From positions 7,032 through 71,031 of the forward strand of contig CAZOPH010000002.1 in NCBI GenBank assembly GCA_964581635.1: DNA of 64,000 bases, given 5' to 3'. A program made the position numbers and the translations under genes. The stretch is from an uncultured Smithella sp. (lineage in GTDB: Bacteria; Desulfobacterota; Syntrophia; Syntrophales; Smithellaceae). The notes below the pieces were generated by a model. The model saw nothing but the letters and a program-made list of their open reading frames with translations, did not search any database and was not told the origin of the DNA. Each line of letters opens with the position of its first letter. Positions within the stretch are counted from its first letter, which is position 1. This document shows, one piece after another, positions 1-64,000 of the stretch.

Positions 1-1701
1 TTCACGAATAGACGACGTCCCCAGAATCATCGACACCGTGCGGTCCATGCCCAGCGCCAGTCCCCCGTGCGGCGGCGCGCCGTAGTCAAAGGCTCGCAGG
101 AAGAAGCCGAACTTTTCTTTCATGTCTTCTTCGGAAAGCCCCAGCGCCGCGAAGATTTTTCGCTGGAGATCGCGGTTGTTGATGCGGATGCTGCCTCCGC
201 CCAGCTCTTCGCCATTCATGACCAGGTCGTAGGCGCGCGAATGCAGACCGAGAAGCTCTTCAACGTTTTTCGGGTCGAAATTTGTGTGTTCCGGCGCGGT
301 GAAGGGATGGTGGCTTGAGGTTACGCCGCCTTCCTCCGTCGCTTCAAACAGAGGAAACTCTGTAATCCAGACCGGATAAAAACTGTTTTCGGGGATGAGC
401 TCCAGACGATGGGCCAGATGCAGCCTAAGTTGCCCCAGCGCAGAGACAACCGTCGCATAAGACGGATCGGCCACCATGATCAGGACGTCGCCGTCGGCCA
501 CGTCGAAGCGTTTTTTGAGTTCGTCAAGTTCCGCCGCGCTGAAAAACTGCACGATATTGGATTCAAGCTTTCCGCCTTCGGCGCGCATCCAGGTCATTCC
601 CTTGGCGCCAAATGACGGCGCAATTTCTTTCGCGTATTCGTTTTGCAGGACGTTTTTGCTTAAGTGTTCGGATTGTCCTTTGATGTTGATCCCTTTGATA
701 CAGCCGCCGCGCTTCAGGATCTGGCGGAAAATGGAATAATTTGTGGACGCAAATACATCCGTGACATCGACAAAGCGCAGGCCGAAGCGCAGGTCGGGAC
801 GGTCCGAACCGGTCGTATCCATCGCTTCGGTGTAGGTCATGCGCGGAAAAGGTCGGGCAAGCGTTATGCCGCCGACTGCAAACATGTTCACCGTGAGCTC
901 CTCGATAAGATTGTAGAGAAATTCCTCATCGATGAAAGACGCTTCAATGTCAAGCTGCGTGAATTCCGGCTGGCGGTTGGGGCGCAAGTCTTCATCGCGG
1001 AAACAGCGCGCCAGCTGAAAATAGCGCTCCAGGCCGCCGATCATCATCAGCTGTTTGAAAAGCTGCGGCGATTGCGGCAGGGCGTAAAAGTTTCCCGGAT
1101 GCACGCGGCTGGGGACCAAGTAGTCGCGCGCGCCTTCGGGCGTGCTCATCGTGAGCACCGGTGTTTCCACCTCCACAAAGCCCCGCGCGTCGAGAAATTC
1201 GCGCACGCACTGAAAAATTTTGTGACGCAGGAGCAGATTGTTTTGCATGGCCGCGCGGCGGATGTCCAGATAGCGATACTCCATTCGCAACTCCTCGGCA
1301 ACGCTCTGTGCACCGGCGGTTTCCGCTCCGGCCACCATGGCCTTGTCGGAGATGACAAACGGCAACGGATCGGATTCGGCTAGAATCGTCAGATCAATCA
1401 CCGCCACTTCAAGCGCCCCGGTTTCGATATTGGGATTCTCCGTGCCGGGGAGTCTTTTTTTGACCTCGCCTGCAACAGTGATACAGTATTCCGCGCGCAG
1501 CGTCGAGGCCGCTTCACAAATGTTTGAGGGAGTCGTCTCCGGATTAAACACAATTTGCACAATGCCGCTGCGGTCGCGCAGGTGAACAAAAATCAAGCCG
1601 CCGTGATCGCGGTAGGCGTCCACCCAGCCGCAAAGCTGCACGCTATGGCCGATTTTAGCCTCCGTCAATTCGCCGCAAAAAATCCGTTGGGAAAAGTTCA
1701 T
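1..1701 (-). CDS. aspS: Aspartyl-tRNA synthetase, second copy. Bacterial type, high GC. Partial: the C-terminal end runs off the left edge of the window.
   Basis: Manual translation of the minus strand from ATG (complement of 1699-1701) gives 567 codons with no stop down to nt 1. It begins MNFSQRIFCGELTEAKIGHSVQLCGWVDAYRDHGGLIFVHLRDRSG. It carries class-II motifs FRDEDLRPNRQPEFTQLD and [14 protein letters not shown]. It aligns along its length with the aspS product at 1987-3759. It is missing from the ORF track only because no stop codon lies inside the window. Confidence 0.9.
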   Translation of the reverse strand, partial: MNFSQRIFCGELTEAKIGHSVQLCGWVDAYRDHGGLIFVHLRDRSGIVQIVFNPETTPSNICEAASTLRAEYCITVAGEVKKRLPGTENPNIETGALEVAVIDLTILAESDPLPFVISDKAMVAGAETAGAQSVAEELRMEYRYLDIRRAAMQNNLLLRHKIFQCVREFLDARGFVEVETPVLTMSTPEGARDYLVPSRVHPGNFYALPQSPQLFKQLMMIGGLERYFQLARCFRDEDLRPNRQPEFTQLDIEASFIDEEFLYNLIEELTVNMFAVGGITLARPFPRMTYTEAMDTTGSDRPDLRFGLRFVDVTDVFASTNYSIFRQILKRGGCIKGINIKGQSEHLSKNVLQNEYAKEIAPSFGAKGMTWMRAEGGKLESNIVQFFSAAELDELKKRFDVADGDVLIMVADPSYATVVSALGQLRLHLAHRLELIPENSFYPVWITEFPLFEATEEGGVTSSHHPFTAPEHTNFDPKNVEELLGLHSRAYDLVMNGEELGGGSIRINNRDLQRKIFAALGLSEEDMKEKFGFFLRAFDYGAPPHGGLALGMDRTVSMILGTSSIRE

Positions 1702-1918
1702 GGAATCTGCCCTTTCTGAAAAAAAGTGAACAACAAAATTGTTCCTATAACAAAATTGTACGGCGGAGCGTATCAAAACTGTTCTCAAGTTTCAAGAATT
1801 TAAGAAGAAAAAGACATGAAAAAGATTATGAAATGTTAAACGGGTTGTGTAGTCATCGATCATTCAATTTCAGATTGCCATTGCAATCATGCTGATGGAG
1901 TTGATAATCCGTCGCATG

Positions 1919-1961
1919 AATAAAAAACGGGAAAGCCGGCTTATATACCGGCCTTCCCGTT
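1919..1961 (-). terminator. Rho-independent terminator downstream of aspS (1987-3759)
   Basis: A 14-bp stem with one mismatch (1926-1939 pairs with 1948-1961) and an 8-nt loop (cttatata). Read on the minus strand, a U-rich tract (TTTTTTATT) follows. It lies 26 nt after the aspS stop. Confidence 0.75.
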
Positions 1962-1986
1962 CATTGGTTAATTATTGTGGGGGGGG

Positions 1987-3759
1987 TTAAACAATCTTCA
2001 ACGACAACTCCATCAACTGCTCGATGCTAACCTTGGAAGGGGCATCGGACATGAGATCCGACGCTTTCTGAGTTTTCGGGAAAGCAATGACGTCGCGAAT
2101 CGATTCCGCTTTGGTCATGATCATGGTGAGCCGGTCCAGCCCAAAGGCTAGTCCTCCGTGAGGAGGTGCGCCAAATTCCAGGGCATCCAGCAGAAAGCCG
2201 AATTTCAACCTGGCGTCGTCTTCACTCAAACCCAATGCACTGAAAACCTGTGATTGCATATCCTTGCGATGGATACGAATGCTGCCGCCGCCGATTTCCG
2301 AGCCATTCAGCACCAGATCGTAAGCTTTCGCTCTCACTTTTCCCGGATCAGTCGTCATAAGCGGCAGATCTTCAATAAACGGTGATGTGAATGGATGATG
2401 TGTGGACATGAATCGTTTTTCGGTCTCCGAATATTCCATCAACGGAAATTCCGTGACCCAGGTGAAGGCCAGTGTGTCAGGATCAATCAGATTGAGTTTC
2501 TTGCCCAAATTCAGGCGGAGGTTGCCCAAAGCGTCATGAACAACTTTCGGTACATCCGCTACAAAAAAGATAATGTCTCCTTCTTTCGCATCCATAGCCT
2601 GTGTAATGCCAGCCACTTCTTCAGGCTTAAGGAATTTAAAGATGGGTGATGTCCAGTCGGCGGCATTGACTTTCGCCCAGGCCAGTCCCTTTGCGCCGTA
2701 AATAGCCACAATATCCGCCAAACCGTCTAGGTCTTTGCGGGAAAGTGCGGGGTTCTTCTCGGCTTTAATGGCTTTAATGACACCGCCGGTTGCCGCCACT
2801 TCCATAAACAGCTTGAAGCCGGAATTTTTCACAATAGCAGTGAGATCTACAATTTCCATTCCAAAACGCACGTCGGGGTTATCTTTGCCGTAACGGCTGA
2901 TGGCGTGGGCATAGGTTATTCTGGGTAAGGGAAGCGTCAGATCTTTGTTCAGGCAGGCCTTAAAAATGGCTTTCATCAGGCCTTCCATCATCTGCATAAT
3001 ATCTTCTTCGGAGATGAACGACATCTCTACGTCAATCTGCGTGAATTCCGGCTGACGGTCCGCACGCAAATCTTCGTCGCGAAAACATTTTGCAATTTGA
3101 AAATAACGGTCAAACCCGGAGACCATCAAGAGTTGTTTGAAGATTTGCGGCGACTGCGGCAAGGCGTAGAAAGTTCCCTTGTTGACACGGCTGGGGACAA
3201 GGTAATCGCGGGCGCCTTCCGGGGTGCTTTTGCCCAGAAACGGCGTTTCAACTTCGATAAAGCCATTATCGTTAAAGTACTGACGTGTGGCTATAGCCAG
3301 TTTGCTGCGCAGGAAAAGGTTCTTTTGAATGGCCGGACGGCGCAAATCCAGATAACGGTATTTGAGACGGACGTTTTCGGAAATGTCTTCTTCATCAAAA
3401 GAGAAGGGTGGTGTTTTTGATTCGTTCAGAATCTCGAGATCGGAGATCATGACCTCGATCTGGCCCGTGGGGATGGCCGGGTTCTCCATGCCTTCCGGTC
3501 GTCTGCGCACCTTGCCTCTCACCGCCAGAACGTATTCACTCCGGATTTTATGTGCTTCGCCGTGAACGGTTTCGCCCGCTTCCGGATTGAAAACAATCTG
3601 GACAATTCCTTCGCGGTCGCGCAAATCGATGAAAATGACGCCACCGTGATCTCTGCGGCGTTGAGCCCAGCCGAACAAGATAACATCACTGCCGACATCG
3701 GCTACACTGACATTTCCGCAATAATGCGTTCTTTTGTCTTTTGTAATGAATTGGCTCAC
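1987..3759 (-). CDS. aspS: Aspartyl-tRNA synthetase (bacterial type, 590 aa)
   Basis: Full-length ORF. Motifs: [15 protein letters not shown] (OB-fold N-domain), [18 protein letters not shown] (motif 2), [15 protein letters not shown] (motif 3). It starts 7 nt downstream of the hisS stop, the classic hisS-aspS arrangement. Confidence 0.97.
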
Positions 3760-3766
3760 AAAACAT

Positions 3767-5029
3767 TTACCTCTCTTTAAAAATATTCTTCACCGCCTCC
3801 AGGAGATTCTCAAGGGGCAGGCTTTGCTGATTTTTAGTGCTCATATTCCGTAACTCGGCGTGATTCTCGGCTATTTCTTTATCTCCGAAAATCAATGTAT
3901 AAGAACTATTTAATTTATCTGCGCGCTTCATCTGGCTTTTCAGACTTTTATCAGAATAATCCATTGCCGCGCAAATCCCGGAGCGACGTAATTCCTGGGT
4001 CAAACCGAAAGCAATTTTCTGCGCATGCGCGCCTAAAGCGGCAATATATATATCTGTTTTATAATGGTTTTTATTATCCGGCGTCAGGCAGGCGATTAGT
4101 CTCTCTATACCGATGCCGAAGCCGATCCCTGGAACTTCTGGACCGCCCAGAAAACTGACCAGACCGTCATAACGACCGCCACCCGCCAGAGAATTCTGTG
4201 CTCCCAACGCTCCGGATTTCACTTCAAAGGTCGTTTTCGTGTAGTAATCGAGGCCGCGCACCATTTGAGGATTGATTTCATAGGCCAGGTTCAAATCATT
4301 GAGATAACTTTTAACTGCAGAAAAATGGTCCGAGCATTCTGTACAGAGAAAATTTAATATGCGAGGAGCATCGGCAATGACCGAACCGCAGGTTTCCACT
4401 TTGCAATCAAAGACGCGTAACGGGTTTGTATGAATACGTCTTTGACAATCAGGACAGAGAGCACTTTCCGATCCTTTTAGAAAATCAACAACAGCTTGGG
4501 AAAAAACCGGGCGACAAGCTTTGCAGCCCAGCGAATTAATTTCCAGCGATAACTTTTCGACGCCTGCTGTTTGAAGGAAATGCATCAGCATAAAAATAAC
4601 TTCCGCATCAGAGGCCGGTTTATCATCTCCAAATAATTCCACGTCAATCTGGTGAAATTGCCGGAAACGGCCTTTTTGCGGTCTTTCCCGGCGGAACATC
4701 GGACCCATGGTGTAAAGCTTGGCAATCGGATCAGACACCAGGAGGTTATGCTCAATATAAGCACGGATAACGGATGCCGTGGCTTCCGGACGCAAAGTCA
4801 GCATTTCGTCATCTCGGTCACGGAACGTGTACATTTCCTTTTCAACGATATCCGTAGTTTCACCAATACTGCGTTGGAATAAAACCGTTTTTTCCATGAT
4901 CGGTACACGAATTTCACAAAAACCGAAACATTTAAAAATTTTGCGGGCGGTTAATTCCACCTGATGCCAGAGTGGGGAATCTTTAGGTAAAATATCTTTT
5001 ATACCCTTGATGGCTGTAATTTTTTCCAT
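3767..5029 (-). CDS. hisS: Histidyl-tRNA synthetase
   Basis: The ORF runs to 5083 (TTG), but the family N-terminus [15 protein letters not shown] starts at the ATG at 5029. Motifs: [43 protein letters not shown]. Confidence 0.95.
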
Positions 5030-5216
5030 AGATGTATCCCAAATAAAGTGGTGTTTTCTAGCATATCGTCGGGGTGTTCGCAATCAAATATTATTGATGG
5101 AAAGGATGATAATAGGCAATTTAAGGCACATTTTATCATTTTTTGTGAAGGGAACCGTCAACGGAGATGGGGAATGCGAAATCTGCCTTGGGTGTAATAA
5201 ATGACTTAATCCAGGG

Positions 5217-5244
5217 CCAAAAAGATAGTGACCCTTACGGGCCA
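5217..5244 (-). terminator. Possible weak intrinsic terminator after ndk
   Basis: On the minus strand: tggccc-gtaa-gggtca hairpin (6 bp including one G-U pair, tetraloop) followed by ctatcttttt. The stem is short. Confidence 0.3.
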
Positions 5245-5264
5245 TTTTGTGTTTACTCTTGAAA

Positions 5265-5771
5265 TCAAGCCCATACGGTCTTTTTAATATTGTCAAATGT
5301 TGCTTCTTTTATAGGATACATGTCTTCGACAATTTCTTCCGGTTCAAACCAAAGCTTAATTTCTTTCTCAGCATCTTCCGGGCTGGAAGAGGCATGGACA
5401 ACATTTTCAAATACTCCTGATGTTGTGATTCGACCGTATGCTCCTCTTATGGATACAGGGCTGGCTTTTTCCGGATCCGTATCACCGACAATATCTCGAA
5501 TTTTGAAAATGGCATCATCTCCCTGATAGACCAGTGCGAGCACTCTGTGAGTCTTGTGTACGTCACCCACGATATACTGGATCAGTTCTTCGAAAAAAGG
5601 CTTATCCTTCAGATGTTCATAATGCTTTTCTGCCAGTTGGCGGCTTACACGCACGACCTTTGCGCCCATAATGGTCAATTTTGCCTCTGCCAACCGGGAT
5701 ATAACATTTCCCGTTAATGATTTTACGAGTCCATCAGGTTTAATAATAATCAATGTTTGTTGAATAGCCAT
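5265..5771 (-). CDS. ndk: Nucleoside diphosphate kinase (168 aa, slightly long)
   Basis: TLIIIKPDG start, RGAYG segment, and active-site His context NVVHASSS (canonical NxxHGSD). Confidence 0.92.
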   Translation of the reverse strand: MAIQQTLIIIKPDGLVKSLTGNVISRLAEAKLTIMGAKVVRVSRQLAEKHYEHLKDKPFFEELIQYIVGDVHKTHRVLALVYQGDDAIFKIRDIVGDTDPEKASPVSIRGAYGRITTSGVFENVVHASSSPEDAEKEIKLWFEPEEIVEDMYPIKEATFDNIKKTVWA

Positions 5772-5884
5772 ATGTCTTCCCCTATTGTAATATTGCTATT
5801 AATTTATTTATAGGAAAAGCATATAACTTAAAAATATCAAATTGACAACGACTAATGATGTGTCCCCGATGGAATGCCGGGGAA

Positions 5885-8356
5885 TTACTTTAGCCAGGAA
5901 GTGATTTCAAGCGATTTGCCATCAGTTTGCGCAGTAATTGCGCCCTGCTGATCCGTCCTGAAAAGAGCGACACCGTTTATATGATAACGATCCAGAACGT
6001 CCGGATGAGGATGTTGGAATACATTATTTTTGCCGGCACTGACAATTGCAAAGCGGCAGGAAACGGCACGGATGAAATCCACAGAGCTGGAGTGGGCAGA
6101 GCCGTGATGCGGCACGAAAAGAAGATCGCTTTTCAAATTATGTCCTGAACGGATTAGAAGAGTTTCAATCAGGGAGGAAATATCGCCCGTTATCAGAAAG
6201 CTTCTCGTCCCATAGGTTATTTTTATAACCAAAGAAGAGTCATTGGTTTCGTTAAAAGATGTATTATGGTCATTTTGTTTTGGCGGATGTAAAGGCCACA
6301 GAAATTGGATATGAACGCCATGAACATTTTCAGGCAGCGATTGGAATGACACGTGCTTAATTTTTATTTTACGTTCGGAGATTGATTTTTCCCAGAGCAG
6401 GTAAAGATCATCATCCGCTTTCACGCCCGTACACCAGACTTCCCGGACGTCAAAGTTATTAACGATATGAATTAATCCCTGCAGATGGTCTGGGTGAGGA
6501 TGTGTGAGAACAACAATATCAATTTTTCTGATTCTTTGTGCATAAAGAAATGGAGCGATCACTGTTCTGCCCATATCAAATGAACTGTCATGAAAACCGC
6601 CGCCGTCAATAAGCATATTGACGCCTCGGGGCAATTGGATCAAAGTGGACGCACCCTGACCGACATCAATGGCTGTAACTTTTAAATAGGTGGAATCCCT
6701 GTTTTTTACGACAAGATAAGCAGCATCTGACAGAATCAATGTCAAAGTAATCAGGAGCGCTATTTTTACCAAAGATGGATGGCGCTCCAGAAATCCCTGA
6801 TTATTTATTTTGTTGCCTGGCGCGACAACTTGAATCAGTAGAAAACTAAAGATGTAAAAAAATGTTATTTCAGCTAAGTTTGGTTTTACGAGACTGAAAG
6901 AGGAACAAGACCATGATGCCATCCAATTGATCATGGTGACGGCAATACCAGTGAAAAATGATGCGACTGAAATGAGAAAACCAGCAAACCAGGTTGAAAA
7001 CAGTGAGGTGAGGATGAAGGCCATCGCCGGGATTAAGGTTAGCATGCCCAGCAGGGGAACTGCAATGAGATTGGCGATCAATGTCACAGCGGAGACGCGG
7101 TTAAAGTAAAAGACAATAATGGGCAGTGTGCCCAGAGTAGCGGCAGCGGATACCAGGATGAAAATATAAATACGGCGAATTAGCTTTTGCAGCCATGGGG
7201 GGGCTGCTGATGGGATTGGTAAGGTCAGATCGCTCAGCCTCGGAACGATGTAGAGAATCGCGAAAACCGCACTAAAGGATAATTGAAAGGAAATTTCAAA
7301 AAGAGATTCAGGCGCAATAATCAGAATGATTAGCGCCGCGCCGAAAAGAATATTATAGAAATCTTTTTGTTTTCCAATCAGTAACGAGATCAGAAAAGCT
7401 ATGGCCATAAGGGTTGCGCGGAGAACAGTTGTTCCCATTCCCGCGACCAAGGCGTAAATGACAATCGGTAAAAAAGCTGCGGCTGTGGCCATTTTGATGA
7501 TATTGAATTTGAGCATCAGGTATTGTGAAGATTTCAACAGGACTAATATTAGGAAAAAACTACCTGCCGCCACCATGCCGATATGCAATCCGGAAATGGA
7601 CAGAATATGAGAGGTGCCGGTTTTGGCGAAATTGTCGCGTACGTCCTGCGGAATGGCTTTTTGATTGCCGATAGTCATGGCTTCTATGATTTCTCTTTGA
7701 GGGGACGGGGCATGGGTATAAATTAATTGTTTTAAATATAATCGAAAGTTTTCCAGCTTCAGTTTGACGCCACTAGCTGAATTGTGACGAATCAGAACAA
7801 TGCCGGCATGATTGGCTACGAATCCTGCAACATAAATACCCTGCCGGTTTAAGGTGCGTTCATAATTGAAGCTTCCTGGATTGTGAAAACTCTGAATTTT
7901 TTTTATTTTAGAATGGAAGCGGATAAAGTCACCGTATTGGAAACTGAGATCCGCCGGAATAACAAGACGAATATTCCCACTCACGGGGAGGTATGAGTTA
8001 TTGATAATCATTCTCTGGCAACGAACTACCAATGCATTATTAGTTGGGTAAATTTGGTCGCTCGTCAAGACAATGCCCTCCACCGTTAATGGGCCTCGAT
8101 CTGCCAGATGAGAAATGTGTTGATGGTTCTGGGTCAGGTATTGTTGTCTTTGGATATTCAATAAGCCGACAATTATCAGAAAGAGGAGAATAAGGAGGAA
8201 GGCAGCAATGTTCCATTTATTTCTGATACAGATAAGTAAAATCATCAGAATCGGTAGCGCTCCAGTCAATAGAGACAAAGAGGGTAGAGCGATAGAATCG
8301 CCGATCATAATACCCGCCATTAGGGCGAGGAGGGGATATAATAATGGTCTGCGCAT
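5885..8356 (-). CDS. comEC: ComEC/Rec2 family DNA internalization channel with a C-terminal metallo-beta-lactamase domain
   Basis: 823 aa. Polytopic membrane core. C-terminal MBL motif VLTHPHPDHLQGL and HHGS. Confidence 0.9.
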   Translation of the reverse strand: MRRPLLYPLLALMAGIMIGDSIALPSLSLLTGALPILMILLICIRNKWNIAAFLLILLFLIIVGLLNIQRQQYLTQNHQHISHLADRGPLTVEGIVLTSDQIYPTNNALVVRCQRMIINNSYLPVSGNIRLVIPADLSFQYGDFIRFHSKIKKIQSFHNPGSFNYERTLNRQGIYVAGFVANHAGIVLIRHNSASGVKLKLENFRLYLKQLIYTHAPSPQREIIEAMTIGNQKAIPQDVRDNFAKTGTSHILSISGLHIGMVAAGSFFLILVLLKSSQYLMLKFNIIKMATAAAFLPIVIYALVAGMGTTVLRATLMAIAFLISLLIGKQKDFYNILFGAALIILIIAPESLFEISFQLSFSAVFAILYIVPRLSDLTLPIPSAAPPWLQKLIRRIYIFILVSAAATLGTLPIIVFYFNRVSAVTLIANLIAVPLLGMLTLIPAMAFILTSLFSTWFAGFLISVASFFTGIAVTMINWMASWSCSSFSLVKPNLAEITFFYIFSFLLIQVVAPGNKINNQGFLERHPSLVKIALLITLTLILSDAAYLVVKNRDSTYLKVTAIDVGQGASTLIQLPRGVNMLIDGGGFHDSSFDMGRTVIAPFLYAQRIRKIDIVVLTHPHPDHLQGLIHIVNNFDVREVWCTGVKADDDLYLLWEKSISERKIKIKHVSFQSLPENVHGVHIQFLWPLHPPKQNDHNTSFNETNDSSLVIKITYGTRSFLITGDISSLIETLLIRSGHNLKSDLLFVPHHGSAHSSSVDFIRAVSCRFAIVSAGKNNVFQHPHPDVLDRYHINGVALFRTDQQGAITAQTDGKSLEITSWLK

Positions 8357-8404
8357 AAACCGGAAGTCATCTGTTAATAAAATTATTCAAATGATTAGCT
8401 AAAA

Positions 8405-8424
8405 ATTATAAAATATTATAAAAT
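8405..8424. repeat. Perfect tandem duplication of a 10-mer (ATTATAAAAT x2) in the divergent comEC / sensor-kinase promoter region
   Basis: Read directly: attataaaat at 8405-8414 and again at 8415-8424. Each copy contains a TATAAAAT -10-like element. Confidence 0.9.
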
Positions 8425-8465
8425 CAAAATAAGAAACTCAAATCCAAAGAATTCGGAAACAAACC

Positions 8466-10124
8466 ATGCATCAAAATATAGAAAAAGATGAACGAAATGA
8501 GCAGAGACTCAAGCTGCTGATTATTAGTCGGCTAATTGTCATTTCCATATTTTTACTGGTTACTTTCTTCCTGGGGACGATGAAAGCGGTGATTCCCCTT
8601 TCGCCGATGCTCCAGCGCCTAATTTATGCTGTTGTCATAGCAATGTATTTCTTATCGTTAATTTATACACTCCTTTTAAGAAAAGAAAAGTATTTTCAGT
8701 TTAATATTCATGCCCAATTAATTGTCGATATTGGTCTGGTATCTTTTTTGGTTTACCTAACCGGCGGTAGTAGCAGCAACTATTCGCAGCTCTATATATT
8801 AGTGATCATCTATTCCGCTATATTTCTGGGCCGCCGTGGCGCTTTTATTATTGCATCCGCATCCAGTATAGCCTATGGACTGGCGTTGACGTTTGAATAT
8901 TTCAACCTCTTTCCCGTCCTACATTTCAACGAACATGTTTATCTTGTTGAAGCAAACGACATTTTTCTGAGAATCATTGTTCACATCTTGTCATTTTATG
9001 TTGTAGCCTTTCTGGCCAGCATTGTTGTTGAACAAGAAAAGAGAACCAGGTCATTATTGGAAGAAAGTGAGGTGGCTTTCGGTCAACTGGATCTCCTTTT
9101 TCGCAGCATCATTGAATCGGTGGATACCGGCATCATGACCATCACTTTACAGGGGCGGATTAAGACGTTCAATCGAGCGGCGGAGGCGATTACCGGTTTT
9201 CAACTCTCATCAATAGAGAATCATAAGATCCTAGAAATATTTCCCGAGCTTAATACTTTTTTTGACTCCAATACGGTTGATATGCCCAAAAGCAGAAGAG
9301 AAGTGAAAATCGTCCGCCGGGATAAGAAAAAAGTTCATTTGGGTTGTTCGTTTTCATCGTTGAAAGACAACTATGGTAAGCAAATCGGTCATATTTTGAT
9401 CTTTCAGGATTTGACGGAAATCAAACGAATGGAGGAAAATCTTGAAAAAAGCAAAAGGCTAGCTTTTATTGGCGAGATGGCCGCCAGTCTTGCACACGAA
9501 ATGAGAAATCCTCTGGCATCCATTACCGGCTCCATCCAATTATTGGGGCAGAACACCAGGATGGAAGAGACGGACAAACGGTTAATGCAGATTATTATGC
9601 GAGGTAAGGATCAGTTGGATAACTTCGTGCGAGATTTTCTTTTACTTGCCCGACCTGTTCCTGAGGTCAGGGAACATGTAAATGTTGATGAAGTCGCCGA
9701 AGAAGTTATAGAAAATATAAAAATGTTGAATGAATGGACGGATAACATCAAAATAATCAGAGCTTTTTCCGGCCAGAACATGGCCTATGCCAATAAAGAA
9801 CAAATCCGGCAAGTTATTCAAAATCTAATGCTTAATGCCTTGCAGGCCATGGAAGGAACAGGTAATTTGTTTCTTGAAATAAAAACCGTTAATTTGGAAG
9901 ATAGAAAAGAGTATACAATGATTAAAGTAACAGATGACGGATGCGGGATTGAAGAAAAAGATTTAAAAAATGTCTTTGAACCTTTTTTTACCAATAAGGT
10001 TAAAGGAACCGGTTTAGGTTTGGCCATCGTCAGCCGTATTGTGGACGGTTATGGCGGCAAAATAAACATTGAAAGTAAGATCAATCAGGGCACATCTGTT
10101 ACGGTTATGTTGCCCCGTAATTAA
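8466..10124 (+). CDS. Membrane sensor histidine kinase (multi-TM N-terminus, PAS, HisKA, HATPase). PilS/NtrB-like architecture.
   Basis: H-box SLAHEMRNPLASI, N-box QNLMLNALQAM, G-boxes VTDDGCGI and GTGLGLAIV. About 6 hydrophobic segments at the N-terminus. Confidence 0.9.
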   Translation: MHQNIEKDERNEQRLKLLIISRLIVISIFLLVTFFLGTMKAVIPLSPMLQRLIYAVVIAMYFLSLIYTLLLRKEKYFQFNIHAQLIVDIGLVSFLVYLTGGSSSNYSQLYILVIIYSAIFLGRRGAFIIASASSIAYGLALTFEYFNLFPVLHFNEHVYLVEANDIFLRIIVHILSFYVVAFLASIVVEQEKRTRSLLEESEVAFGQLDLLFRSIIESVDTGIMTITLQGRIKTFNRAAEAITGFQLSSIENHKILEIFPELNTFFDSNTVDMPKSRREVKIVRRDKKKVHLGCSFSSLKDNYGKQIGHILIFQDLTEIKRMEENLEKSKRLAFIGEMAASLAHEMRNPLASITGSIQLLGQNTRMEETDKRLMQIIMRGKDQLDNFVRDFLLLARPVPEVREHVNVDEVAEEVIENIKMLNEWTDNIKIIRAFSGQNMAYANKEQIRQVIQNLMLNALQAMEGTGNLFLEIKTVNLEDRKEYTMIKVTDDGCGIEEKDLKNVFEPFFTNKVKGTGLGLAIVSRIVDGYGGKINIESKINQGTSVTVMLPRN

Positions 10125-10158
10125 AATTTAATATTTATAAAATAAGGAGAGTAGCAGG

Positions 10159-11520
10159 ATGGCGAAGATTCTGGTGGTTGATGACGACCAAGGTATGAGA
10201 GAATTTATGGAGATTATGTTAACCAAAGAAGGCTATGATATCACAACCGCCGACAGCCCCGTGAAGGCGATCAATCTCTGTCGTAAAACAGCGTATGATT
10301 TAGTCATTACAGATTTGAAAATGCCTAAAATTGACGGCATTGAATTTCTCAAAACCATCAAGGATCATCGACCGGAAACGGTTGTGATTTTAATTACCGC
10401 CTATGCTTCCGGAGAAACAGCGGTTGATGCGATGAAGGAAGGCGCTTATGATTATGTGGAAAAAGGTGGCAATATCGAAGAATTAAAGCAGATCATTCGT
10501 CAGGCTTTGTTAAAAAATGGACTGGTTAGCGACAATCAGTTTCCGAAAAACGAAACACCTGAAGCATCTTTTTGCGGCATGATTGGTACAAGTCGGGAGA
10601 TGGCCAAAGTATTCTCAACGATTCAAAAAGTGGCCAACACGCCAGCCAATATTCTTATTTTGGGGGAAAGTGGAACAGGCAAGGAACTGGTTGCGAGGGC
10701 CATTCATGCCAATTCTTCACGCTCCAAAATGCCGTTTATGGCTATTAACAGCGGCGGTATTCCGGAGAACCTGCTGGAGAGTGAACTGTTCGGTTATATG
10801 AAAGGATCATTTACCGGCGCTTATGCAGATCGGCCGGGGCTTTTTGAGTTGTCCAAGGGCGGCACTGTCTTTTTGGACGAGATTGGCGAGTTACCGCCCG
10901 TCCTGCAGGTAAAACTCCTGAGAGTTGTGCAGGAAAAAACTTTCCGCCGTATTGGCGGATCGGAGGATATTAAAGTCGATGCGCGCATTATTTCCGCCAC
11001 TAATCAAAACCTAAACGAAAGAGTAAAAAAAGGTGAATTCCGCGAAGATCTCTATTTTCGACTGAATGTTATTCCTATCCATATGCCGCCGCTTCGGCAA
11101 AGGAAGGAAGACATTCCACTTTTGACCGACTATTTCATCGAAAAATATGCCCGTGAATTTGGTAAAGAAGTGAGGACGATTTCTTCTTACGCAATGGAAT
11201 TACTGAAAGGATACGCTTTTCCTGGTAATATTCGTGAGTTGGAAAATATCATTGAACGTGGCGTAGCCATGGAAACCTCTAATATTATATTACCCGAAAA
11301 TCTTGTACTTTCAGCTCAAACCAATGGTGGACAGAACGGTATTGACCTGGATATTCCCGATCAGGGCATTCATCTGAATGCTGAACTGGAAAAGATTGAG
11401 AAAAGAACGATCGAAAAAGCTCTGCAAAAAACAAAAGGGTCAAAGACAAAAGCAGCAGAACTACTTCATGTCACTTTTGATGCATTGCGCTATCGCATTG
11501 AAAAACTGGGCGTGGAATGA
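10159..11520 (+). CDS. Sigma-54-dependent response regulator (NtrC family: REC + AAA+ + Fis-type HTH)
   Basis: REC domain with VITDLKMPKIDG. Walker A GESGTGKELVARAIH. ESELFGYMKGSFTGA (GAFTGA-type sigma-54 contact loop). C-terminal HTH KTKAAELLHVTFDALRYRIEK. Confidence 0.93.
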   Translation: MAKILVVDDDQGMREFMEIMLTKEGYDITTADSPVKAINLCRKTAYDLVITDLKMPKIDGIEFLKTIKDHRPETVVILITAYASGETAVDAMKEGAYDYVEKGGNIEELKQIIRQALLKNGLVSDNQFPKNETPEASFCGMIGTSREMAKVFSTIQKVANTPANILILGESGTGKELVARAIHANSSRSKMPFMAINSGGIPENLLESELFGYMKGSFTGAYADRPGLFELSKGGTVFLDEIGELPPVLQVKLLRVVQEKTFRRIGGSEDIKVDARIISATNQNLNERVKKGEFREDLYFRLNVIPIHMPPLRQRKEDIPLLTDYFIEKYAREFGKEVRTISSYAMELLKGYAFPGNIRELENIIERGVAMETSNIILPENLVLSAQTNGGQNGIDLDIPDQGIHLNAELEKIEKRTIEKALQKTKGSKTKAAELLHVTFDALRYRIEKLGVE

Positions 11521-11551
11521 AATTCCATTGGTCGTATTCGGGCTTGAATGA

Positions 11552-14120
<2,569 letters not shown>

Positions 14121-14260
14121 GATGCATAATTTTAACTTGGCTTGCCACCAAAGTCAAATTAAAAGCTTTTGCTCTTATCAGCATAATGATCAATAATGAC
14201 ATGGCTGAACACAAATAACGCTTGTATTTTTTTTATCTTACCGCTAAGAATCCAAAAAAG

Positions 14261-14758
14261 ATGATGATCGAAAATAAAGTCAAAATAGGTGTGTTATCAG
14301 ATACACATATTTCCGGTTACGATGAGAACTTAAAGAAAATTATTAACGAATATTTTTCTGATGTTGATCTGATATTACATGCTGGTGATTTAGTCGATTT
14401 GTGTGTTTTGGAACTTTTCGGCGATAAAGAAATTCGAGCAGTTTGCGGCAATATGGACAATCAGCACGTCAAACAGGTGTTACCTGAACAGTTGCTGATG
14501 GATATCAACGGATTTAAAATCGGACTGATTCATGGATGGGGCTCTCCGGAAGGAATGGAACGAAAATTGGCTGACAAACTGGGCAAGATTGATTGCATAG
14601 TGTTCGGTCATACGCATCAACCGTTAAACAAAAGGATCGACGGCGTTTACTTTTTTAATCCGGGGTCAGCGGTCGATAAACGTTTTGCCGCCTCCAGAAG
14701 CATCGGCATTCTGGAAGTGGACAAAGAATTAACAGGCAGGATTATAACAATAAAGTGA
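14261..14758 (+). CDS. YfcE/MJ0936-family metallophosphoesterase
   Basis: The ORF opens at TTG 14222. The family-like N-terminus MMIENKVKIGVLSDTH begins at 14261. Motifs: HAGD, GNMD, GHTH. Confidence 0.85.
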   Translation: MMIENKVKIGVLSDTHISGYDENLKKIINEYFSDVDLILHAGDLVDLCVLELFGDKEIRAVCGNMDNQHVKQVLPEQLLMDINGFKIGLIHGWGSPEGMERKLADKLGKIDCIVFGHTHQPLNKRIDGVYFFNPGSAVDKRFAASRSIGILEVDKELTGRIITIK

Positions 14759-14788
14759 TTCGGTTAAATAATATCGGGTGTTGGAAAT

Positions 14789-15283
14789 ATGGAAACAATG
14801 TTTGCCCCCTGGCGGATGGAGTATCTCGTGTGTGAAAAGAAAGAAGGATGTGTGTTTTGTAAATGTTCGACTCGATGTGATGATTATATCGTTTTTGAGG
14901 GGAAAACGTGTTTTGTGATGCTGAACCGATATCCGTATGTCAACGGACATTTGATGATTATTCCCGGACGGCATTTGGGTGGCATTGAAGAATTGACAGA
15001 TGAAGAACGCAAAGAAATATTCGCCTTGCTGGATATATCCGTTAAAGTGTTGAAAGATTCGATGAACCCGCATGGTTTTAATATTGGCATGAATTTGGGT
15101 AAGGCAGCCGGTGCAGGTATTGCTGAACATGTTCATGTTCATATCATTCCGCGCTGGGAAGGTGATACCAATTTTATGAGTGTTGTCGGCAATGTACGGG
15201 TCATCCCGGAGGATCTGGCAACAACCGCCGCAAATCTGGCGCCACTATTTGAAAAATATGCTCAGGAGGTTTCATCACGATGA
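14789..15283 (+). CDS. HIT-family nucleotide hydrolase/phosphorylase
   Basis: Histidine triad HVHVHIIPRW. NRYPYVNGHLMIIP resembles the Ap4A-phosphorylase/GalT branch. Confidence 0.87.
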   Translation: METMFAPWRMEYLVCEKKEGCVFCKCSTRCDDYIVFEGKTCFVMLNRYPYVNGHLMIIPGRHLGGIEELTDEERKEIFALLDISVKVLKDSMNPHGFNIGMNLGKAAGAGIAEHVHVHIIPRWEGDTNFMSVVGNVRVIPEDLATTAANLAPLFEKYAQEVSSR

Positions 15284-15597
15284 AAATATTTTATTTAATT
15301 CTCACCATCATTTTTGCTTTTTTTATTGTCACCTTTTCACAATTCAATTCCGCGCCTGTAACCATTAAATACTACTATCTTCAAGAAATTGTTGTTCCGG
15401 CTTATATGCTTATTTTTGTTGCCTTAATGGTGGGCGTCATTATTACCGGGTTGTTAGGTGTGGTAGAGAGATTTCGTCTGAACCGCACGATCAGCCGCTT
15501 GAATAAAACAATTCGAGATTTACGCAAGGAATTACGGGACCACGAAGCACCTCCCATGGTTGAAGATCGGAAGAAAATATCCACTCCTTCACCATGA
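15280..15597 (+). CDS. LapA/DUF1049-family small inner-membrane protein
   Basis: 105 aa. Two TM helices followed by a basic coiled segment RLNRTISRLNKTIRDLRKELR. ATGA overlap with the HIT gene. Confidence 0.7.
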   Translation: MKIFYLILTIIFAFFIVTFSQFNSAPVTIKYYYLQEIVVPAYMLIFVALMVGVIITGLLGVVERFRLNRTISRLNKTIRDLRKELRDHEAPPMVEDRKKISTPSP

Positions 15598-16085
15598 ATA
15601 CCGAAATAAAATTTATCACCGATGCAACGCTTGCGGGACTTGCCAAATGGCTCAGGCTGCTAGGCTTTGACACCATTGTTTATGGTAGTGAAGCGGGCCG
15701 ACCAATGATGCGGCAGGCCCAAAGTCAGGAGCGAATTCTTTTAACCCGCAGAAGAGATATGCGGGAGCGGCAATTCGCAGGTGACTTATTTTTATTGCCG
15801 GCAGCAAACACAGGCCAACAACTCAGTTTAGTTATCCGGAAATATTCTTTAAAAATAAACTTCCAAAAAATGTTCAAGATTTGTCTTGCCTGCAACGAAA
15901 GACTGCATCCGGTTGGGCGTGAGGATGTACGGAATTTAGTGCCGACATTTGTTTTTGAGAATTGTGAACAATACCAACGATGCGACCTCTGTGGGAAAAT
16001 TTACTGGCTCGGATCGCATGTTCAAAACGCACTGAAATTCCTGGAAAAGAACAATATCAAAATAATTAAAAATGAAGAAATGTAA
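15594..16085 (+). CDS. Mut7-C (DUF82) PIN-like RNase domain protein with C-terminal zinc ribbon
   Basis: N-terminus FITDATLAGLAKWLRLLGFDT is typical of Mut7-C. C-terminal CLACN...CDLCG pairs. ATGA overlap with the upstream gene. Confidence 0.78.
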   Translation: MNTEIKFITDATLAGLAKWLRLLGFDTIVYGSEAGRPMMRQAQSQERILLTRRRDMRERQFAGDLFLLPAANTGQQLSLVIRKYSLKINFQKMFKICLACNERLHPVGREDVRNLVPTFVFENCEQYQRCDLCGKIYWLGSHVQNALKFLEKNNIKIIKNEEM

Positions 16086-16126
16086 GAACGGTCTCGCCAC
16101 CTGTATCGATGATTTCAAATCGTTTT

Positions 16127-16621
16127 CTAAGATGATATTGCACAATCACGGTCATCGCCCTTAATTTTTTCAATGGCGTGTTGAAGCGCGGGTAAAACCG
16201 CAGTGAGATTTTCCCTGGCACCTTTAGGGCTTCCCGGGAGATTGATGATCAGGCACCGGCCGCGAATACCGGCAACAGCGCGGGATATCATGGCATGCGG
16301 GGTAATTTTCATACTGGCGAGGCGCATGGCTTCGGCCATTCCGGGCACTTCCTTGTCAATGACTTTCAGTGTGGCGTCCGGTGTGAGATCACGCGGGCTG
16401 ACTCCCGTGCCACCTGTGGTCAAAATCACATCCAGCTTTTCCACATCAGCGAATTGAATAATCGTTTTTTGTATCTGCTCAACTTCGTCAGGAATGATAA
16501 GAGTCTGTTTTATTTCGATACCGGCTTCCGCAAGCATTTCCGCAATTGCGGGGCCGCTTAGATCCTGCCGTTTGCCTTGTGAACCTTTATCGCTCACTGT
16601 AATGATTCCGGCGCTAAACAT
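16127..16621 (-). CDS. MogA/MoaB-family molybdopterin adenylyltransferase-like protein
   Basis: 164 aa. VSDKGS and TTGGTGVSPRDLTPDA motifs. Confidence 0.87.
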   Translation of the reverse strand: MFSAGIITVSDKGSQGKRQDLSGPAIAEMLAEAGIEIKQTLIIPDEVEQIQKTIIQFADVEKLDVILTTGGTGVSPRDLTPDATLKVIDKEVPGMAEAMRLASMKITPHAMISRAVAGIRGRCLIINLPGSPKGARENLTAVLPALQHAIEKIKGDDRDCAISS

Positions 16622-16627
16622 TTGTGA

Positions 16628-18709
16628 TCATTCTTCCGCCTCTTTTTTCGATTCCGCTATAATTTTGTCCGCAATGTAAGAGGGGACTTCTTCATAATGC
16701 GAATCCGTGTAGGTGAAGTTGCCTCGGCCGCTGGTCATGGAGCGCAGATCGGGAGCATACTTTAATATTTCCGCCAGAGGTACCTGACCTTTAATAACCT
16801 GATTGGTTCCATTGGTGTCCATACCCAGAACGCGTCCTCGGCGACTGTTAAGATCGCCGATGACGTCGCCCATGTATTCGTCAGGGACTTCGATGGCAAT
16901 ATTCACAATGGGTTCCAGCAGGATCGGCTGACAGTCCATAACGCCTTTTTGAAAGGCCATGGAGCCGGCGATTTTAAAGGCCATTTCTGATGAATCTACG
17001 GTATGATAAGAGCCAAAAACCAGAGATATTCTGAAATCCACAACCGGATAACCGGCGATAACGCCTTTGGCCGCAGCTTCCTGAATACCTTTATCTACGG
17101 CTGGGCGGTATTGTCCTGGAATAACCCCGCCGACAATTTTATCCAGAAATTCATACCCTGTGCCACGCGGCAACGGTTCAATATCGATCGTACAATCGCC
17201 AAACTGGCCGCGTCCACCGGACTGTTTCTTGTATCGGCCCTGAACGTTGGTTTTCCCTTTAATAGTTTCCAGATAGGGGACTTTCGGTGTGTTCAGGTTG
17301 ACTTCGACGCCGAATTTTCTTTTCATCTTTTCTACATTGACTTCAATATGCACCTGGCCCATCCCGGAGAGGATCATTTCCTTGGTCTGGACATTACGGG
17401 AAAAGACGATGGTCGGATCTTCTTCCGTAAGACGGTGAATGGAGGAGGCGATCTTGTCTTCATCGCCTCTGGATTTAGGTTCGACCGCAAAAGACATAAT
17501 CGGCGGCGGAACCGCAACTTTTTCAAAGATAATGGGGGTTTTTTCGTTGCAGAGCGTATCACCGGTGACGGTTTCCTTCAGTTTGGCGACACCGGCTATG
17601 TCACCGGGAATGAGCACTTCCGCCTGTTTCTGGTTTTTACCTTCCAGAAAGAAAATATGTCCAAATTTCTCCGTGATTTTTTTCGAAGAGTTATAAACGG
17701 CCGAATCGGAATTGAGTTTACCTGAATAGACCCGAAACAATGTCAGCCTGCCCGCGTAGGGATCGGCAATCGTTTTGAAAACGATCGCAGAAAAAGGAGC
17801 ATCTTCTGAAGGCTGCCTTTCTTCAACACTGTCCGTTCCCGGCTTTTTGCCTTTAACCGGTCCACGGTCAACGGGTGAAGCGAAAGAACTGACAGCGATG
17901 TCCATCAATAGCGTTGCGCCAATACCTTTAAGGGCTGACCCGCAAATGACGGGAATAATGCTTCCGGTTGTCACGCCTTTTCTCAAGCCGGACTTAAGTT
18001 CCTCGGCGGAAAGCTCGCCGGATTCCAAGTATTTATTCATCAGTTCATCGTCGGCTTCCGCGATGTCTTCGACCATGGAACTATGCAGCATGCTGGCCTC
18101 ATCCATCAAGTCAGCGGGAATGTCAGACGCCTTGCCAACGCCTTTGTTGTCGGTAAAAGTAAAAGCCTTCATGGCAATCAAATCAATAATGCCTTGAAAT
18201 TTATCTTCTGCTCCGATGGGCATACAGATGGGGGTTGTTTTCTTCTTGAGTTTTGTTTTGATGCTTTCCAAAACTTTGTTGAAATCCGCTCTTTCACGGT
18301 CCATCCGATTGATGAAAATCATGCGGGGAAGGGAATATTCATCGGCTAGTTCCCAGACTTTTTGTGTCTGAAACTCAACACCGCCGACGGAATCGATAAC
18401 CACAACTGCATTATCCACGATGCTCAGAGAGCATTTAATATCAAAGGTAAAGTTAGAGTCGCCCGGCGTATCCACAATATTAATTTTATGTTTATCCCAT
18501 TCGACAAAATTGGCCGCCGATGAGATTGAAACATGTTTCTTTTGTTCTTCCGGTTCGTAGTCCATGGTGGACGAGCCGTCATCCACACGACCCAGCCGTT
18601 CATTTTTCCCGGAAACGAATAAAAGTGATTCACAAAGAGAGGTTTTACCTGTGCCGCCGTGACCGATTACAGCCATATTTCTAAGAGATTTGGGTTCGAA
18701 CTTTGCCAT
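16628..18709 (-). CDS. EF-G-like translational GTPase paralog with divergent G-domain motifs
   Basis: Five-domain EF-G length. Start ATG at 18709 with an AAGGAG SD 6 nt upstream (the track ORF opens at TTG 18724). G1 is GHGGTGKTS rather than AHIDAGKTT. G3 is DTPGDSNF rather than DTPGHVDF. G4 is NRMD. Confidence 0.9.
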   Translation of the reverse strand: MAKFEPKSLRNMAVIGHGGTGKTSLCESLLFVSGKNERLGRVDDGSSTMDYEPEEQKKHVSISSAANFVEWDKHKINIVDTPGDSNFTFDIKCSLSIVDNAVVVIDSVGGVEFQTQKVWELADEYSLPRMIFINRMDRERADFNKVLESIKTKLKKKTTPICMPIGAEDKFQGIIDLIAMKAFTFTDNKGVGKASDIPADLMDEASMLHSSMVEDIAEADDELMNKYLESGELSAEELKSGLRKGVTTGSIIPVICGSALKGIGATLLMDIAVSSFASPVDRGPVKGKKPGTDSVEERQPSEDAPFSAIVFKTIADPYAGRLTLFRVYSGKLNSDSAVYNSSKKITEKFGHIFFLEGKNQKQAEVLIPGDIAGVAKLKETVTGDTLCNEKTPIIFEKVAVPPPIMSFAVEPKSRGDEDKIASSIHRLTEEDPTIVFSRNVQTKEMILSGMGQVHIEVNVEKMKRKFGVEVNLNTPKVPYLETIKGKTNVQGRYKKQSGGRGQFGDCTIDIEPLPRGTGYEFLDKIVGGVIPGQYRPAVDKGIQEAAAKGVIAGYPVVDFRISLVFGSYHTVDSSEMAFKIAGSMAFQKGVMDCQPILLEPIVNIAIEVPDEYMGDVIGDLNSRRGRVLGMDTNGTNQVIKGQVPLAEILKYAPDLRSMTSGRGNFTYTDSHYEEVPSYIADKIIAESKKEAEE

Positions 18710-18888
18710 GAAAACTCCTTTCAATATCTCAACAAGATCCGCCGAAAGAACTGAAGAAACGGGTTCATTCAGAGTGCTGGGATGTTTAGCCTATCCCGTA
18801 ACTAAAATCAAGATAATTTTCACCTTCTGACGATTGAGGGGGCGTGTTTTGTCCTCTGATGCAAGCTTTCGAAAAGGCGGGCGGACTT

Positions 18889-20586
18889 TCATCTTTTCAG
18901 TAGATTTATTTCACCCAGCCTCATGGGATACAACACTGCAAAAACGCATAGAAACAGCGCAAAAGTAAAAGAAAAGACAAACCAGAGTATTTGTATCCAG
19001 GAAAAGGTGTAACCGTGCATTCTGGCCATAAAGATTTTATAAACAGGCCCCGCTTCCAGGATAATGACCAAAGCAATTAAACCAAAACTAAGGAGCATAA
19101 AAAGTATTCCGCCGAAACTGGTTACTGACAGGGCCGGATTTTCCGATTTGAAATCAGGATAGCAAGCACCCAATCCAACGGCGAGCGCGACTACACCGGG
19201 AACAAGAAAAAATATCGTCAAGACCGATAAAAACATCATAAATGGTGTCACCCCAAGTAGAAGGTTGGAAGCAACAATCAGTATTTCAGACAGAATGAGC
19301 AACGGTATGTAATAAAGAAAAAACTTAATCCAGAGGAATGTTTTCATGGCAACAGGCGCTGATTGAATAATCCAGAAAGCTTCCCCTTCCATGCTGACCG
19401 CCGGAAAAACAAAGCGGGCGGCAATGGCCGCAAGCACAAAAGCGGCCAGCCCCACATTCAAAAAAGAAAAGACATTTTGAAGATAGACCGTTTTGATGGG
19501 CGAGTGATCCAGAGGCAGGACGGAGAAATTATACAGGTAAACAACAATTAATGCGCAGATTAAAAACAATTGCGGCCATTGTGTGGAATCCCGAAAGAAG
19601 GAGCGAATCTCCTTTATGGCGAAAGCTTTTGCCGGTCGAGACAGAAAATTTAACAAACCCTCCCAACCGTATCTTCTTAATTTAACCGGTGAAAAAAGCC
19701 TTTTGGCCGTTGTTTGAGCACGGGAGAAGCCCCGGGAGTAGATGGCACTTGCCATCATTCCATTTATGAAAATCATGGAAAAAGCACAACTGGCCGAAAG
19801 AGCCAGATTAAATATGGAATACGTCCAATTATTGGTTAAGGCGAAGCGCACTGTATCTGTTACCCAGGTCGTGGGCAGATAGGGCAGGCTGAGTGCCTGC
19901 ATAGAATTTAAATACAGAACAGCCGAAGCAAAACTATCCGGATTGACAAGCTGTTCGGGCCGGATCATCCTCAAGACAATTACGAGTAACACCACCAGCA
20001 AAACGCCCAGGATCACAAAAAGGGTACGGATTTTTCCCGCAGGAAGCAAAGCTGCGCCCAGTAAGACTAGCAGGCTGCTGATAGTTGAGGCCATCAGGCA
20101 CAGACATACAATTGCAGTCAGTGAAGCTAAATAGAATGCGGCACCTGCCTGATAGACCAGACCGTAGGATAAAAAGACGGGGAGGCTAAAGGCTACGACC
20201 ATCCATGAGGAATCGAAGACGCTGCTCAACCAGCGTGAAAAGAAAATATCCTTGATCCCAACCGGTAGAGAATGCAACAAAGATAAGTCACGGCTCAAAT
20301 ACAGGTGAGACAGAGAGTTAATAATGCTACTAAAAAGTAATAGGATGAAGAAGGTGATGATCATCATGGAAAGAAGTTTCATGGCCAGGATGTCGCCAAA
20401 ATCCCGCACACTTTGAAAATAGTTTAAAACACGGTAAAATATTAAGAAGGCGCCTATCCAGAAAGCCAGGCCAATCAACAAGAAAAGGGAAAATTGCGTC
20501 CAACGATTATTCCGCTTACCCGGTTTCAATCTCTTTCCGGCGGAAAGCAGCCTCGGTCTCAGTAATGTTAACACCTTGCTTCTCAT
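18889..20586 (-). CDS. Polytopic membrane protein, putative ABC exporter permease (ABC_export-like)
   Basis: 565 aa with at least 10 hydrophobic segments. It starts 4 nt after the ABC ATPase stop. Family assignment is from memory of the N-terminal pattern only. Confidence 0.65.
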   Translation of the reverse strand: MRSKVLTLLRPRLLSAGKRLKPGKRNNRWTQFSLFLLIGLAFWIGAFLIFYRVLNYFQSVRDFGDILAMKLLSMMIITFFILLLFSSIINSLSHLYLSRDLSLLHSLPVGIKDIFFSRWLSSVFDSSWMVVAFSLPVFLSYGLVYQAGAAFYLASLTAIVCLCLMASTISSLLVLLGAALLPAGKIRTLFVILGVLLVVLLVIVLRMIRPEQLVNPDSFASAVLYLNSMQALSLPYLPTTWVTDTVRFALTNNWTYSIFNLALSASCAFSMIFINGMMASAIYSRGFSRAQTTAKRLFSPVKLRRYGWEGLLNFLSRPAKAFAIKEIRSFFRDSTQWPQLFLICALIVVYLYNFSVLPLDHSPIKTVYLQNVFSFLNVGLAAFVLAAIAARFVFPAVSMEGEAFWIIQSAPVAMKTFLWIKFFLYYIPLLILSEILIVASNLLLGVTPFMMFLSVLTIFFLVPGVVALAVGLGACYPDFKSENPALSVTSFGGILFMLLSFGLIALVIILEAGPVYKIFMARMHGYTFSWIQILWFVFSFTFALFLCVFAVLYPMRLGEINLLKR

Positions 20587-20590
20587 TGGC

Positions 20591-21316
20591 TTATGCTTCC
20601 CGCACCAAAGTCAAAAAAACTTCTTCCAGCTTGGCTTCGCCGGTTTTTGCGGCCAGATTCAAGTCGGATACGGTGCCCTGCGCCAAAAGCGTTCCTTTAT
20701 GGATAACGCCGATTCTATCACACAGATCCTCGGCGAGGCTCAGCGTATGTGTAGAGACAAAGATAGTTACATTTTGCGCGGCCAGTCCCTTGAGAATATC
20801 CTTGACCATGCGCACAGCCCCAGGGTCAAGGCCGACCATTGGTTCGTCAATGACCATCACTTTGGGATCATGGAGAAGCGCCGCAGCAATAATGAGTCTC
20901 TGTTTCATACCGTGAGAATAAGCCTCAATGATTTCGTCCGCCCATTCCCAAAGCGCGAAATGTTTTAAGAGTTCTTCCGACCTGCGTAAGAGGTCTGGAG
21001 CCTCTACATTATATAAATCAGCAATGAATTTGAGAAATTCCATACCGGTGAGCTTTTCATAAAGAAACGGCCTGTCCGGCACAAAACCGATAATCTTCTT
21101 GGCCGCAACAGGATCTTTTTTTAGATCGATTCCGGCAATGGTGATGCTTCCGGCTGTCGGCTCGATAATACCGCCCATCATACGAATCGTAGTCGTTTTA
21201 CCCGCACCGTTGGGACCGATGAATCCGTAAATTTCACCGGCTGCCACATCTAAGCTCAAATGGTTCACAGCCAATGTTGTTCCGTAATCTTTGGTCAGGT
21301 TTTTCAGCTCAATCAT
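20591..21316 (-). CDS. ABC transporter ATP-binding protein
   Basis: Walker A GPNGAGKTT, signature-like YSHGMKQRL, Walker B VMVIDEP, H-loop STHTL. Confidence 0.93.
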   Translation of the reverse strand: MIELKNLTKDYGTTLAVNHLSLDVAAGEIYGFIGPNGAGKTTTIRMMGGIIEPTAGSITIAGIDLKKDPVAAKKIIGFVPDRPFLYEKLTGMEFLKFIADLYNVEAPDLLRRSEELLKHFALWEWADEIIEAYSHGMKQRLIIAAALLHDPKVMVIDEPMVGLDPGAVRMVKDILKGLAAQNVTIFVSTHTLSLAEDLCDRIGVIHKGTLLAQGTVSDLNLAAKTGEAKLEEVFLTLVREA

Positions 21317-22782
21317 TTTTTTGTGGATGTTACCTCCAATTTAATTTTGCCTATGGCGCCCAGTAAATCCAGTTGTTCGCCGCCTTCGCCGCGAGCGAGA
21401 CGAATATGCGTAACATCTGCGGGAATCTGGTTTAAAACAGAATCAACGGTGACCCATTGTCCAATATAAGCCAGATTCCAGGCATGATAATAGAAGCGGC
21501 CATTGAGATAAACAAGTCCTGTCTCAATCTGTGCAGGAATACCTGTTGCGCGAAGTAGCGCGGCGGTTAAAACCGCATGTTCATTGCAATCGCCCGCTTT
21601 GTTGTTTAAGACTTCCAAGGCATTGGGCACGGACAAAACAGGTTTTTTTGCTATGGCACGGTAAACCCATTGAACGATTTTTTGAAGTTTGATTTGCGGG
21701 CTGTCTATGTGCAGGACAATTTTCCCCACCTGCGTTTTAATTTCCGTTGCATTGGATTGGACCAGCGGTGACGATTGTAAATACTTTTGAAAAACTATCG
21801 GTTTATCGCTTTCGGAAGTCGTATCCGTCAATGCCTCTTTGGTAATTGTTAAAATATTCTGATGAAACGCTTGTCGTCCGCCTTGCAGCAAAAGAGGTAG
21901 GTTACCGATAACGTCAAATTTGATTTTTATTTCCGTCAATTTTGATGGTGCAGTGATAGCGCGGTTGGAGGGGATCGAAGCGATTTGAGTAAAATCAACA
22001 ACCCCATCCGTTACGATCCCTGCTTGTGCTTGCTTTGCGCTGACCTTTTCCATGGAAAGCCCGAGTATTCCAGTTTCTTTCAATACTTCGCCATCTTTGG
22101 CCAGCCAGGCACAATTTTTAGCACCCATGAAATCGGCGCAGAATTTTTTCGTCAAGACGTGTTTGCCCATAATCGGGATAATTTCATCCGCATAACGGGT
22201 GGCGGATATTTTGCGGAGACTCAGTGTGGATGGGTCAAAAATATTGAAATCGCGACTTTTGTCTTTTTCTAAACCGGATACAAAAGCTGCCTCATAAATA
22301 TTACCGCTGATATGGGGAATATCTTGAAGCGGAATGATGGTTTTCTGCTGGGCACTAGTAGGCAGACCAGTAAATAAAATAAGTTTATTCTTGTTCACAT
22401 GGCCATGAGCATTAAAACGAAACAAACTGGAACTCAGTTCGAAGTTGAAGGAGGAGAAAGACATGTCAGGATTAAGGTCTGTTTCAGTCGATAAATTTAG
22501 CGCTTGCATAACACCCATTGTATTGATCCGCATGGTGACAGATTCCTTGGTCTGGAAGTGGCCGTCTTTCAATGAGTTGAATTTACGATGGATGACGCCG
22601 ATTTTTTTCTTATTTTGATAAATATTCATCCAGGATTCTGGTGCAAGTGAAATCTCAATATTTCGACTGACAGGGGAGTCCACTGGTTTTTCCTTGAACA
22701 ATTCAAGGCGCTCGGCCAGCAGGCCAAGAAAAATCATGGTGATTACAAAACCCCAGACCATATTCCATTTAATTTTTGCCAT
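21313..22782 (-). CDS. Membrane-anchored transglutaminase-like (Cys protease fold) protein
   Basis: C-terminal core AGDCNEHAVLTAALLRATGIPA ... YHAW ... D. An N-terminal TM anchor follows MAKIKWNMVWGFVITMIFLGLL (ATG 22782). The track ORF extends to 22872. 4-nt overlap with the ABC ATPase gene. Confidence 0.8.
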   Translation of the reverse strand: MAKIKWNMVWGFVITMIFLGLLAERLELFKEKPVDSPVSRNIEISLAPESWMNIYQNKKKIGVIHRKFNSLKDGHFQTKESVTMRINTMGVMQALNLSTETDLNPDMSFSSFNFELSSSLFRFNAHGHVNKNKLILFTGLPTSAQQKTIIPLQDIPHISGNIYEAAFVSGLEKDKSRDFNIFDPSTLSLRKISATRYADEIIPIMGKHVLTKKFCADFMGAKNCAWLAKDGEVLKETGILGLSMEKVSAKQAQAGIVTDGVVDFTQIASIPSNRAITAPSKLTEIKIKFDVIGNLPLLLQGGRQAFHQNILTITKEALTDTTSESDKPIVFQKYLQSSPLVQSNATEIKTQVGKIVLHIDSPQIKLQKIVQWVYRAIAKKPVLSVPNALEVLNNKAGDCNEHAVLTAALLRATGIPAQIETGLVYLNGRFYYHAWNLAYIGQWVTVDSVLNQIPADVTHIRLARGEGGEQLDLLGAIGKIKLEVTSTKK

Positions 22783-22896
22783 ATTCGCCAATCTTTCTGA
22801 ACGATTAAAGAAATTAAGCTTACTCAGATTATATCGGTAGGATTGACACCGGTCAACAGGCAGTATTTTCATATACGATTATCTCAAAACATTAGC

Positions 22897-22925
22897 TTGA
22901 CAAATCCACGCTAAGAATATAGAAG
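22897..22925 (+). promoter_or_regulatory. Candidate sigma-70 promoter
   Basis: Perfect TTGACA at 22897-22902. Only mediocre -10 candidates follow: TATAGA at 15-nt spacing, TAGAAG at 17-nt spacing. Confidence 0.3.
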
Positions 22926-22927
22926 AC

Positions 22928-23007
22928 CACACTCTTTATTACTAAGGCTCGATTACGGTGGCTCCCCCATCTGGCAGAGACTCTTCCAAATGTGGGGGGT
23001 TTTTTTA
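22928..23007 (+). ncRNA. Candidate short transcript (about 80 nt) or 5' attenuator ending at an intrinsic terminator
   Basis: It lies between the TTGACA box and a hairpin (CCCCCA 22964-22969 pairs with TGGGGG 22993-22998, with extra pairs inside) that is followed by T7 (23000-23006). There is no coding potential. I recognise no RNA family. Confidence 0.3.
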
Positions 23008-23285
23008 TAGTGAAACGCTAATTCCGTAAGCGAAGTGTAGCGGAATTGGTCAGTTGGACTATCCCGCGAGCAAAGCGAGCAGGGATGGTGAACTCCTCAG
23101 GCAAGAAACATACAAGGCGTGCTGCAATGCGCTGGTCGAAGTATCCCTCGATAGGAGTGAGAAAGGGTAGTTGAAACCTTATGTGAGGAAAGAAGCATAA
23201 CAGAACAAGTAAGTAAAAATATCCCCATGAACGTAGTCTATCGGGATATTTTAAAGATGAGTGTTTTTTAGGAGAGGAAAGTGAA

Positions 23286-25373
23286 ATGAAGTTCGACGAT
23301 CAGAAAATACGCAACATTGGAATCAGCGCGCACATCGATTCCGGTAAAACCACGCTTAGCGAAAGGATTCTTTTTTATACGAAAAGAATTCATGCCATCC
23401 ATGATGTGAAAGGCAAGGACGGTGTGGGCGCCACCATGGATTCCATGGAGCTGGAAAAAGAAAGAGGCATTACCATCGCTTCTGCGGCGACCTATTGCGA
23501 ATGGAAAGGGCATGAAATTAATATCATTGACACGCCCGGCCACGTCGATTTCACCATTGAAGTGGAGCGATCCCTGCGTGTTCTGGATGGGGCGATTCTT
23601 GTTTTGTGTTCAGTCGGTGGTGTTCAGTCGCAGTCCATTACTGTTGATCATCAGATGAAGCGCTACAAAGTTCCCTGCATTGCGTTTATCAATAAATGCG
23701 ACCGAAGTGGAGCCAATCCCTTTCGTGTAATCGAACAGCTTCGAACCAAGCTGGGCCACAACGCCGTCGCCATGCAGATTCCTATCGGACTGGAAACAGA
23801 TCTGCAGGGCGTGGTCGATCTGGTGGCCATGCAAGCGATGTATTTTGACGGCGATAATGGTGAAGATGTTCGCATCGAAGAGATTCCGCAAAATCTTCTG
23901 GTGGAAGCCAAAGCCAAAAGAGAAGAACTCATTGACGCCGCATCCATGTTTTCCGATGAACTGACGGAAGCCATTCTGGAAGAAAAAGAAATTTCTCCTG
24001 AACTGCTTTATACTGCTCTTCGCAAGGGAACGTTAAAAAGAGAACTCACACCGGTTTATATGGGGTCGGCCTATAAAAACAAAGCGGTCCAGCCTCTGCT
24101 CGACGGCGTGACGTATCTTCTGCCCACGCCATCCGAAGTGGAAAACATTGCCCTCGATATGGATAATAATGAAGAACCAGTTGTATTGACCAATGATTCA
24201 GAAAAACCAATTATCGCACTGGCGTTCAAACTGGAAGATGGTCAGTATGGCCAATTAACCTATATTCGGGTGTACGAAGGGACGGTGGAAAAAGGTTCAA
24301 CGATCGTCAATGTGCGCAACGGAAAAAAAGTTAAGGTTGGCCGCGTTGTTCGAATGCACGCGGATCAGATGGAAGAGGTCAATCAGCTGCGTGCCGGATA
24401 CATCGGAGCGTTATTCGGCATTGAATGTTCGTCAGGTGATACGTTTGTATCACCGGGCATCAACATGACCATGACCTCCATGTATGTGCCCAAGCCGGTT
24501 ATCTCGCTGGCCATTGTGCCGAAAGACAACAAGTCGCAAATGGCCATGTCTAAGGCCCTTAATCGATTTTCGAAGGAAGATCCGACATTCAAAACGTATG
24601 TCGATCAGGAAACCAACGAAACCATCATCGAAGGCATGGGCGAGTTGCATCTGGATATCTACGTGGAAAGAATGAAGCGCGAATACAGCGCGGAAGTGAC
24701 CACAGGCAATCCCCGTGTGGCTTACCGTGAAACCATTACACAGCGGGCGGATTTCAATTACACGCATAAAAAGCAAACCGGCGGTTCCGGACAGTTTGGA
24801 CGCGTCGCAGGTTATATCGAACCGATCAGTGATGCAGAATTTGTCTTTGAAAACAAAATATTCGGCGGTTCGATTCCCACGCAATATATTGCCGCCTGCG
24901 AAAAAGGTTTTAAGCAGAGCATGTCCAAAGGACCCAAATTGGAGTTTCCGATTACCGGCGTTAAAGTTGTCATCAACGACGGAGCATCGCATGCAGTGGA
25001 TTCTTCGGACATGGCTTTCCAAGCGGCTGCACGGGGCGCTTTCAAAGAAGCTTTTCTGAGAGCCAAGCCGGTTGTTCATGAGCCGATTATGAAAGTTGTT
25101 GTGGAATCGCCGACTGAATTTCAGGGGTCGGTGATGGGTTTACTCAATCAACGCCGTGGCATGATCATCGGTTCGCAGGACGAGGGTGTCATGTGCGTGA
25201 TTGAAGCTCAGGTGCCGTTGGGAGAAATGTTCGGTTTTTCGACCATCCTGCGTTCATCAACACAAGGCAAGGCACAGTTTACGATGGAGTTTGCCCTTTA
25301 TCGTCAGGTCCCGCAGTCGATTGCGGAAAAAATTGCCCTCGAAGTCGCTCAGAACAAGAAGACAGCCGCATAA
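23286..25373 (+). CDS. fusA: Elongation factor G (canonical GTPase motifs), located outside any str operon
   Basis: 695 aa. G1 [10 protein letters not shown]3 DTPGHVDF, G4 NKCD. AGGAGAGG SD upstream of the ATG. Confidence 0.95.
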
Positions 25374-25489
25374 AAAGGTTCAAGGCACGCGGTTCATCAG
25401 GGTGCAAGGTAACAAAGAAGGCAATGGCGGTGTGCAGAGCGATAAGACGGGAAGACAATGTTATCCATTTAACGTATGAGGATATTATC

Positions 25490-26185
25490 ATGATTAAAAA
25501 AGAAATCATTCAACGCAATCCGCTTTTGAATCTGGGATATGACAACGAATATATTTTAGAAAGCGGTGGTTTCGGTGCTGTTTTAGCACATGCCGGTGTC
25601 GGTAAAACCGCTCTTCTGGTTCAGATGGCCCTGCATGCCATGATGAATGAACGGCCTGTGTTGCATGTCAGCTTAAATGACGCCGTCAGCAAGGTGGACG
25701 TCTGGTATCGTGAATTGTTTCATGACATGGCGTCAAAATATGATTCTGCGGAAGTTGCTGAGTATTGGGAGAACATTCTTAATTATCGATTTATTATGAC
25801 TTTTCGCGTTGAAGGGTTCAGTGTTCCAAAACTGGAAGAACGCCTGACCGACTTGATGCAACAAAATATTTTCAAACCTTACGCCGTTATTCTTGACGGC
25901 TTGAAATTTGATGAATCCGGACGCGGTTTACTTTTGGGTTTAAAGGAACTGGCCAAAAAATATTCCATGCGCATCTGGTTTACCATCCACACGCACCGCC
26001 ATGAACCACCCAAGGAAAACGGACTGCCCCTGTCATTTTTGCATGTAGCGGATTTATTCGATGTACTGGTCCAGCTTGCTGCAAAAGGACCGGAAGTTTA
26101 TATCAAAGCCCTCAAAGGCCAGTCGCTCGGCGCTAAACAGGACGCACTGTTGCTTGATCCGGCAACCATGTTAATCAAAGCTTAG
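25490..26185 (+). CDS. Small RecA-superfamily (KaiC/DnaB-C-like) P-loop ATPase, function unknown
   Basis: Walker A AHAGVGKTALL. Walker-B-like YAVILDGLKFDE. ATG at 25490 is preceded by GAGGAT. The track ORF opens earlier, at 25424. Confidence 0.65.
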   Translation: MIKKEIIQRNPLLNLGYDNEYILESGGFGAVLAHAGVGKTALLVQMALHAMMNERPVLHVSLNDAVSKVDVWYRELFHDMASKYDSAEVAEYWENILNYRFIMTFRVEGFSVPKLEERLTDLMQQNIFKPYAVILDGLKFDESGRGLLLGLKELAKKYSMRIWFTIHTHRHEPPKENGLPLSFLHVADLFDVLVQLAAKGPEVYIKALKGQSLGAKQDALLLDPATMLIKA

Positions 26186-26381
26186 CAACTTTGCTAAAGT
26201 GTTAGATTAAATCCTGAAACTTTTTAAGTATTTCGCCTACGAGTCTGCAATGTTGGATTGAAAATAAATGTAAATATTACCATTTGAAAGTCAGCATCTT
26301 AATCCTTATCAGAATAAAATGCTCTTTATTGACCTGTCCAAGTTTTGGTTAGAGGTATGTTAATCTTGCATAGATTTTTTA

Positions 26382-29321
26382 CTAATCGATTTTAAAGCCC
26401 TTCTCCTTGAAAAGGTGCAGGCAGGTATCTGCTACTAAAATATCATAGAGAACACCTTTGTTTTTTTCAATCTCCTCCAAGGCTTTGTCAATACCCAGTG
26501 CAGGACGATACGGACGGTATGACGCCATGGCTTCCACAACGTCCGCCACGGCCAGGATGCGTGCCTCAATAAGAATATTCTCGCCTTCCAGCCCCCGGGG
26601 ATAACCGGAGCCATTCATTCTCTCGTGGTGCTGATGGACGATTTCCGCCAGAGGCCATGGGGATTCCACGTCCTTCAGGATTTCATAACCCTGATGTGCA
26701 TGCTCCTTGATCAATGAATATTCGGCTGCGGCGAGCTTCGATGGTTTGCTGAGGATTTCTGCTGGAACGGAGAGCTTTCCTATATCATGGATCGCCCCGG
26801 CCACCCGGATGCCCTCGATCTGATCCGAAGGGAGATGCATCTCCGTGGCGATGGCCCGGGCCAGATTGGTGGTCCGCTTCTGGTGCCCTGAGGTGTACGG
26901 GTCTTTCGTTTCCATGATCTGCGATAACGCCTGAATCGTCGCCAGCATAGCACGCCGCAATTGCTCAAGGGATTTCTTGAGGTCCTCCTCGGCACGCTTG
27001 TAGTTCGTGATGTCTTCTATAATTGCTACGCCCCCAAGAGAGCTTTTATCGCCCATTTTGATCGGTGCAAAAAAAGCCCTTACCGGTGTCGCTTTTCCCG
27101 CGGTTGTGGAATAGTAAACGTCTTCATAAAATGCGGTATCCCCATTCAGTGCTTTCTGAATAGATTTAACAAGTTTCTTATCAGGAAGTAGCAGCATATT
27201 GATGCCAACAATCGCTTCTCTTGAAGATCCGATAAGCTTGACGAAATTATCATTGCACGTAACAATTACACCTTTTTGATCAAAGTAAAAATGGCCCAGG
27301 GGTGAGTACTCGAAAATCAGGCGATACTTTTCTTCGCTCTCCCGCAAGGCTTCCTCCGTTTTCTTACGGTCGGTGATGTCCCGGATAATTCCCCTGAACC
27401 CAATAGGGTGGCCCTGTGTATCCCGCATGAGGGATATGGAGCTCTCTATGGGTTTCTTTTCACCCGCTTTACTGATTAGCTCCCAATCGATTCCCTTGCT
27501 AGATTCTCCTGTGAGGAAAACCTTGTGGAAGGCCTCAAACACCTTGTGCTCAGAAGCCTTGTCCACGTATTGGCGGAAGTTCATGCCCATCATTTCATCG
27601 TCGGTGTAGCCGAGATTCGAAACAGCTGGGGTATTGAAAAAGGTCAAGTTTCCCTTTAGATCTACCTCGTAGTAGGCTTCCTCCATGTTATCGAGGATAT
27701 TCCGGTAACGTTCCTCTCTCTGCCGGTGAAGCGCTTCATTCTCCAGCAGTGCCTCCTCCGCCTTCTTGCGGTCGGTTATGTCGCGGGCAACAGAAATCGT
27801 ACCCACAACTTGTCCATTACGTATTAAGGGGGATCCATGAATTTCTGCATGCTTTAAGGTTCCATCCTTTGTGACAAATTCATAATCTGCTACCGGAATA
27901 TTTTTACCATTTAACATCATGCTTAGATTGGTTATCGCTCGCTTTAAAGATTGCGGAGTCAAGATATGACTTAAAGCGGAAACAGGTTGGCCAATGAACT
28001 CTTCGGCTTTATACCCCAATAGTATCTCCACGCTAGGAGATATGCTTAGTATATTTAAATCAACGCCAATCATAAAAACAACATCCAATATGTTTTGAAA
28101 TTGCAGTCGATGTTCTTCAACCAATATCCGCAATTGCTGATTGGCTGTTTCCATATCCAGTATTTTCTTTTCCAGTTGGTTGAAAAGGTTATTCTGTAAA
28201 GGATCTTCCGGTTGCTCAGGCGGATGGCAGTCGCCGCTGCCATTGCGTAAAATATGTGTGACAGGTATGGATCGGAGTTTTGCAGCATCGCTGAATGATG
28301 CACCTTCAGCGATCCCATTCTTTATCTCAACGAGGGGGGCTACCTTACTGATTTCACAACCCTTCGACTTCGACTCATACAATGCAGCGTCTGCCCGTCG
28401 CAGGATATCATCGAGGTTATTTTCACCCTTCGACACCATGGCCATGCCGAAACTGACGCCGGTCTGCAATCCACTATTCCGGGCCCAGATTCTGAACTCA
28501 TTCTGAAGTCTCTGCACCGCCAACTCCGCGTCCCCAAGAGAAGCGTTCGTAAGGATCATTACAAACTCGTCACCGCCATATCTTGCAATTATGTCGGACT
28601 TCCTGAAGATCGATCGAGCCATTTCGGAAAAATGCTTGAGAACTTTGTCACCCATTTCATGTCCAAACTTATCGTTGACGTTCTTGAAATTATCAAGATC
28701 GGCGAATATAAATACAAGAGGAATGGTTGACCGCACACTGAGAGACAACAAATATTCCGCAGCATTCAAAAACGCCCGCCTATTTCGTATCCCCGTGAGA
28801 CTGTCATATTCACTTATTTTCATTGCTTCCATTTTCATCAATTCAATGCGCCGCACAAGAAGATATGAATAATAGACACCGACAACAATAAGGAATAAGT
28901 AAAAGTACATATTATAGGTAGGCCACTTTCCGAGAAGACTGTAATGTGTGACTAGGGAAGCTAAACCGAGGATCAGTGCCCCGATCATTGATTCGGCGAT
29001 GACATAAAGCCCATGCTGGATGCCATTGCCGATTGCAGCGATCAGGAGTAACAATATCATGGGGGGAATGGCAAATGGATCGCAGAGAATCGCGACGACT
29101 GCTGCCAAGATGTCTATCCATGAACCCAGGCGAAGCATGATAATTTTTATGCCATACCTTTTATAATACCACCACCAGAAGATATGAAAGGTATAATAGG
29201 AAACAATAATGAGATTGATCTGGTTTACATTGAAAATAAGCGGTGGAATTGGAATATAATTAAAGTAGGTTAACGCCATAGTTCCCAGAAGCATACGGAT
29301 AAAGAACTGAAGGCGCGGCAT
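26382..29321 (-). CDS. Membrane-bound GGDEF + 3x PAS + HD-GYP c-di-GMP signalling protein
   Basis: N-terminal TM bundle. GGDEF domain with intact RYGGDEF and an RKSD (RxxD) I-site 5 residues upstream. Three PAS repeats, each ending in DITDRKK/DITNYKR-type boundaries. HD-GYP with GAIHDIGK and HHERMNGSGYPRGL. The start is uncertain: ATG 29321 versus TTG 29405. Confidence 0.9.
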   Translation of the reverse strand: MPRLQFFIRMLLGTMALTYFNYIPIPPLIFNVNQINLIIVSYYTFHIFWWWYYKRYGIKIIMLRLGSWIDILAAVVAILCDPFAIPPMILLLLIAAIGNGIQHGLYVIAESMIGALILGLASLVTHYSLLGKWPTYNMYFYLFLIVVGVYYSYLLVRRIELMKMEAMKISEYDSLTGIRNRRAFLNAAEYLLSLSVRSTIPLVFIFADLDNFKNVNDKFGHEMGDKVLKHFSEMARSIFRKSDIIARYGGDEFVMILTNASLGDAELAVQRLQNEFRIWARNSGLQTGVSFGMAMVSKGENNLDDILRRADAALYESKSKGCEISKVAPLVEIKNGIAEGASFSDAAKLRSIPVTHILRNGSGDCHPPEQPEDPLQNNLFNQLEKKILDMETANQQLRILVEEHRLQFQNILDVVFMIGVDLNILSISPSVEILLGYKAEEFIGQPVSALSHILTPQSLKRAITNLSMMLNGKNIPVADYEFVTKDGTLKHAEIHGSPLIRNGQVVGTISVARDITDRKKAEEALLENEALHRQREERYRNILDNMEEAYYEVDLKGNLTFFNTPAVSNLGYTDDEMMGMNFRQYVDKASEHKVFEAFHKVFLTGESSKGIDWELISKAGEKKPIESSISLMRDTQGHPIGFRGIIRDITDRKKTEEALRESEEKYRLIFEYSPLGHFYFDQKGVIVTCNDNFVKLIGSSREAIVGINMLLLPDKKLVKSIQKALNGDTAFYEDVYYSTTAGKATPVRAFFAPIKMGDKSSLGGVAIIEDITNYKRAEEDLKKSLEQLRRAMLATIQALSQIMETKDPYTSGHQKRTTNLARAIATEMHLPSDQIEGIRVAGAIHDIGKLSVPAEILSKPSKLAAAEYSLIKEHAHQGYEILKDVESPWPLAEIVHQHHERMNGSGYPRGLEGENILIEARILAVADVVEAMASYRPYRPALGIDKALEEIEKNKGVLYDILVADTCLHLFKEKGFKID

Positions 29322-29926
29322 GTATATTTCGGGCACGAATGCCTCAAATGCTGTGGGAATCTGATTTTCTTTTTTCTTCTGCACGATGATAGTCACCAAA
29401 CACAATCCAGGAAGGCTTTAAAAATCATCTGCTTACATCCCTCCTTATGTCGAGTCGTCGAAAATAAAATTTTATATTTTAAATCGTTTTATTTGCGAAG
29501 CACAACTTCCCCTGTGGAGCAATACAGCAAGTAGCATGCCCGAGACGAATCCATAATAAACTTCAGATCCAATTCGATCACTTTGTTTTTAATTATTAAA
29601 CATTTATCACTTTCGGTACACAAGTCATGTGATGCCTTTCCCTCCTCTCAGCATCCGTGATTTTCACCATCTATCTATAAATTGAACCATTTAGCTTTCT
29701 ACCTGAACCGGATAAAACAATACGTTATAATTTCTCTCTTTTAATCACGAAGATTCTGTCAACACAGGTGGGAGTTTATTTAAATCAATAAGGATTACTG
29801 CTTGCTAGGGAATATGTTCGTCAAAATTATGGGATGCTTTGTTACAGCTTACTAAACAAAAATCTGATTATTTTTTTTAATTAATGCATCAGCAGAAGTG
29901 CTGACGCCATCTATTCATTAAAAATA

Positions 29927-30701
29927 TTATTCAGCTGTTGCCAGCCAACCCATCAAAGCCCAGGGTATCATGGCGAAGAATCCCGCCAGGGCAGGACCTC
30001 CCATACCGGTCAACAGAGCGACTAATGTGTTCCCCAATCCAATGACGATGTATGCGAGCACAGCCAGGCGATCGAAACCTTTATCGTCACAGGTTAGCGT
30101 GTCTCGCATGGTTATCAAATACAGGAAAAAGGCGGTGAAAACCGTTAGCCACCATCCCCAATAATTCTGGAGTGGCACACCGAAATAAGCTCCGGTTACT
30201 TCCCAAACCCATTTTCCGCCACGAACCATATAAGGAACTATAACCACATCCCAAGAAGTCATAACTAGGCCGCCAATCGCCGCAAGCAACAGAAAACGCT
30301 TCCAGCCGGCCAGTTTTGCGCCAGTTAGTCGATTGTCAATTACATAGGACGGATACATCATCATAAACCAGATTATAGGGACAAGGTAAGGGACCAGGCC
30401 GAGGAATTTTGGTCCAAGCGACATCGGTGTAATGATATGGACCATAAATAATTCCCGTCGCCGATCCGATGCTCTCGTAAGCCAGACTGATTACGAAGGC
30501 AAAGAAAAATAATGCCAAACCTCGTTTCCATCCTAGACGTTGCCCGGCATGGACAAGCGCGAAGGAGAAGCCAAACAACGCGACGACCTGGAGGTGAGGC
30601 GCAGGACGGTACAGTTTGAAGGGAAGAGAAATAACGGAGTACACCATCAAAAGGATTAAAATGACTAGCAGGATGATTGTGAAGGATTTCAGTTTATTCA
30701 T
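29927..30701 (-). pseudogene. DUF422 / carotenoid-biosynthesis-protein family membrane protein, split by a single-nt frameshift
   Basis: Two overlapping minus-strand ORFs in different frames (30336-30701 and 29927-30445). Together they reconstitute the family pattern ESIGSATGIIYGPYHYTD | SLGPKFLGLVPYLVPIIWFMMMYPSY. The frame change maps to about 30418-30425. Confidence 0.6.
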
Positions 30702-31046
30702 AACGCCTCCTTAGTCCATATAACGTATTTAATGTTGTTCGTTATTTTTTTAGCATGCCGTAAAAAATCTCTTCCTTTAGTGAAGTTATTTATCGTTCTG
30801 TTGCATTGATACTAGGCGGTACTCATATCGGCAAACATTAGGCATGCAAATACTACTAAAGTACTATTATTCACTTTAGGAGTGCTATCCAAAGAGATAT
30901 GCCTTTCTGTGTCCGATTGTGTTTATGATGGATTGAAGCTCGGCATTTTCTAAGTTGTTGACGCTCGATTTGTTTCAGTTGTTAGTAGAAAACTCAGGGA
31001 TCAATTTTGAATAAACAGATTATTATCGCAAAAGTTGACTGCGCCC

Positions 31047-32057
31047 TTATGTCCGTCTTCCAAGTTCAAGAAGAATCTTCTGATAGAAATCTTTTTCCCG
31101 TTCCAGAAGCTTCTCCAGAACGGGCATGGCTGGAGAGAAGTCCGGTGTCTCCTCTTCGCTGATCCGCCGGAAGGCTGCGGCCATTTCGTGATAAATATCC
31201 TCAATGACAGTCATATCATCGGAGAGACGAAGTCTTTGGATGGCAGGGTATTTTTCTTCTTGTTCCTCGAGAAACTGCCGATATAGGGTGCGGAATCCGG
31301 CGCCCCCCGTTCCCCGCCGTTCAACAATTTGGTATGTAAAGCGCGCTGACCACTGCCAGTCTGCCGCCTCCTTCCAGTTGGTCAGATCTCGAATGAGCGT
31401 TTCTAACGATTTGACTCCATAGGCGGCGGGCAAACCCGGAATGCCGTTCAAGTTCTCCTCAGCCCACAGACGGATGGCACCCTGCACCACGGTTTCGTCA
31501 ATACGGAACCCCGAGAGGTCCTCAAGGGTGAAGGACTTGTTCTTTAGCAGAAAAGGTGGAAATGCGGCGCTCCGGGCACGCTCCATGTCTGTTATTGTTA
31601 CAGCGAGCGTTTCCGGATGGAGCGTATCCGAAACGTAAAACTCTTCTTTTTTATCATTGTAGCCACAGATGACCACGGCGTGGCCGGGGAAGTGCTGATC
31701 GGTATTGAAGTAGGGAAGGTAGGCGATGTCGGTCTGAACAAGAACCGGTAGGCCGCGGTCCACCGACGCTTTAGCTTGCCGTGTCGCCTCGGCGGCATTT
31801 TCTGTTTCCCGCCACTGGAATTTCAGACCTACTGCCCGAAAGAAGTTATCCTCCAGTTCAAGGCAACGCATGTGGACAAGCCGGGAAGGGAGTTGTTTAA
31901 GGATCAGGTAGAAGAATCCAGGCGCCCTCCCCAAACCGATGACAGTGGGCTCACTAACCTTGATCCCCCGGAATTCCAGGACGTTTCGGATGGCGCTAGA
32001 CGCGCAGTGAAATCCCGGTTGATGCCGGTATCCCGGAATGATCTGATTCTCGAACAT
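31047..32057 (-). CDS. BtrH_N + DUF4872-like protein (papain-like Cys/His fold)
   Basis: N-terminus GFHCASSAIRNVLEFRGIKVSE with candidate nucleophile Cys. FPGHAVVICGY is the candidate His. Family assignment is from memory of the BtrH N-terminal pattern. Confidence 0.75.
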   Translation of the reverse strand: MFENQIIPGYRHQPGFHCASSAIRNVLEFRGIKVSEPTVIGLGRAPGFFYLILKQLPSRLVHMRCLELEDNFFRAVGLKFQWRETENAAEATRQAKASVDRGLPVLVQTDIAYLPYFNTDQHFPGHAVVICGYNDKKEEFYVSDTLHPETLAVTITDMERARSAAFPPFLLKNKSFTLEDLSGFRIDETVVQGAIRLWAEENLNGIPGLPAAYGVKSLETLIRDLTNWKEAADWQWSARFTYQIVERRGTGGAGFRTLYRQFLEEQEEKYPAIQRLRLSDDMTVIEDIYHEMAAAFRRISEEETPDFSPAMPVLEKLLEREKDFYQKILLELGRRT

Positions 32058-32511
32058 GCTGATCTTCCTGCTGGGAATGCATTTCTAGCTTGTGAGAACG
32101 CTTGGGGTATTCCATTGAAACAGGTTTCCCACTCTCTCAGACTGAGGAAATGGCCATACCTGTAAATCGAAACAGTTCCCAGTTCGTTCAGTGCTAGTGT
32201 CAATTTTTTTGATTGTAACCTTGCATATTTTTGAAATATCATCAACTGAAGAGTACTGAAGAAACAAATAAAAAAATGATGTCTTTCAATATTATTGTCC
32301 TCGCCCAGTAGAAGCTTACAAATTGTTTTGATAGATACAAAAAAAAGACAGCTTCATCGGGGCTTGACAAGATGACTCCCGATGAGGTTTACTGAGTCAC
32401 AATACAGAAGTTGAAGGAAGCAGTATGAACCAGAGCCGCTAACCACTTATAACCCGCTCCAGGTTGTCTAAAGAAAACAGACCACCTCTGTTGAAAGAAT
32501 AACTCCTATCA

Positions 32512-35500
32512 ATGGAGCTAAAGATGGAAAACGCTCGGAAGCAATATCTTTTAAGACAACAAGAAGAAGATTCATCTTATGTAGGCCAAAGTTCACATAC
32601 TGATAAGCTAAAAGTCTTAAAAATACAGCGCACCTGTGTTCATGACGGCCCCGGAATCCGCACAACGATTTTCTTTCAGGGGTGCGGATTGAGGTGCTTG
32701 TGGTGCCAGAATCCGGAAGCGCTGTCATTCCATCCCGACCTAGCGCCAGACAGGGATTATTCGATTTCCGACATAATCGAACTTGTTTTGAGAGACAAGG
32801 ATTATTACTACAAAACAAACGGCGGGGTGACCCTGAGCGGCGGCGATCCTTTATTCCAGGACACGGATAGCCTGATGCCTTTACTGGAATCGTTAACGAA
32901 AGAGAACATACATGTGGCCGTTGAAACTTCCCTTCACGCACCTTGGGGAAATGTAGAGAAATTGGCGCCTTACGTAGATCTGTTTCTTGTTGACTTGAAG
33001 ATTGTCGGTGATGACGGCCTCCATAAGAAGTACACCAAGCAGGACAGCAAACTTATCCAAGATAATATAGAGAAACTGATTGCTTTAAACGCCAAGGTTA
33101 AATTCCGCATGGTGATGGTGCCGGGTTACAACGATAGAGAAAGCAATATTAAAGCGACTGCGGATTTCTTGAAGTCTGTCCATCACAACTCCATCGAGCT
33201 GCTGAAATACAACAACATGTATGAAGAGCAAGCCAGGCGTCTCGGATTGGTAACACAATCGTTGAATATCACAAATGACCAAAGTCTTACCTCTGTAAAA
33301 AAAGCCGTTGAATTATTTGAATATCTTGTCATCAAAGCCGAGTGTTATGATCTGGATGCTTCCAGACACAAAGCCGTTTTTCCCAAGCGCGTTTATGACA
33401 TACAAAACGCCATCAGAGAAAGTGGCAGGGGTCTCTGTTTTGAAGTATCCAGACTGAAGACAGATTACTACAAGAAGAATGGTTTTGAAAAACCGAACCC
33501 GATTCACAGAGCGGAACGTCTGTCTTATGTTCTGGCCAACAAAAGTGTTGTCATCTATCCTCAGGAACTGCTTGTCGGCAATTTCACCGCCAAGAGATGC
33601 GCTGGTCAAATATGGGAAGAGCACTATGGCGCTCTCTTTGCTTCGATTCTCCATCAGATCCATCGCCAGAAACCGGTTCCATTCCAGTGTTCCTGGGAGG
33701 ACAGACTCAACTTCTTTTATAGAACACTTCCTTTCTGGATGAGACACTGCCTTTTAATGAAGGTAAATAACTCCATTTCCAAGTTTATATCAGCTATTGC
33801 ACGCTCTTCCGAGAACGTTGCGGGATTCAATAATAACATGGCCGCAATCGCTCATTTTAACGTCAACTTCGATCGCATGCTTCAGTTGGGAACCACAGGA
33901 ATCATAAAAGAGATTGAAATCGCGCGAAAAGGAAAGCCTGGCATTAGCCAGGCCTTCTACGAGGGAGCAATCATCGGCCTCAAGGCTTTGGAAACGTTTG
34001 CCGCACGTTACGCCGACAGCCTGAAAAAGCTGAGCCGGGAAGAATCGGATACGGGACGCCGCCAAGAATTGGAAGAAATGGCTGCGATCTGCAGGCATGT
34101 TCCCAAATACCCTGCCCGCACGTTCCATGAAGCGCTCCAGAGTATGATGTTTTTGCAGATCGCGATTTGTACAGAATCCTATGAAAATGCGATATCCCAT
34201 GGACGCCTCGATCAGGTATTATATCCCTACTATAAAAAGGATAAAGAGGCCGGTGTCATTGATTACGATAAGGCGAAAGAACTGCTGGCCTTATATATTC
34301 TCAAAATGGACGAAGCCATCCTGGTCAATGATGGCGATACCTATCTGAGAATCGGAAGACTCTTCGAAACGATGTCCACCGATCAGGCTGTAACAGCCGG
34401 AGGTCTTGGCAGAGACGGTAGAGATGCCACCAATGATGTTACTTATATGCTTCTCGATATTTGCGAACTGCAACCTTACGCCTGCAATATGGCAGCCAGA
34501 ATTCATAAAGACAGCCCTCCCGAATATCTGGATAGGCTTGCGGAGATATATATAAATGGCGCACCCATGCCTGCTTTGTATAATGATGAAATTTATCTGA
34601 AAACTTTGGCAAAGCATTACCCTGCCACCCCCGTAGAGGATGCTAGGAATTACGCGATAATCGGGTGCGTTGAACCAAATGTTTCGGATGATCATTTTGG
34701 TAATACCGACTGCGCCAATGTGAACGTTGCCTTGCCTTTCTTACAGGCCCTGAAAGGCGAAGAAGACGATCTGTGGAACGTCGGCCTGGTCGATCAACTG
34801 GAAAAAATGACCACGAAGTTCTTCGAATACAATTGCAGAAGAAACAATAAATATTCTCACTATGTTCTGGCAAAATATATGAACACCCGGAAACGTTTCA
34901 AGCGGAAGAGAGCCTCCACACCTAAGCCACCTGCGAACATGGATGAGTTGCTTCAACGCTTTCAGGTACGTTTGAATCATCTGATCAACGCCATCTTGGT
35001 CGATCACCAGAATATTGAAAAGGTGATTCGTGAAAACTTTACAACGCCCCTTTCATCAGCACTCTTTAAGGGTTGTATTGAAAGCGGAAAAGACCTGTGC
35101 GAAGGCGGCGCAACGATAAACAGCAGCGGCATTCAGGCGATTGGGATTACGGATGTTGCGGATTCGTTATTGGCCATTAACGAGGTGGTATATAAACAGA
35201 AGCGGTATTCAATTCATGACATCATCAACGCCATAGACAACAACTTCGAGGGGGAAGATTATCAGCAGATCAGATTGTCATTACTCGACGTTCCGAAATT
35301 TGGTCATGACGGTTCGTGTGAAGCAATCGCTTGGGTAAACAAAACATTGCAGATTTATGTGAACGCATTGAACTCGGTCGAGAACTGTCCTAGAGGCGGC
35401 ATATATACTGCTGGATATTACGCTTTGAATGTAAATGATGTTTACGGAAAGAAAACGCCTGCGTTGCCTTCAGGGAGATTGAGCGGCGTTTCTCTTGCTA

Positions 35501-35865
35501 ATAGTATTACGCCTCATTATGGAATGCAGACGACCGATTTATTGTCATCACTGAATGCTGTCGCCGATGTTGATTTTGCAACCTATGCTTCCAATGGCAC
35601 CACCGTTACGTTCACGGTTGACTCGGCGCTGTTCCAAGGTCCGGATGGAGTCAGAAACCTCTCAGGGATAATTAGGACATACTTTGACAAAGGCGGCATG
35701 CAGTTTCAGCCAAACGTAATCAACAGACAGATATTACTGGACGCATACGACCATCCGGGAAAATACCCGAATCTTCTGATTCGTGTTGCCGGTTACTGCT
35801 CATACTTCAATGAACTTTCGGATGATTTGAAAAAGATCATCATAAACAGAACCTGTTATTGTTAG
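32512..35865 (+). CDS. Fusion protein: glycyl-radical-enzyme activating enzyme (radical SAM, PflA type) at the N-terminus and a PFL2/glycerol-dehydratase-class glycyl radical enzyme at the C-terminus
   Basis: Single uninterrupted 1117-aa ORF. Activase part: VHDGPGIRTTIFFQGCGLRCLWCQNPE (CX3CX2C = C58/C62/C65, nt 32683-32706) and GGVTLSGGDPL. GRE part: thiyl loop IIGCVEPN (C719/E721, nt 34666-34674), CEGGATINSSG, PKFGHDG, and the C-terminal glycyl radical motif LIRVAGYCSYF (G1094, nt 35791-35793). Confidence 0.92.
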   Translation: MELKMENARKQYLLRQQEEDSSYVGQSSHTDKLKVLKIQRTCVHDGPGIRTTIFFQGCGLRCLWCQNPEALSFHPDLAPDRDYSISDIIELVLRDKDYYYKTNGGVTLSGGDPLFQDTDSLMPLLESLTKENIHVAVETSLHAPWGNVEKLAPYVDLFLVDLKIVGDDGLHKKYTKQDSKLIQDNIEKLIALNAKVKFRMVMVPGYNDRESNIKATADFLKSVHHNSIELLKYNNMYEEQARRLGLVTQSLNITNDQSLTSVKKAVELFEYLVIKAECYDLDASRHKAVFPKRVYDIQNAIRESGRGLCFEVSRLKTDYYKKNGFEKPNPIHRAERLSYVLANKSVVIYPQELLVGNFTAKRCAGQIWEEHYGALFASILHQIHRQKPVPFQCSWEDRLNFFYRTLPFWMRHCLLMKVNNSISKFISAIARSSENVAGFNNNMAAIAHFNVNFDRMLQLGTTGIIKEIEIARKGKPGISQAFYEGAIIGLKALETFAARYADSLKKLSREESDTGRRQELEEMAAICRHVPKYPARTFHEALQSMMFLQIAICTESYENAISHGRLDQVLYPYYKKDKEAGVIDYDKAKELLALYILKMDEAILVNDGDTYLRIGRLFETMSTDQAVTAGGLGRDGRDATNDVTYMLLDICELQPYACNMAARIHKDSPPEYLDRLAEIYINGAPMPALYNDEIYLKTLAKHYPATPVEDARNYAIIGCVEPNVSDDHFGNTDCANVNVALPFLQALKGEEDDLWNVGLVDQLEKMTTKFFEYNCRRNNKYSHYVLAKYMNTRKRFKRKRASTPKPPANMDELLQRFQVRLNHLINAILVDHQNIEKVIRENFTTPLSSALFKGCIESGKDLCEGGATINSSGIQAIGITDVADSLLAINEVVYKQKRYSIHDIINAIDNNFEGEDYQQIRLSLLDVPKFGHDGSCEAIAWVNKTLQIYVNALNSVENCPRGGIYTAGYYALNVNDVYGKKTPALPSGRLSGVSLANSITPHYGMQTTDLLSSLNAVADVDFATYASNGTTVTFTVDSALFQGPDGVRNLSGIIRTYFDKGGMQFQPNVINRQILLDAYDHPGKYPNLLIRVAGYCSYFNELSDDLKKIIINRTCYC

Positions 35866-36003
35866 ACTCGGATTATTTATTAGAGGAACACTTTTGTAGT
35901 TATGATAATGTTTGGCAGAAGATGTTATTAAAATTTTGCTTTATTTGGACCTCAAAAACACTAAATAGGCCCACAGAAGAATATTAAGCAGACAGGAGAA
36001 TTA

Positions 36004-36708
36004 ATGGCTAAAATAAATTTTATCATTACTGCGGCATTTGTGCTTTTGATCATTGCTTCAACCAGCTTTGCTGACGGCAAGTACCAATGGAAACTTGCCG
36101 ATACTGAAGATGGATGCCAGATCTATACAAGTGTGGTTGCCGGCAGAGATTATGTCGCGTCCAAAGCCACCTGCGTTATCCCCGCCAGAATAGAAGTAAT
36201 CGGCATGGTCCTCAGGGATATTGCTAACTATCCGGCATGGATGCAAGATTGCAAAGAAACAAAAATATTAAAAGTTGTAGATGATGTAAACGATGTTTTT
36301 GTATTCTGGTTCCGTCAGCATATTACGCTGCTTACAGACAGGGATATGGTCATAAAAAGCAAAACAATCATTAGCACTGAAAAAGGTCAAAATCTTATTT
36401 TCGCTGACGCAACGAATGAAATTCCCTACGACCCCGGCAAAGGATATGTCCGAATGCCTTCCTTTCATTCATGGTTTATCCTTGAGTGGATAGATCGGGA
36501 ACACACCAGGGTAACATTTATGATAGATCCAGACCTTGGCAAAGGGATACCAATCGGGATTGCTAACAACACAATCAAATCGACGCCATTCAAAACTTTA
36601 AAAAAAATGACGAAAATGGTGAAACTGAGCAAATATGTTGAATCGGCCAAGATATCTAAATACAATAAGTTTGCTGAGGAATATGTGAAGGCTGGGCATA
36701 AGCAGTAA
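36004..36708 (+). CDS. Secreted START/SRPBCC-like lipid-binding domain protein
   Basis: Signal peptide MAKINFIITAAFVLLIIASTSFA. The body pattern (W..L....G..IY......., RDMV.. block) resembles bacterial START domains. Assigned from memory. Confidence 0.65.
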   Translation: MAKINFIITAAFVLLIIASTSFADGKYQWKLADTEDGCQIYTSVVAGRDYVASKATCVIPARIEVIGMVLRDIANYPAWMQDCKETKILKVVDDVNDVFVFWFRQHITLLTDRDMVIKSKTIISTEKGQNLIFADATNEIPYDPGKGYVRMPSFHSWFILEWIDREHTRVTFMIDPDLGKGIPIGIANNTIKSTPFKTLKKMTKMVKLSKYVESAKISKYNKFAEEYVKAGHKQ

Positions 36709-36779
36709 CACCACCACAATACTCTAAAGTAACATGTGGTACAAATATCGAAAGCACGTCAGGCCAAGGAGAGGCAACT

Positions 36780-38369
36780 ATGAAAGAAAAAAATCTTATT
36801 CTTGCTGTTGATGTTGGTACCACTGCGACGAAAGCGGTAATCGTAAGCCCTGATGGATACATAGGTTCCGGTCAATCAACCTGTAGTCTCTCCTATCCGG
36901 ACAAGTCGTGCGTTGAGCAGTCGCCGCTGGAGATATCGGATGCCATATATAATGCCAGCAGAGATGTTCTTGCTGCGCATCCTGATCTGGCCGGAAGGCT
37001 AGCCGGCCTCGTGTTCACGAGCCAGATGCAAAACACCGTTCCGGTGGGCAAGGACGGAAAGCCTCTCATGAACATGCTCTCTTGGATGGATGAACGTGCT
37101 GCCTGTTTCACGCAGGAAGAAATGTTTAAAGGTCTTGTCAAGATTGAAGGCTACCCCATCTTAAAACTTCTCAAATTCATGAGAATAACCGGCGGCGCAC
37201 CCGGGAAAACAGGGAAGGATACTGTGTGCAAGCTTGCCTGGTTAAAAAAATACAAGCCGGACTTGTATCAATCAGTCCATAAATTTCTGGACGCAAAAGA
37301 TTATGCCATTTTTCTTGCAACCGGTCATTATGTGACTTCATACGACATGGCAAACGTCACCTGGCTCATGGATACGCGCAATAAGGACCAGGGGAAGTGG
37401 GTCTGGTCGGAAGATATTCATAAAATGTATGGACTCGATTCACGCAAAATGCCTGAGCTAAGGGCATCAACGGCAATCGCAGGCCATGTCACGGCGGATT
37501 ATTCTACAAAAACCGGCGTTCCAATCGGCCTTCCTGTCGTGAACGGGTCCGGCGACTTACTTGCATCGGCTATTGGCTCCGGCGCGATTGAGATGGGAAA
37601 CATGCACGTTAATATCGGCACAGCCGGTTGGGTCGCCACTCACCACCCTGGGACTGCTGTCGATACACAACATTACGTGGGGGCAATCGTATCGGGAATT
37701 CCAGGTAGGTTCCTGTTGATCAGCAAGCAGGAAACACTGGGTGCGGCTTTGGACTGGCTTAAGGACATGCTGTATCCTTCCGAGCTCATGCAGGGAAAAT
37801 CAACCTCTGAAATATACGAGATAATGGACAAAGAAGCGGCCAACTCGCCCCCTGGCGGGAATCATGTCATCTTAACTCCTTGGCTTTTCGGGGAGCGATC
37901 ACCCATCAATAATCCGTACCTGCGAGGGCAGATATTCAACATTCGCATGAATACAACACGGGCCGATCTCTGCAGGTCCGCGATGGAAGGGGTTGCATTT
38001 AATATCCGCTGGGGAATGGAATTCGTGGAAAAGATGTCATTGAAAAAAAGTAAACCGACCACCGATGAAGTCCGATTTATCGGCGGCGCTTCAAAGAGCA
38101 ACGTATGGTGTCAGATCTTAGCGGATGTTTTGCAGAAGCCGATTGTGCAAATGATGAATCCCCAGATGGCATCCGCGCAGGGTGCTGCGGCCATCGCGAT
38201 GGTTTCCTTTGGAATTTACAAGAATTTCAGCGCAATAAACAGGATGCTAAAGAAAGGAAACTCTTTCAAACCGAATCCTGGTAACAAGGCGATGTATGAC
38301 AATCTTTATAAACACTATCAAGCGTTGTATAAAAACAATAAAAGCAGTTTCAAAGATCTCAATCATTAA
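36780..38369 (+). CDS. FGGY-family carbohydrate/polyol kinase (xylulokinase-like rather than GlpK-like)
   Basis: N-terminal LAVDVGTTATKAVIV. Mid-region GSGDLLASAIGSG. C-terminal FIGGASKSNVWCQILADVL. Confidence 0.9.
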   Translation: MKEKNLILAVDVGTTATKAVIVSPDGYIGSGQSTCSLSYPDKSCVEQSPLEISDAIYNASRDVLAAHPDLAGRLAGLVFTSQMQNTVPVGKDGKPLMNMLSWMDERAACFTQEEMFKGLVKIEGYPILKLLKFMRITGGAPGKTGKDTVCKLAWLKKYKPDLYQSVHKFLDAKDYAIFLATGHYVTSYDMANVTWLMDTRNKDQGKWVWSEDIHKMYGLDSRKMPELRASTAIAGHVTADYSTKTGVPIGLPVVNGSGDLLASAIGSGAIEMGNMHVNIGTAGWVATHHPGTAVDTQHYVGAIVSGIPGRFLLISKQETLGAALDWLKDMLYPSELMQGKSTSEIYEIMDKEAANSPPGGNHVILTPWLFGERSPINNPYLRGQIFNIRMNTTRADLCRSAMEGVAFNIRWGMEFVEKMSLKKSKPTTDEVRFIGGASKSNVWCQILADVLQKPIVQMMNPQMASAQGAAAIAMVSFGIYKNFSAINRMLKKGNSFKPNPGNKAMYDNLYKHYQALYKNNKSSFKDLNH

Positions 38370-38378
38370 GGTGTATTT

Positions 38379-39998
38379 ATGATGAAGCGTTTCATGGATG
38401 ACTACAAGAACGAATCATTCGATGTTCTCGTTATCGGAGGGGGTATTACGGGCGCCGCTGTTGCCTACGATGCTGCGAGCAGGGGGCTGAGCGTTGCGCT
38501 TGTGGAAAAAAGCGATTTCGGCTGGGCGACATCCGCCGCAACTTCCAAAGTAATCCACGGCGGCTTGCGATACCTGAAAACCTTCGAATTCGGCCTTGTG
38601 CGCGAGTCTCTTAGTGAACGCAGAATTATGGGGAATATAGCCCCTAACTTTGTCTATCCCACTCCATTCATGTTCGTCAATCCAACATTGGTCATGAAGA
38701 TCGGTCTTTTCGTTTACGATCTGCTCGCGTTCGATAAAAAATTCACATGGGACAAAAGCAAGAAAATCCCTAATCATTATTCCCTGTCTAAAGAAGAAGT
38801 TATTGAGAGGGTGCCGAACGTTAAACGCGAGGGTTTGCAAGGGGCCCGGGTCTATTATGACAGCCTCAATATTTTTCCCGAGCGGTTGACGCTAACATTT
38901 ATCAAATCGGCCATTCATTATGGAGCAAGAGTTTCAAACTATACCGAGGTGCAAGATTTTTTCGTAAAAGAGGGCAATAAGGTTTCCGGTATCGTGGTGC
39001 GGGATCTTGTGAACAACAGATCGCACACTATCAAAGGAAAACTAATCATCAACTGCTCCGGACCCTGGGCAGACATTGTCCTCAGACTGGCCAAAAAAGG
39101 TGATTCGCAAGGTAAGATCCGTCGCTCCGAAGGGATCCACCTCATTGTAACAAATCTCATCAATAACCAGGCCGTCGGCACCATGACGAAGACAGGCCAT
39201 TTTTTTCTAATACCCTGGCGCGGGCATTCATTAATTGGAACGACAGACAAGGAGTATCCAGGAACTCCGGATGACTATCACGTGACCAGGCAAAGCATCC
39301 AGGATCTGCTGGATACGGTGAACATGGATTTCGGCAACAATAATCCCCTTCAATATCAGGATGTGTTGTTTTCATACGGCGGTTTGCGTCCACTTCTCGA
39401 TACAAGGGGAGAGGATGTGCACACCATTACCCGTAAATACGAGATTTATGACCATTCAGATGAAGGACTTCCGGGCCTTATAACCGTGGAGGGCGGTAAG
39501 TTCACCACCAGCCGCAATCTCGCGCAGAATGTTTTAAATACGGTGGAAAAGAGACTGGGGAGAAGACTCGGCAAGTGTATAACTCATAAACAACGGCTTA
39601 TCGGTTGCGAGATAAAAGACATTAAAATATTTGTTGATTCTATAAAAAAAGAAAACAGTGATTTTAAAAATACGACCGTTGAATACCTCGGCAGAAATTA
39701 CGGTACTGAATTTGACAAGGTCCTGACGCTTGCGCGACAGGATAAAAAGCTTGCAGAAATTGTAAATAGTGACGGCGAAATACTGGCTCAAGTCGTTTAC
39801 GCCGTCCGCGAAGAAATGGCCCAATCGCTTGCCGATATTGTTCTGAGAAGAACCGGGATTGGTACCTTGGGAAATCCGGGAAGGGAAGTCCTGGAGAAAG
39901 TTGCTGCTGTTGCCGCACAAGAGTTGAATTGGGATGTCTCAAGGATTTCCCGGGAGATCGAAGAGGTTGAAAGAATATTACAGATTCCACGAGCATGA
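38379..39998 (+). CDS. FAD-dependent glycerol-3-phosphate dehydrogenase-like oxidoreductase (GlpD/GlpA family)
   Basis: [53 protein letters not shown], plus a C-terminal alpha-glycerophosphate-oxidase-type domain. Confidence 0.87.
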
Positions 39999-42067
39999 TG
40001 CCACATAATCGACTGCAAAAGGAGAAAAGCCCCTACTTGCTCCAGCATGCTCATAATCCGGTGGACTGGTATCCCTGGGGTGAGGAAGCTTTTGAAAAAG
40101 CGCAATTGGAAGACAAACCTGTTTTTCTGTCTATTGGATATTCGACTTGTCACTGGTGCCACGTGATGGAACGCGAATCCTTTGCGGATAAAGAGGTCGC
40201 CGGGCTTCTCAATGAAGCGTTTGTGAGCATTAAAGTTGATCGTGAAGAGCGCCCCGATATCGACGCGGTTTACATGAAGGTATGCCAGTTCATGACGCAA
40301 AGCGGCGGATGGCCTTTGACCATCATGATGACGCCCGATAAAAAACCCTTTTTTGCCGCGACCTATATTCCCAAAAAAACACGATATGGCAGGGTTGGAC
40401 TGCTGGAGATGATTCCAAAAGTCAAATCCTTCTGGCAGACGAAACGTGCGGATGTTCTTTCCGTGGCATCGGAAATTACACAACTCGTGCAACAGCCGAC
40501 CATCAGCAACGCAAAAGATTTTGGCGAAGAAACGCTGCATCGTGCGTATCGATCTTTCTCCATGAGCTTTGACCGGACATACGGGGGCTTCGGTCAGGCA
40601 CCAAAATTTCCCTCTCCGCACAATTTCTTTTTTCTCTTGCGCTATTGGAAACGAACCGGCAATGTGCAGGCTTTGCATATGGTGGAACACACGCTGCAAA
40701 ACATGCGTTACGGCGGGATCTGCGATCAGATAGGATTCGGTTTTCACCGCTATTCGACGGATGCTCGCTGGATCGTTCCACATTTTGAAAAAATGCTCTA
40801 TGATCAAGCGCTTATGGCGATGGCTTTTATAGAACTTTATCAGGCAACCGGAAAAAAGAAATACGAAATATCAGCCCGTGAAATATTTACCTATGTTCTG
40901 CGCGATCTAACCGACGACCGTGGCGGTTTCTATTGCGCCGAAGATGCGGACAGCGAAGGCATGGAAGGCAAGTTCTATTTATGGACAGAGGAAGAGATCC
41001 ACAGCGTTCTTACTCAGAGCGAATCGGATTTGTTCCTGTCTTACTACAGGCACCATAGTGACATATCTATGCCGGGCATGCAGGAAATACCAGACGGTTA
41101 CTTTATTCCGCATCTTAATCCGTCATCAATAGACGATGCAGAGGATGGTTTGACGGGATTCTTCTGTAAAATGGAGGGCATTCGAAAAAAGCTCTTCGCG
41201 GTTCGGGAAAAGCGAGTGCGACCGCATAAAGACGACAAGATTCTGACCGACTGGAATGGCCTGATGATTGCGGCGCTGGCCTGTGGCGCGCGAGTCTTTG
41301 ATGAGCCAACTTACTCTGACGCTGCACTCCGGGCGATGAATTTTATTATTCAATCGCTGCAAACCAAAGAGGGCAGGCTGTTGCATCGATTTCGGGACGG
41401 CCAGGGGTCCATCCCAGCAAACATCGATGACTATTCGTTTATGGTTTGGGCCCTCCTGGAGCTCTACGAGGCAACGTTTGATACAAAGCATCTGTTCAAA
41501 GCATTGGAATTCCAGTCGCACTTATTTGCTTATTTTGTGGATGATCAAAACGGCGGATTCTTTTTTACACCTGCTGACGCGGAAGAGCTTTTGACGCGTC
41601 CCAAAGAACTTCATGACGGCGCCATCCCGTCGGGCAATTCCATTGCATTTATCAATACCTTGCGTCTATCGAGGTTCACCGGCAATGCCAAGATGGATGA
41701 AAGCGCGCGCGAAATTTACAGAGCTTTTGGCGCGCCGGTGGATACGATGCCGACGGCCTATACACAATTTCTGTGTGGGCTTGACTTTGCCATTGGTCCG
41801 GCAAGCGAAGTGATTATTGACGGATATATGAACAAGGAAGATACACGCTTGATGCTGCGTGCTTTAAGAAAAAGTTTTTTGCCCAACACGATCGTTATCT
41901 TTCGATCCGAGGGTTCAACGCCGCCTGATATAGAAACGATCGCGCCGTTTGTGCAATTCCATTCAATACGCAATGGTCAGGCAACCGCCTACGTCTGCTC
42001 GAATTTTACCTGTTCGCTGCCGACGAATGATCCGGAGAAAATGATTGAACTGCTGCATAAGAAGTAG
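39995..42067 (+). CDS. DUF255 thioredoxin-domain protein (YyaL/SPATA20-like: Trx-fold + six-hairpin domain)
   Basis: N-terminus [22 protein letters not shown] ... [18 protein letters not shown] overlap with the upstream dehydrogenase gene. Confidence 0.9.
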
Positions 42068-42074
42068 ATGACCA

Positions 42075-42437
42075 CTACCTCCCTAAGCAGTCGGATTTGC
42101 CTTTACCTTTGCCTTCTGTTGATTCTTTTTTCAGAATGCCGTTTTCAAATGTCAGGGCGTAGATATAATCATTGTCGCCGCAGTTGTAATACCAGATATC
42201 CAATTTGTTGGCGCATTTTTTTGATTTTTTAATTTTCCCATCCTTGTCCACACCCGCGGTTGTCTGCCTTCCTTCGCAGGCTTTTTCTTTAGACGTTGGC
42301 TTGCCGCATGTGATGGACACTTGCATTTTTGTGTCACCGCTTGTGACTAGACCGGAACCGCAGCGAAAGGCTAGGGTATCGGTACTGAAGAAAAACAATA
42401 TAACTAAACCGATCAAGATAATTTGAATTGCCTTCAT
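42075..42437 (-). CDS. DUF2845-like small secreted protein
   Basis: Signal peptide, then CGSGLVTSGDTKMQVSITCGKP ... WYYNCG ... LTFENGIL pattern. Confidence 0.65.
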   Translation of the reverse strand: MKAIQIILIGLVILFFFSTDTLAFRCGSGLVTSGDTKMQVSITCGKPTSKEKACEGRQTTAGVDKDGKIKKSKKCANKLDIWYYNCGDNDYIYALTFENGILKKESTEGKGKGKSDCLGR

Positions 42438-42440
42438 GTT

Positions 42441-43385
42441 TCATCCTTTCTTTTTAATGTCATGGGTCATTATCATGTATTCATACCTGTAAAGATCATA
42501 AATAAAATGCTGGAGTATTTCCTGCTTATCGGAAAGTGGCGTAGAGGATCGCAAGGCAGCTTGCGCTTTATCATTAAAGTCGATGGAAAGGATATCGATA
42601 TACTGCCCTCTGAAGACTTTATAATGGAAAGCACGGGCGATTGTTTGCAAATGAGAAAATTTAATAGTGAATTCGGTGTGACCCTGAAGCACTATTCTTT
42701 CTGGAGTTCCGGGGGCTGTAAAATGTAGATGAGGAATAGACGGGTGATTTCCTGACGCTTCGCAGCTGTGTTCACTTAAATAAATGTAGGGGACAGCCGC
42801 CAGGCATAATTTTTCTACAACTTCCAGGGCGCCGATGTTAATATTTTCATCAGGGGTAAATTTCAGGGAGTATTCTTTCTCATAATCCGCAACTCTGTTT
42901 AAAAAACGAATTGTGTCAGGATCATTTTGCTCAGGGATGTTTTGCTGAAAGACCAGAGTGGGAAAATCACCAAGAATTTCATTTAGAATAGCAAAGTCAA
43001 AGGATCGAAGTTCGGACATGGCCATTTTCAGAAAATCCACTTCGCGGAAATGGACGGGAAACCCCGTTAATGTTTCCTTCTGCTTTTGCAGCAGAAAAGG
43101 TGAAATATCCAACATGGTTGCCTGAAGGTGAGGGGCAAGGACCAGAAAATCCCGCATCAGATACCCCAGGCCACCGCCGACTTCCAGAATGTTTTTTAAG
43201 TCTGTGAGGGGGATAAATCGCCCAATAAAGTTAAAAAGATGCTCGCCGAAGGAAGTATTGGATTTTAGGGCTCTACGGCAGGGGCTGTTTTCCGGATACA
43301 GTGCGTTGCAGACGGTCAGTTCCCATCCCAGGGATCTCAATGTGTGAATATGATAACCATCCGTTCTATTTAAAAAGTAGCCCAT
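42441..43385 (-). CDS. Class I SAM-dependent methyltransferase (possibly MidA/DUF185-like)
   Basis: Motif I ILEVGGGLGYLMRDF. A later NEILGDFP resembles the MidA NE..DA.P motif. Subfamily call is low confidence. Confidence 0.72.
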   Translation of the reverse strand: MGYFLNRTDGYHIHTLRSLGWELTVCNALYPENSPCRRALKSNTSFGEHLFNFIGRFIPLTDLKNILEVGGGLGYLMRDFLVLAPHLQATMLDISPFLLQKQKETLTGFPVHFREVDFLKMAMSELRSFDFAILNEILGDFPTLVFQQNIPEQNDPDTIRFLNRVADYEKEYSLKFTPDENINIGALEVVEKLCLAAVPYIYLSEHSCEASGNHPSIPHLHFTAPGTPERIVLQGHTEFTIKFSHLQTIARAFHYKVFRGQYIDILSIDFNDKAQAALRSSTPLSDKQEILQHFIYDLYRYEYMIMTHDIKKKG

Positions 43386-43463
43386 AGGATTAAAATATTT
43401 TATCTGTCTTATGAAAATTATGATAGTTGATGTCTTTAGTTCAGGAAAGCGGAAAAATCAATC

Positions 43464-46400
43464 ATGAATGTTTTTGTCAGCAACAAACTGGAAAAACTGA
43501 TCCAATGTCTTGCCGATCAGTTCAATAAGCCGCTTAAAAATCCCCTGGCGATGGAAACCGTTGTTGTTCAGAGCACGGACATGGCCAAGTGGGTTTCGCT
43601 TCAACTGGCAAGCCGGCATGGTATTGCTGCTAATTACTGGTTTCCCTTTCCCAAAAAGTATTTGGAGATAATATTCAGAGCCTTTATTCCTGAATATTCG
43701 CCGGATTTGTCTTTCGATGAACGAGTGCTCACCTGGAAGATCATGGAACTCTTGCCGCAACTGTCCGGAGATGACGATTTTCTGCCGCTCAGCCATTATC
43801 TGGGAGATTCAAACGATCAGCAGAAAATATATCAACTGGCAAAGAAAATCGCCGCGACGTTCGATCAGTACTTAATTTTTCGCCCGGAGATGATTGTGGG
43901 CTGGGAAGGAGGGAACGTTCATGATACGCGGGAGTGCTGGCAGGCTAAACTCTGGCGGATCATTATTGACTCCCAGGGCACAATGCATCAAGCCCGGTTG
44001 CGGCAACTGTTTTTATCCGCTGTCAAAAATAAGCCTTATCGGCCGGAAGCTCTGCCCGAGCGATTATCCATCTTCGGGATATCGTATCTGCCGCCCTATT
44101 ACCTGGAGATATTTTCCAGTTTGTCGGCCCATTTACCCGTGGATTATTACTATCTCAACCCTTCTCAGGAATTCTGGGCGGATATCCGATCAAGGCGCGA
44201 AATCGGTGCGACGCTCAGCAAAGTATCAACCGACCTGCCTGATATGGATGATGACTTACTGCATTTGGAAAGCGGCAATTCACTTTTGGCCTCTTGGGGC
44301 AGGCAGGGGAGAGACTTTTTTCGACTGATGGAAAATATTTCCGCCGAATATATTGATCGATTTGAAAAACCACGAAGTAATAACCTGCTTGCCTCAATTC
44401 AGTCTGATATCTACCTGCTGCAAGAACCATATACAAGAGACACATCACGAATGCCATGGTCATCTGAAGATAATTCCATTCAGATTCATTCTTGCCACAA
44501 TCCACTTCGGGAGGTTGAAAGCCTCCATGATGTATTACTGAAGCTCTTTGAAGAGGACGGCCGCTTGACACCTAAAGATGTGCTGGTGATGACGCCGAAT
44601 ATCGGATTATATGCCCCATATATTGAGGCGGTCTTTGAATCAAGGGAGCCGAAGATTCCTTATATGATTACGGACCGCGGACTTTTTTCCACAAGCGTCG
44701 TAAACATTGGTCTCATGGCTCTTTTAGATTTAGTCGTGAGCCGTTTTGCGGTTGCAGATGTTTTATCTATCCTGGAAAATGCCGCCATCAGTGAAAAATT
44801 TGAGCTCACATCCGCTGATCTCGAATTGATCCGTTATTGGATTTCTCAAACCCATATTAAATGGGGGATTGATGTCGCGCATCGTCAGACCTATGATCTG
44901 CCACCATTCAGCCAGAATACCTGGCAACATGGGTTAGATCGGTTGCTTGCAGGATTTGCACTGGACGGTCGTCGTCAAGAATTATTTTCGGACATTCTGC
45001 CCTATGGTGAGATCGAATCGGAGCAGGCCCAAGTGCTTGGCCGGTTCTTATTTTTTTGGGAAAAGGTGATTAGTCTAAGGGAAGTTTTGCTTAAGCCCCA
45101 TCCTCTTGCGGACTGGTGTGCGATCCTGCAAAATATTCTTACGGATTTTCTGCCGACATCCGATGCGTATCGTAATGATTTGCATCTTCTCAGGGAATGG
45201 ATTAGCGCTCTTGAAGCCGAGCGGCAGTGGTCCAAATCCAATCAGCGTATGGAATTGAGTATCCTGAAAAGCTATCTTCAGGAATCCGGCAAAAGTCCGG
45301 CGGGAATTTCACACTTTCTGACCCGTGGTGTTTCGTTTTGCGCGCTTTTGCCAATGCGCAGTATTCCCTTTGATGTTATTTGCCTCATAGGCATGGATAA
45401 CGATGCCTATCCTCGCCAGGACAGGAAAATAGGCTTTAATCTTATGGAAACGAAAAAAAGGGCAGGAGATAGATCGCTGAGAAACGATGATCAGTACCTC
45501 TTTCTGGAAGCGCTTTTATCCGCAGGCAAAAATCTGATCATCAGTTATATCGGACAAAGTATGACCGACAATAGCGAAATTCTGCCTTCGGTGTTGGTCT
45601 GTGAGTTTTTGGATTATCTCGATAAAAATTATTACGGCGGAGATGATCAGCCCCTGTCCAATTTGATCACGAGGAAACATCGTTTGCATGCCTTTTCTTC
45701 CGCATATTTTGGAGAAGATAAAAATCTTTATAGTTATTCCAGGAAAAATTATCTGGCGATTCTTGGCCGTCAGGATAAACAACTTCCATTTTTGGAAGAG
45801 GCGCTTCCGGAAACAATCGAGCCCATAGGGATTATTTCGATCAAAGATCTGACGATGTTTTACCGCAATCCGGCCCGGTACTTTCTGGAAAACCGTCTTT
45901 GTCTGACATTGCCCACGGCGCTTTGGGAGGAGGAAGTCAGTGAGCCTTTCTCAATTGACTACCTGAACGCCTATCAGATTAAGCAGGATCTGATGAAGAA
46001 CCATCTCAGTGCAGGGGACGATCAGTTTGTATTCCAACTGAAAAAGGCTGAAGGTGTCCTGCCGGTCGGCAGCGCCGGGAATTACTTTTTCAACACGCTT
46101 ACACGTCAGACAAGGGATTTTGCGGCGAGAGTTGGTATCTACTTGAAAGGGCAACAACCGAAAATTCTGAATATCGATTTGCACATTGGTGATTACAGTC
46201 TGACAGGCGTATTGGACAATCTTTACAGAGATTATCGGATCTGTTACCGGATGGCCAAATTAAAAATGAATGATTATCTGAGTGCCTGGATTTCACATTT
46301 AATTCTGAACGCCGCACCGGCTGAAGGCTACCCGAAAACCAGTCTTATTTTGGGTGAAGATTACTGCTGGCGGTTGCAACCGATCAAAGACGCTCAAGAA

Positions 46401-46700
46401 ATTCTAAAAGTTATCATTAAATATTTTTATCTGGGCCAGACCAAGCCGTTGAAGTTCTTCGCGCGCTCGTCGTGGGACTATGCGCAGGCTCTATGGTTCA
46501 AAGAAAAATCACGCGAGGATGCGATTGTCGCTGCGAATCTGGCCTGGTGGGGCAATGATTACCATTCGTCGGATGCGGAATTTCGGGAAACTTCCTGCAA
46601 AATATGTTTTGAAAACGACGTGCCGATTGATGCAGAGTTTGAGAAAATCGCGGAAGATATTTTGAAAGAACTATTCACTCATCTTGTAAAACTGGAGTAG
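43464..46700 (+). CDS. recC: Exodeoxyribonuclease V gamma subunit
   Basis: 1078 aa. The N-terminus MNVFVSNKLEKL...VVVQSTDMAKWVSLQLASRHGIAANYWFPFP parallels E. coli RecC (VYHSNRLDVL...ILVQSTGMAQWLQMTL..FGIAANIDFPLP). Confidence 0.9.
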   Translation: MNVFVSNKLEKLIQCLADQFNKPLKNPLAMETVVVQSTDMAKWVSLQLASRHGIAANYWFPFPKKYLEIIFRAFIPEYSPDLSFDERVLTWKIMELLPQLSGDDDFLPLSHYLGDSNDQQKIYQLAKKIAATFDQYLIFRPEMIVGWEGGNVHDTRECWQAKLWRIIIDSQGTMHQARLRQLFLSAVKNKPYRPEALPERLSIFGISYLPPYYLEIFSSLSAHLPVDYYYLNPSQEFWADIRSRREIGATLSKVSTDLPDMDDDLLHLESGNSLLASWGRQGRDFFRLMENISAEYIDRFEKPRSNNLLASIQSDIYLLQEPYTRDTSRMPWSSEDNSIQIHSCHNPLREVESLHDVLLKLFEEDGRLTPKDVLVMTPNIGLYAPYIEAVFESREPKIPYMITDRGLFSTSVVNIGLMALLDLVVSRFAVADVLSILENAAISEKFELTSADLELIRYWISQTHIKWGIDVAHRQTYDLPPFSQNTWQHGLDRLLAGFALDGRRQELFSDILPYGEIESEQAQVLGRFLFFWEKVISLREVLLKPHPLADWCAILQNILTDFLPTSDAYRNDLHLLREWISALEAERQWSKSNQRMELSILKSYLQESGKSPAGISHFLTRGVSFCALLPMRSIPFDVICLIGMDNDAYPRQDRKIGFNLMETKKRAGDRSLRNDDQYLFLEALLSAGKNLIISYIGQSMTDNSEILPSVLVCEFLDYLDKNYYGGDDQPLSNLITRKHRLHAFSSAYFGEDKNLYSYSRKNYLAILGRQDKQLPFLEEALPETIEPIGIISIKDLTMFYRNPARYFLENRLCLTLPTALWEEEVSEPFSIDYLNAYQIKQDLMKNHLSAGDDQFVFQLKKAEGVLPVGSAGNYFFNTLTRQTRDFAARVGIYLKGQQPKILNIDLHIGDYSLTGVLDNLYRDYRICYRMAKLKMNDYLSAWISHLILNAAPAEGYPKTSLILGEDYCWRLQPIKDAQEILKVIIKYFYLGQTKPLKFFARSSWDYAQALWFKEKSREDAIVAANLAWWGNDYHSSDAEFRETSCKICFENDVPIDAEFEKIAEDILKELFTHLVKLE

Positions 46701-46706
46701 CCCCGT

Positions 46707-49700
46707 ATGAAGTCTTTTGATCTTTCAACATGTCCGCTGGCGGGCGTTAACCTTATCGAGGCCAGCGCCGGCACGGGCAAGACATATGCCCTGGCAGGTT
46801 TGTACCTACGGTTTCTCGTGGAGAAAAATCTGGCTGCACGGCAATTGCTGGTGATAACTTACACGAATGCGGCTACCGCCGAACTCAAAAGACGCATTTA
46901 TCAAATGGTTGCTGATTCTCAGATCACATTTCTGACGGGAAAAGCATCCTCGGAATTATTGAAAGATCTTTTGGACAAGTATCCTGAAGCACAAGAAAGA
47001 AAAAGGATTGTCCGGAATTTAAGTCTCACGCTGGCCAATTTTGATGAAACAGCCATTTACACGATCCACGGCTTCTGTCAGCGGATCTTGATGGATAACG
47101 CTTTTGCCAGCGGAGAGCTCTTTGAAACGGAGTTAATCGAAAATCAGGAAAGGCTGGAACAGGAATTTGTCGAGGATTTCTGGCGCAGACATTTTTATGA
47201 AAATCATCCTGTGATCGTTCGATATTCACTGGCAGGCAAAATGGATAAAAACACGCTGCTGGCTTTATTGCGGATGATTCTGGCCAAGCCGGATTTAAAA
47301 GTTATTCCCGATTTCGATCCATTCTCGATGGCTGACTTTGAACAGGATCTGAAAGAACTGCGGGAGAATTATTCGCGTTTTCAATCGCTATGGCAGAAAG
47401 ATAAGGACCCAATCGTTGCCGCGCTGCGAGATAAGGCACTAAGTGGTGTGGTTTACGGCAAAAAAGTGGATAGACTGATCCGGGATATCGAAGAGATGAT
47501 GAATCTCGATGATGTATCGTTGCCGGCGCCCGACTGTCTGCAAAAATTAGGTGCGGATTATTTGCGCCGCAAAACTAATAAAAATCAAAGCACCCCCCAA
47601 CATGCCCTTTTTGACCTCAGCCAAGAAATGCTTGAACAATCGGAAAATCTTGAAGCGAGCCTTAATCGATATCTGTCCGGCTTAAAAAGAGAGTTTATGG
47701 AGAAAGCCCGTGTCGATTTTCCCGACTTAAAAAAAAGAAAAAATGTTTTATATTTTGATGATCTACTTTCACGCGCCTATGCAGCTTTGAGCGCTTCCGG
47801 CGGGGATCGGCTTGTGGATATCTTGTGCAATCAATACCGGGCAGTGCTAGTCGATGAATTTCAGGATACAGACCCCTTCCAATTTGCCATCTTGCAGTCT
47901 GTCTTTTTGACACCCGCAAAAAAGACAAATCATGCCTTGTTTTATATCGGCGATCCCAAACAGGCCATATACAGTTTCCGCGGCGCCGATATTTACGCCT
48001 ATCTACGGGCGGCCAAAAGTGTCGATCATCAATACACGATGCAACATAACTGGCGATCGGAAGCATCCCTGATCAACGCTGTCAATGTTCTATTCGAAAG
48101 ACCGGAGCATTCTTTTGTTTACGATGAAATTCCCTATCACAGGATAACGCAAGCTTCGGCGGCGCAAATTAAACCGCTGACCATTGAAGGGAAGGAATTG
48201 GCCGGCTTGCAATGGTGGTTTGTGCCGGGAGGTGAAGATGGAAAAACTCTGGGAGTCGGCATCGCCCGTCAGTTGATTAACCGTGCAGTTGTTTGGGAAA
48301 TATCCCGACTTTTAAAGTCCGGCCGCGAGCAAAAAATATTTATCGGCGAAAAACCCTTAAAGGAAACCGATGTCGCCATTTTGGTGCGTAAAAATACCGA
48401 AGCCATAACCTTTAAAAAGATGTTGACGACAGCAGGGATTCCTTCCGTAATTTATTCGGCAGAGAGTGTATTTTCCTCAGATGAAGCTCAAGAGATGCGG
48501 CGATTGATGCTGGGTATCATCCATTATGAAAATGAGGGTTATGTGCTATCCGCTTTAACAACGGCGTTTTTCAACTTGCAGGCAAAAGACATTGCCGCTT
48601 GCTCCGAAGAAGATGATCGAATGGAAGACTGGCAGATTAAATTTAAAAATTATAGCGGTCTGTGGCAGACCAAAGGCTTTCTGACTATGTTCACTCTATT
48701 GCTGGAACAAGGAAGTGCCCGTCTGCGTAGTGCTTCTCATCCCAATGGAGAAAGACGACTGACGAATTATTTTCATCTGGCACAGCAACTACTTCAGGCG
48801 CAAACCCTGGGTAATCTGAGACCGTCAGATTTACTACGATGGTTTGACGACATGATTCTTGCTGAGGGAAATGCGACAGAAGATCAGCAATTGCGCCTGG
48901 AGACAGACCGGAATTGTGTCCGTATCATCACCATTCATAAGAGTAAGGGACTGGAATATCCGATTGTATTTTGTCCGTTTGTCTGGGAGGCAGGCCCCAA
49001 TCAAAAAGAAAATCTGCCTCTTTGTTTTCATGATGAAAAAAATGACTGGCAAGCCACTGCTGATCTGGGATCGGAAAACATGGATATCCACAGGGAAGTT
49101 TATGACAGGGAAATTTTGTCGGAAAACTGCCGCCTGCTTTACGTGGCGCTCACCCGCGCGAAAAACCGCTGTTATTTTGTATGGGGAAACATCAAAGGCA
49201 CTTCGTCCAGCGCGGTTGCCTATCTTTTTCATCGGGAACTTTGGCTGAATAAAGCGATGAACTTAAGCAACGAAGAGATGATCGAACAGATGCGGTCGTT
49301 TTCCAATCTTGCTCCACGGGACATCCGAATCAAAAGCTTGGAAACAATTTCCGAGGTTGAAAAATGGTCGCCGGAAAAAGAGTTGGGGAATATTTCTTAC
49401 CATGAATTTAAAGGCACGATTGATTCCCAATGGAAAATTGCAAGCTATACCTATCTGACTTCAGCTTCGCAAGATGATGTGGAATGGGACGAGCAGATAG
49501 AATTTACAAACCATTCTGCAGCGATTCCGGAAACGGAGAAAACGGATAACATCCTGTTCTTTCCACCGGGAGCAACCTCGGGTATTCTATTACATGAAAT
49601 ATTGGAAAAGGTCGATTTTACCCGGGTGCATGAAGAACAAACAGAAACGATCATCAGGGGGGTTCTGGAGAAGTATGCTTATCCCGTACAATGGCAGTCG

Positions 49701-50279
49701 GGCATTTTAAAAATGCTCAAAGAACTTGTGCAGGCGAGGCTTGATTGCTCAGGCAAAGGTGAATTCAGTTTATCACAACTGGGCAATGCTCAATGCATTA
49801 AAGAACTGGAATTTTATTTTCCAATGCAAGATATTTATCCTGCAAAGTTAATGTCTGTTCTGCAACAGACGGAACAACTTCACAAATCAGAAGATCAAAG
49901 GAAATTGAATTTCCCTCCGGTTCGGGGCTTTTTAAAGGGATTCATTGATCTGGTCTTTGAGTTCGATGGCCACTATTATCTGGCTGACTGGAAGTCCAAT
50001 GATCTGGGTGATCGTTATGAATATTACGCCCCAACGCTTTTAAAGCGGGAGATGATTAAATCCTTTTACGATGTGCAATATTTAATCTACACCGTCGCTC
50101 TCGATCAGTATCTGAAAAAAAGATTACCCGATTATGAATATGAAAAACATTTTGGCGGCATTTACTATTTCTTTTTGCGAGGCTTTAATTCAAAAGGGGG
50201 GACGACCAACGGAATATTTTTTGATCGGCCTGCCAGGCAATTCATCGTGAAACTGGAGAAAGCGTTACTGGCAAATTAA
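46707..50279 (+). CDS. recB: Exodeoxyribonuclease V beta subunit (SF1 helicase + PD-(D/E)XK nuclease)
   Basis: Walker A EASAGTGKTYAL, VLVDEFQDTD, YSFRGAD. C-terminal nuclease GFIDLVFEFDGHYYLADWKSN. Confidence 0.95.
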   Translation: MKSFDLSTCPLAGVNLIEASAGTGKTYALAGLYLRFLVEKNLAARQLLVITYTNAATAELKRRIYQMVADSQITFLTGKASSELLKDLLDKYPEAQERKRIVRNLSLTLANFDETAIYTIHGFCQRILMDNAFASGELFETELIENQERLEQEFVEDFWRRHFYENHPVIVRYSLAGKMDKNTLLALLRMILAKPDLKVIPDFDPFSMADFEQDLKELRENYSRFQSLWQKDKDPIVAALRDKALSGVVYGKKVDRLIRDIEEMMNLDDVSLPAPDCLQKLGADYLRRKTNKNQSTPQHALFDLSQEMLEQSENLEASLNRYLSGLKREFMEKARVDFPDLKKRKNVLYFDDLLSRAYAALSASGGDRLVDILCNQYRAVLVDEFQDTDPFQFAILQSVFLTPAKKTNHALFYIGDPKQAIYSFRGADIYAYLRAAKSVDHQYTMQHNWRSEASLINAVNVLFERPEHSFVYDEIPYHRITQASAAQIKPLTIEGKELAGLQWWFVPGGEDGKTLGVGIARQLINRAVVWEISRLLKSGREQKIFIGEKPLKETDVAILVRKNTEAITFKKMLTTAGIPSVIYSAESVFSSDEAQEMRRLMLGIIHYENEGYVLSALTTAFFNLQAKDIAACSEEDDRMEDWQIKFKNYSGLWQTKGFLTMFTLLLEQGSARLRSASHPNGERRLTNYFHLAQQLLQAQTLGNLRPSDLLRWFDDMILAEGNATEDQQLRLETDRNCVRIITIHKSKGLEYPIVFCPFVWEAGPNQKENLPLCFHDEKNDWQATADLGSENMDIHREVYDREILSENCRLLYVALTRAKNRCYFVWGNIKGTSSSAVAYLFHRELWLNKAMNLSNEEMIEQMRSFSNLAPRDIRIKSLETISEVEKWSPEKELGNISYHEFKGTIDSQWKIASYTYLTSASQDDVEWDEQIEFTNHSAAIPETEKTDNILFFPPGATSGILLHEILEKVDFTRVHEEQTETIIRGVLEKYAYPVQWQSGILKMLKELVQARLDCSGKGEFSLSQLGNAQCIKELEFYFPMQDIYPAKLMSVLQQTEQLHKSEDQRKLNFPPVRGFLKGFIDLVFEFDGHYYLADWKSNDLGDRYEYYAPTLLKREMIKSFYDVQYLIYTVALDQYLKKRLPDYEYEKHFGGIYYFFLRGFNSKGGTTNGIFFDRPARQFIVKLEKALLAN

Positions 50280-50288
50280 GGTCGCGCT

Positions 50289-51332
50289 TCACGATTTACT
50301 CTTACCCTTGGGAAACCTCTTCTGAAGTTCCGGAATTAGTTCTGTGCGAATGTGCTCCGAATCAACGTATTTTCGTTTATAGGCGCTGGAGAAACGTAAG
50401 ATACAGGTTGGTGTTTGATCGACTTCAAAGTGTTTGATCATCTCTGACCATTGATTAAAAGTGGGTTTGGGATCGATCACTTTTAAAGCAATATTCTTCG
50501 ATTTCAGGGCGGCCGCCAATACGTTTTCCTGATCTACGTTCTTTTGCCCGGCTAGATCAAAGAGAATATTTCTTGCCTTCAAGACATTTTGATAGCCTTT
50601 GTTCGAAGCGACAGCAGAAAGAAAATATTTTGCGTAGAGGGCTGTACCTTTATGACCTGGAAAATCGACAAAAGTGATCTTGATACCCCCTCTCACCATA
50701 AGTCTTTCAATCTCCGGTTCCAGGTCTTTTTCCATGGACTGGCAGGGAGGGCAAAAGTAATCTGTGAAAATAATGAGTTCCCAGGATCCTTTGCCATAGG
50801 AAACACTACTCGTATTGTCAGCAGCATAAGCCGGCGTTGCCGACCCGGAAAAGGAAAAGCTGACAAATATATAGCCGAGAAGCATCATGGCCAATAATGG
50901 AAGACGCTGCTGATTGATGAAAGGAATTTTTGCGTCGCCTAAGACATATATTAATTTCTGATACCACTTATTTCTCATGCTGGACCTTTCGTAATTGATA
51001 AGATACATCATTAAAACCAATATGCCAAAAGATAAGCAAAAGGGGCAGAAAACATTTTCCGACACTTGAAAAGAAACTAGAAATACTTCCACGCCAATGC
51101 CCGCCGCGACAAGCATGCGCATTAAATCCGCCTGCTTTAAAAGCGACAGAAGGATGATGAAGGCCATATATCCCACGCCAACATATTTTAGGTCGATGCC
51201 GAAAATATCACCCCGAAGGTAAGAGCAGGACGTATCGCAAACAGTGTAAAAAGCCATCAACACAACGCCAATGAGAGCCAGTATGATCGTAATAACTAAA
51301 CGGTGCTGAATAAGTAAACGGTATAGGTGCAT
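50289..51332 (-). CDS. VKOR-family membrane oxidoreductase fused to a DsbA/thioredoxin-like domain
   Basis: TM-embedded CPFC and loop CDTSC in the N-terminal 4-5 TM part. C-terminal FTDYFCPPCQ thioredoxin-fold motif. Confidence 0.78.
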   Translation of the reverse strand: MHLYRLLIQHRLVITIILALIGVVLMAFYTVCDTSCSYLRGDIFGIDLKYVGVGYMAFIILLSLLKQADLMRMLVAAGIGVEVFLVSFQVSENVFCPFCLSFGILVLMMYLINYERSSMRNKWYQKLIYVLGDAKIPFINQQRLPLLAMMLLGYIFVSFSFSGSATPAYAADNTSSVSYGKGSWELIIFTDYFCPPCQSMEKDLEPEIERLMVRGGIKITFVDFPGHKGTALYAKYFLSAVASNKGYQNVLKARNILFDLAGQKNVDQENVLAAALKSKNIALKVIDPKPTFNQWSEMIKHFEVDQTPTCILRFSSAYKRKYVDSEHIRTELIPELQKRFPKGKSKS

Positions 51333-51442
51333 CGGTTATTCTTTTTAAAAAGCATTTTACTCATTTTTATTAATTATAAATTTTGAGTATGGCAATGTCA
51401 ATACAATGTTCTAAAAATATTCTAAAATAAAGAATTATCGCC

Positions 51443-51471
51443 TTGACAAGGTTTATGTGCTTATTCATAGT
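51443..51471 (+). promoter_or_regulatory. Candidate sigma-70 promoter for recD
   Basis: TTGACA (51443-51448), 17-nt spacer, then CATAGT (51466-51471). Confidence 0.3.
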
Positions 51472-51501
51472 TGTCTTGGTAAGGCCTTAAAGGTGGGCGA
51501 C

Positions 51502-53373
51502 ATGATGATCAATGGCAGCATAAAGAAAAATATGGAGAGTATTTTTTCCTCATTCGATCTACAGATGGGGAAATTTATATCTTCCCTTGTCTCAGAAAAC
51601 AGAAATGACGTCAAACTGGCAGCCGCACTAGTCAGCCGTCAATTAAGAGACGGTCATGTTTGTGTGAATCTACCTGAATATGCAGGCAAGTCTTTCACGA
51701 CCGGTGATGATCAGATTGAAAGAGTGAAATTTCCGGAATTATCGACATGGCTGCAATCTTTAAAATTCTCGGATTGCGTTGGTGCCCCCGGTGATTTCAA
51801 GCCTATGATTTTGGATGAAGCGCATCGCCTGTATTTTCATCGTTACTGGCAATATGAACAAGACATAGCCGAATTCATACTTCGCTGCATACCGGTTCAA
51901 ATAGATCCGCTAACCTCCCCAAAATTAATTCGGGAAAGATTGCAATCCTATTTTCCGGAGATGTCTTTAGGTAAGATATCTTGGCCAAGTATCGCCGCTG
52001 CGGCAGCCTTGATGAGAAAATTTATGGTGATTACCGGCAGTCCGGGAACAGGCAAGACGACAGCCATTACACAAATCATGGCCTTTCTACTGGATACAAA
52101 GAAAAATCCGTTGCGTATTGCCCTGTGTGCCCCGACGGGGAAAGCCGCCGCGCGCCTCGAAGAGTCGGTCAAAAAAACAAAAGCGATACTCAACTGTCCT
52201 GCGGATGTTATAGATTGTATACCGGAAGAAGCCATGACGATTCATCGCCTTCTCGGCAGCATCAAGTATTCACCTTATTTTCATTTTAATGAAAATAACA
52301 CTTTGCCCTATGACCTTGTTGTAGTTGATGAATCCTCTATGGTTGATTTACCGCTCGCGGCGAAACTGATGACGGCACTTGCTCCCGACGCACAGTTAAT
52401 TTTGTTGGGGGACAAGGATCAACTGGCATCCGTCGAGACCGGCGCTGTCTTGGGAAGTATCTGCTTTCCTGACCCAATAAATTTTTTTTCCAAGACCTTT
52501 GGACAACAGTTGTCTGAAATATGCGGTGAAAAGACAGAAGTGTCAGATGCGTTGCCCGGTGTCCAGGACTGCATTATCGAGCTGAAACAGAATTATCGTT
52601 TTTCTGAAGCAAGTGGCATTGGACATTTGAGCCGAGCAGTGAAAGAGGGTGATGCGCTGCATTCTCTTGCATTAATCAATGCCGAAACATTTTCAGACAT
52701 TTGCTTATCTGAAATTTCCAGCACCGAAGACATAATTTTACTTCTGAAAGAAAAGGTCGTGAAGTCTTATCGGGAATATTTTCAGACTGTCAAATCCGTT
52801 TCACTGCGAGCAGGGGATGTTTTTGACCAATTCGAAACATTTCGCGTCCTGTGCGCATTGAGAGTCGGTTTATGGGGGTCTCAACGTATGAATGATCTAA
52901 TCGAAAGACTTCTTGCCGAATCAGGCCTGATCAATCTTACGTCTCAGTATTATGAAGGACGGCCGATCATGGTTGTGCAAAATGATTACCGTCTGAAATT
53001 ATTCAATGGAGATGTCGGAATTGTTCTGAGAGACCCTGCTGATCAAGAAAAACTCAAGGTTTTTTTCCGTGATCAAAAAGAGGGCCTGAGGAGTATAGCT
53101 CCCGAAAGACTTCCCCCGTGTGAAACCGTCTGGGCGATGACGGTTCATAAAAGCCAGGGGTCGGAATTTGATAAGGTTGTGCTTATTCTGTCGGATAGTG
53201 ATGTTCCGGTTTTGACCCGGGAATTGCTCTATACGGGCATTACCCGCGCACGTTTTTATGTGGACATATGGACATCCAGGGACGTATTCATGAAAACAAT
53301 TCAAAAGAAGATACTCAGACAATCCGGATTGACGGACGCCATCAAATCTCCATGGAAAGTAACTGCCAAATAA
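51502..53373 (+). CDS. recD: Exodeoxyribonuclease V alpha subunit
   Basis: Walker A ITGSPGTGKTT, Walker B VVVDESSMVD, LILLGDKDQLASVE, MTVHKSQGSEF. ATG 51502 has an AAGGTGG SD. The track ORF opens at GTG 51457, inside the candidate promoter. Confidence 0.92.
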   Translation: MMINGSIKKNMESIFSSFDLQMGKFISSLVSENRNDVKLAAALVSRQLRDGHVCVNLPEYAGKSFTTGDDQIERVKFPELSTWLQSLKFSDCVGAPGDFKPMILDEAHRLYFHRYWQYEQDIAEFILRCIPVQIDPLTSPKLIRERLQSYFPEMSLGKISWPSIAAAAALMRKFMVITGSPGTGKTTAITQIMAFLLDTKKNPLRIALCAPTGKAAARLEESVKKTKAILNCPADVIDCIPEEAMTIHRLLGSIKYSPYFHFNENNTLPYDLVVVDESSMVDLPLAAKLMTALAPDAQLILLGDKDQLASVETGAVLGSICFPDPINFFSKTFGQQLSEICGEKTEVSDALPGVQDCIIELKQNYRFSEASGIGHLSRAVKEGDALHSLALINAETFSDICLSEISSTEDIILLLKEKVVKSYREYFQTVKSVSLRAGDVFDQFETFRVLCALRVGLWGSQRMNDLIERLLAESGLINLTSQYYEGRPIMVVQNDYRLKLFNGDVGIVLRDPADQEKLKVFFRDQKEGLRSIAPERLPPCETVWAMTVHKSQGSEFDKVVLILSDSDVPVLTRELLYTGITRARFYVDIWTSRDVFMKTIQKKILRQSGLTDAIKSPWKVTAK

Positions 53374-53443
53374 ATCAATAATATTCATGTCATACCATTG
53401 TAAGATCCTGCAGTGATTTTATTTAAATTATTCTCGATAAATC

Positions 53444-53472
53444 TTGACAATTACTAGGCAATCCATTAGCCT
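53444..53472 (+). promoter_or_regulatory. Candidate sigma-70 promoter for the PTS-rimI-pyrKD gene string
   Basis: TTGACA (53444-53449), 17-nt spacer, then TAGCCT. Confidence 0.28.
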
Positions 53473-53563
53473 ACCGACTTGTTTTTGAGGATCATTGCAG
53501 GCATTTGAACCCATTTTGCGCCAACGTAATGTTCCTTGTGCTTTCAAAAGAGGGGAGACAATA

Positions 53564-53974
53564 ATGATTGGTGTACTTATAACAACCCACGGGAATCTGG
53601 GGAATGAGTTGATTCATGCAGCGGAATCCATAAAAGGAAAATTAAAAGACGTTATGCATGTTTGCGTAGAACAGACCAAAGGCGTGGAAGATTTAAAAAA
53701 GGAAATCCAAAACGCGATCAAAAAACTGGATCAAGGCAAAGGTGTCTTGATTCTGACCGATCTTTTCGGTGGCACACCTTCGAATATTTCCCTGTCTTTC
53801 ATGAAAGAAGGTAAAGTGGAAGTGGTTACAGGGGTTAATCTGCCGATGCTACTTAAGCTATCGGACGTTAAAGAAGAAACTACCCTAAATGAGTTTGCCT
53901 GTTTTATTAAGGATTACGGGAAAAAGAATATTTCTCTGGCCAGTGAAATATTAAGTAAAAAAGCAATTGGGTGA
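53564..53974 (+). CDS. PTS mannose-family EIIA component
   Basis: MIGVLITTHGNLG (phospho-His context). AGGGGAG SD upstream of ATG 53564. Confidence 0.87.
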   Translation: MIGVLITTHGNLGNELIHAAESIKGKLKDVMHVCVEQTKGVEDLKKEIQNAIKKLDQGKGVLILTDLFGGTPSNISLSFMKEGKVEVVTGVNLPMLLKLSDVKEETTLNEFACFIKDYGKKNISLASEILSKKAIG

Positions 53975-53996
53975 TCAATTGGCGGAATCTTACGAC

Positions 53997-54491
53997 ATGG
54001 CCCTGGTGCGGGTGGACAACAGACTGGTTCACGGCCAGATTCTGGAAGCCTGGGTGCCATTTATTCAAGCGAAATGCATTATGGTCGTGGATGATAACGC
54101 TGCCAGTGATTTTTTCTGTGAGACCGTCATTCGGATGGCCGTTCCCAGTGAAATCGAAATCAATATCTGTTCTGTGGAGGATTTTATCGCAAATTATGTT
54201 TACGCTCAGGGCAAGGGCAAAAAGACAATCGTATTATTTAGAAATATTGCCGATGCCGTGAGAGCCTATTCAGAGGGATTTCATTTTAAAAAACTTAACA
54301 TTGGTAATATCCATCATGAAGACTATAAAGTCTGTTGCGCACCATCTGTGTTCCTATGTGAACCGGAAATTCAGGATGTCTTAAAGTTATTGGAGGACAA
54401 AGGCGTCGCTGTAGAACTGAAAAGAGTTCCCAGAGAAAAAGCCGTAAATATCAGAGAAGCTTTGAAGGAGTTTCGCCCAGTAGAACAATAG
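53997..54491 (+). CDS. PTS mannose/sorbose-family EIIB component
   Basis: MALVRVDNRLVHGQILEAWV (the DxRLxHGQ phospho-His motif). An alternative TTG start lies at 53967. Confidence 0.87.
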   Translation: MALVRVDNRLVHGQILEAWVPFIQAKCIMVVDDNAASDFFCETVIRMAVPSEIEINICSVEDFIANYVYAQGKGKKTIVLFRNIADAVRAYSEGFHFKKLNIGNIHHEDYKVCCAPSVFLCEPEIQDVLKLLEDKGVAVELKRVPREKAVNIREALKEFRPVEQ

Positions 54492-54507
54492 TGAGGTAAG
54501 AACGATA

Positions 54508-55203
54508 TTGTTTTTAAAAATCATTCTCATATCTTTTGTCGGCGGCCTCCTTTCTCTTGATCGTATATTCATTCAGGCCATGATTTCCCGGCCGATCGTC
54601 ATTGCCCCTGTCATTGGCAGTATTCTTGGAGATCCTTACACAGGACTGATCATCGGCGCGGTTCTCGAGCTGTTCTGGATTGACCGCGTTCCCATTGGCA
54701 TTTATATTCCTCCCAATGATTCCATTGCTGCAGCGATGGCGGCATCAACTGCGATATTGACCAGTCAAACACTGGGAATCGTCTCAAAAGAACTGATAGC
54801 CCTGTCGATCCTTCTTGCGATTCCTTTCGGCATCCTGGCAAAAAAGATGGATGTTAAAATTGTCGAGTCCAATAATGTTCTTTCGGATCAAGCACTGGAT
54901 GATGCCAAAGCGCTCAATATACGGGCCATAGAAAGAAAAACCCACCTGGGGCTGGCCAAAGTATCCATTTTTTATATTGTCCTGCTTTTCATTTTACAGC
55001 TGATCTTCATTCCCGTGATGATCTGGATTTATCCGAAAATGCCGGCTCAGGTCAATGCCATGCTTTCCCTGACTTATTATTTTCTGCCGCTTGTGGGCAT
55101 TGCTGTTGCGCTCAATACCATTAAGCTGCGTAGAGCAATTCCCGTTTTTTGCGCGATATTTTTAGTTGTTGTCATGGCTATGGAATTTTTCCATGTCTTC
55201 TGA
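54508..55203 (+). CDS. PTS mannose/sorbose-family EIIC membrane component
   Basis: 231 aa, polytopic, EII-Sor-like N-terminus. TTG start with a GAGGT SD. No IID gene follows. Confidence 0.82.
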   Translation: MFLKIILISFVGGLLSLDRIFIQAMISRPIVIAPVIGSILGDPYTGLIIGAVLELFWIDRVPIGIYIPPNDSIAAAMAASTAILTSQTLGIVSKELIALSILLAIPFGILAKKMDVKIVESNNVLSDQALDDAKALNIRAIERKTHLGLAKVSIFYIVLLFILQLIFIPVMIWIYPKMPAQVNAMLSLTYYFLPLVGIAVALNTIKLRRAIPVFCAIFLVVVMAMEFFHVF

Positions 55204-55687
55204 AAACACAAAACAGCAAATCAGCGTCGATCTGATGAAAAAGGAAGATCTGCCGGAAATACTGGCGATTGAAGTAACATCATTTCCGACACCTTGGACG
55301 GAAGGCATGTTTCTCGATGAACTCAGAACAGCACACGCTCAGTGCATGGTCATTAAAATTGAAATCGAAGGGAAAACACTTATCGCCGCCTATATTATTT
55401 TCTGGCTGGTGGCCGATGAAGTTCATTTGCACAATTTGGCGGTCAAAAATGAATTTCGCAAGCAGGGGCTGGCTTCCAGTATGATGAAATTAATGAATCA
55501 TATTGGGGCGCAGGTCGGGATGACCCAACAGACTCTGGAAGTTCGCGAATCAAACCAGGAGGCAATAAATCTTTACCGTAAATGCGGTTTTGTAGTAAAA
55601 GGAAAACGTCTTCACTATTACACTGACACGCATGAGAATGCTCTGGTAATGTGGGCGGAGATCCAACAGGAAAGCAAAAATGGCTAA
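55193..55687 (+). CDS. rimI: Ribosomal-protein-alanine N-acetyltransferase (GNAT)
   Basis: DLPEILAIEVTSFPTPWTEGMF and HLHNLAVKNEFRKQGLAS (acetyl-CoA site Q/RxxGxA). Confidence 0.85.
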   Translation: MSSENTKQQISVDLMKKEDLPEILAIEVTSFPTPWTEGMFLDELRTAHAQCMVIKIEIEGKTLIAAYIIFWLVADEVHLHNLAVKNEFRKQGLASSMMKLMNHIGAQVGMTQQTLEVRESNQEAINLYRKCGFVVKGKRLHYYTDTHENALVMWAEIQQESKNG

Positions 55688-56495
55688 AGATATTTACATT
55701 GGAGAAGTATCCTATAACGAAGAACTTCAGATCGACTATTTTCTGATGAAAGTGAAGTTGCCTTCAAGTTTTACAGAACCCTTACCAGGGCAGTTTGTGA
55801 TGATCCGTATCGCCGGTTTACAAGACCCGTTTCTATCGCGACCTATCAGCATTTATTCATATACGCGCAGCAAATCGAATTGCGCCATTGAACTTCTTTA
55901 TCGCGTGGTGGGCAAGGGAACGCAAATACTGGCAGGATTGATTAAAGGATCTCAGGTCGAAATATCTGGGCCGCTAGGTGGAAGCTATACCATTGATCCG
56001 GCGAAAAAGAATATCGTCTTCATTGCCGGAGGCATCGGCATTGCTCCACTGTCCTGGCTGGCTCAATACCTTTGTAGGAAAAAAGGTCTGACCGGACAGA
56101 CCATGACATTTTACCTGGGTGTGCAAACAGCCGAAGCGGTTGTCGGTCTCGATCGTATTCAAAAACTCTGTTACAATATTACCGTGTGTACAGACGATGG
56201 AAGTCTGGGAGCAAAGGCATTAGTTACCAGGATATTCCAAAAAGATGTTAAAAGATATTCTCCTTCTAATACAATTATTTATGCTTGCGGACCTAAAGCG
56301 ATGCTTCAATCATTGTCCACGATTTTATCCGGCGAATATGCCTGTCAGGTGTCGCTGGAAGAACGCATGGCCTGCGGTGTCGGCGCCTGCATGGGCTGCG
56401 CCGTAGCCATCAAAGACGAAAAGGGTGGTAAGATTTACAACCGTGTGTGTGCCGATGGTCCTGTATTTGAACTGAAAGATGTGATCTGGGAATAG
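55680..56495 (+). CDS. pyrK: Dihydroorotate dehydrogenase (class 1B) electron-transfer subunit
   Basis: FNR-like fold, RPISI FAD motif, C-terminal 2Fe-2S ligands CGVGACMGCAV...C. 8-nt overlap with rimI. Confidence 0.9.
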   Translation: MAKDIYIGEVSYNEELQIDYFLMKVKLPSSFTEPLPGQFVMIRIAGLQDPFLSRPISIYSYTRSKSNCAIELLYRVVGKGTQILAGLIKGSQVEISGPLGGSYTIDPAKKNIVFIAGGIGIAPLSWLAQYLCRKKGLTGQTMTFYLGVQTAEAVVGLDRIQKLCYNITVCTDDGSLGAKALVTRIFQKDVKRYSPSNTIIYACGPKAMLQSLSTILSGEYACQVSLEERMACGVGACMGCAVAIKDEKGGKIYNRVCADGPVFELKDVIWE

Positions 56496-56523
56496 AAAGT
56501 ATATATTAAAGGGGTATCCTCTC

Positions 56524-57456
56524 TTGAAAAGAGCGAACAAAACAGATGCAGCCATGGCCGTTGAGATCGCCGGGATAAAAATGAAAAATCCGGTTATGAC
56601 GGCGTCCGGAACATTCGGCTGTGGAGAAGATTATGCCGATTATGTGAATTTAAACCGGCTGGGTGGCATCGTGGTAAAAGGTCTTTCACTTAAACCCCGC
56701 CCGGGCAATCCGCCGCCGCGTATCATGGAGACGGCGGGAGGTATGCTCAACGCCGTAGGCCTGCAGAATATAGGCGTGGACGCGTTTATCGAAGAGAAGC
56801 TTCCCTTCTTGCAGCAGTATCGAATCGCCGTTATTGCCAACATCTACGGCGAAAGCTACACGGACTATGCCCAGGTTGCCGGGAAACTGAGCAAGGCCGG
56901 GGGTGTTGATGCTTTGGAAGTCAATGTTTCCTGTCCGAACGTGAAAAAGGGCGGATTGAGTTTTGGCTCCGATCCGAAGGCAGCGGCGGAAGTTACAAGG
57001 CGCGTAAAAGCCGAAACGCATCTGCCTGTAATCGTTAAACTGACGCCCAACGTCACGGATGTTGCTGTTGTTGCTAGGGCTGTGGAAGAAGCAGGCGCGG
57101 ATGCGGTCTCCCTGATCAATACCTTAACCGGCATGTCCATTGATCTTAAAACTCGAACCCCTCATTTAAAAAATATTACCGGCGGCTTGTCGGGTCCAGC
57201 CATTAAACCGGTTGCACTGAGGATGGTCTGGCAGGTGGCGCAAAGGGTTGCCATTCCTGTTATCGGCATCGGCGGTATTATGACGGCCACAGACGCGCTG
57301 GAATTTATGGTGGCCGGGGCAAAAGCAGTGCAAATCGGCACGGCCAATTTTATCAATCCCCGAGCGACGATGGAAATTATTGACGGTATGCAGCGCTATT
57401 TGCAGGAAAATAACATGAAAAGCATCAACGATATTGTCGGGACGCTGCGTCTATAA
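56524..57456 (+). CDS. pyrD: Dihydroorotate dehydrogenase (class 1B) catalytic subunit
   Basis: KNPVMTASGTFG, catalytic NVSCPNVK, GGLSGPAIKP, IGIGGI. TTG 56524 has an AAGGGG SD. An alternative ATG lies at 56554. Confidence 0.93.
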   Translation: MKRANKTDAAMAVEIAGIKMKNPVMTASGTFGCGEDYADYVNLNRLGGIVVKGLSLKPRPGNPPPRIMETAGGMLNAVGLQNIGVDAFIEEKLPFLQQYRIAVIANIYGESYTDYAQVAGKLSKAGGVDALEVNVSCPNVKKGGLSFGSDPKAAAEVTRRVKAETHLPVIVKLTPNVTDVAVVARAVEEAGADAVSLINTLTGMSIDLKTRTPHLKNITGGLSGPAIKPVALRMVWQVAQRVAIPVIGIGGIMTATDALEFMVAGAKAVQIGTANFINPRATMEIIDGMQRYLQENNMKSINDIVGTLRL

Positions 57457-57459
57457 GAT

Positions 57460-58146
57460 ATGAGGATGAAAGCGGAGGAAATCTTAAGCGGTGTTTATCT
57501 GATCGGAGGACCCAATGTCACCCAGGCTGATGATGCAGCCGTTTATCTGGTCGATTTTCAAGGCGATCTGGTTTTGATTGATGCGGGGTCCGGAAGAAGT
57601 TCGTCGCAGTTGGTCCGCAATATTGAAATGCTGGGGTTGATTCCTACGCTTGTGTCTCATGTAATTCTGACGCACTGTCACATCGACCATATCGGATCCG
57701 CGCCTTTCTTTCGCGAAAAACACGGAGCGAAAATTGTCATTCATGAGCTCGACGCAAAAGCGCTGGAAACTGGTGATTCCATCCGGACTGCAGCCAACTG
57801 GTACGGCACGACGTTTCCACCGACGAAGATCGACCGGAAATTAACAGGTGCGCAGGAGATATTGAAATTCGGCAACGAAGACCTGCACTGCCTGCACACC
57901 CCCGGACACACACCTGGTTCCATTGCCGTCTATCTGGACAGGTCGGGCCAACGAGTCTTGTTCGGCCAGGATATCCACGGTCCGTTCCATAAAGCATTTG
58001 GTTCGGATATCGATGCCTGGAAGAAATCTATGCAAACCCTGCTTGCCCTTGAAGCCGACATCCTGTGTGAGGGCCATTTCGGAATTTTTCAGCCAAAAAA
58101 TAAAGCAAGAGCATATATCGAAAGGTATCTCGAAGAGTATCAGTGA
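57460..58146 (+). CDS. MBL-fold metallo-hydrolase
   Basis: THCHIDHIGS (HxHxDH), later HTPGHTPGS and the C-terminal His of the fold. Confidence 0.87.
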   Translation: MRMKAEEILSGVYLIGGPNVTQADDAAVYLVDFQGDLVLIDAGSGRSSSQLVRNIEMLGLIPTLVSHVILTHCHIDHIGSAPFFREKHGAKIVIHELDAKALETGDSIRTAANWYGTTFPPTKIDRKLTGAQEILKFGNEDLHCLHTPGHTPGSIAVYLDRSGQRVLFGQDIHGPFHKAFGSDIDAWKKSMQTLLALEADILCEGHFGIFQPKNKARAYIERYLEEYQ

Positions 58147-58365
58147 GTTCTGAACGGTTGCATCTGAATCGATGTACTTCTTCCTCTTTGCCCTCACACT
58201 TTCCTATCTTGTACTACCTTACACTCGGTAATTATCAGCACTGAGCAGATTGCCTGATCCGTGGTCACGACTCGTCCGGACAGGTATGCCGACGACTGGG
58301 TCTAAGCCAAAATTCTATAAGCAGGAATATGAGAAGCTGATTGACAAGTACCGCTTTTCAAATAG

Positions 58366-58677
58366 AATGGAAGCAGGATTCAACTGACTGTAGAAATAAT
58401 TGAGCAGCTCAGAAAGGAATATTTACAGATCCCACGAAATGTAATCAGAGGAGGAACAATTCCATATCCGGTGATCAATGCCGGGGTGCTGACACGCGGG
58501 CAACTTATGGTCGTCACGACGGACGGCAAAACGCTTTACCTCAAAGCAGGAGATCCGATCGTCGAGGTGGTGAACACGGCACACTATGGTATTAATCACG
58601 GAAGCGATCCTGCAGAAATTATCGTCTTTTATGCAGGAATCATTGGCAGCCCGATAACCATTACTGAAGAGCGATAA
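58366..58677 (+). pseudogene. Degenerate or truncated cupin-domain remnant
   Basis: The open frame after TAG 58363-58365 reads ...[68 protein letters not shown]. The cupin beta-barrel pattern is present, but the usual HxH metal ligands read IPY. There is no ATG with an SD; only GTG 58471 is available. Confidence 0.35.
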
Positions 58678-58812
58678 TTTCCATTCGTCTATCTGACCAC
58701 CTGAATAGAACATTATCTGGCATTTTCCGAAAATGGGTAAATCGATTCCTGTACTCCACAAATCGTCATCCATGACTTAAATGCTAGACTTCCATTCGTA
58801 ATAAACACAATT

Positions 58813-58840
58813 CACAGCCCACATTTTGTGGCTGTTTATC
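58813..58840 (+). terminator. Possible weak terminator hairpin between convergent genes
   Basis: cacagcccac-atttt-gtggctgt (8 bp with one bulge) followed by ttatcgtt. The U-tract is modest. Confidence 0.3.
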
Positions 58841-58920
58841 GTTGACAAACAAAAGCGCGTTTCTCATGCTCCATCTTCAGAAAAAGGAAGCTTTGATCAA
58901 AAACCTACGCAAATATTTTC

Positions 58921-59361
58921 TCATCCTTTGATTGTTTCGCACTGGCGGCATTTTCTGGCCCCACGAAAAAGCTTGGTGCCACAATTATCGCAGGAAAAAA
59001 GTTTTTCTTCAGCTTTGACAAATGCCTCTGTGCCCAGCTCTTTCAAGCGCGGGATGGCACGCAGAATATTTTTCTTGCCCTCTGGCACCGGGAAATTATC
59101 AATTTTATCACAGGGGAAACTAGCGCATTGATAGCAACCGAGATAACCCTTTTCTATAGTGCAGCTTTTAATGGCACAAACGGCACAATACCAGTAAACC
59201 GAATCAGAAAGACAGCCCTTACAATTAATTTTATCCGGAGTGTCGCCGTATGCTTTGGCCAATTTCTCCTTTAACTGCTCATCACCACTTTCTGTTGCGC
59301 AATATATGCCGCAAACACCACAATAAAGACCGCATGGGGCAACTAATTCCTGATTGATCAT
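58921..59361 (-). CDS. DUF3795 Cys-rich protein
   Basis: APCGLYCGVCGIYC ... CKGC ... CAIKSC ... CYQCASFPC pattern. Confidence 0.82.
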   Translation of the reverse strand: MINQELVAPCGLYCGVCGIYCATESGDEQLKEKLAKAYGDTPDKINCKGCLSDSVYWYCAVCAIKSCTIEKGYLGCYQCASFPCDKIDNFPVPEGKKNILRAIPRLKELGTEAFVKAEEKLFSCDNCGTKLFRGARKCRQCETIKG

Positions 59362-59864
59362 CTCTATCTCCTGATTTTTTCAAATATTTGTTTATTTATA
59401 ACAAATCTTTCTAACAGATCACCATACTTGACCATTCCCACAAAGGTTATTCATCCTGTAGTGTCACGAATTTAGAATATGAATTTTCTATTTCGATATC
59501 CATAACAACTGGCTTTAAATTTGTCAGAGACAAGTATAGGTTAAAATATATTACCACTTATTTTGTTTTTTACTGATAAATTTAACATTAATGTGCCATG
59601 GATTTTCAACCACCCTGCACAATGTCTGACAGGCTAAAGTTTGTCGAATATATTATTTCTTGTTCCAACCGTCCACAACTTAGCCACTGGCGTTATTGGA
59701 TGTAGATCTATAATTATCAATTTTTCACTACTATTATAAATTGGGTAAAAAACGAGTCCATGAAGCGAAAATAATCTTTCTTATCCGGTATCAGTATTTT
59801 AGGACTTGACTTTATAAATTACATATGTTGCATTACATGCGTATTTTAAAGTTGAGGAAATTGT

Positions 59865-60452
59865 ATGCCACCCAAAGTGATTTTTAACAAGGTCAATATT
59901 ATTGACTCCGCCCTGAGAATTGTCAAAGAAAAGGGTTTTAAACAACTGAGTGCCCGAGAAGTTGCCAAGGAATTGATTTCTTCAACTAGGCCCGTGTACG
60001 GAAATTTTCAATCAATGGATGAGCTCAAAAAGACAGTGCTGCAAAAGATGGTTGATCTGCTTTATGAATATGTCACACGGCAATACACGGAAAATGCCTT
60101 CCTGAACACCGGTGTCGGATATGTTTTGTATGCTAGGGATCATAAGGAATTTTTTAAGGCCATCTTCCTTGAGAGCAACGATGCGAGCGAAATCGTCAAT
60201 GAAATGCTAAGAAAACTGGACAAAGAGATAGTAAAAGTCCCGGAACTCAAGAAACTTTCGCTTACTGAAAGAAAGGATCTATTGAGGAAAGGTTGGATAT
60301 ATACGCATGGATTTGCCGTGATGGTTTTTTCCGGTTACATAAAAAACGATCATGATGCTTACATCATTAAGGTGCTTAATGAAGCAGGTCTGATTTTTAA
60401 TGGAGATGCACTTCGCAAACACAGGAAAGGCAATCCCGATCGAATTAACTAA
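59865..60452 (+). CDS. TetR/AcrR-family transcriptional regulator
   Basis: N-terminal HTH IIDSALRIVKEKGFKQLSAREVAKELISSTRPVYGNF. Confidence 0.85.
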   Translation: MPPKVIFNKVNIIDSALRIVKEKGFKQLSAREVAKELISSTRPVYGNFQSMDELKKTVLQKMVDLLYEYVTRQYTENAFLNTGVGYVLYARDHKEFFKAIFLESNDASEIVNEMLRKLDKEIVKVPELKKLSLTERKDLLRKGWIYTHGFAVMVFSGYIKNDHDAYIIKVLNEAGLIFNGDALRKHRKGNPDRIN

Positions 60453-60524
60453 CTTGTTTCAACGATACTGATCAAGGCAGTTTTGCCTAATATGAGATAA
60501 AACAAAGGATAAAAAGGAGTTATC

Positions 60525-62675
60525 GTGGAAAAGTTTTTCAATCCCAAATCTATCGTCATTTTCGGTCTATCAACTAAAAAGAACAACATTCCAGGCTACA
60601 TATTGCAGAATACGCAACGCTGGGGATATAAAGGAAAGATATTTGGCGTAACCCCGGGTGCGAATCAAGAAAAGCTTCATGATGTTACCATATACGGAAG
60701 TCTTGAAGATCTTCCTATTATCCCAGATCTTGCTGTCTTGCTCATACCGGCCCGGTTCGTACCCATGGCCATGGAGGAGTGTGGCAAGTTCGGGATCACT
60801 CGGGCAGCCGTGTTGGCCTCCGGCTTCAATGAACTGGGCGAGTCTGGTGAGGATCTTGCCCAACAGGTCACGACTATCGCAAATAAATACAACATGCGAT
60901 TCATGGGCCCCAATGGCCTCACTGTATCCGATGCGCACAGCGGCCTGTGTCTTCCCTTTATTCCCCATAAGGCGATGAAAAAAGGTGGGTTTTCCTTCAT
61001 TACCCAAAGTGGCGGGTTGTGCCTTATCCTGTGGAATTTAATGAATGATGAGAACGTGGGCATGGCAAAGTTTGCAAGTATCGGGAATAAACTGAACATC
61101 GACGAAGTCGATGTGCTCGAATATTTAGGCCAGGATCCGCAGACCAAGGTGATAGGCCTATACTTGGAAAGCATCAAGAATGGCAGTCGTCTCATCGAAA
61201 CGGCGCGGAGGATAAAAAAGCCAATCATCGCACTCAAGGCGAATACGTCAGGCGCGGGGGCGAAGGCCGCTATGAGCCATACCGCATCTTTAAGCAATGA
61301 CGACGACATCGTCAACACCGCGTTCGAGAAGGCCGGTATCATACGGATTGAGGATTTACGTGAATTCGCATCACTCGCGAAGATATTTAAGCTTCCGCCC
61401 ATGAGAGGGAATCGGCTTATGATCATGACACCGGGAGGTGGTGCGGCCGTCATGCTGGCCGACCAGTGCGAAAAGTATGGATTCGAATTTGCAGACCCGG
61501 GGAGAGAATTTTACAAAAAACTGGATAATTACAATAACGCCGGCGTTATACATTACTCCAATCCCCTCGACATGGGCGACATCTACGACACACAAACCTA
61601 TCCACAGATATTCCACGATGCCCTCTCGAGTGATGAAGTCGACGGTGCGATATATGGTCACGCGCTTCCCCTTATTCCCAAAGAAGACAAAAGCATCTTT
61701 AAGAAGATGTTTTACACGGATATATCCTCCAGAACAGAGGAAGTCATATTAAAGACCGGCAAGCCCCTGGCGATGAGTGTGTCCTGTTCATTTGAGGCGT
61801 ACGTGAAACTGAATGCTAACTTTGGGTTCCCGGTCTATAACCAGACCGAAGAGGTCGTCAGGGCCCTGAGGATACAGGCTGACTTCTATGCTCGGCAGGG
61901 CGTAAAGCCGCATGAGGCCATGAATATCTATAAGATGGACTCCACCTGGATCGGCAAAAGAATTAACGGCATGAAGGGCACCATCGGCGAGGAAATGCTT
62001 GATGTCATGCGTCAAGCAGGACTTGCAACCACGTCTTCGGTCACCGTTTCAAATGTCCATGAGGCCGTTCGCGCCGCGCGGACGATTGGCTATCCGGTCA
62101 TCATGAAGATCGATTCTCCGGACATACTGCACAAGAGTGATGCTGGCGGCGTGATTGTTGGGATCGGGAACGACGACGAGGCGGCGGAGACCTTCGCGCG
62201 GATTATAACAAACGCCCGCTCCTATAATGCCGGCACAAAGATTAACGGCGTCAGGATCGCGGAGATGGCACCGTCGGGCCATGATATGTTTATCGGCGCG
62301 ATAAGGGACAAAAGCTTCGGCCCTGTTGTCGTCTTCGGCTATGGAGGCGTCTATACCGAAATCTTCAGAGACGTCGAGAGGGCCATATGCCCATCATCAC
62401 CACAAGAGATTGAAGAGAAACTCAGAAGGCTTAAATGTTATAAAATACTTGAAGGTGCACGGGGAGCGAAATTGGCTGATATCAGTGCGTTCATAGAGGC
62501 GATTATCAGAGTCTCCCATCTCATGAACATGTATCCCGAAATCAAGGAACTCGACCTCAACCCTGTCCGGATATTCGATGAGGGAAAGGGCATCATTCTC
62601 CTGGACGCTCGTGCGAGGATTGAGCATGAAGAAAATCCATACGAGCAGAATGCGATAATGGATGAGGTTTGCTAA
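60525..62675 (+). CDS. ADP-forming acyl-CoA synthetase (fused alpha/beta: CoA-binding + ligase-CoA + ATP-grasp)
   Basis: FNPKSIVIFG N-terminus. Phospho-His context AAMSHTASLSND. C-terminal ATP-grasp GYPVIMKIDSPDILHKSDAGGV. GTG start. Confidence 0.9.
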   Translation: MEKFFNPKSIVIFGLSTKKNNIPGYILQNTQRWGYKGKIFGVTPGANQEKLHDVTIYGSLEDLPIIPDLAVLLIPARFVPMAMEECGKFGITRAAVLASGFNELGESGEDLAQQVTTIANKYNMRFMGPNGLTVSDAHSGLCLPFIPHKAMKKGGFSFITQSGGLCLILWNLMNDENVGMAKFASIGNKLNIDEVDVLEYLGQDPQTKVIGLYLESIKNGSRLIETARRIKKPIIALKANTSGAGAKAAMSHTASLSNDDDIVNTAFEKAGIIRIEDLREFASLAKIFKLPPMRGNRLMIMTPGGGAAVMLADQCEKYGFEFADPGREFYKKLDNYNNAGVIHYSNPLDMGDIYDTQTYPQIFHDALSSDEVDGAIYGHALPLIPKEDKSIFKKMFYTDISSRTEEVILKTGKPLAMSVSCSFEAYVKLNANFGFPVYNQTEEVVRALRIQADFYARQGVKPHEAMNIYKMDSTWIGKRINGMKGTIGEEMLDVMRQAGLATTSSVTVSNVHEAVRAARTIGYPVIMKIDSPDILHKSDAGGVIVGIGNDDEAAETFARIITNARSYNAGTKINGVRIAEMAPSGHDMFIGAIRDKSFGPVVVFGYGGVYTEIFRDVERAICPSSPQEIEEKLRRLKCYKILEGARGAKLADISAFIEAIIRVSHLMNMYPEIKELDLNPVRIFDEGKGIILLDARARIEHEENPYEQNAIMDEVC

Positions 62676-62833
62676 TTATAGAGGACCCATGATTCCTTTA
62701 TTGCTATGAATTTTCTTTTTGTTGGAATGAAATACATGAAAGGTTGTAAAAAATGCAATCCTCCAGAAAGGGGTAGAGCATGGAAAGAAAGAAGCTAATG
62801 CAGATGATTTAATTCCAAATTAAGGAGAATAAT

Positions 62834-63979
62834 ATGCATTTCGAACTATCTACTGAACAACAATTGCTGCAGCAAAAAGTTGCAGAATTCTGCGTTCATG
62901 AGTGCCCACCGGAATTTGAGACATCATTGGAACAGAGTGATGAATTTCCTGAGCATCTCTATCGAAAAATGGCAGACAATGGTTTCTTGAAAATCTCTTT
63001 TCCGAAAGAATATGGCGGGATAGACGGGAACATAATGGATATAGTGCTCATTGCAGAACAGCTTGCCAAGAACAGTTATACCGCCGTGAACATATACCTT
63101 GTAAATGTTGTCTTTGCCGGAATGATTATCCTTAACTGCGGCAATGATGCACAGAAGAAGGAGTTACTCCCGAAACTGTTAAAGGGAGACATTAAGTTTT
63201 CCTTTGCGCTTACTGAGCCGGAAGCAGGATCTGATGCGCGATCAATAAAGTCATCAGCAATTGCTCAGGGTGATCACTTTCTCATCAACGGGACAAAATA
63301 TTGGACAACCGGGGCGAGCGTGGCGGATTATATCATAACAGTTGTGCTCACGAGTCCAGTAACCGATCAATCTAAACTGATGAGTGTGTTCATTGTCCCT
63401 ACAAAGTCTGAGGGCTTGAAAATTACCCCTATCCCAAAGCTGGCAGGGAATGCATATCCATCGTGTGAAGTGAAGTTCCAGAACGTGTCTATCGCAAAAG
63501 AGAATATCCTCGGCGGAATTGAATGGTTGAATAATGGGATACTTCAACTATTCCAGACAGCAGAGTATGAGCGAATTTGCGTTGCAGCGAGTTGCCTCGG
63601 CGGCGCCGAGACTATCCTGAAAGAAAGTACGGAATTTGCAAAGACCCGTCAGCAGTTTAACAAACCCATCATAAAGTTTCAGGCAATACAGTATGCACTT
63701 GCAGACATCGCTACGCAGATAGAAGCGATGAGGTGGATGACCTACCATGCAGCATGGATGAAGTCCATGGGAAAAGACTGCTTCAAGGAAATCTGCATGG
63801 CAAAGTTGTTTTGCTCCGAGACACTCAACGATATAGCAAGAAAGGGCATGCAGATATTCGGCGGCAGGGGATATTCTATGGAATACAGAATGCAGAGGTA
63901 TCTCCGTGAAAGCTATTTGTCTCTCTATGCCGGCGGTACTTCAGAAATACAGAAAAACGTCATAGCGAGATCTTTATAA
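62834..63979 (+). CDS. Acyl-CoA dehydrogenase
   Basis: FALTEPEAGSDA, YWTTGA, QFNKPIIKFQAIQ, GGRGYSMEY. The C-terminal motif reads YAGGTSEIQ (no Glu at the MCAD YEGT position), while AEYERI supplies a Glu at the IVD-type position. Confidence 0.92.
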   Translation: MHFELSTEQQLLQQKVAEFCVHECPPEFETSLEQSDEFPEHLYRKMADNGFLKISFPKEYGGIDGNIMDIVLIAEQLAKNSYTAVNIYLVNVVFAGMIILNCGNDAQKKELLPKLLKGDIKFSFALTEPEAGSDARSIKSSAIAQGDHFLINGTKYWTTGASVADYIITVVLTSPVTDQSKLMSVFIVPTKSEGLKITPIPKLAGNAYPSCEVKFQNVSIAKENILGGIEWLNNGILQLFQTAEYERICVAASCLGGAETILKESTEFAKTRQQFNKPIIKFQAIQYALADIATQIEAMRWMTYHAAWMKSMGKDCFKEICMAKLFCSETLNDIARKGMQIFGGRGYSMEYRMQRYLRESYLSLYAGGTSEIQKNVIARSL

Positions 63980-64000
63980 TTCATGAATAACTCGTTATTG

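Follow-up and report, generated by a model that had tools for sequence, protein, structure and literature searches.

The window analysed here, 64,000 nucleotides from an uncultured Smithella sp., has at its left edge two consecutive genes with aspartyl-tRNA synthetase (AspRS) sequences, aspS1 and aspS2, the first of them part of an operon with hisS. The features at issue are:

3767..5029, minus strand: hisS, histidine--tRNA ligase, heading the hisS-aspS1 operon (TIGR00442, 490 bits)
1987..3759, minus strand: aspS1, bacterial-type aspartate--tRNA ligase, 590 aa (NF001750, 868 bits; TIGR00459, 790 bits)
1925..1962, minus strand: intrinsic terminator of the hisS-aspS1 operon (16-bp stem with 9 G-C pairs, then a T-run)
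1702..1827, minus strand: conserved 126-bp leader just 5′ of the fusion start codon (from comparison with contig L005)
1..1701, minus strand: the 5′ 567 of 706 codons of an AspRS-GatC fusion gene, aspS2 (translation, match to protein P0001, NF009460)
1405..1641, minus strand: OB-fold anticodon-binding domain of the fusion, aa 21-99 (Pfam PF01336 match 21-99)
1309..1344, minus strand: 12-residue hinge insertion of the fusion, aa 120-131, KAMVAGAETAGA (BLASTP gap against aspS1)
436..729, minus strand: GAD insertion domain of the fusion, aa 325-422 (Pfam PF02938 match 325-422)

The initial annotation described aspS2 as an intact bacterial-type aspS truncated only by the window edge. The frame does open with an ATG at 1701 (MNFSQRIF...) and run to position 1 through 567 codons without a stop, and the AspRS models agree on its bacterial type (NF001750, 710 bits against a cut-off of 443; TIGR00459, 654 against 374); its absence from the ORF list, also remarked on at the time, has the sole reason that ORFs running off the window go unlisted. 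The gene is not intact in the sense intended, however: the window's 567 residues match the 706-residue protein P0001 at 100% identity, and the full gene (706 codons) lies at positions 2665-4785 of L001, a separate ENA assembly of the window's species (coverage 18.7). The ~110 last codons, beyond the window, encode a GatC domain, so that the “second aspS” is the front 80% of an AspRS-GatC fusion gene rather than a plain aspS or a simple spare synthetase. Neither this fusion nor the operon context and degenerate GatA described below had been foreseen.

The in-window part of the fusion comprises the anticodon-binding domain, hinge, GAD domain (the hallmark of bacterial-type AspRSs) and most of the catalytic domain, while the end of motif 3, a linker of ~15 residues and the full-length GatC domain lie past the left edge. 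A profile of 23 fusion tails aligned with residues 5-95 of 100 of S. aureus GatC (2df4_C, E=4e-4) and matched P. aeruginosa GatC with E=0.044; 21 of the 23 tails gave a Pfam GatC match, the tail of the window's own protein falling below the cut-off (14.7 vs 23 bits). Both the AspRS core and the GatC tail align to chains of 4WJ3. The class II motifs are intact and the aspartate- and ATP-binding motifs standard. As previously estimated by eye, about half of the residues are common to the two AspRSs (46% identity over 562 aligned residues), and the insertion of some ten residues noted before the EYRYLD motif proved to be the 12-residue KAMVAGAETAGA. This hinge insertion is missing in aspS1 and most solved AspRSs, including 4rmf and 4wj3, is shared by fusion proteins of Syntrophus, Smithella and Desulfobacterales, and has a shorter counterpart at the same position in T. 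thermophilus AspRS1. When aligned with the non-discriminating enzymes of P. aeruginosa (4wj3) and Mycobacterium (4rmf/5w25) and the discriminating T. thermophilus AspRS1 (6hhv), the OB fold of the fusion carries the His (RDHGG) and Gly (LPG) found in the non-discriminating ones. Because aspS1 also carries both residues, its sequence does not make it “discriminating”.

Upstream, the strong terminator reported after hisS-aspS1 was confirmed (positions 1962 to 1925), as was the AT-rich character of the 285-bp spacer (1702-1986, GC 0.382). aspS1 is co-oriented with hisS and lies 7 nt downstream of it; its homologues in Smithella/Smithellaceae are 84-89% identical, with Smithella sp. F21 falling into its 90% cluster. 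hisS probably starts with the ATG at 5029 (in the ORF list, the frame runs out to a TTG at 5083), and the orthologue in L005, a contig of a different, sister species whose fusion protein is 93% identical to the window's, has 420 aa and 88% identity. The leader, with an AAAGGG ribosome-binding site 5′ of the fusion ATG, matches the 126 bp in front of the L005 fusion gene at 84% identity; it presumably holds a promoter and 5′ UTR belonging to the cassette that the fusion gene leads, and an Rfam search of it returned no family at gathering score. L005 has ~810 bp before the leader, containing a greA/rnk-like gene, that are missing in the window.

L001 carries the genes in the order hisS'-aspS1-fusion(706)-amidase(398)-gatB(477). 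The gene directly downstream of the fusion encodes a 398-aa GatA homologue, here called GatA*, and is followed by a canonical gatB (NF004012, 570 bits vs a cut-off of 338). Because of the terminator and the conserved leader, this cassette is predicted to form its own transcription unit downstream of the hisS-aspS1 terminator. It is a real and widespread module, and probably a transferable one: a GatA* relative occurs in 253 GTDB species genomes, and in 80 loci drawn from these, a fusion core with an in-frame GatC tail was followed by gatA* and then gatB wherever the contig reached far enough. A relative from the Desulfobacterales, with a fusion protein of 63% identity, keeps the order as well. 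Among 1.84 billion representatives, end-to-end matches to the fusion fell into only one other 50%-identity cluster. The neighbourhoods differ between lineages, with adjacency to hisS-aspS confined to the window's genus (in three further Smithella genomes, hisS-aspS1 lies 1-3 kb from the cassette) and a GlnRS-type gene nearby in Smithella. A published survey lists no asnS, one glnS and one gatCAB for Syntrophus aciditrophicus (PMC4206432 Table S1), and a single aspS (PMC4206432); that count fits poorly with two AspRS genes in Syntrophus, or else exposes the limits of the survey.

GatA* has the amidase domain (PF01425, 2.8e-45; PDB GatA matches at E~1e-37) and keeps many invariant positions, yet reaches only 208 bits on the GatA model TIGR00132, against a cut-off of 481. 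Aligned with T. thermophilus and Aquifex GatA, it has Gln for the Lys of AVKDNI and Glu for the Ser of GGS(V/I)RQP, and lacks a loop of ~19 residues next to the amidase signature. The amidase family uses a Ser-cisSer-Lys triad for amide hydrolysis, and Ser178 of GatA is the nucleophile that forms the covalent intermediate (PMC2330236). This nucleophile has been lost family-wide: all 82 GatA* sequences have Glu in its place, and at the catalytic Lys position 79 have Gln and one each Ser, Gly and His, never Lys, while the cis-Ser is retained in 77. An invariant Glu could point to new chemistry rather than mere loss.

We propose, with a probability of roughly 0.78, that the cassette encodes a covalently tethered (“hard-wired”) Asn-transamidosome that makes Asn-tRNA, possibly with ammonia in place of glutamine. 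The AspRS part would charge tRNA-Asn with aspartate, and the tethered GatC, a subunit known to act in GatA folding and assembly (PMC2330236), would keep GatA* and GatB beside it in one complex. Free ammonia, not glutamine, is suggested as the source of the amide nitrogen because GatA* is without the Ser and Lys of the triad. The earlier suggestion of a discriminating/non-discriminating pair comes closest in spirit, in that aspS2, fused to GatC and upstream of gatA* and gatB, is for that reason placed in the indirect pathway to Asn-tRNA; with its non-discriminating-type residues, though, aspS1 is not marked by sequence as the discriminating partner. Should the genome hold a canonical gatCAB or an asnS elsewhere, the cassette would serve as an accessory and not as the main route. 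Its position in tandem with aspS1 would be a local accident of the genus, an indel of ~810 bp having brought the two units to within 285 bp of each other.

The alternative that fares best, and that we consider possible, concerns origin rather than function and is compatible with a tethered transamidosome: that aspS2, or the whole cassette, came recently from a higher-GC donor and is unameliorated and redundant with resident genes. The composition contrast that first suggested a xenolog is real at third positions, where aspS2 (GC 0.561, GC3 0.677) is the top outlier among long ORFs of the window (whole-window GC 0.451), since the others range over 0.43-0.60 except for two nested antisense ORFs (0.615, 0.652); aspS1 has GC 0.497 and GC3 0.563, and hisS 0.445 and 0.431. 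The total-GC gap between the two aspS genes, 6.4 points, is smaller than hand counts had indicated. Moreover, the excess belongs to the whole cassette and not to aspS2 alone: GC3 is 0.61-0.68 vs 0.43-0.56 for neighbours in the window's species and 0.66-0.73 vs 0.42-0.62 in the sister species, and divergence between the two at 4-fold sites is 0.25-0.33 in the cassette vs 0.40-0.51 in comEC, hisS, aspS1 and uvrD. Fusion-tree clades match MAG phylum labels, the cassette's surroundings vary by lineage, and on one 420-kb contig, where the fusion core is 77% identical to the window's, it is flanked by an RNase J gene with only actinobacterial-labelled relatives; cassettes on contigs with such other-phylum-like flanks indicate horizontal spread. 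A recent import is another matter. In the fusion tree, the copy from the window is nested within those of Smithella/Syntrophaceae, the same site is occupied in the sister species, no integrase, transposase or tRNA gene lies beside the cassette, and across 60 genomes cassette GC tracks host GC (r 0.91, slope 0.71), which implies long residence in most hosts. Nor does the cassette look redundant, as it makes up an entire pathway and has an unusual GatA. On our reading, its GC3 excess reflects its own history as a transferable unit that is slow at synonymous sites.

An ordinary glutamine-dependent GatCAB, in which GatA* is merely divergent and retains glutaminase activity or a canonical GatA is borrowed from elsewhere, seems to us unlikely. 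The amidase fold, cis-Ser and invariant positions would fit it, as would the name GatA given by IMG and Prokka-style annotation, and a second gatA could exist elsewhere in the genome. However, the triad is what the family hydrolyses amides with (PMC2330236), and the uniform Ser-to-Glu change, the Lys that is never present, the deleted loop by the signature and a score below half the GatA equivalog cut-off all speak against it; RefSeq says only “amidase family protein”. GatA* also evolves faster than its partners (51-81% identity across cassette loci, vs 76-94% for the fusion core and 72-93% for GatB).

Carrying a duplicated synthetase is known as a means of self-resistance (review PMC9437257), the self-contained cassette seems to travel across lineages, and a glutaminase-less GatA would be indifferent to glutamine-site inhibitors. 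Even so, the idea that the second AspRS or the whole alternative Asn-tRNA route is an inhibitor-resistant spare, giving protection from a mimic of aspartyl-adenylate, a glutamine analogue or a toxin aimed at the transamidosome, strikes us as very improbable: around the cassette, both in the window and in every neighbourhood read, no biosynthetic, export or immunity genes were seen, the AspRS motifs are ordinary, and the GatC fusion and gatB link bespeak pathway organisation, not target replacement. Finally, we reject an assembly chimera joining two organisms' DNA between nt 1700 and 1990, which the composition step at the junction and the mutual mosaicism of the window and L001 might suggest, since the independent L001 is colinear over the junction (1 mismatch in the spacer, none in aspS2), the window/L001 identity breakpoint lies away from it, inside aspS1 near 3025, L005 conserves both spacer flanks with one small extra gene between, and the three further Smithella genomes have the same units close together.

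We found no literature on an AspRS-GatC fusion or a triad-less GatA. The architecture itself is represented by NF009460/PRK12820 ([quoted passage not shown]), which the window's protein matches over positions 18-723 of 723 with 1310 bits and which Syntrophus, Smithella, ORM2a and Desulfobacterales members also match end to end. None of five tested members reaches its cut-off of 1379 bits (1188-1351), source databases name the fusion members plain “aspartate--tRNA ligase”, and NF009460 is silent on the GatA* partner. The components are those of the Asn-transamidosomes of T. thermophilus and P. aeruginosa (non-discriminating AspRS, GatCAB and tRNA-Asn; 3KFU, 4WJ3), in which mischarged Asp-tRNA-Asn passes from AspRS to GatB unreleased (PMC2330236), and the logic is presumably common to both. 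Those complexes, however, are non-covalent and tRNA-dependent with GatA an active glutaminase, whereas here AspRS and GatC form one polypeptide and GatA* is without the nucleophile Ser and catalytic Lys. T. thermophilus and Deinococcus radiodurans likewise pair a housekeeping AspRS, in their case the discriminating AspRS1, with a second one, the non-discriminating AspRS2, that works with GatCAB in tRNA-dependent asparagine formation (PMC2330236; aspS=2 for D. radiodurans in the PMC4206432 table), but their second AspRS is archaeal-type (no GAD), free-standing and encoded away from gatCAB, while both of the window's are bacterial-type with GAD and the non-discriminating-type His and Gly, the second of them being joined to GatC in a single protein.

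Precedents for fusing or replacing an amidotransferase subunit, or for a synthetase with an indirect-pathway domain, include the gatC-gatA fusion polypeptide of Mycobacterium smegmatis (PMC7541841), GatFAB of yeast mitochondria (PMC4027206) and the Deinococcus GlnRS with a YqeY/GatB-tail domain (PMC1865053). None of the three is known to fuse AspRS to GatC or to pair its complex with a triad-less GatA. Tse8 of P. aeruginosa, a GatA-like amidase-signature toxin (bioRxiv 10.1101/733030), resembles GatA* in being a GatA homologue tied to the transamidosome and not an ordinary amidase. Tse8 is reported to be secreted and to disturb another cell's complex; GatA*, by contrast, is encoded in a conserved operon together with its partners, GatB and the fusion protein.

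The gene that the initial annotation described as a second, intact bacterial-type aspS, directly beside the hisS-linked copy, runs from window position 1701 down to 1 on the minus strand and is open for 567 codons from an ATG start, just as had been read. It is indeed absent from the ORF list, because that listing omits ORFs running off the window. Its product is 46% identical to that of the hisS-linked aspS (aspS1, 1987-3759, minus strand), close to the half of shared residues estimated by eye, and the insertion noted before the EYRYLD motif, put at about 10 residues, comprises 12 relative to aspS1. The gene is also of bacterial type, but it is not a plain aspS: its best NCBIfam match is NF009460, 'bifunctional AspRS/GatC'. 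The fragment within the window scores 710 bits on NF001750 (cut-off 443) and 654 bits on TIGR00459 (cut-off 374). A 706-aa database protein (P0001), 100% identical across the window's 567 residues and with relatives that are all 705-707 aa long, scores 759 and 696 bits on the same two models, passing the curated cut-offs, and its residues 1-706 match NF009460 end to end (profile positions 18-723 of 723). Its score on that profile, 1310 bits, falls below the curated cut-off of 1379, which is also missed by the proteins from Syntrophus buswellii (1316), Smithella (1351), ORM2a, another bearer of the gene (1316), and Desulfobacterales (1188); this cut-off looks tuned to near-identical seeds. The AspRS motifs are intact (QSPQ, FRDEDLRxxRQPEFTQ, HHPFT, GGGSIR and GGLALGxDR), and the AspRS domains lie as follows.

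Domains of the AspRS-GatC fusion protein, by amino acid position
21-99, OB anticodon-binding domain (PF01336)
136-575, class II catalytic core (PF00152)
325-422, GAD insertion domain (PF02938)

Profile comparisons show the C-terminal ~95 residues of the fusion, joined to the AspRS part by a linker of ~15 residues, to be a divergent yet complete GatC. A 23-tail profile matches residues 5-95 of the 100 in S. aureus GatC (2df4_C) with E=4e-4, and P. aeruginosa GatC with E=0.044; the Pfam GatC model (PF02686) matches 21 of the 23 tails, the best at 1.7e-8, and gives the window species' own tail 14.7 bits, below its cut-off of 23. In a set of 1.84 billion representative proteins, end-to-end matches in the manner of the fusion are confined to a single further 50%-identity cluster (Desulfobacterales); the remaining AspRSs end near its residue 598 and are at most 51% identical. 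One of the AspRSs nearest the fusion, P0242 (1029 aa, from a Bacillota-labelled cluster), has a 444-residue N-terminal extension ahead of an AspRS at residues 445-1017 and is another AspRS fusion.

L001, a contig from a separate ENA assembly of this species, shows how the locus continues: the order is hisS' (a partial gene), aspS1, the fusion (706 aa), an amidase homologue (398 aa) and gatB (477 aa), with uvrD next on the opposite strand. We scanned one genome per GTDB species with peptides specific to the 398-aa protein as query and found a relative in 253 species genomes. In the best 80 loci of these, the fusion core, the in-frame GatC tail, the amidase-like gene and gatB are present wherever the contig reaches, and gatB starts 2-10 nt after the preceding gene in most of them. 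The same order occurs in a Desulfobacterales relative whose fusion is 63% identical. GatA needs GatC in order to fold and to assemble with GatB (PMC2330236). The strict gene linkage in the 80 loci suggests that the tail binds and stabilises the 398-aa protein and bridges it to GatB.

That protein is a GatA homologue: it matches PF01425 at 2.8e-45, and every one of its top PDB matches is a GatA chain (3kfu_E, 3h0l_A, 3al0_A, 4wj3_A and 2df4_A). On the TIGR00132 GatA equivalog it reaches 207.6 bits, below the cut-off of 481. We take the triad of S. aureus GatA to include Lys79 and Ser154, and the triad spacings of T. thermophilus GatA, 75 and 24 residues, fit this numbering. GatA works by a Ser-cisSer-Lys triad, of which Ser178 becomes covalently bound to glutamine in the reaction intermediate (PMC2330236). 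Compared with T. thermophilus and Aquifex GatA, the homologue has Gln28 for the Lys of AVKDNI, Glu105 for the nucleophile Ser of GGS-V/I-RQP, and a deletion of a ~19-residue loop. The nucleophile position is Glu in 82/82 sequences; at the Lys position 79 have Gln, the other three have Ser, Gly and His respectively, and none has Lys; and the cis-Ser is kept in 77 of the 82. Apart from these changes the protein is conserved and many alignment columns are invariant, so the gene is not a pseudogene; its identities of 51-81% show faster evolution than those of the fusion core (76-94%) and GatB (72-93%). A canonical, triad-bearing GatA was found neither in the window nor in ~1.1 Mb of fetched loci, a sample far short of whole genomes. 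In the window's species the GatA-like protein is encoded on the same 72,689-nt NCBI contig as both AspRS proteins, and gatB, which lies beyond the window, is found both on this contig and on L001. GatB itself is canonical, at 570 bits on NF004012 (cut-off 338) and with both PF02934 and the YqeY-type PF02637 present. The Desulfobacterales gatB is predicted as two ORFs (L008:11141-12599; GatB_N, 272 aa, and GatB_Yqey, 215 aa), and another locus matches in two pieces (L070:8191-9482); these are either frameshifts or genuinely split GatBs.

The base composition contrast between the tandem aspS genes that first drew attention to the locus is confirmed by computation.

Base composition in the window
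1-1701, minus strand, fusion gene (first 567 codons): GC 0.561, GC3 0.677
1702-1986, spacer: GC 0.382
1987-3759, minus strand, aspS1: GC 0.497, GC3 0.563
3767-5029, minus strand, hisS: GC 0.445, GC3 0.431
Whole window: GC 0.451

Other long ORFs in the window have GC3 of at most 0.60, save two that are nested antisense in longer ORFs (0.615 and 0.652), so that the cassette formed by the fusion, the gatA-like gene and gatB has the highest GC3. The GC3 excess spans all three genes, and cassette GC exceeds that of the flanks by about 11 points here and by 12 in a sister species (L010). In 60 genomes compared, the GC of the cassette tracks that of its flanks (r 0.91, slope 0.71) and is higher in 54 of them, by a mean of 4.4 points; the excess is greatest in the window's lineage. 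At 4-fold sites, the window's species and the sister species L005 differ by 0.25-0.33 in the cassette vs 0.40-0.51 in comEC, hisS, aspS1 and uvrD. Synonymous divergence of the cassette is about half that of the flanking genes, and G+C at its 4-fold sites is 0.68-0.87 (L001:2665-7428 vs L005:10001-14767). This anomaly may stem from selection on codons, from slow mutation or from an exchange in the recent past; the flanks of L009 and L011, examined to calibrate divergence, have no orthologues in common with the window. The proposal that the second aspS is a horizontally acquired xenolog therefore stands as far as the departure in composition goes. Its other expected marks are missing: no mobility genes, tRNA target or border repeats were found in the window, L001 or L005, and the cassette is present in every relative found rather than absent from close ones. 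We conclude that the cassette can be transferred as a unit and has had a history of its own. In the window's lineage the anomaly may come either from exchange with other members of the family or from an unusually slow rate of synonymous change.

The range of hosts bears on the same question. Cassette-bearing MAGs (L031-L088) are labelled Chloroflexota, Verrucomicrobiota, Acidobacteriota, Planctomycetota and Actinomycetota, among others. These phylum labels are the submitters' own, and one locus, L079, on a 420-kb contig, was checked independently via a flanking RNase J. Named relatives of this RNase J are found only among Thermoleophilia and Coriobacteriia MAGs, and its best solved relative is the RNase J chain 5a0t, which we take to be a Streptomyces enzyme; the fusion core of L079 is 77% identical to the window's. 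The other oddly labelled MAGs may be genuine hosts, or else bins with a wrong label. Around their cassettes, synteny is common only to loci with the same label, and the flanks of PVC-labelled loci carry genes of glycoside-hydrolase type. A neighbor-joining distance tree of the fusions, with no support values, is star-like, with small clades that follow MAG labels and with the window's copy nested among Smithella/Syntrophaceae copies.

In a distance tree of the same kind, also lacking support values, the fusion and aspS1 clades are separate and not sisters, so the fusion is not a recent aspS1 duplicate; in this tree E. coli AspRS served as a landmark, and we claim nothing of the deep branching. 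Whether the two copies form a discriminating/non-discriminating pair, as had been suggested, can be asked of the anticodon loop. His and Gly of the anticodon-binding domain are reportedly the tRNA-Asn determinants in P. aeruginosa (Bernard et al., 2006). This pair is common to the non-discriminating enzymes 4wj3, 4rmf and 5w25, whereas T. thermophilus AspRS1, a discriminating enzyme, shows a Leu and lacks two residues. Both the fusion and aspS1 carry the non-discriminating-type His (RDHGG) and Gly ((P/L)(E/P)G loop); since both look non-discriminating, the sequence markers do not assign roles. Neither a tRNA gene nor asnS was found within the 64-kb window. The survey entry for Syntrophus aciditrophicus lists asnS 0, asnB 1, gatCAB 1 and glnS 1 (PMC4206432). 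A GlnRS-type gene (L006:5848-7530; 560 aa, tRNA-synt_1c plus both C-terminal domains) lies 2.5 kb upstream of a Smithella cassette, which fits direct Gln-tRNA formation in the group.

The tandem arrangement of aspS1 and the fusion is local: the neighbours of the cassette differ in Syntrophus buswellii and most Smithella genomes, and in the sister species L005 and L010 a greA/rnk-like gene sits between the two. The window's 285-bp spacer corresponds to both ends of the L005 interval minus ~810 bp; the missing segment (L005:9066-9874, at window 1827/1828) holds a 138-aa GreA/Rnk-like gene, and its flanks are 72% and 84% conserved, the latter value applying to the 126 bp before the fusion start codon. 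In three more Smithella genomes (L016:10619-13654, L018:12732-15189 and L035:7888-9882), the hisS-aspS1 unit sits on the other strand, at 1-3 kb downstream of gatB; it stays close to the cassette but inverted relative to the window. The strong terminator reported between the tandem genes is present as a 16-pair hairpin at 1962..1925. Rfam searches of the spacer and leader gave sub-threshold matches on this hairpin only, with no riboswitch or T-box, and a sigma-70 scan of the spacer gave no convincing minus-strand promoter. Against the window, L001 (1-4365 vs window 1-4364) has 7 mismatches and one 1-bp indel over 1-3024, none within 1-1701, and then differs by ~12% (155 mismatches) over 3025-4364. 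This switch, inside aspS1, reflects either a recent recombination event that moved the cassette together with the 3' part of aspS1 from one strain to another, or the collapse of strains by an assembler. The idea of an inhibitor-resistant spare finds no support, as the cassette's neighbours (hisS, aspS1, comEC, ndk, uvrD, adk and similar) include no biosynthetic cluster for an AspRS inhibitor. An assembly chimera is excluded: across the junction L001 and the window are colinear, and in L005 the sequence on either side of it is conserved.

Elsewhere in the window, full-length EF-G paralogues of 698 and 695 aa lie less than 7 kb apart on opposite strands (16628-18724, minus; 23286-25373, plus). 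A 1117-aa ORF (32512-35865, plus) that joins an activase-type N-terminus (Radical_SAM, Fer4_12) to a PFL-like glycyl-radical enzyme with a Gly_radical motif is predicted to be an enzyme-activase fusion in a Smithellaceae genome.

By inference, the AspRS-GatC fusion would give a lasting transamidosome in which each AspRS dimer carries two GatC. As GlnRS is present, the amidotransferase would serve asparagine only, and as the glutaminase nucleophile is gone, the amide nitrogen would most likely come from free ammonia. A bolder, tentative reading of the cassette, to which we assign a probability of about 0.35, is that it is a glutamine-independent, ammonia-using, covalently tethered factory for Asn-tRNA that has spread by horizontal transfer. 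In this reading the fusion would set the stoichiometry and channel Asp-tRNA-Asn, and the GatA homologue would have turned from a glutaminase into a structural subunit, its former active site (invariant Glu for Ser, Gln for Lys) catching ammonium where the tunnel to GatB opens. Using ammonia would spare the ATP needed to make donor glutamine, and the self-sufficient cassette could have spread horizontally among energy-limited anaerobes of ammonia-rich habitats: Syntrophales, Desulfobacterales and, apparently, Actinomycetota, Chloroflexota and PVC lineages.

If the complex does run on ammonia, it would be without natural precedent as a glutamine-independent GatCAB-type amidotransferase, and it would couple translation directly to the way syntrophic anaerobes manage nitrogen and energy. 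Current pipelines and databases annotate the fusion as plain 'aspartate--tRNA ligase', and RefSeq names the Syntrophus orthologue of the GatA homologue 'amidase family protein'; with such labels, surveys miscount Asn-tRNA routes. A literature search on AspRS-GatC fusions, triad-less GatA and Asn-tRNA synthesis in Syntrophus/Smithella returned nothing. Transamidosomes are transient, tRNA-dependent complexes, and to our knowledge GatA has always been treated as a glutaminase; here gene fusion would yield a permanent complex, and the nucleophile has been lost in all 82 sequences while the subunit is kept. The pathway and, through the NCBIfam model, the fusion are already known; the strictly linked, putatively non-glutaminase GatA is previously undescribed, and there are signs of horizontal spread.

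Follow-up and report, generated by a model that had tools for sequence, protein, structure and literature searches.

A fused glycyl radical enzyme beside an FGGY kinase and a GlpD-type dehydrogenase in a Smithella-like clade, best read as a join of two independently conserved units

The 11-kb stretch that carries a fused activase-glycyl radical enzyme (GRE) gene in an uncultured Smithella sp. is best read as two independently conserved units that were joined in one clade, and not as a conserved GRE operon. The first unit is the GRE gene itself and the second is an FGGY kinase/GlpD-like dehydrogenase pair. We consider the chances about even that the join serves one glycerol-like anaerobic polyol dissimilation in this Smithella-like clade. 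The window, that is, the whole stretch of DNA analysed, is 64,000 nucleotides long, and its relevant features are listed in Table 1.

Table 1. Features of the block, and transporter-type genes elsewhere in the window
Feature	Position	Strand	Basis or remark
ABC-type protein	18889-20586		transporter-type, >10 kb from block
BtrH_N + DUF4872 protein, Cys-protease-fold acyltransferase-like	31047-32057	-	BtrH_N 123 bits, DUF4872 103 bits
Conserved promoter/leader of GRE	32294-32523	+	identity to loci L080 and L001
Fused GRE activase + PFL2-type GRE 1,2-eliminase	32512-35865	+	Pfam/NCBIfam domains, motifs
Secreted START/Bet v1-like ligand-binding protein (predicted)	36004-36708	+	Pfam START 32 bits, cutoff 22
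FGGY-family kinase, XylB-like	36780-38369	+	FGGY_N + FGGY_C
GlpD-type FAD-dependent (glycerol/polyol)-phosphate dehydrogenase (predicted)	38379-39998	+	DAO + DAO_C
DUF255 protein	39995-42067	+	Thioredox_DsbH/DUF255 260 bits
PTS EIIC-like gene, lone	54508-55203		transporter-type, >10 kb from block

Gene arrangement of the block

Sequence reading and domain searches returned every ORF of an initial annotation of this DNA at the coordinates and with the domains given there, in the order BtrH_N, fused activase-GRE, START, FGGY, GlpD-like and DUF255. Its count alone needs correction: it spoke of five genes after the GRE but listed four, five being the number on the + strand with the GRE included. 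The divergent BtrH_N/GRE intergenic region of 454 nt, the 9-nt spacer between FGGY and GlpD and the ATGA overlap of GlpD with DUF255 were all read again from the sequence, and the successive + strand gaps from GRE to DUF255 are 138, 71, 9 and -4 nt. From the end of the GRE to the end of DUF255, no intergenic gap holds a + strand terminator-like site; the sole match on that strand, at 38629, lies within the GlpD coding sequence. Co-transcription of the five genes may be suggested by these indirect signs, namely the common strand, the short gaps and the lack of a terminator-like site in them. The flanks of the block are housekeeping genes. Near the block there is no aldehyde or 1,3-propanediol dehydrogenase, shell protein or transporter, and the locus matches no known GRE locus, both as first described; an alcohol dehydrogenase is likewise absent there. 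BMC shell, aldehyde dehydrogenase and phosphotransacylase genes are absent within ±10 kb and among those window ORFs of 180 aa or more that were annotated, so it does not qualify as a GRE-associated microcompartment (GRM) locus. The ABC-type protein and the PTS EIIC-like gene of Table 1 are the only transporter-type genes among the annotated window ORFs.

The fused activase-GRE

Gene callers place the start of the GRE at 32524. Its activase part has Radical_SAM/Fer4_12 at aa 41-268, and the eliminase part has PFL-like and Gly_radical domains at aa 292-1114. PF02901 (436 bits) and PF01228 (77 bits) assign the protein to the glycyl radical enzyme superfamily, and TIGR02494 (206 bits, cutoff 174) assigns the activase part to the GRE-activating radical SAM proteins. 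The glycyl motif RVAGY (1091-1095) and C719 of the Cys loop GCVEP (718-722) are invariant across 12 diverse GRE members; homologues at E<=1e-50 number 528. The activase cluster motif CX3CX2C is C58/C62/C65, and as the first 300 aa hold only 5 Cys, with the ferredoxin-like auxiliary-cluster insert absent, auxiliary Fe-S clusters are lacking.

The CXE motif has been used as the criterion for 1,2-eliminases/dehydratases (PMC13450708), and GCVEP together with H448 and D733 puts the window GRE in this class. Its closest solved relatives, at 326-339 bits, are three glycerol/1,2-propanediol dehydratases (DhaB1/DhaB2 of Clostridium butyricum, 1r8w; the Roseburia enzyme, 5i2a; the GRM3 propanediol dehydratase, 9rco), with which it shares the Cys loop, the glycyl motif and the equivalents of N156, H164, C433, E435, D447 and Y640 of glycerol dehydratase (H448 aligns with H164 and D733 with D447). 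Unlike them, it has the N-terminal fused activase without auxiliary clusters and an insert of ~60 aa after the Cys loop. Also, the glycerol-contacting residues H281, S282 and Y339 of glycerol dehydratase are replaced by N559, A560 and D624. With these residues and a TIGR01774 score below the cutoff (488 bits, cutoff 678), the protein was rejected as a B12-independent glycerol dehydratase proper. No NCBIfam equivalog model reaches its cutoff on the GRE. The top equivalog matches are the C3 vicinal-diol eliminases HpfG (DHPS dehydratase, 362 bits) and HpsG (DHPS sulfolyase, 354 bits), both far below their cutoffs of 1000 bits; HpsG (6lon) ranks 13th among the PDB matches, and no sulfonate or sulfite metabolism genes lie near the block. 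In structure their substrate, DHPS, is much like glycerol phosphate with a sulfonate in place of the phosphate.

The GRE has its own conserved promoter/leader, in which a -35-like box, TTGACA, lies near 32365 and the untranslated leader is some 130-150 nt long. Over 230 nt this region is 87% identical to that of L080 and 83% to that of L001, a Smithella locus that keeps the leader though it shares no neighbour gene with the window; no Rfam family matches it. On counting the ±2 neighbours at 48 fused-GRE loci, we found GntR/FCD regulators in 10 and GPH transporters in 5, and the rest belong to scattered families. The fused GRE is an essentially solitary gene that has its own leader, is on its own in most genomes and is accompanied by no more than a GntR/FCD regulator or a GPH transporter.

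The kinase and dehydrogenase pair

The kinase had been described as xylulokinase-like rather than GlpK-like, which agrees with its scores (XylB 277 bits, cutoff 380; GlpK 133 bits, cutoff 590), though neither equivalog assignment could be made and just the FGGY Pfam domains are satisfied. Since the kinase is not GlpK-like and the GRE carries H281N, S282A and Y339D, glycerol itself is doubtful as the substrate. The GlpD model NF008899 gives the dehydrogenase 312 bits (cutoff 360), its PDB matches are all G3P dehydrogenases or oxidases, and it retains GGLRYL, GLRPL and GGKxTT, which we take to be the G3P-binding motifs. It may act on G3P or on a closely similar polyol phosphate.

Orthologues of the kinase (46-95% identity) occur in Smithella, Desulfomonilia, Spirochaetes, Desulfobacterales and Asgard archaea. 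In Desulfomonilia the two genes are adjacent without any GRE (79% and 78% identical to those of the window). The kinase is paired with a GlpD-like gene in L083-86 and L089, with a GlpD orthologue directly after it in L083 (78%) and L089 (64%); elsewhere the partner of its orthologues is a HAD hydrolase or an amino-oxidase, or there is none. Judged from these contexts, FGGY and GlpD form a separate conserved module.

It may be noted that similar pairs are known in other settings. In erythritol catabolism of Brucella and Mycolicibacterium, the FGGY kinase EryA acts with EryB, a GlpD-like polyol-phosphate dehydrogenase. The likeness is one of architecture alone, in that a GlpD homologue comes after an FGGY kinase that is not GlpK; here, in contrast to the erythritol system, there are no EryC, EryH or EryI isomerases, and the host is anaerobic and has a GRE. 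A GlpD homologue and a non-GlpK FGGY kinase also occur together in the GliR regulon operon PA3026-PA3024 of P. aeruginosa (FAD oxidoreductase, GlpD homologue, FGGY kinase), which its authors link to glycerolipid metabolism (PMC8151288), except that this host is aerobic and the operon has no GRE.

Conservation of the neighbourhood

We examined 79 genome loci with GRE homologues for 10 kb on either side, or as far as the contig reached. Orthologues of BtrH_N, START, FGGY, GlpD and DUF255 were found in none of them (0/79), including the Smithella loci L001-L003, whose GREs are 85-88% identical. The full block was found only in the source MAG, in one identical short contig and in one relative whose GRE is 92% identical. 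No loci other than L080-L082 keep the layout, and their GREs are at least 92% identical. A conserved GRE catabolic gene cluster was rejected on these counts. The initial annotation had named conservation in related genomes as the check that could refute its locus of six genes built around the GRE, and the six-gene unit is not supported by this comparison, given also the solitary GRE with its own leader and the FGGY-GlpD pairs without a GRE.

The three remaining genes track neither unit. The START gene is found only in L080-L082; it has a strong AGGAG ribosome-binding site, and its product has an N-terminal signal peptide cleaved between MAKINFIITAAFVLLIIASTSFA and DG. BtrH_N adjoins the GRE in the same three loci and is absent from the 79 others; its NCBIfam DarH_acyl score (128 bits) is below the cutoff of 300. 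The DUF255 protein, with a thioredoxin-like N-terminus and an (alpha/alpha)6-like C-terminus, lies 186 nt from GlpD in L080 and does not follow FGGY-GlpD in L083-86 or L089. Clade-specific accessories or passengers would be the best explanation for all three.

Such a distribution could also mean that rearrangement in one narrow clade put the fused GRE next to START and an FGGY-GlpD(-DUF255) operon with no functional relation among them, similar adjacencies elsewhere being coincidence or a reflection of a shared anaerobic carbon-catabolism nature. We hold this to be possible but the less probable course. It gains from the loss of the neighbourhood even among close GREs, the conserved leader, the convergent gene that follows the GRE in L001, the 138-nt gap and separate ribosome-binding site before START, the heterogeneous FGGY contexts and the housekeeping surroundings.

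What speaks against mere rearrangement is that a GRE lies beside a G3P-dehydrogenase-type gene in four more lineages, independently, with genes orthologous or non-orthologous to those of the window and in at least 3 GRE subfamilies. In L030 the fused GRE is followed after 44 nt, on one strand, by DAO + BFD + Pyr_redox_2 (GlpA/B-like), DUF1667, XylB-like FGGY and GlcD-like genes; its FGGY is only 22.5% identical to the kinase of the window and hence not orthologous, and its GlcD-like FAD protein parallels PA3026. L089 has TetR, a 998-aa GRE (29% identical) and an activase ahead of FGGY (70%) and GlpD, with sugar-modifying GFO_IDH_MocA and AP_endonuc_2 genes and an MFS_2 (GPH-type) transporter further downstream; this 998-aa GRE family is solitary in 4 of 5 sampled contexts. 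In L059 a GlpD-like gene lies 384 nt upstream of activase + GRE, and in L051 a GlpA-like gene lies 2.4 kb from a fused GRE. Two of the four (L030 and L089) thus also have a XylB-like FGGY, and among the 48 sampled fused-GRE loci L030 is the only one with both kinase and dehydrogenase genes adjacent. By a rough null on a small sample, ~0.2 G3P-dehydrogenase-like neighbours would be expected among ~83 GRE loci, against the four observed in addition to the window. As the kinase/dehydrogenase hypothesis predates the inspection of these loci, no look-elsewhere penalty applies. Together with the GlpD motifs and the diol-binding catalytic residues of the GRE, the adjacencies support that part of the original interpretation which placed GRE eliminase, kinase and G3P-dehydrogenase-type steps on a glycerol-like polyol.

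Discussion

In the two-unit reading that we prefer, the first unit would be a self-sufficient diol-dehydratase-type 1,2-eliminase fused to a minimal PflA-type activase and expressed from its own promoter and leader. In the second, the FGGY kinase would phosphorylate a glycerol-like polyol and the GlpD-type flavoprotein would oxidise the phosphorylated product, yielding a ketose or triose phosphate. Placed head to tail in this clade, the two may run one dissimilation with two branches, by the logic of glycerol fermentation (dha), whose kinase and G3P-dehydrogenase-type oxidative branch the block mirrors. The oxidative branch would pass from kinase to dehydrogenase to glycolysis, and in the radical branch the GRE would dehydrate or eliminate the same or a related vicinal-diol compound to an aldehyde or ketone as electron sink. 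The analysis shows the gene content, the catalytic motifs, the independence of the two units and the repeated adjacency of GRE, G3P-dehydrogenase and FGGY genes in other lineages; the scheme, the substrate class and co-transcription are what we infer. Unlike the known glycerol loci, the block has no 1,3-propanediol dehydrogenase or shell gene and its kinase is not GlpK. The one-dissimilation reading is weakened by the lack, near the block, of any alcohol or aldehyde dehydrogenase that could serve the reductive branch.

An improbable alternative is salvage of membrane-lipid head groups or glycerophosphodiesters, in which START would capture a glycerolipid-derived compound, phosphoesterases would free its glycerol moiety, the GRE would cleave or dehydrate the non-phosphorylated part, and FGGY and GlpD would send the glycerol part to glycolysis. 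The lipid link through START, raised at the outset, is only an idea. The signal peptide and the position of START between GRE and kinase suit it, as does the co-regulation of the P. aeruginosa operon with lipid genes (PMC8151288), and in several lineages the fused GRE has phosphoesterase-type neighbours (L025, GDPD and PI-PLC-X-like; L044, Exo_endo_phos; L009 and two further loci, Metallophos; three Leptospira/Spirochaete loci, a Sulfatase/LtaS-superfamily gene). Yet START is limited to the clade at 92% identity or above, these phosphoesterases come from unrelated families, each in one lineage, the block has no lipase, acyl-hydrolase or transporter, and a non-rigorous look at the GRE pocket identified no Arg/Lys phosphate cluster.

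Least probable of all, and by our estimate quite unlikely, is a linear pathway in which the GRE would isomerise a polyol phosphate supplied by FGGY, or carry out an elimination on it, and a product or a side substrate would be oxidised by the GlpD-like enzyme: YbiW and PflD, CXE-motif GRE isomerases on 1,5-anhydro-alditol-6-phosphates (PMC13450708), are a precedent for such action after kinase or PTS phosphorylation, and the HpfG/HpsG matches, the sugar-type GPH transporters in Clostridia and the downstream genes of L089 agree with it, but both enzymes rank under the diol dehydratases with low identity to the window GRE (252-284 bits), no aldolase or HAD partner is near (the Enterobacter-type loci L074-L079 have an unfused GRE with TAL_FSA/HAD neighbours), no phosphate-binding residues are evident in the GRE, and the known scheme has no role for GlpD.

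For the widespread orphan fused GRE, the recurrent pairings with kinase and dehydrogenase genes offer a testable clue to its role.

Gene content and surroundings of the block

The ORF listing reproduced all gene coordinates of the initial annotation for the block around the fused glycyl-radical enzyme (GRE), as well as the 9-nt spacer between kinase and dehydrogenase, the ATGA overlap that follows and the 454-nt divergent intergenic region. Pfam and NCBIfam agreed with each of its domain assignments, including the description of the kinase as xylulokinase-like rather than GlpK-like and the signal peptide on the START protein, which is clearly of the Sec type. The kinase lies at about the same distance from xylulo-, glucono- and archaeal glycerol kinases. 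The GlpD-like protein, which scores below the GlpD model cutoff, has only G3P dehydrogenases and oxidases as PDB matches and retains GGLRYL, GLRPL and GGKxTT, motifs that we take to carry the phosphate-/substrate-binding residues of GlpD.

Coordinates of the features discussed, in the window and in fetched loci (L numbers)
Feature	Sequence	Position	Strand	Assignment
EF-G paralogue	window	16628-18724	-	full-length
ABC-type transporter gene	window	18889-20586		
EF-G paralogue	window	23286-25373	+	full-length
CruF/Caroten_synth-like ORF	window	29927-30445	-	
CruF/Caroten_synth-like ORF	window	30336-30701	-	
BtrH_N + DUF4872 protein	window	31047-32057	-	Pfam/NCBIfam
GRE promoter/leader	window	32294-32523		~230 nt, non-coding
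GRE promoter/leader	L001	9783-10011		
GRE promoter/leader	L080	9679-10000		
Fused GRE, 1117 aa	window	32512-35865	+	radical-SAM activase aa 41-268; PFL-like/Gly_radical aa 292-1114
START protein	window	36004-36708	+	domain match; Sec signal peptide
FGGY kinase	window	36780-38369	+	XylB 277 bits, GlpK 133
GlpD-like protein	window	38379-39998	+	DAO + DAO_C; GlpD model 312 bits, cutoff 360
DUF255 protein	window	39995-42067	+	Pfam/NCBIfam
PTS EIIC-like gene	window	54508-55203		sorbose-type
Group II intron reverse transcriptase	L080	286-1533		RVT_1 + GIIM
FGGY orthologue, HAD hydrolase	L090	10001-12260		
FGGY orthologue, HAD hydrolase	L091	10001-12459		
Amino-oxidase gene, FGGY orthologue	L092/L093	8371-11575		
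Genes following fused-family GRE	L030	13342-20132		DAO + BFD + Pyr_redox_2 (GlpA/GlpB-like); DUF1667; FGGY; GlcD-like flavoprotein
PGDH-like gene(s)	L023	2094-3698		2-Hacid_dh + ACT
PGDH-like gene(s)	L049	3183-6298		2-Hacid_dh + ACT
998-aa GRE family	L089	5946-9853		
998-aa GRE family	L094, L097, L098, L100			
Fused-GRE family	L001-L046, L049, L050			Asgard archaeal MAGs: L020, L023, L033, L049

To the right the block ends at convergent DUF2845 and methyltransferase genes, with recC/recB/recD beyond them; to its left lie CruF-like fragments and a GGDEF-PAS-HD protein, and the remaining annotated ORFs of the window are housekeeping genes. Two full-length EF-G paralogues occur within 7 kb of each other. 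The two adjoining CruF/Caroten_synth-like ORFs, called as genes of 111 and 121 aa in L081, a contig that carries the block, have the look of a carotenoid hydratase gene that is split or degraded, in an apparently Smithella-like syntroph; the nearest relatives of the window carry Smithella or Syntrophaceae annotation. Block GC (0.44-0.49) lies inside the range across the window, and no mobile-element signature was seen: there is no tRNA, nor do the gene calls within 10 kb on either side include an integrase. In line with the initial annotation, genes for aldehyde or alcohol dehydrogenases, shell proteins and transporters are lacking near the block, and the only transporter-type genes among the annotated ORFs of the window (ABC-type and PTS EIIC-like) are both more than 10 kb away. 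The latter stands alone, with no other PTS component among the annotated neighbouring ORFs. The + strand intergenic gaps of the block hold no terminator-like site in our scan. Beyond this the scans are uninformative, as promoter-like sites numbered 21 against 20.8 expected from shuffles and terminator-like sites 18 against 12.8 (sd 3.9), which is slightly above.

Conservation of the gene neighbourhood

The initial annotation had proposed a single catabolic locus built around the fused GRE. On searching 79 genome loci with GRE homologues (up to 10 kb of flank) by tblastn with 15 window proteins, FGGY being counted at the orthologue level (E<=1e-10), none of the 79 had a homologue of BtrH_N, START, FGGY, GlpD or DUF255 next to the GRE, even in the three Smithella loci (L001-L003) whose GREs are 85-88% identical to that of the window. 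A conserved six-gene locus is therefore rejected, judged by the neighbourhood test that the initial annotation itself had set. The full block was found in three places only, namely the source contig, JAKLDY010000001.1 in MAG GCA_022703275.1, an identical 7.6-kb contig and L080, an ENA contig with a 92% identical GRE; in L080 the genes upstream of BtrH_N differ from those of the window and the GlpD-DUF255 gap is 186 nt as opposed to an overlap. In L080, roughly 8 kb upstream of the block and outside the stretch syntenic with the window, a reverse transcriptase of a group II intron is encoded. The exact locus is narrow and partly accidental.

The fused GRE as an autonomous unit

The fused GRE itself belongs to a large and strongly conserved family (528 homologues at E<=1e-50) that spans Thermodesulfobacteriota, Myxococcota, Spirochaetota, Clostridia, Hydrogenedentota and Asgard archaea at 49-92% identity: 67-92% in Smithella, Syntrophaceae, Desulfomonilia and Myxococcota, and 49-65% in Leptospira and other Spirochaetota, Clostridia, Hydrogenedentota and Asgard (Promethearchaeota) MAGs. 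When the two closest genes on either side were assigned to Pfam families in 48 fused-GRE loci, a GntR/FCD regulator came up 10 times and a GPH-type (MFS_2) transporter 5 times, the rest being scattered families, and all-vs-all clustering of flank ORFs likewise returned these two as the only recurring neighbours. No remnant of the GRE-linked GntR regulator was found in the window. The leader upstream of the GRE is 83-87% identical between genomes with differing neighbours; L001 has no neighbouring gene in common with the window and a convergent gene after its GRE, yet keeps the leader at 83%, and the GRE with its own promoter/leader is therefore an autonomous unit. A search of the 454-nt region for a riboswitch or other known RNA gave no Rfam match. 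The ~230-nt stretch may act as a regulatory leader peculiar to this GRE. We also considered a second, distant fused family in Enterobacteria and rejected it: most loci at 27-35% identity have activase and GRE as separate genes, fusions occur only in L047 and L051, and the neighbours show no theme.

In a 12-member alignment of the fused GRE, C58/C62/C65, GCVEP (718-722) and RVAGY (1091-1095) are invariant. The residues aligned with N156, H164, C433, E435, D447 and Y640 of glycerol dehydratase are conserved, and H281, S282 and Y339, which together with N156, D447 and Y640 we take to be substrate contacts in the glycerol dehydratase structure, are replaced by the family-invariant N559, A560 and D624. 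Since the diol-dehydratase residues are kept while these three presumed contacts are replaced, the sequence reads as that of a putative vicinal-diol (C-O) eliminase whose substrate would have a "tail" different from that of glycerol. After the Cys loop comes a basic insert of ~60 aa (aa ~746-807) that is specific to the family. With no more than five Cys in its first 300 residues, the activase domain is of the minimal PflA type without auxiliary clusters, which to our knowledge is unlike the activases of characterised eliminases. The top three PDB matches of the GRE are diol and glycerol dehydratases (9rco, 5i2a and 1r8w), 9rco being a GRM3 1,2-propanediol dehydratase (PMC12756279). It may be noted that of the glycerol dehydratase residues a GRE review names only C433, E435 and H164 (PMC13450708).

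The FGGY-GlpD pair

Orthologues of the window FGGY occur at 46-95% identity in a set of phyla similar to that of the GRE. We looked up seven of their contexts, five of them in new lineages. In Desulfomonilia the GlpD-like gene (78%) comes 13 nt after FGGY (79%), and neither a GRE nor START or DUF255 occurs within 10 kb; the pair is therefore a second, independently conserved module. Elsewhere the FGGY orthologue stands alone beside an integrase (one Smithella), precedes a 218-aa HAD hydrolase (two lineages) or, in a Lokiarchaeon, follows a phytoene-desaturase-like amino-oxidase gene, so that the use of this kinase is evidently not tied to one context. START, DUF255 and BtrH_N travel with neither unit and should not be counted into the pathway.

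GREs near kinase or dehydrogenase genes in other lineages

Four loci besides the window have a G3P-dehydrogenase-type gene near a GRE. In L089, a Spirochaete MAG, FGGY (70%) and GlpD (64%) orthologues come right after a different GRE (998 aa, GCVEP type, 29% identical to that of the window) and its separate activase, a TetR gene preceding them. L030, a termite-gut Oscillospiraceae MAG, has a fused-family GRE (54%) followed by four same-strand genes with tiny gaps, including an FGGY that is XylB-like (219 bits vs 115 for GlpK) and only 22.5% identical to that of the window. In L059 a GlpD-like gene (284 bits) precedes activase and GRE by 384 nt, and in L051 a GlpA-like gene is found 2.4 kb from the fused GRE (33% identical). 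In L030 the combination of a flavoprotein with an FGGY and a G3P-dehydrogenase-like enzyme resembles the uncharacterised P. aeruginosa PA3026-PA3024 operon; an operon with a non-GlpK FGGY and a GlpD homologue has been described in that species (PMC8151288).

That two unrelated units merely lie side by side is the foremost alternative, and if the GRE/FGGY-GlpD link is wrong the locus is merely an ordinary juxtaposition. Under a crude null (about 1.5 G3P-dehydrogenase-type genes per 3500-gene genome, six neighbouring positions), ~0.2 such neighbours would be expected over the ~83 GRE loci, but four were seen besides the window, and the link had been put forward in the initial annotation before L030, L051, L059 and L089 were looked at. 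Crude as the estimate is, the count argues against pure coincidence, and we regard juxtaposition as somewhat unlikely. The 998-aa GRE family (~200-aa N-terminal extension, GCVEP loop, separate activase, often a TetR regulator) occurs at 64-78% identity in Spirochaetota, Syntrophales, Desulfobacterales and Acidobacteriota, and, in place of the M-Y-Q of glycerol dehydratase, has an S-[ST]-D-Q motif in common with the window GRE. A regular tie of this family to FGGY-GlpD was rejected, as none of four further contexts beyond L089 had it and the gene is usually solitary; in the P0188/P0252 context the 10 kb upstream of the GRE hold no FGGY, and the contig stops directly behind the GRE.

Other flanks of the fused GRE hint at phosphoester metabolism: L025 has GDPD and PI-PLC-X-like genes, L044 an Exo_endo_phos gene, three loci including L009 a Metallophos gene, three spirochaete loci sulfatase-superfamily genes and two Asgard loci (L023, L049) PGDH-like dehydrogenases. 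No two of these families are related, and none extends beyond a single lineage. In the two Asgard loci one or two PGDH-like genes precede the fused GRE, which may reflect a link to C3-phosphate metabolism or shared ancestry of both loci. Salvage of head groups or glycerophosphodiesters with the START protein as ligand carrier appears improbable to us. A linear route in which the GRE would act on the kinase product has a precedent in YbiW/PflD (PMC13450708) and is the least credible of the alternatives, with very little probability.

Proposed role and significance

The explanation we adopt, at about an even chance, is that in this clade alone a self-activating GRE eliminase gene, itself autonomous, has been joined to a gene pair for a polyol kinase and a polyol-phosphate dehydrogenase, and that the units together serve a two-branch anaerobic dissimilation of a glycerol-like polyol. 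The analysis establishes the gene content, the motifs, the independence of the units and the recurrent adjacency, and from these we infer co-transcription of the joined genes, the two branches and the class of substrate. Modelled on the logic of glycerol fermentation, the kinase and dehydrogenase would supply glycolysis in an oxidative branch, and the GRE would convert the same or a related diol to an aldehyde or ketone as electron sink. A broader version, which we consider unlikely and offer tentatively, is that several orphan GRE eliminase families, the widespread fused family (Smithella, termite-gut Clostridia, Asgard archaea) among them, repeatedly partner with an XylB-like FGGY and a G3P-dehydrogenase-type flavoenzyme, and that the set would make up an as yet undescribed radical route by which anaerobes use a glycerol-like polyol, a polyol phosphate or a glyceryl conjugate.

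We rate the finding as belonging with GRE-eliminase-based polyol catabolism. In agreement with the initial annotation, the locus matches none of the known GRE loci for glycerol, propanediol, choline or hydroxyproline, nor those for sulfonate or anhydro-alditol. Neither the fused architecture nor a GRE + FGGY + GlpD cluster was found in the literature searched or in a 2026 GRE review, throughout which the words "fused" and "fusion" are absent. Since the fused GRE gene is usually solitary, its context is rarely informative; the clade of the window, L030 and the parallel case of L089 are among the few places where context hints at a substrate class, here probably glycerol-like polyols handled by a kinase and a G3P-dehydrogenase-type enzyme. 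The orphan fused GRE thereby gains a short, testable substrate list, and the locus is valuable as a contextual clue of a kind that this widespread orphan GRE family rarely offers.
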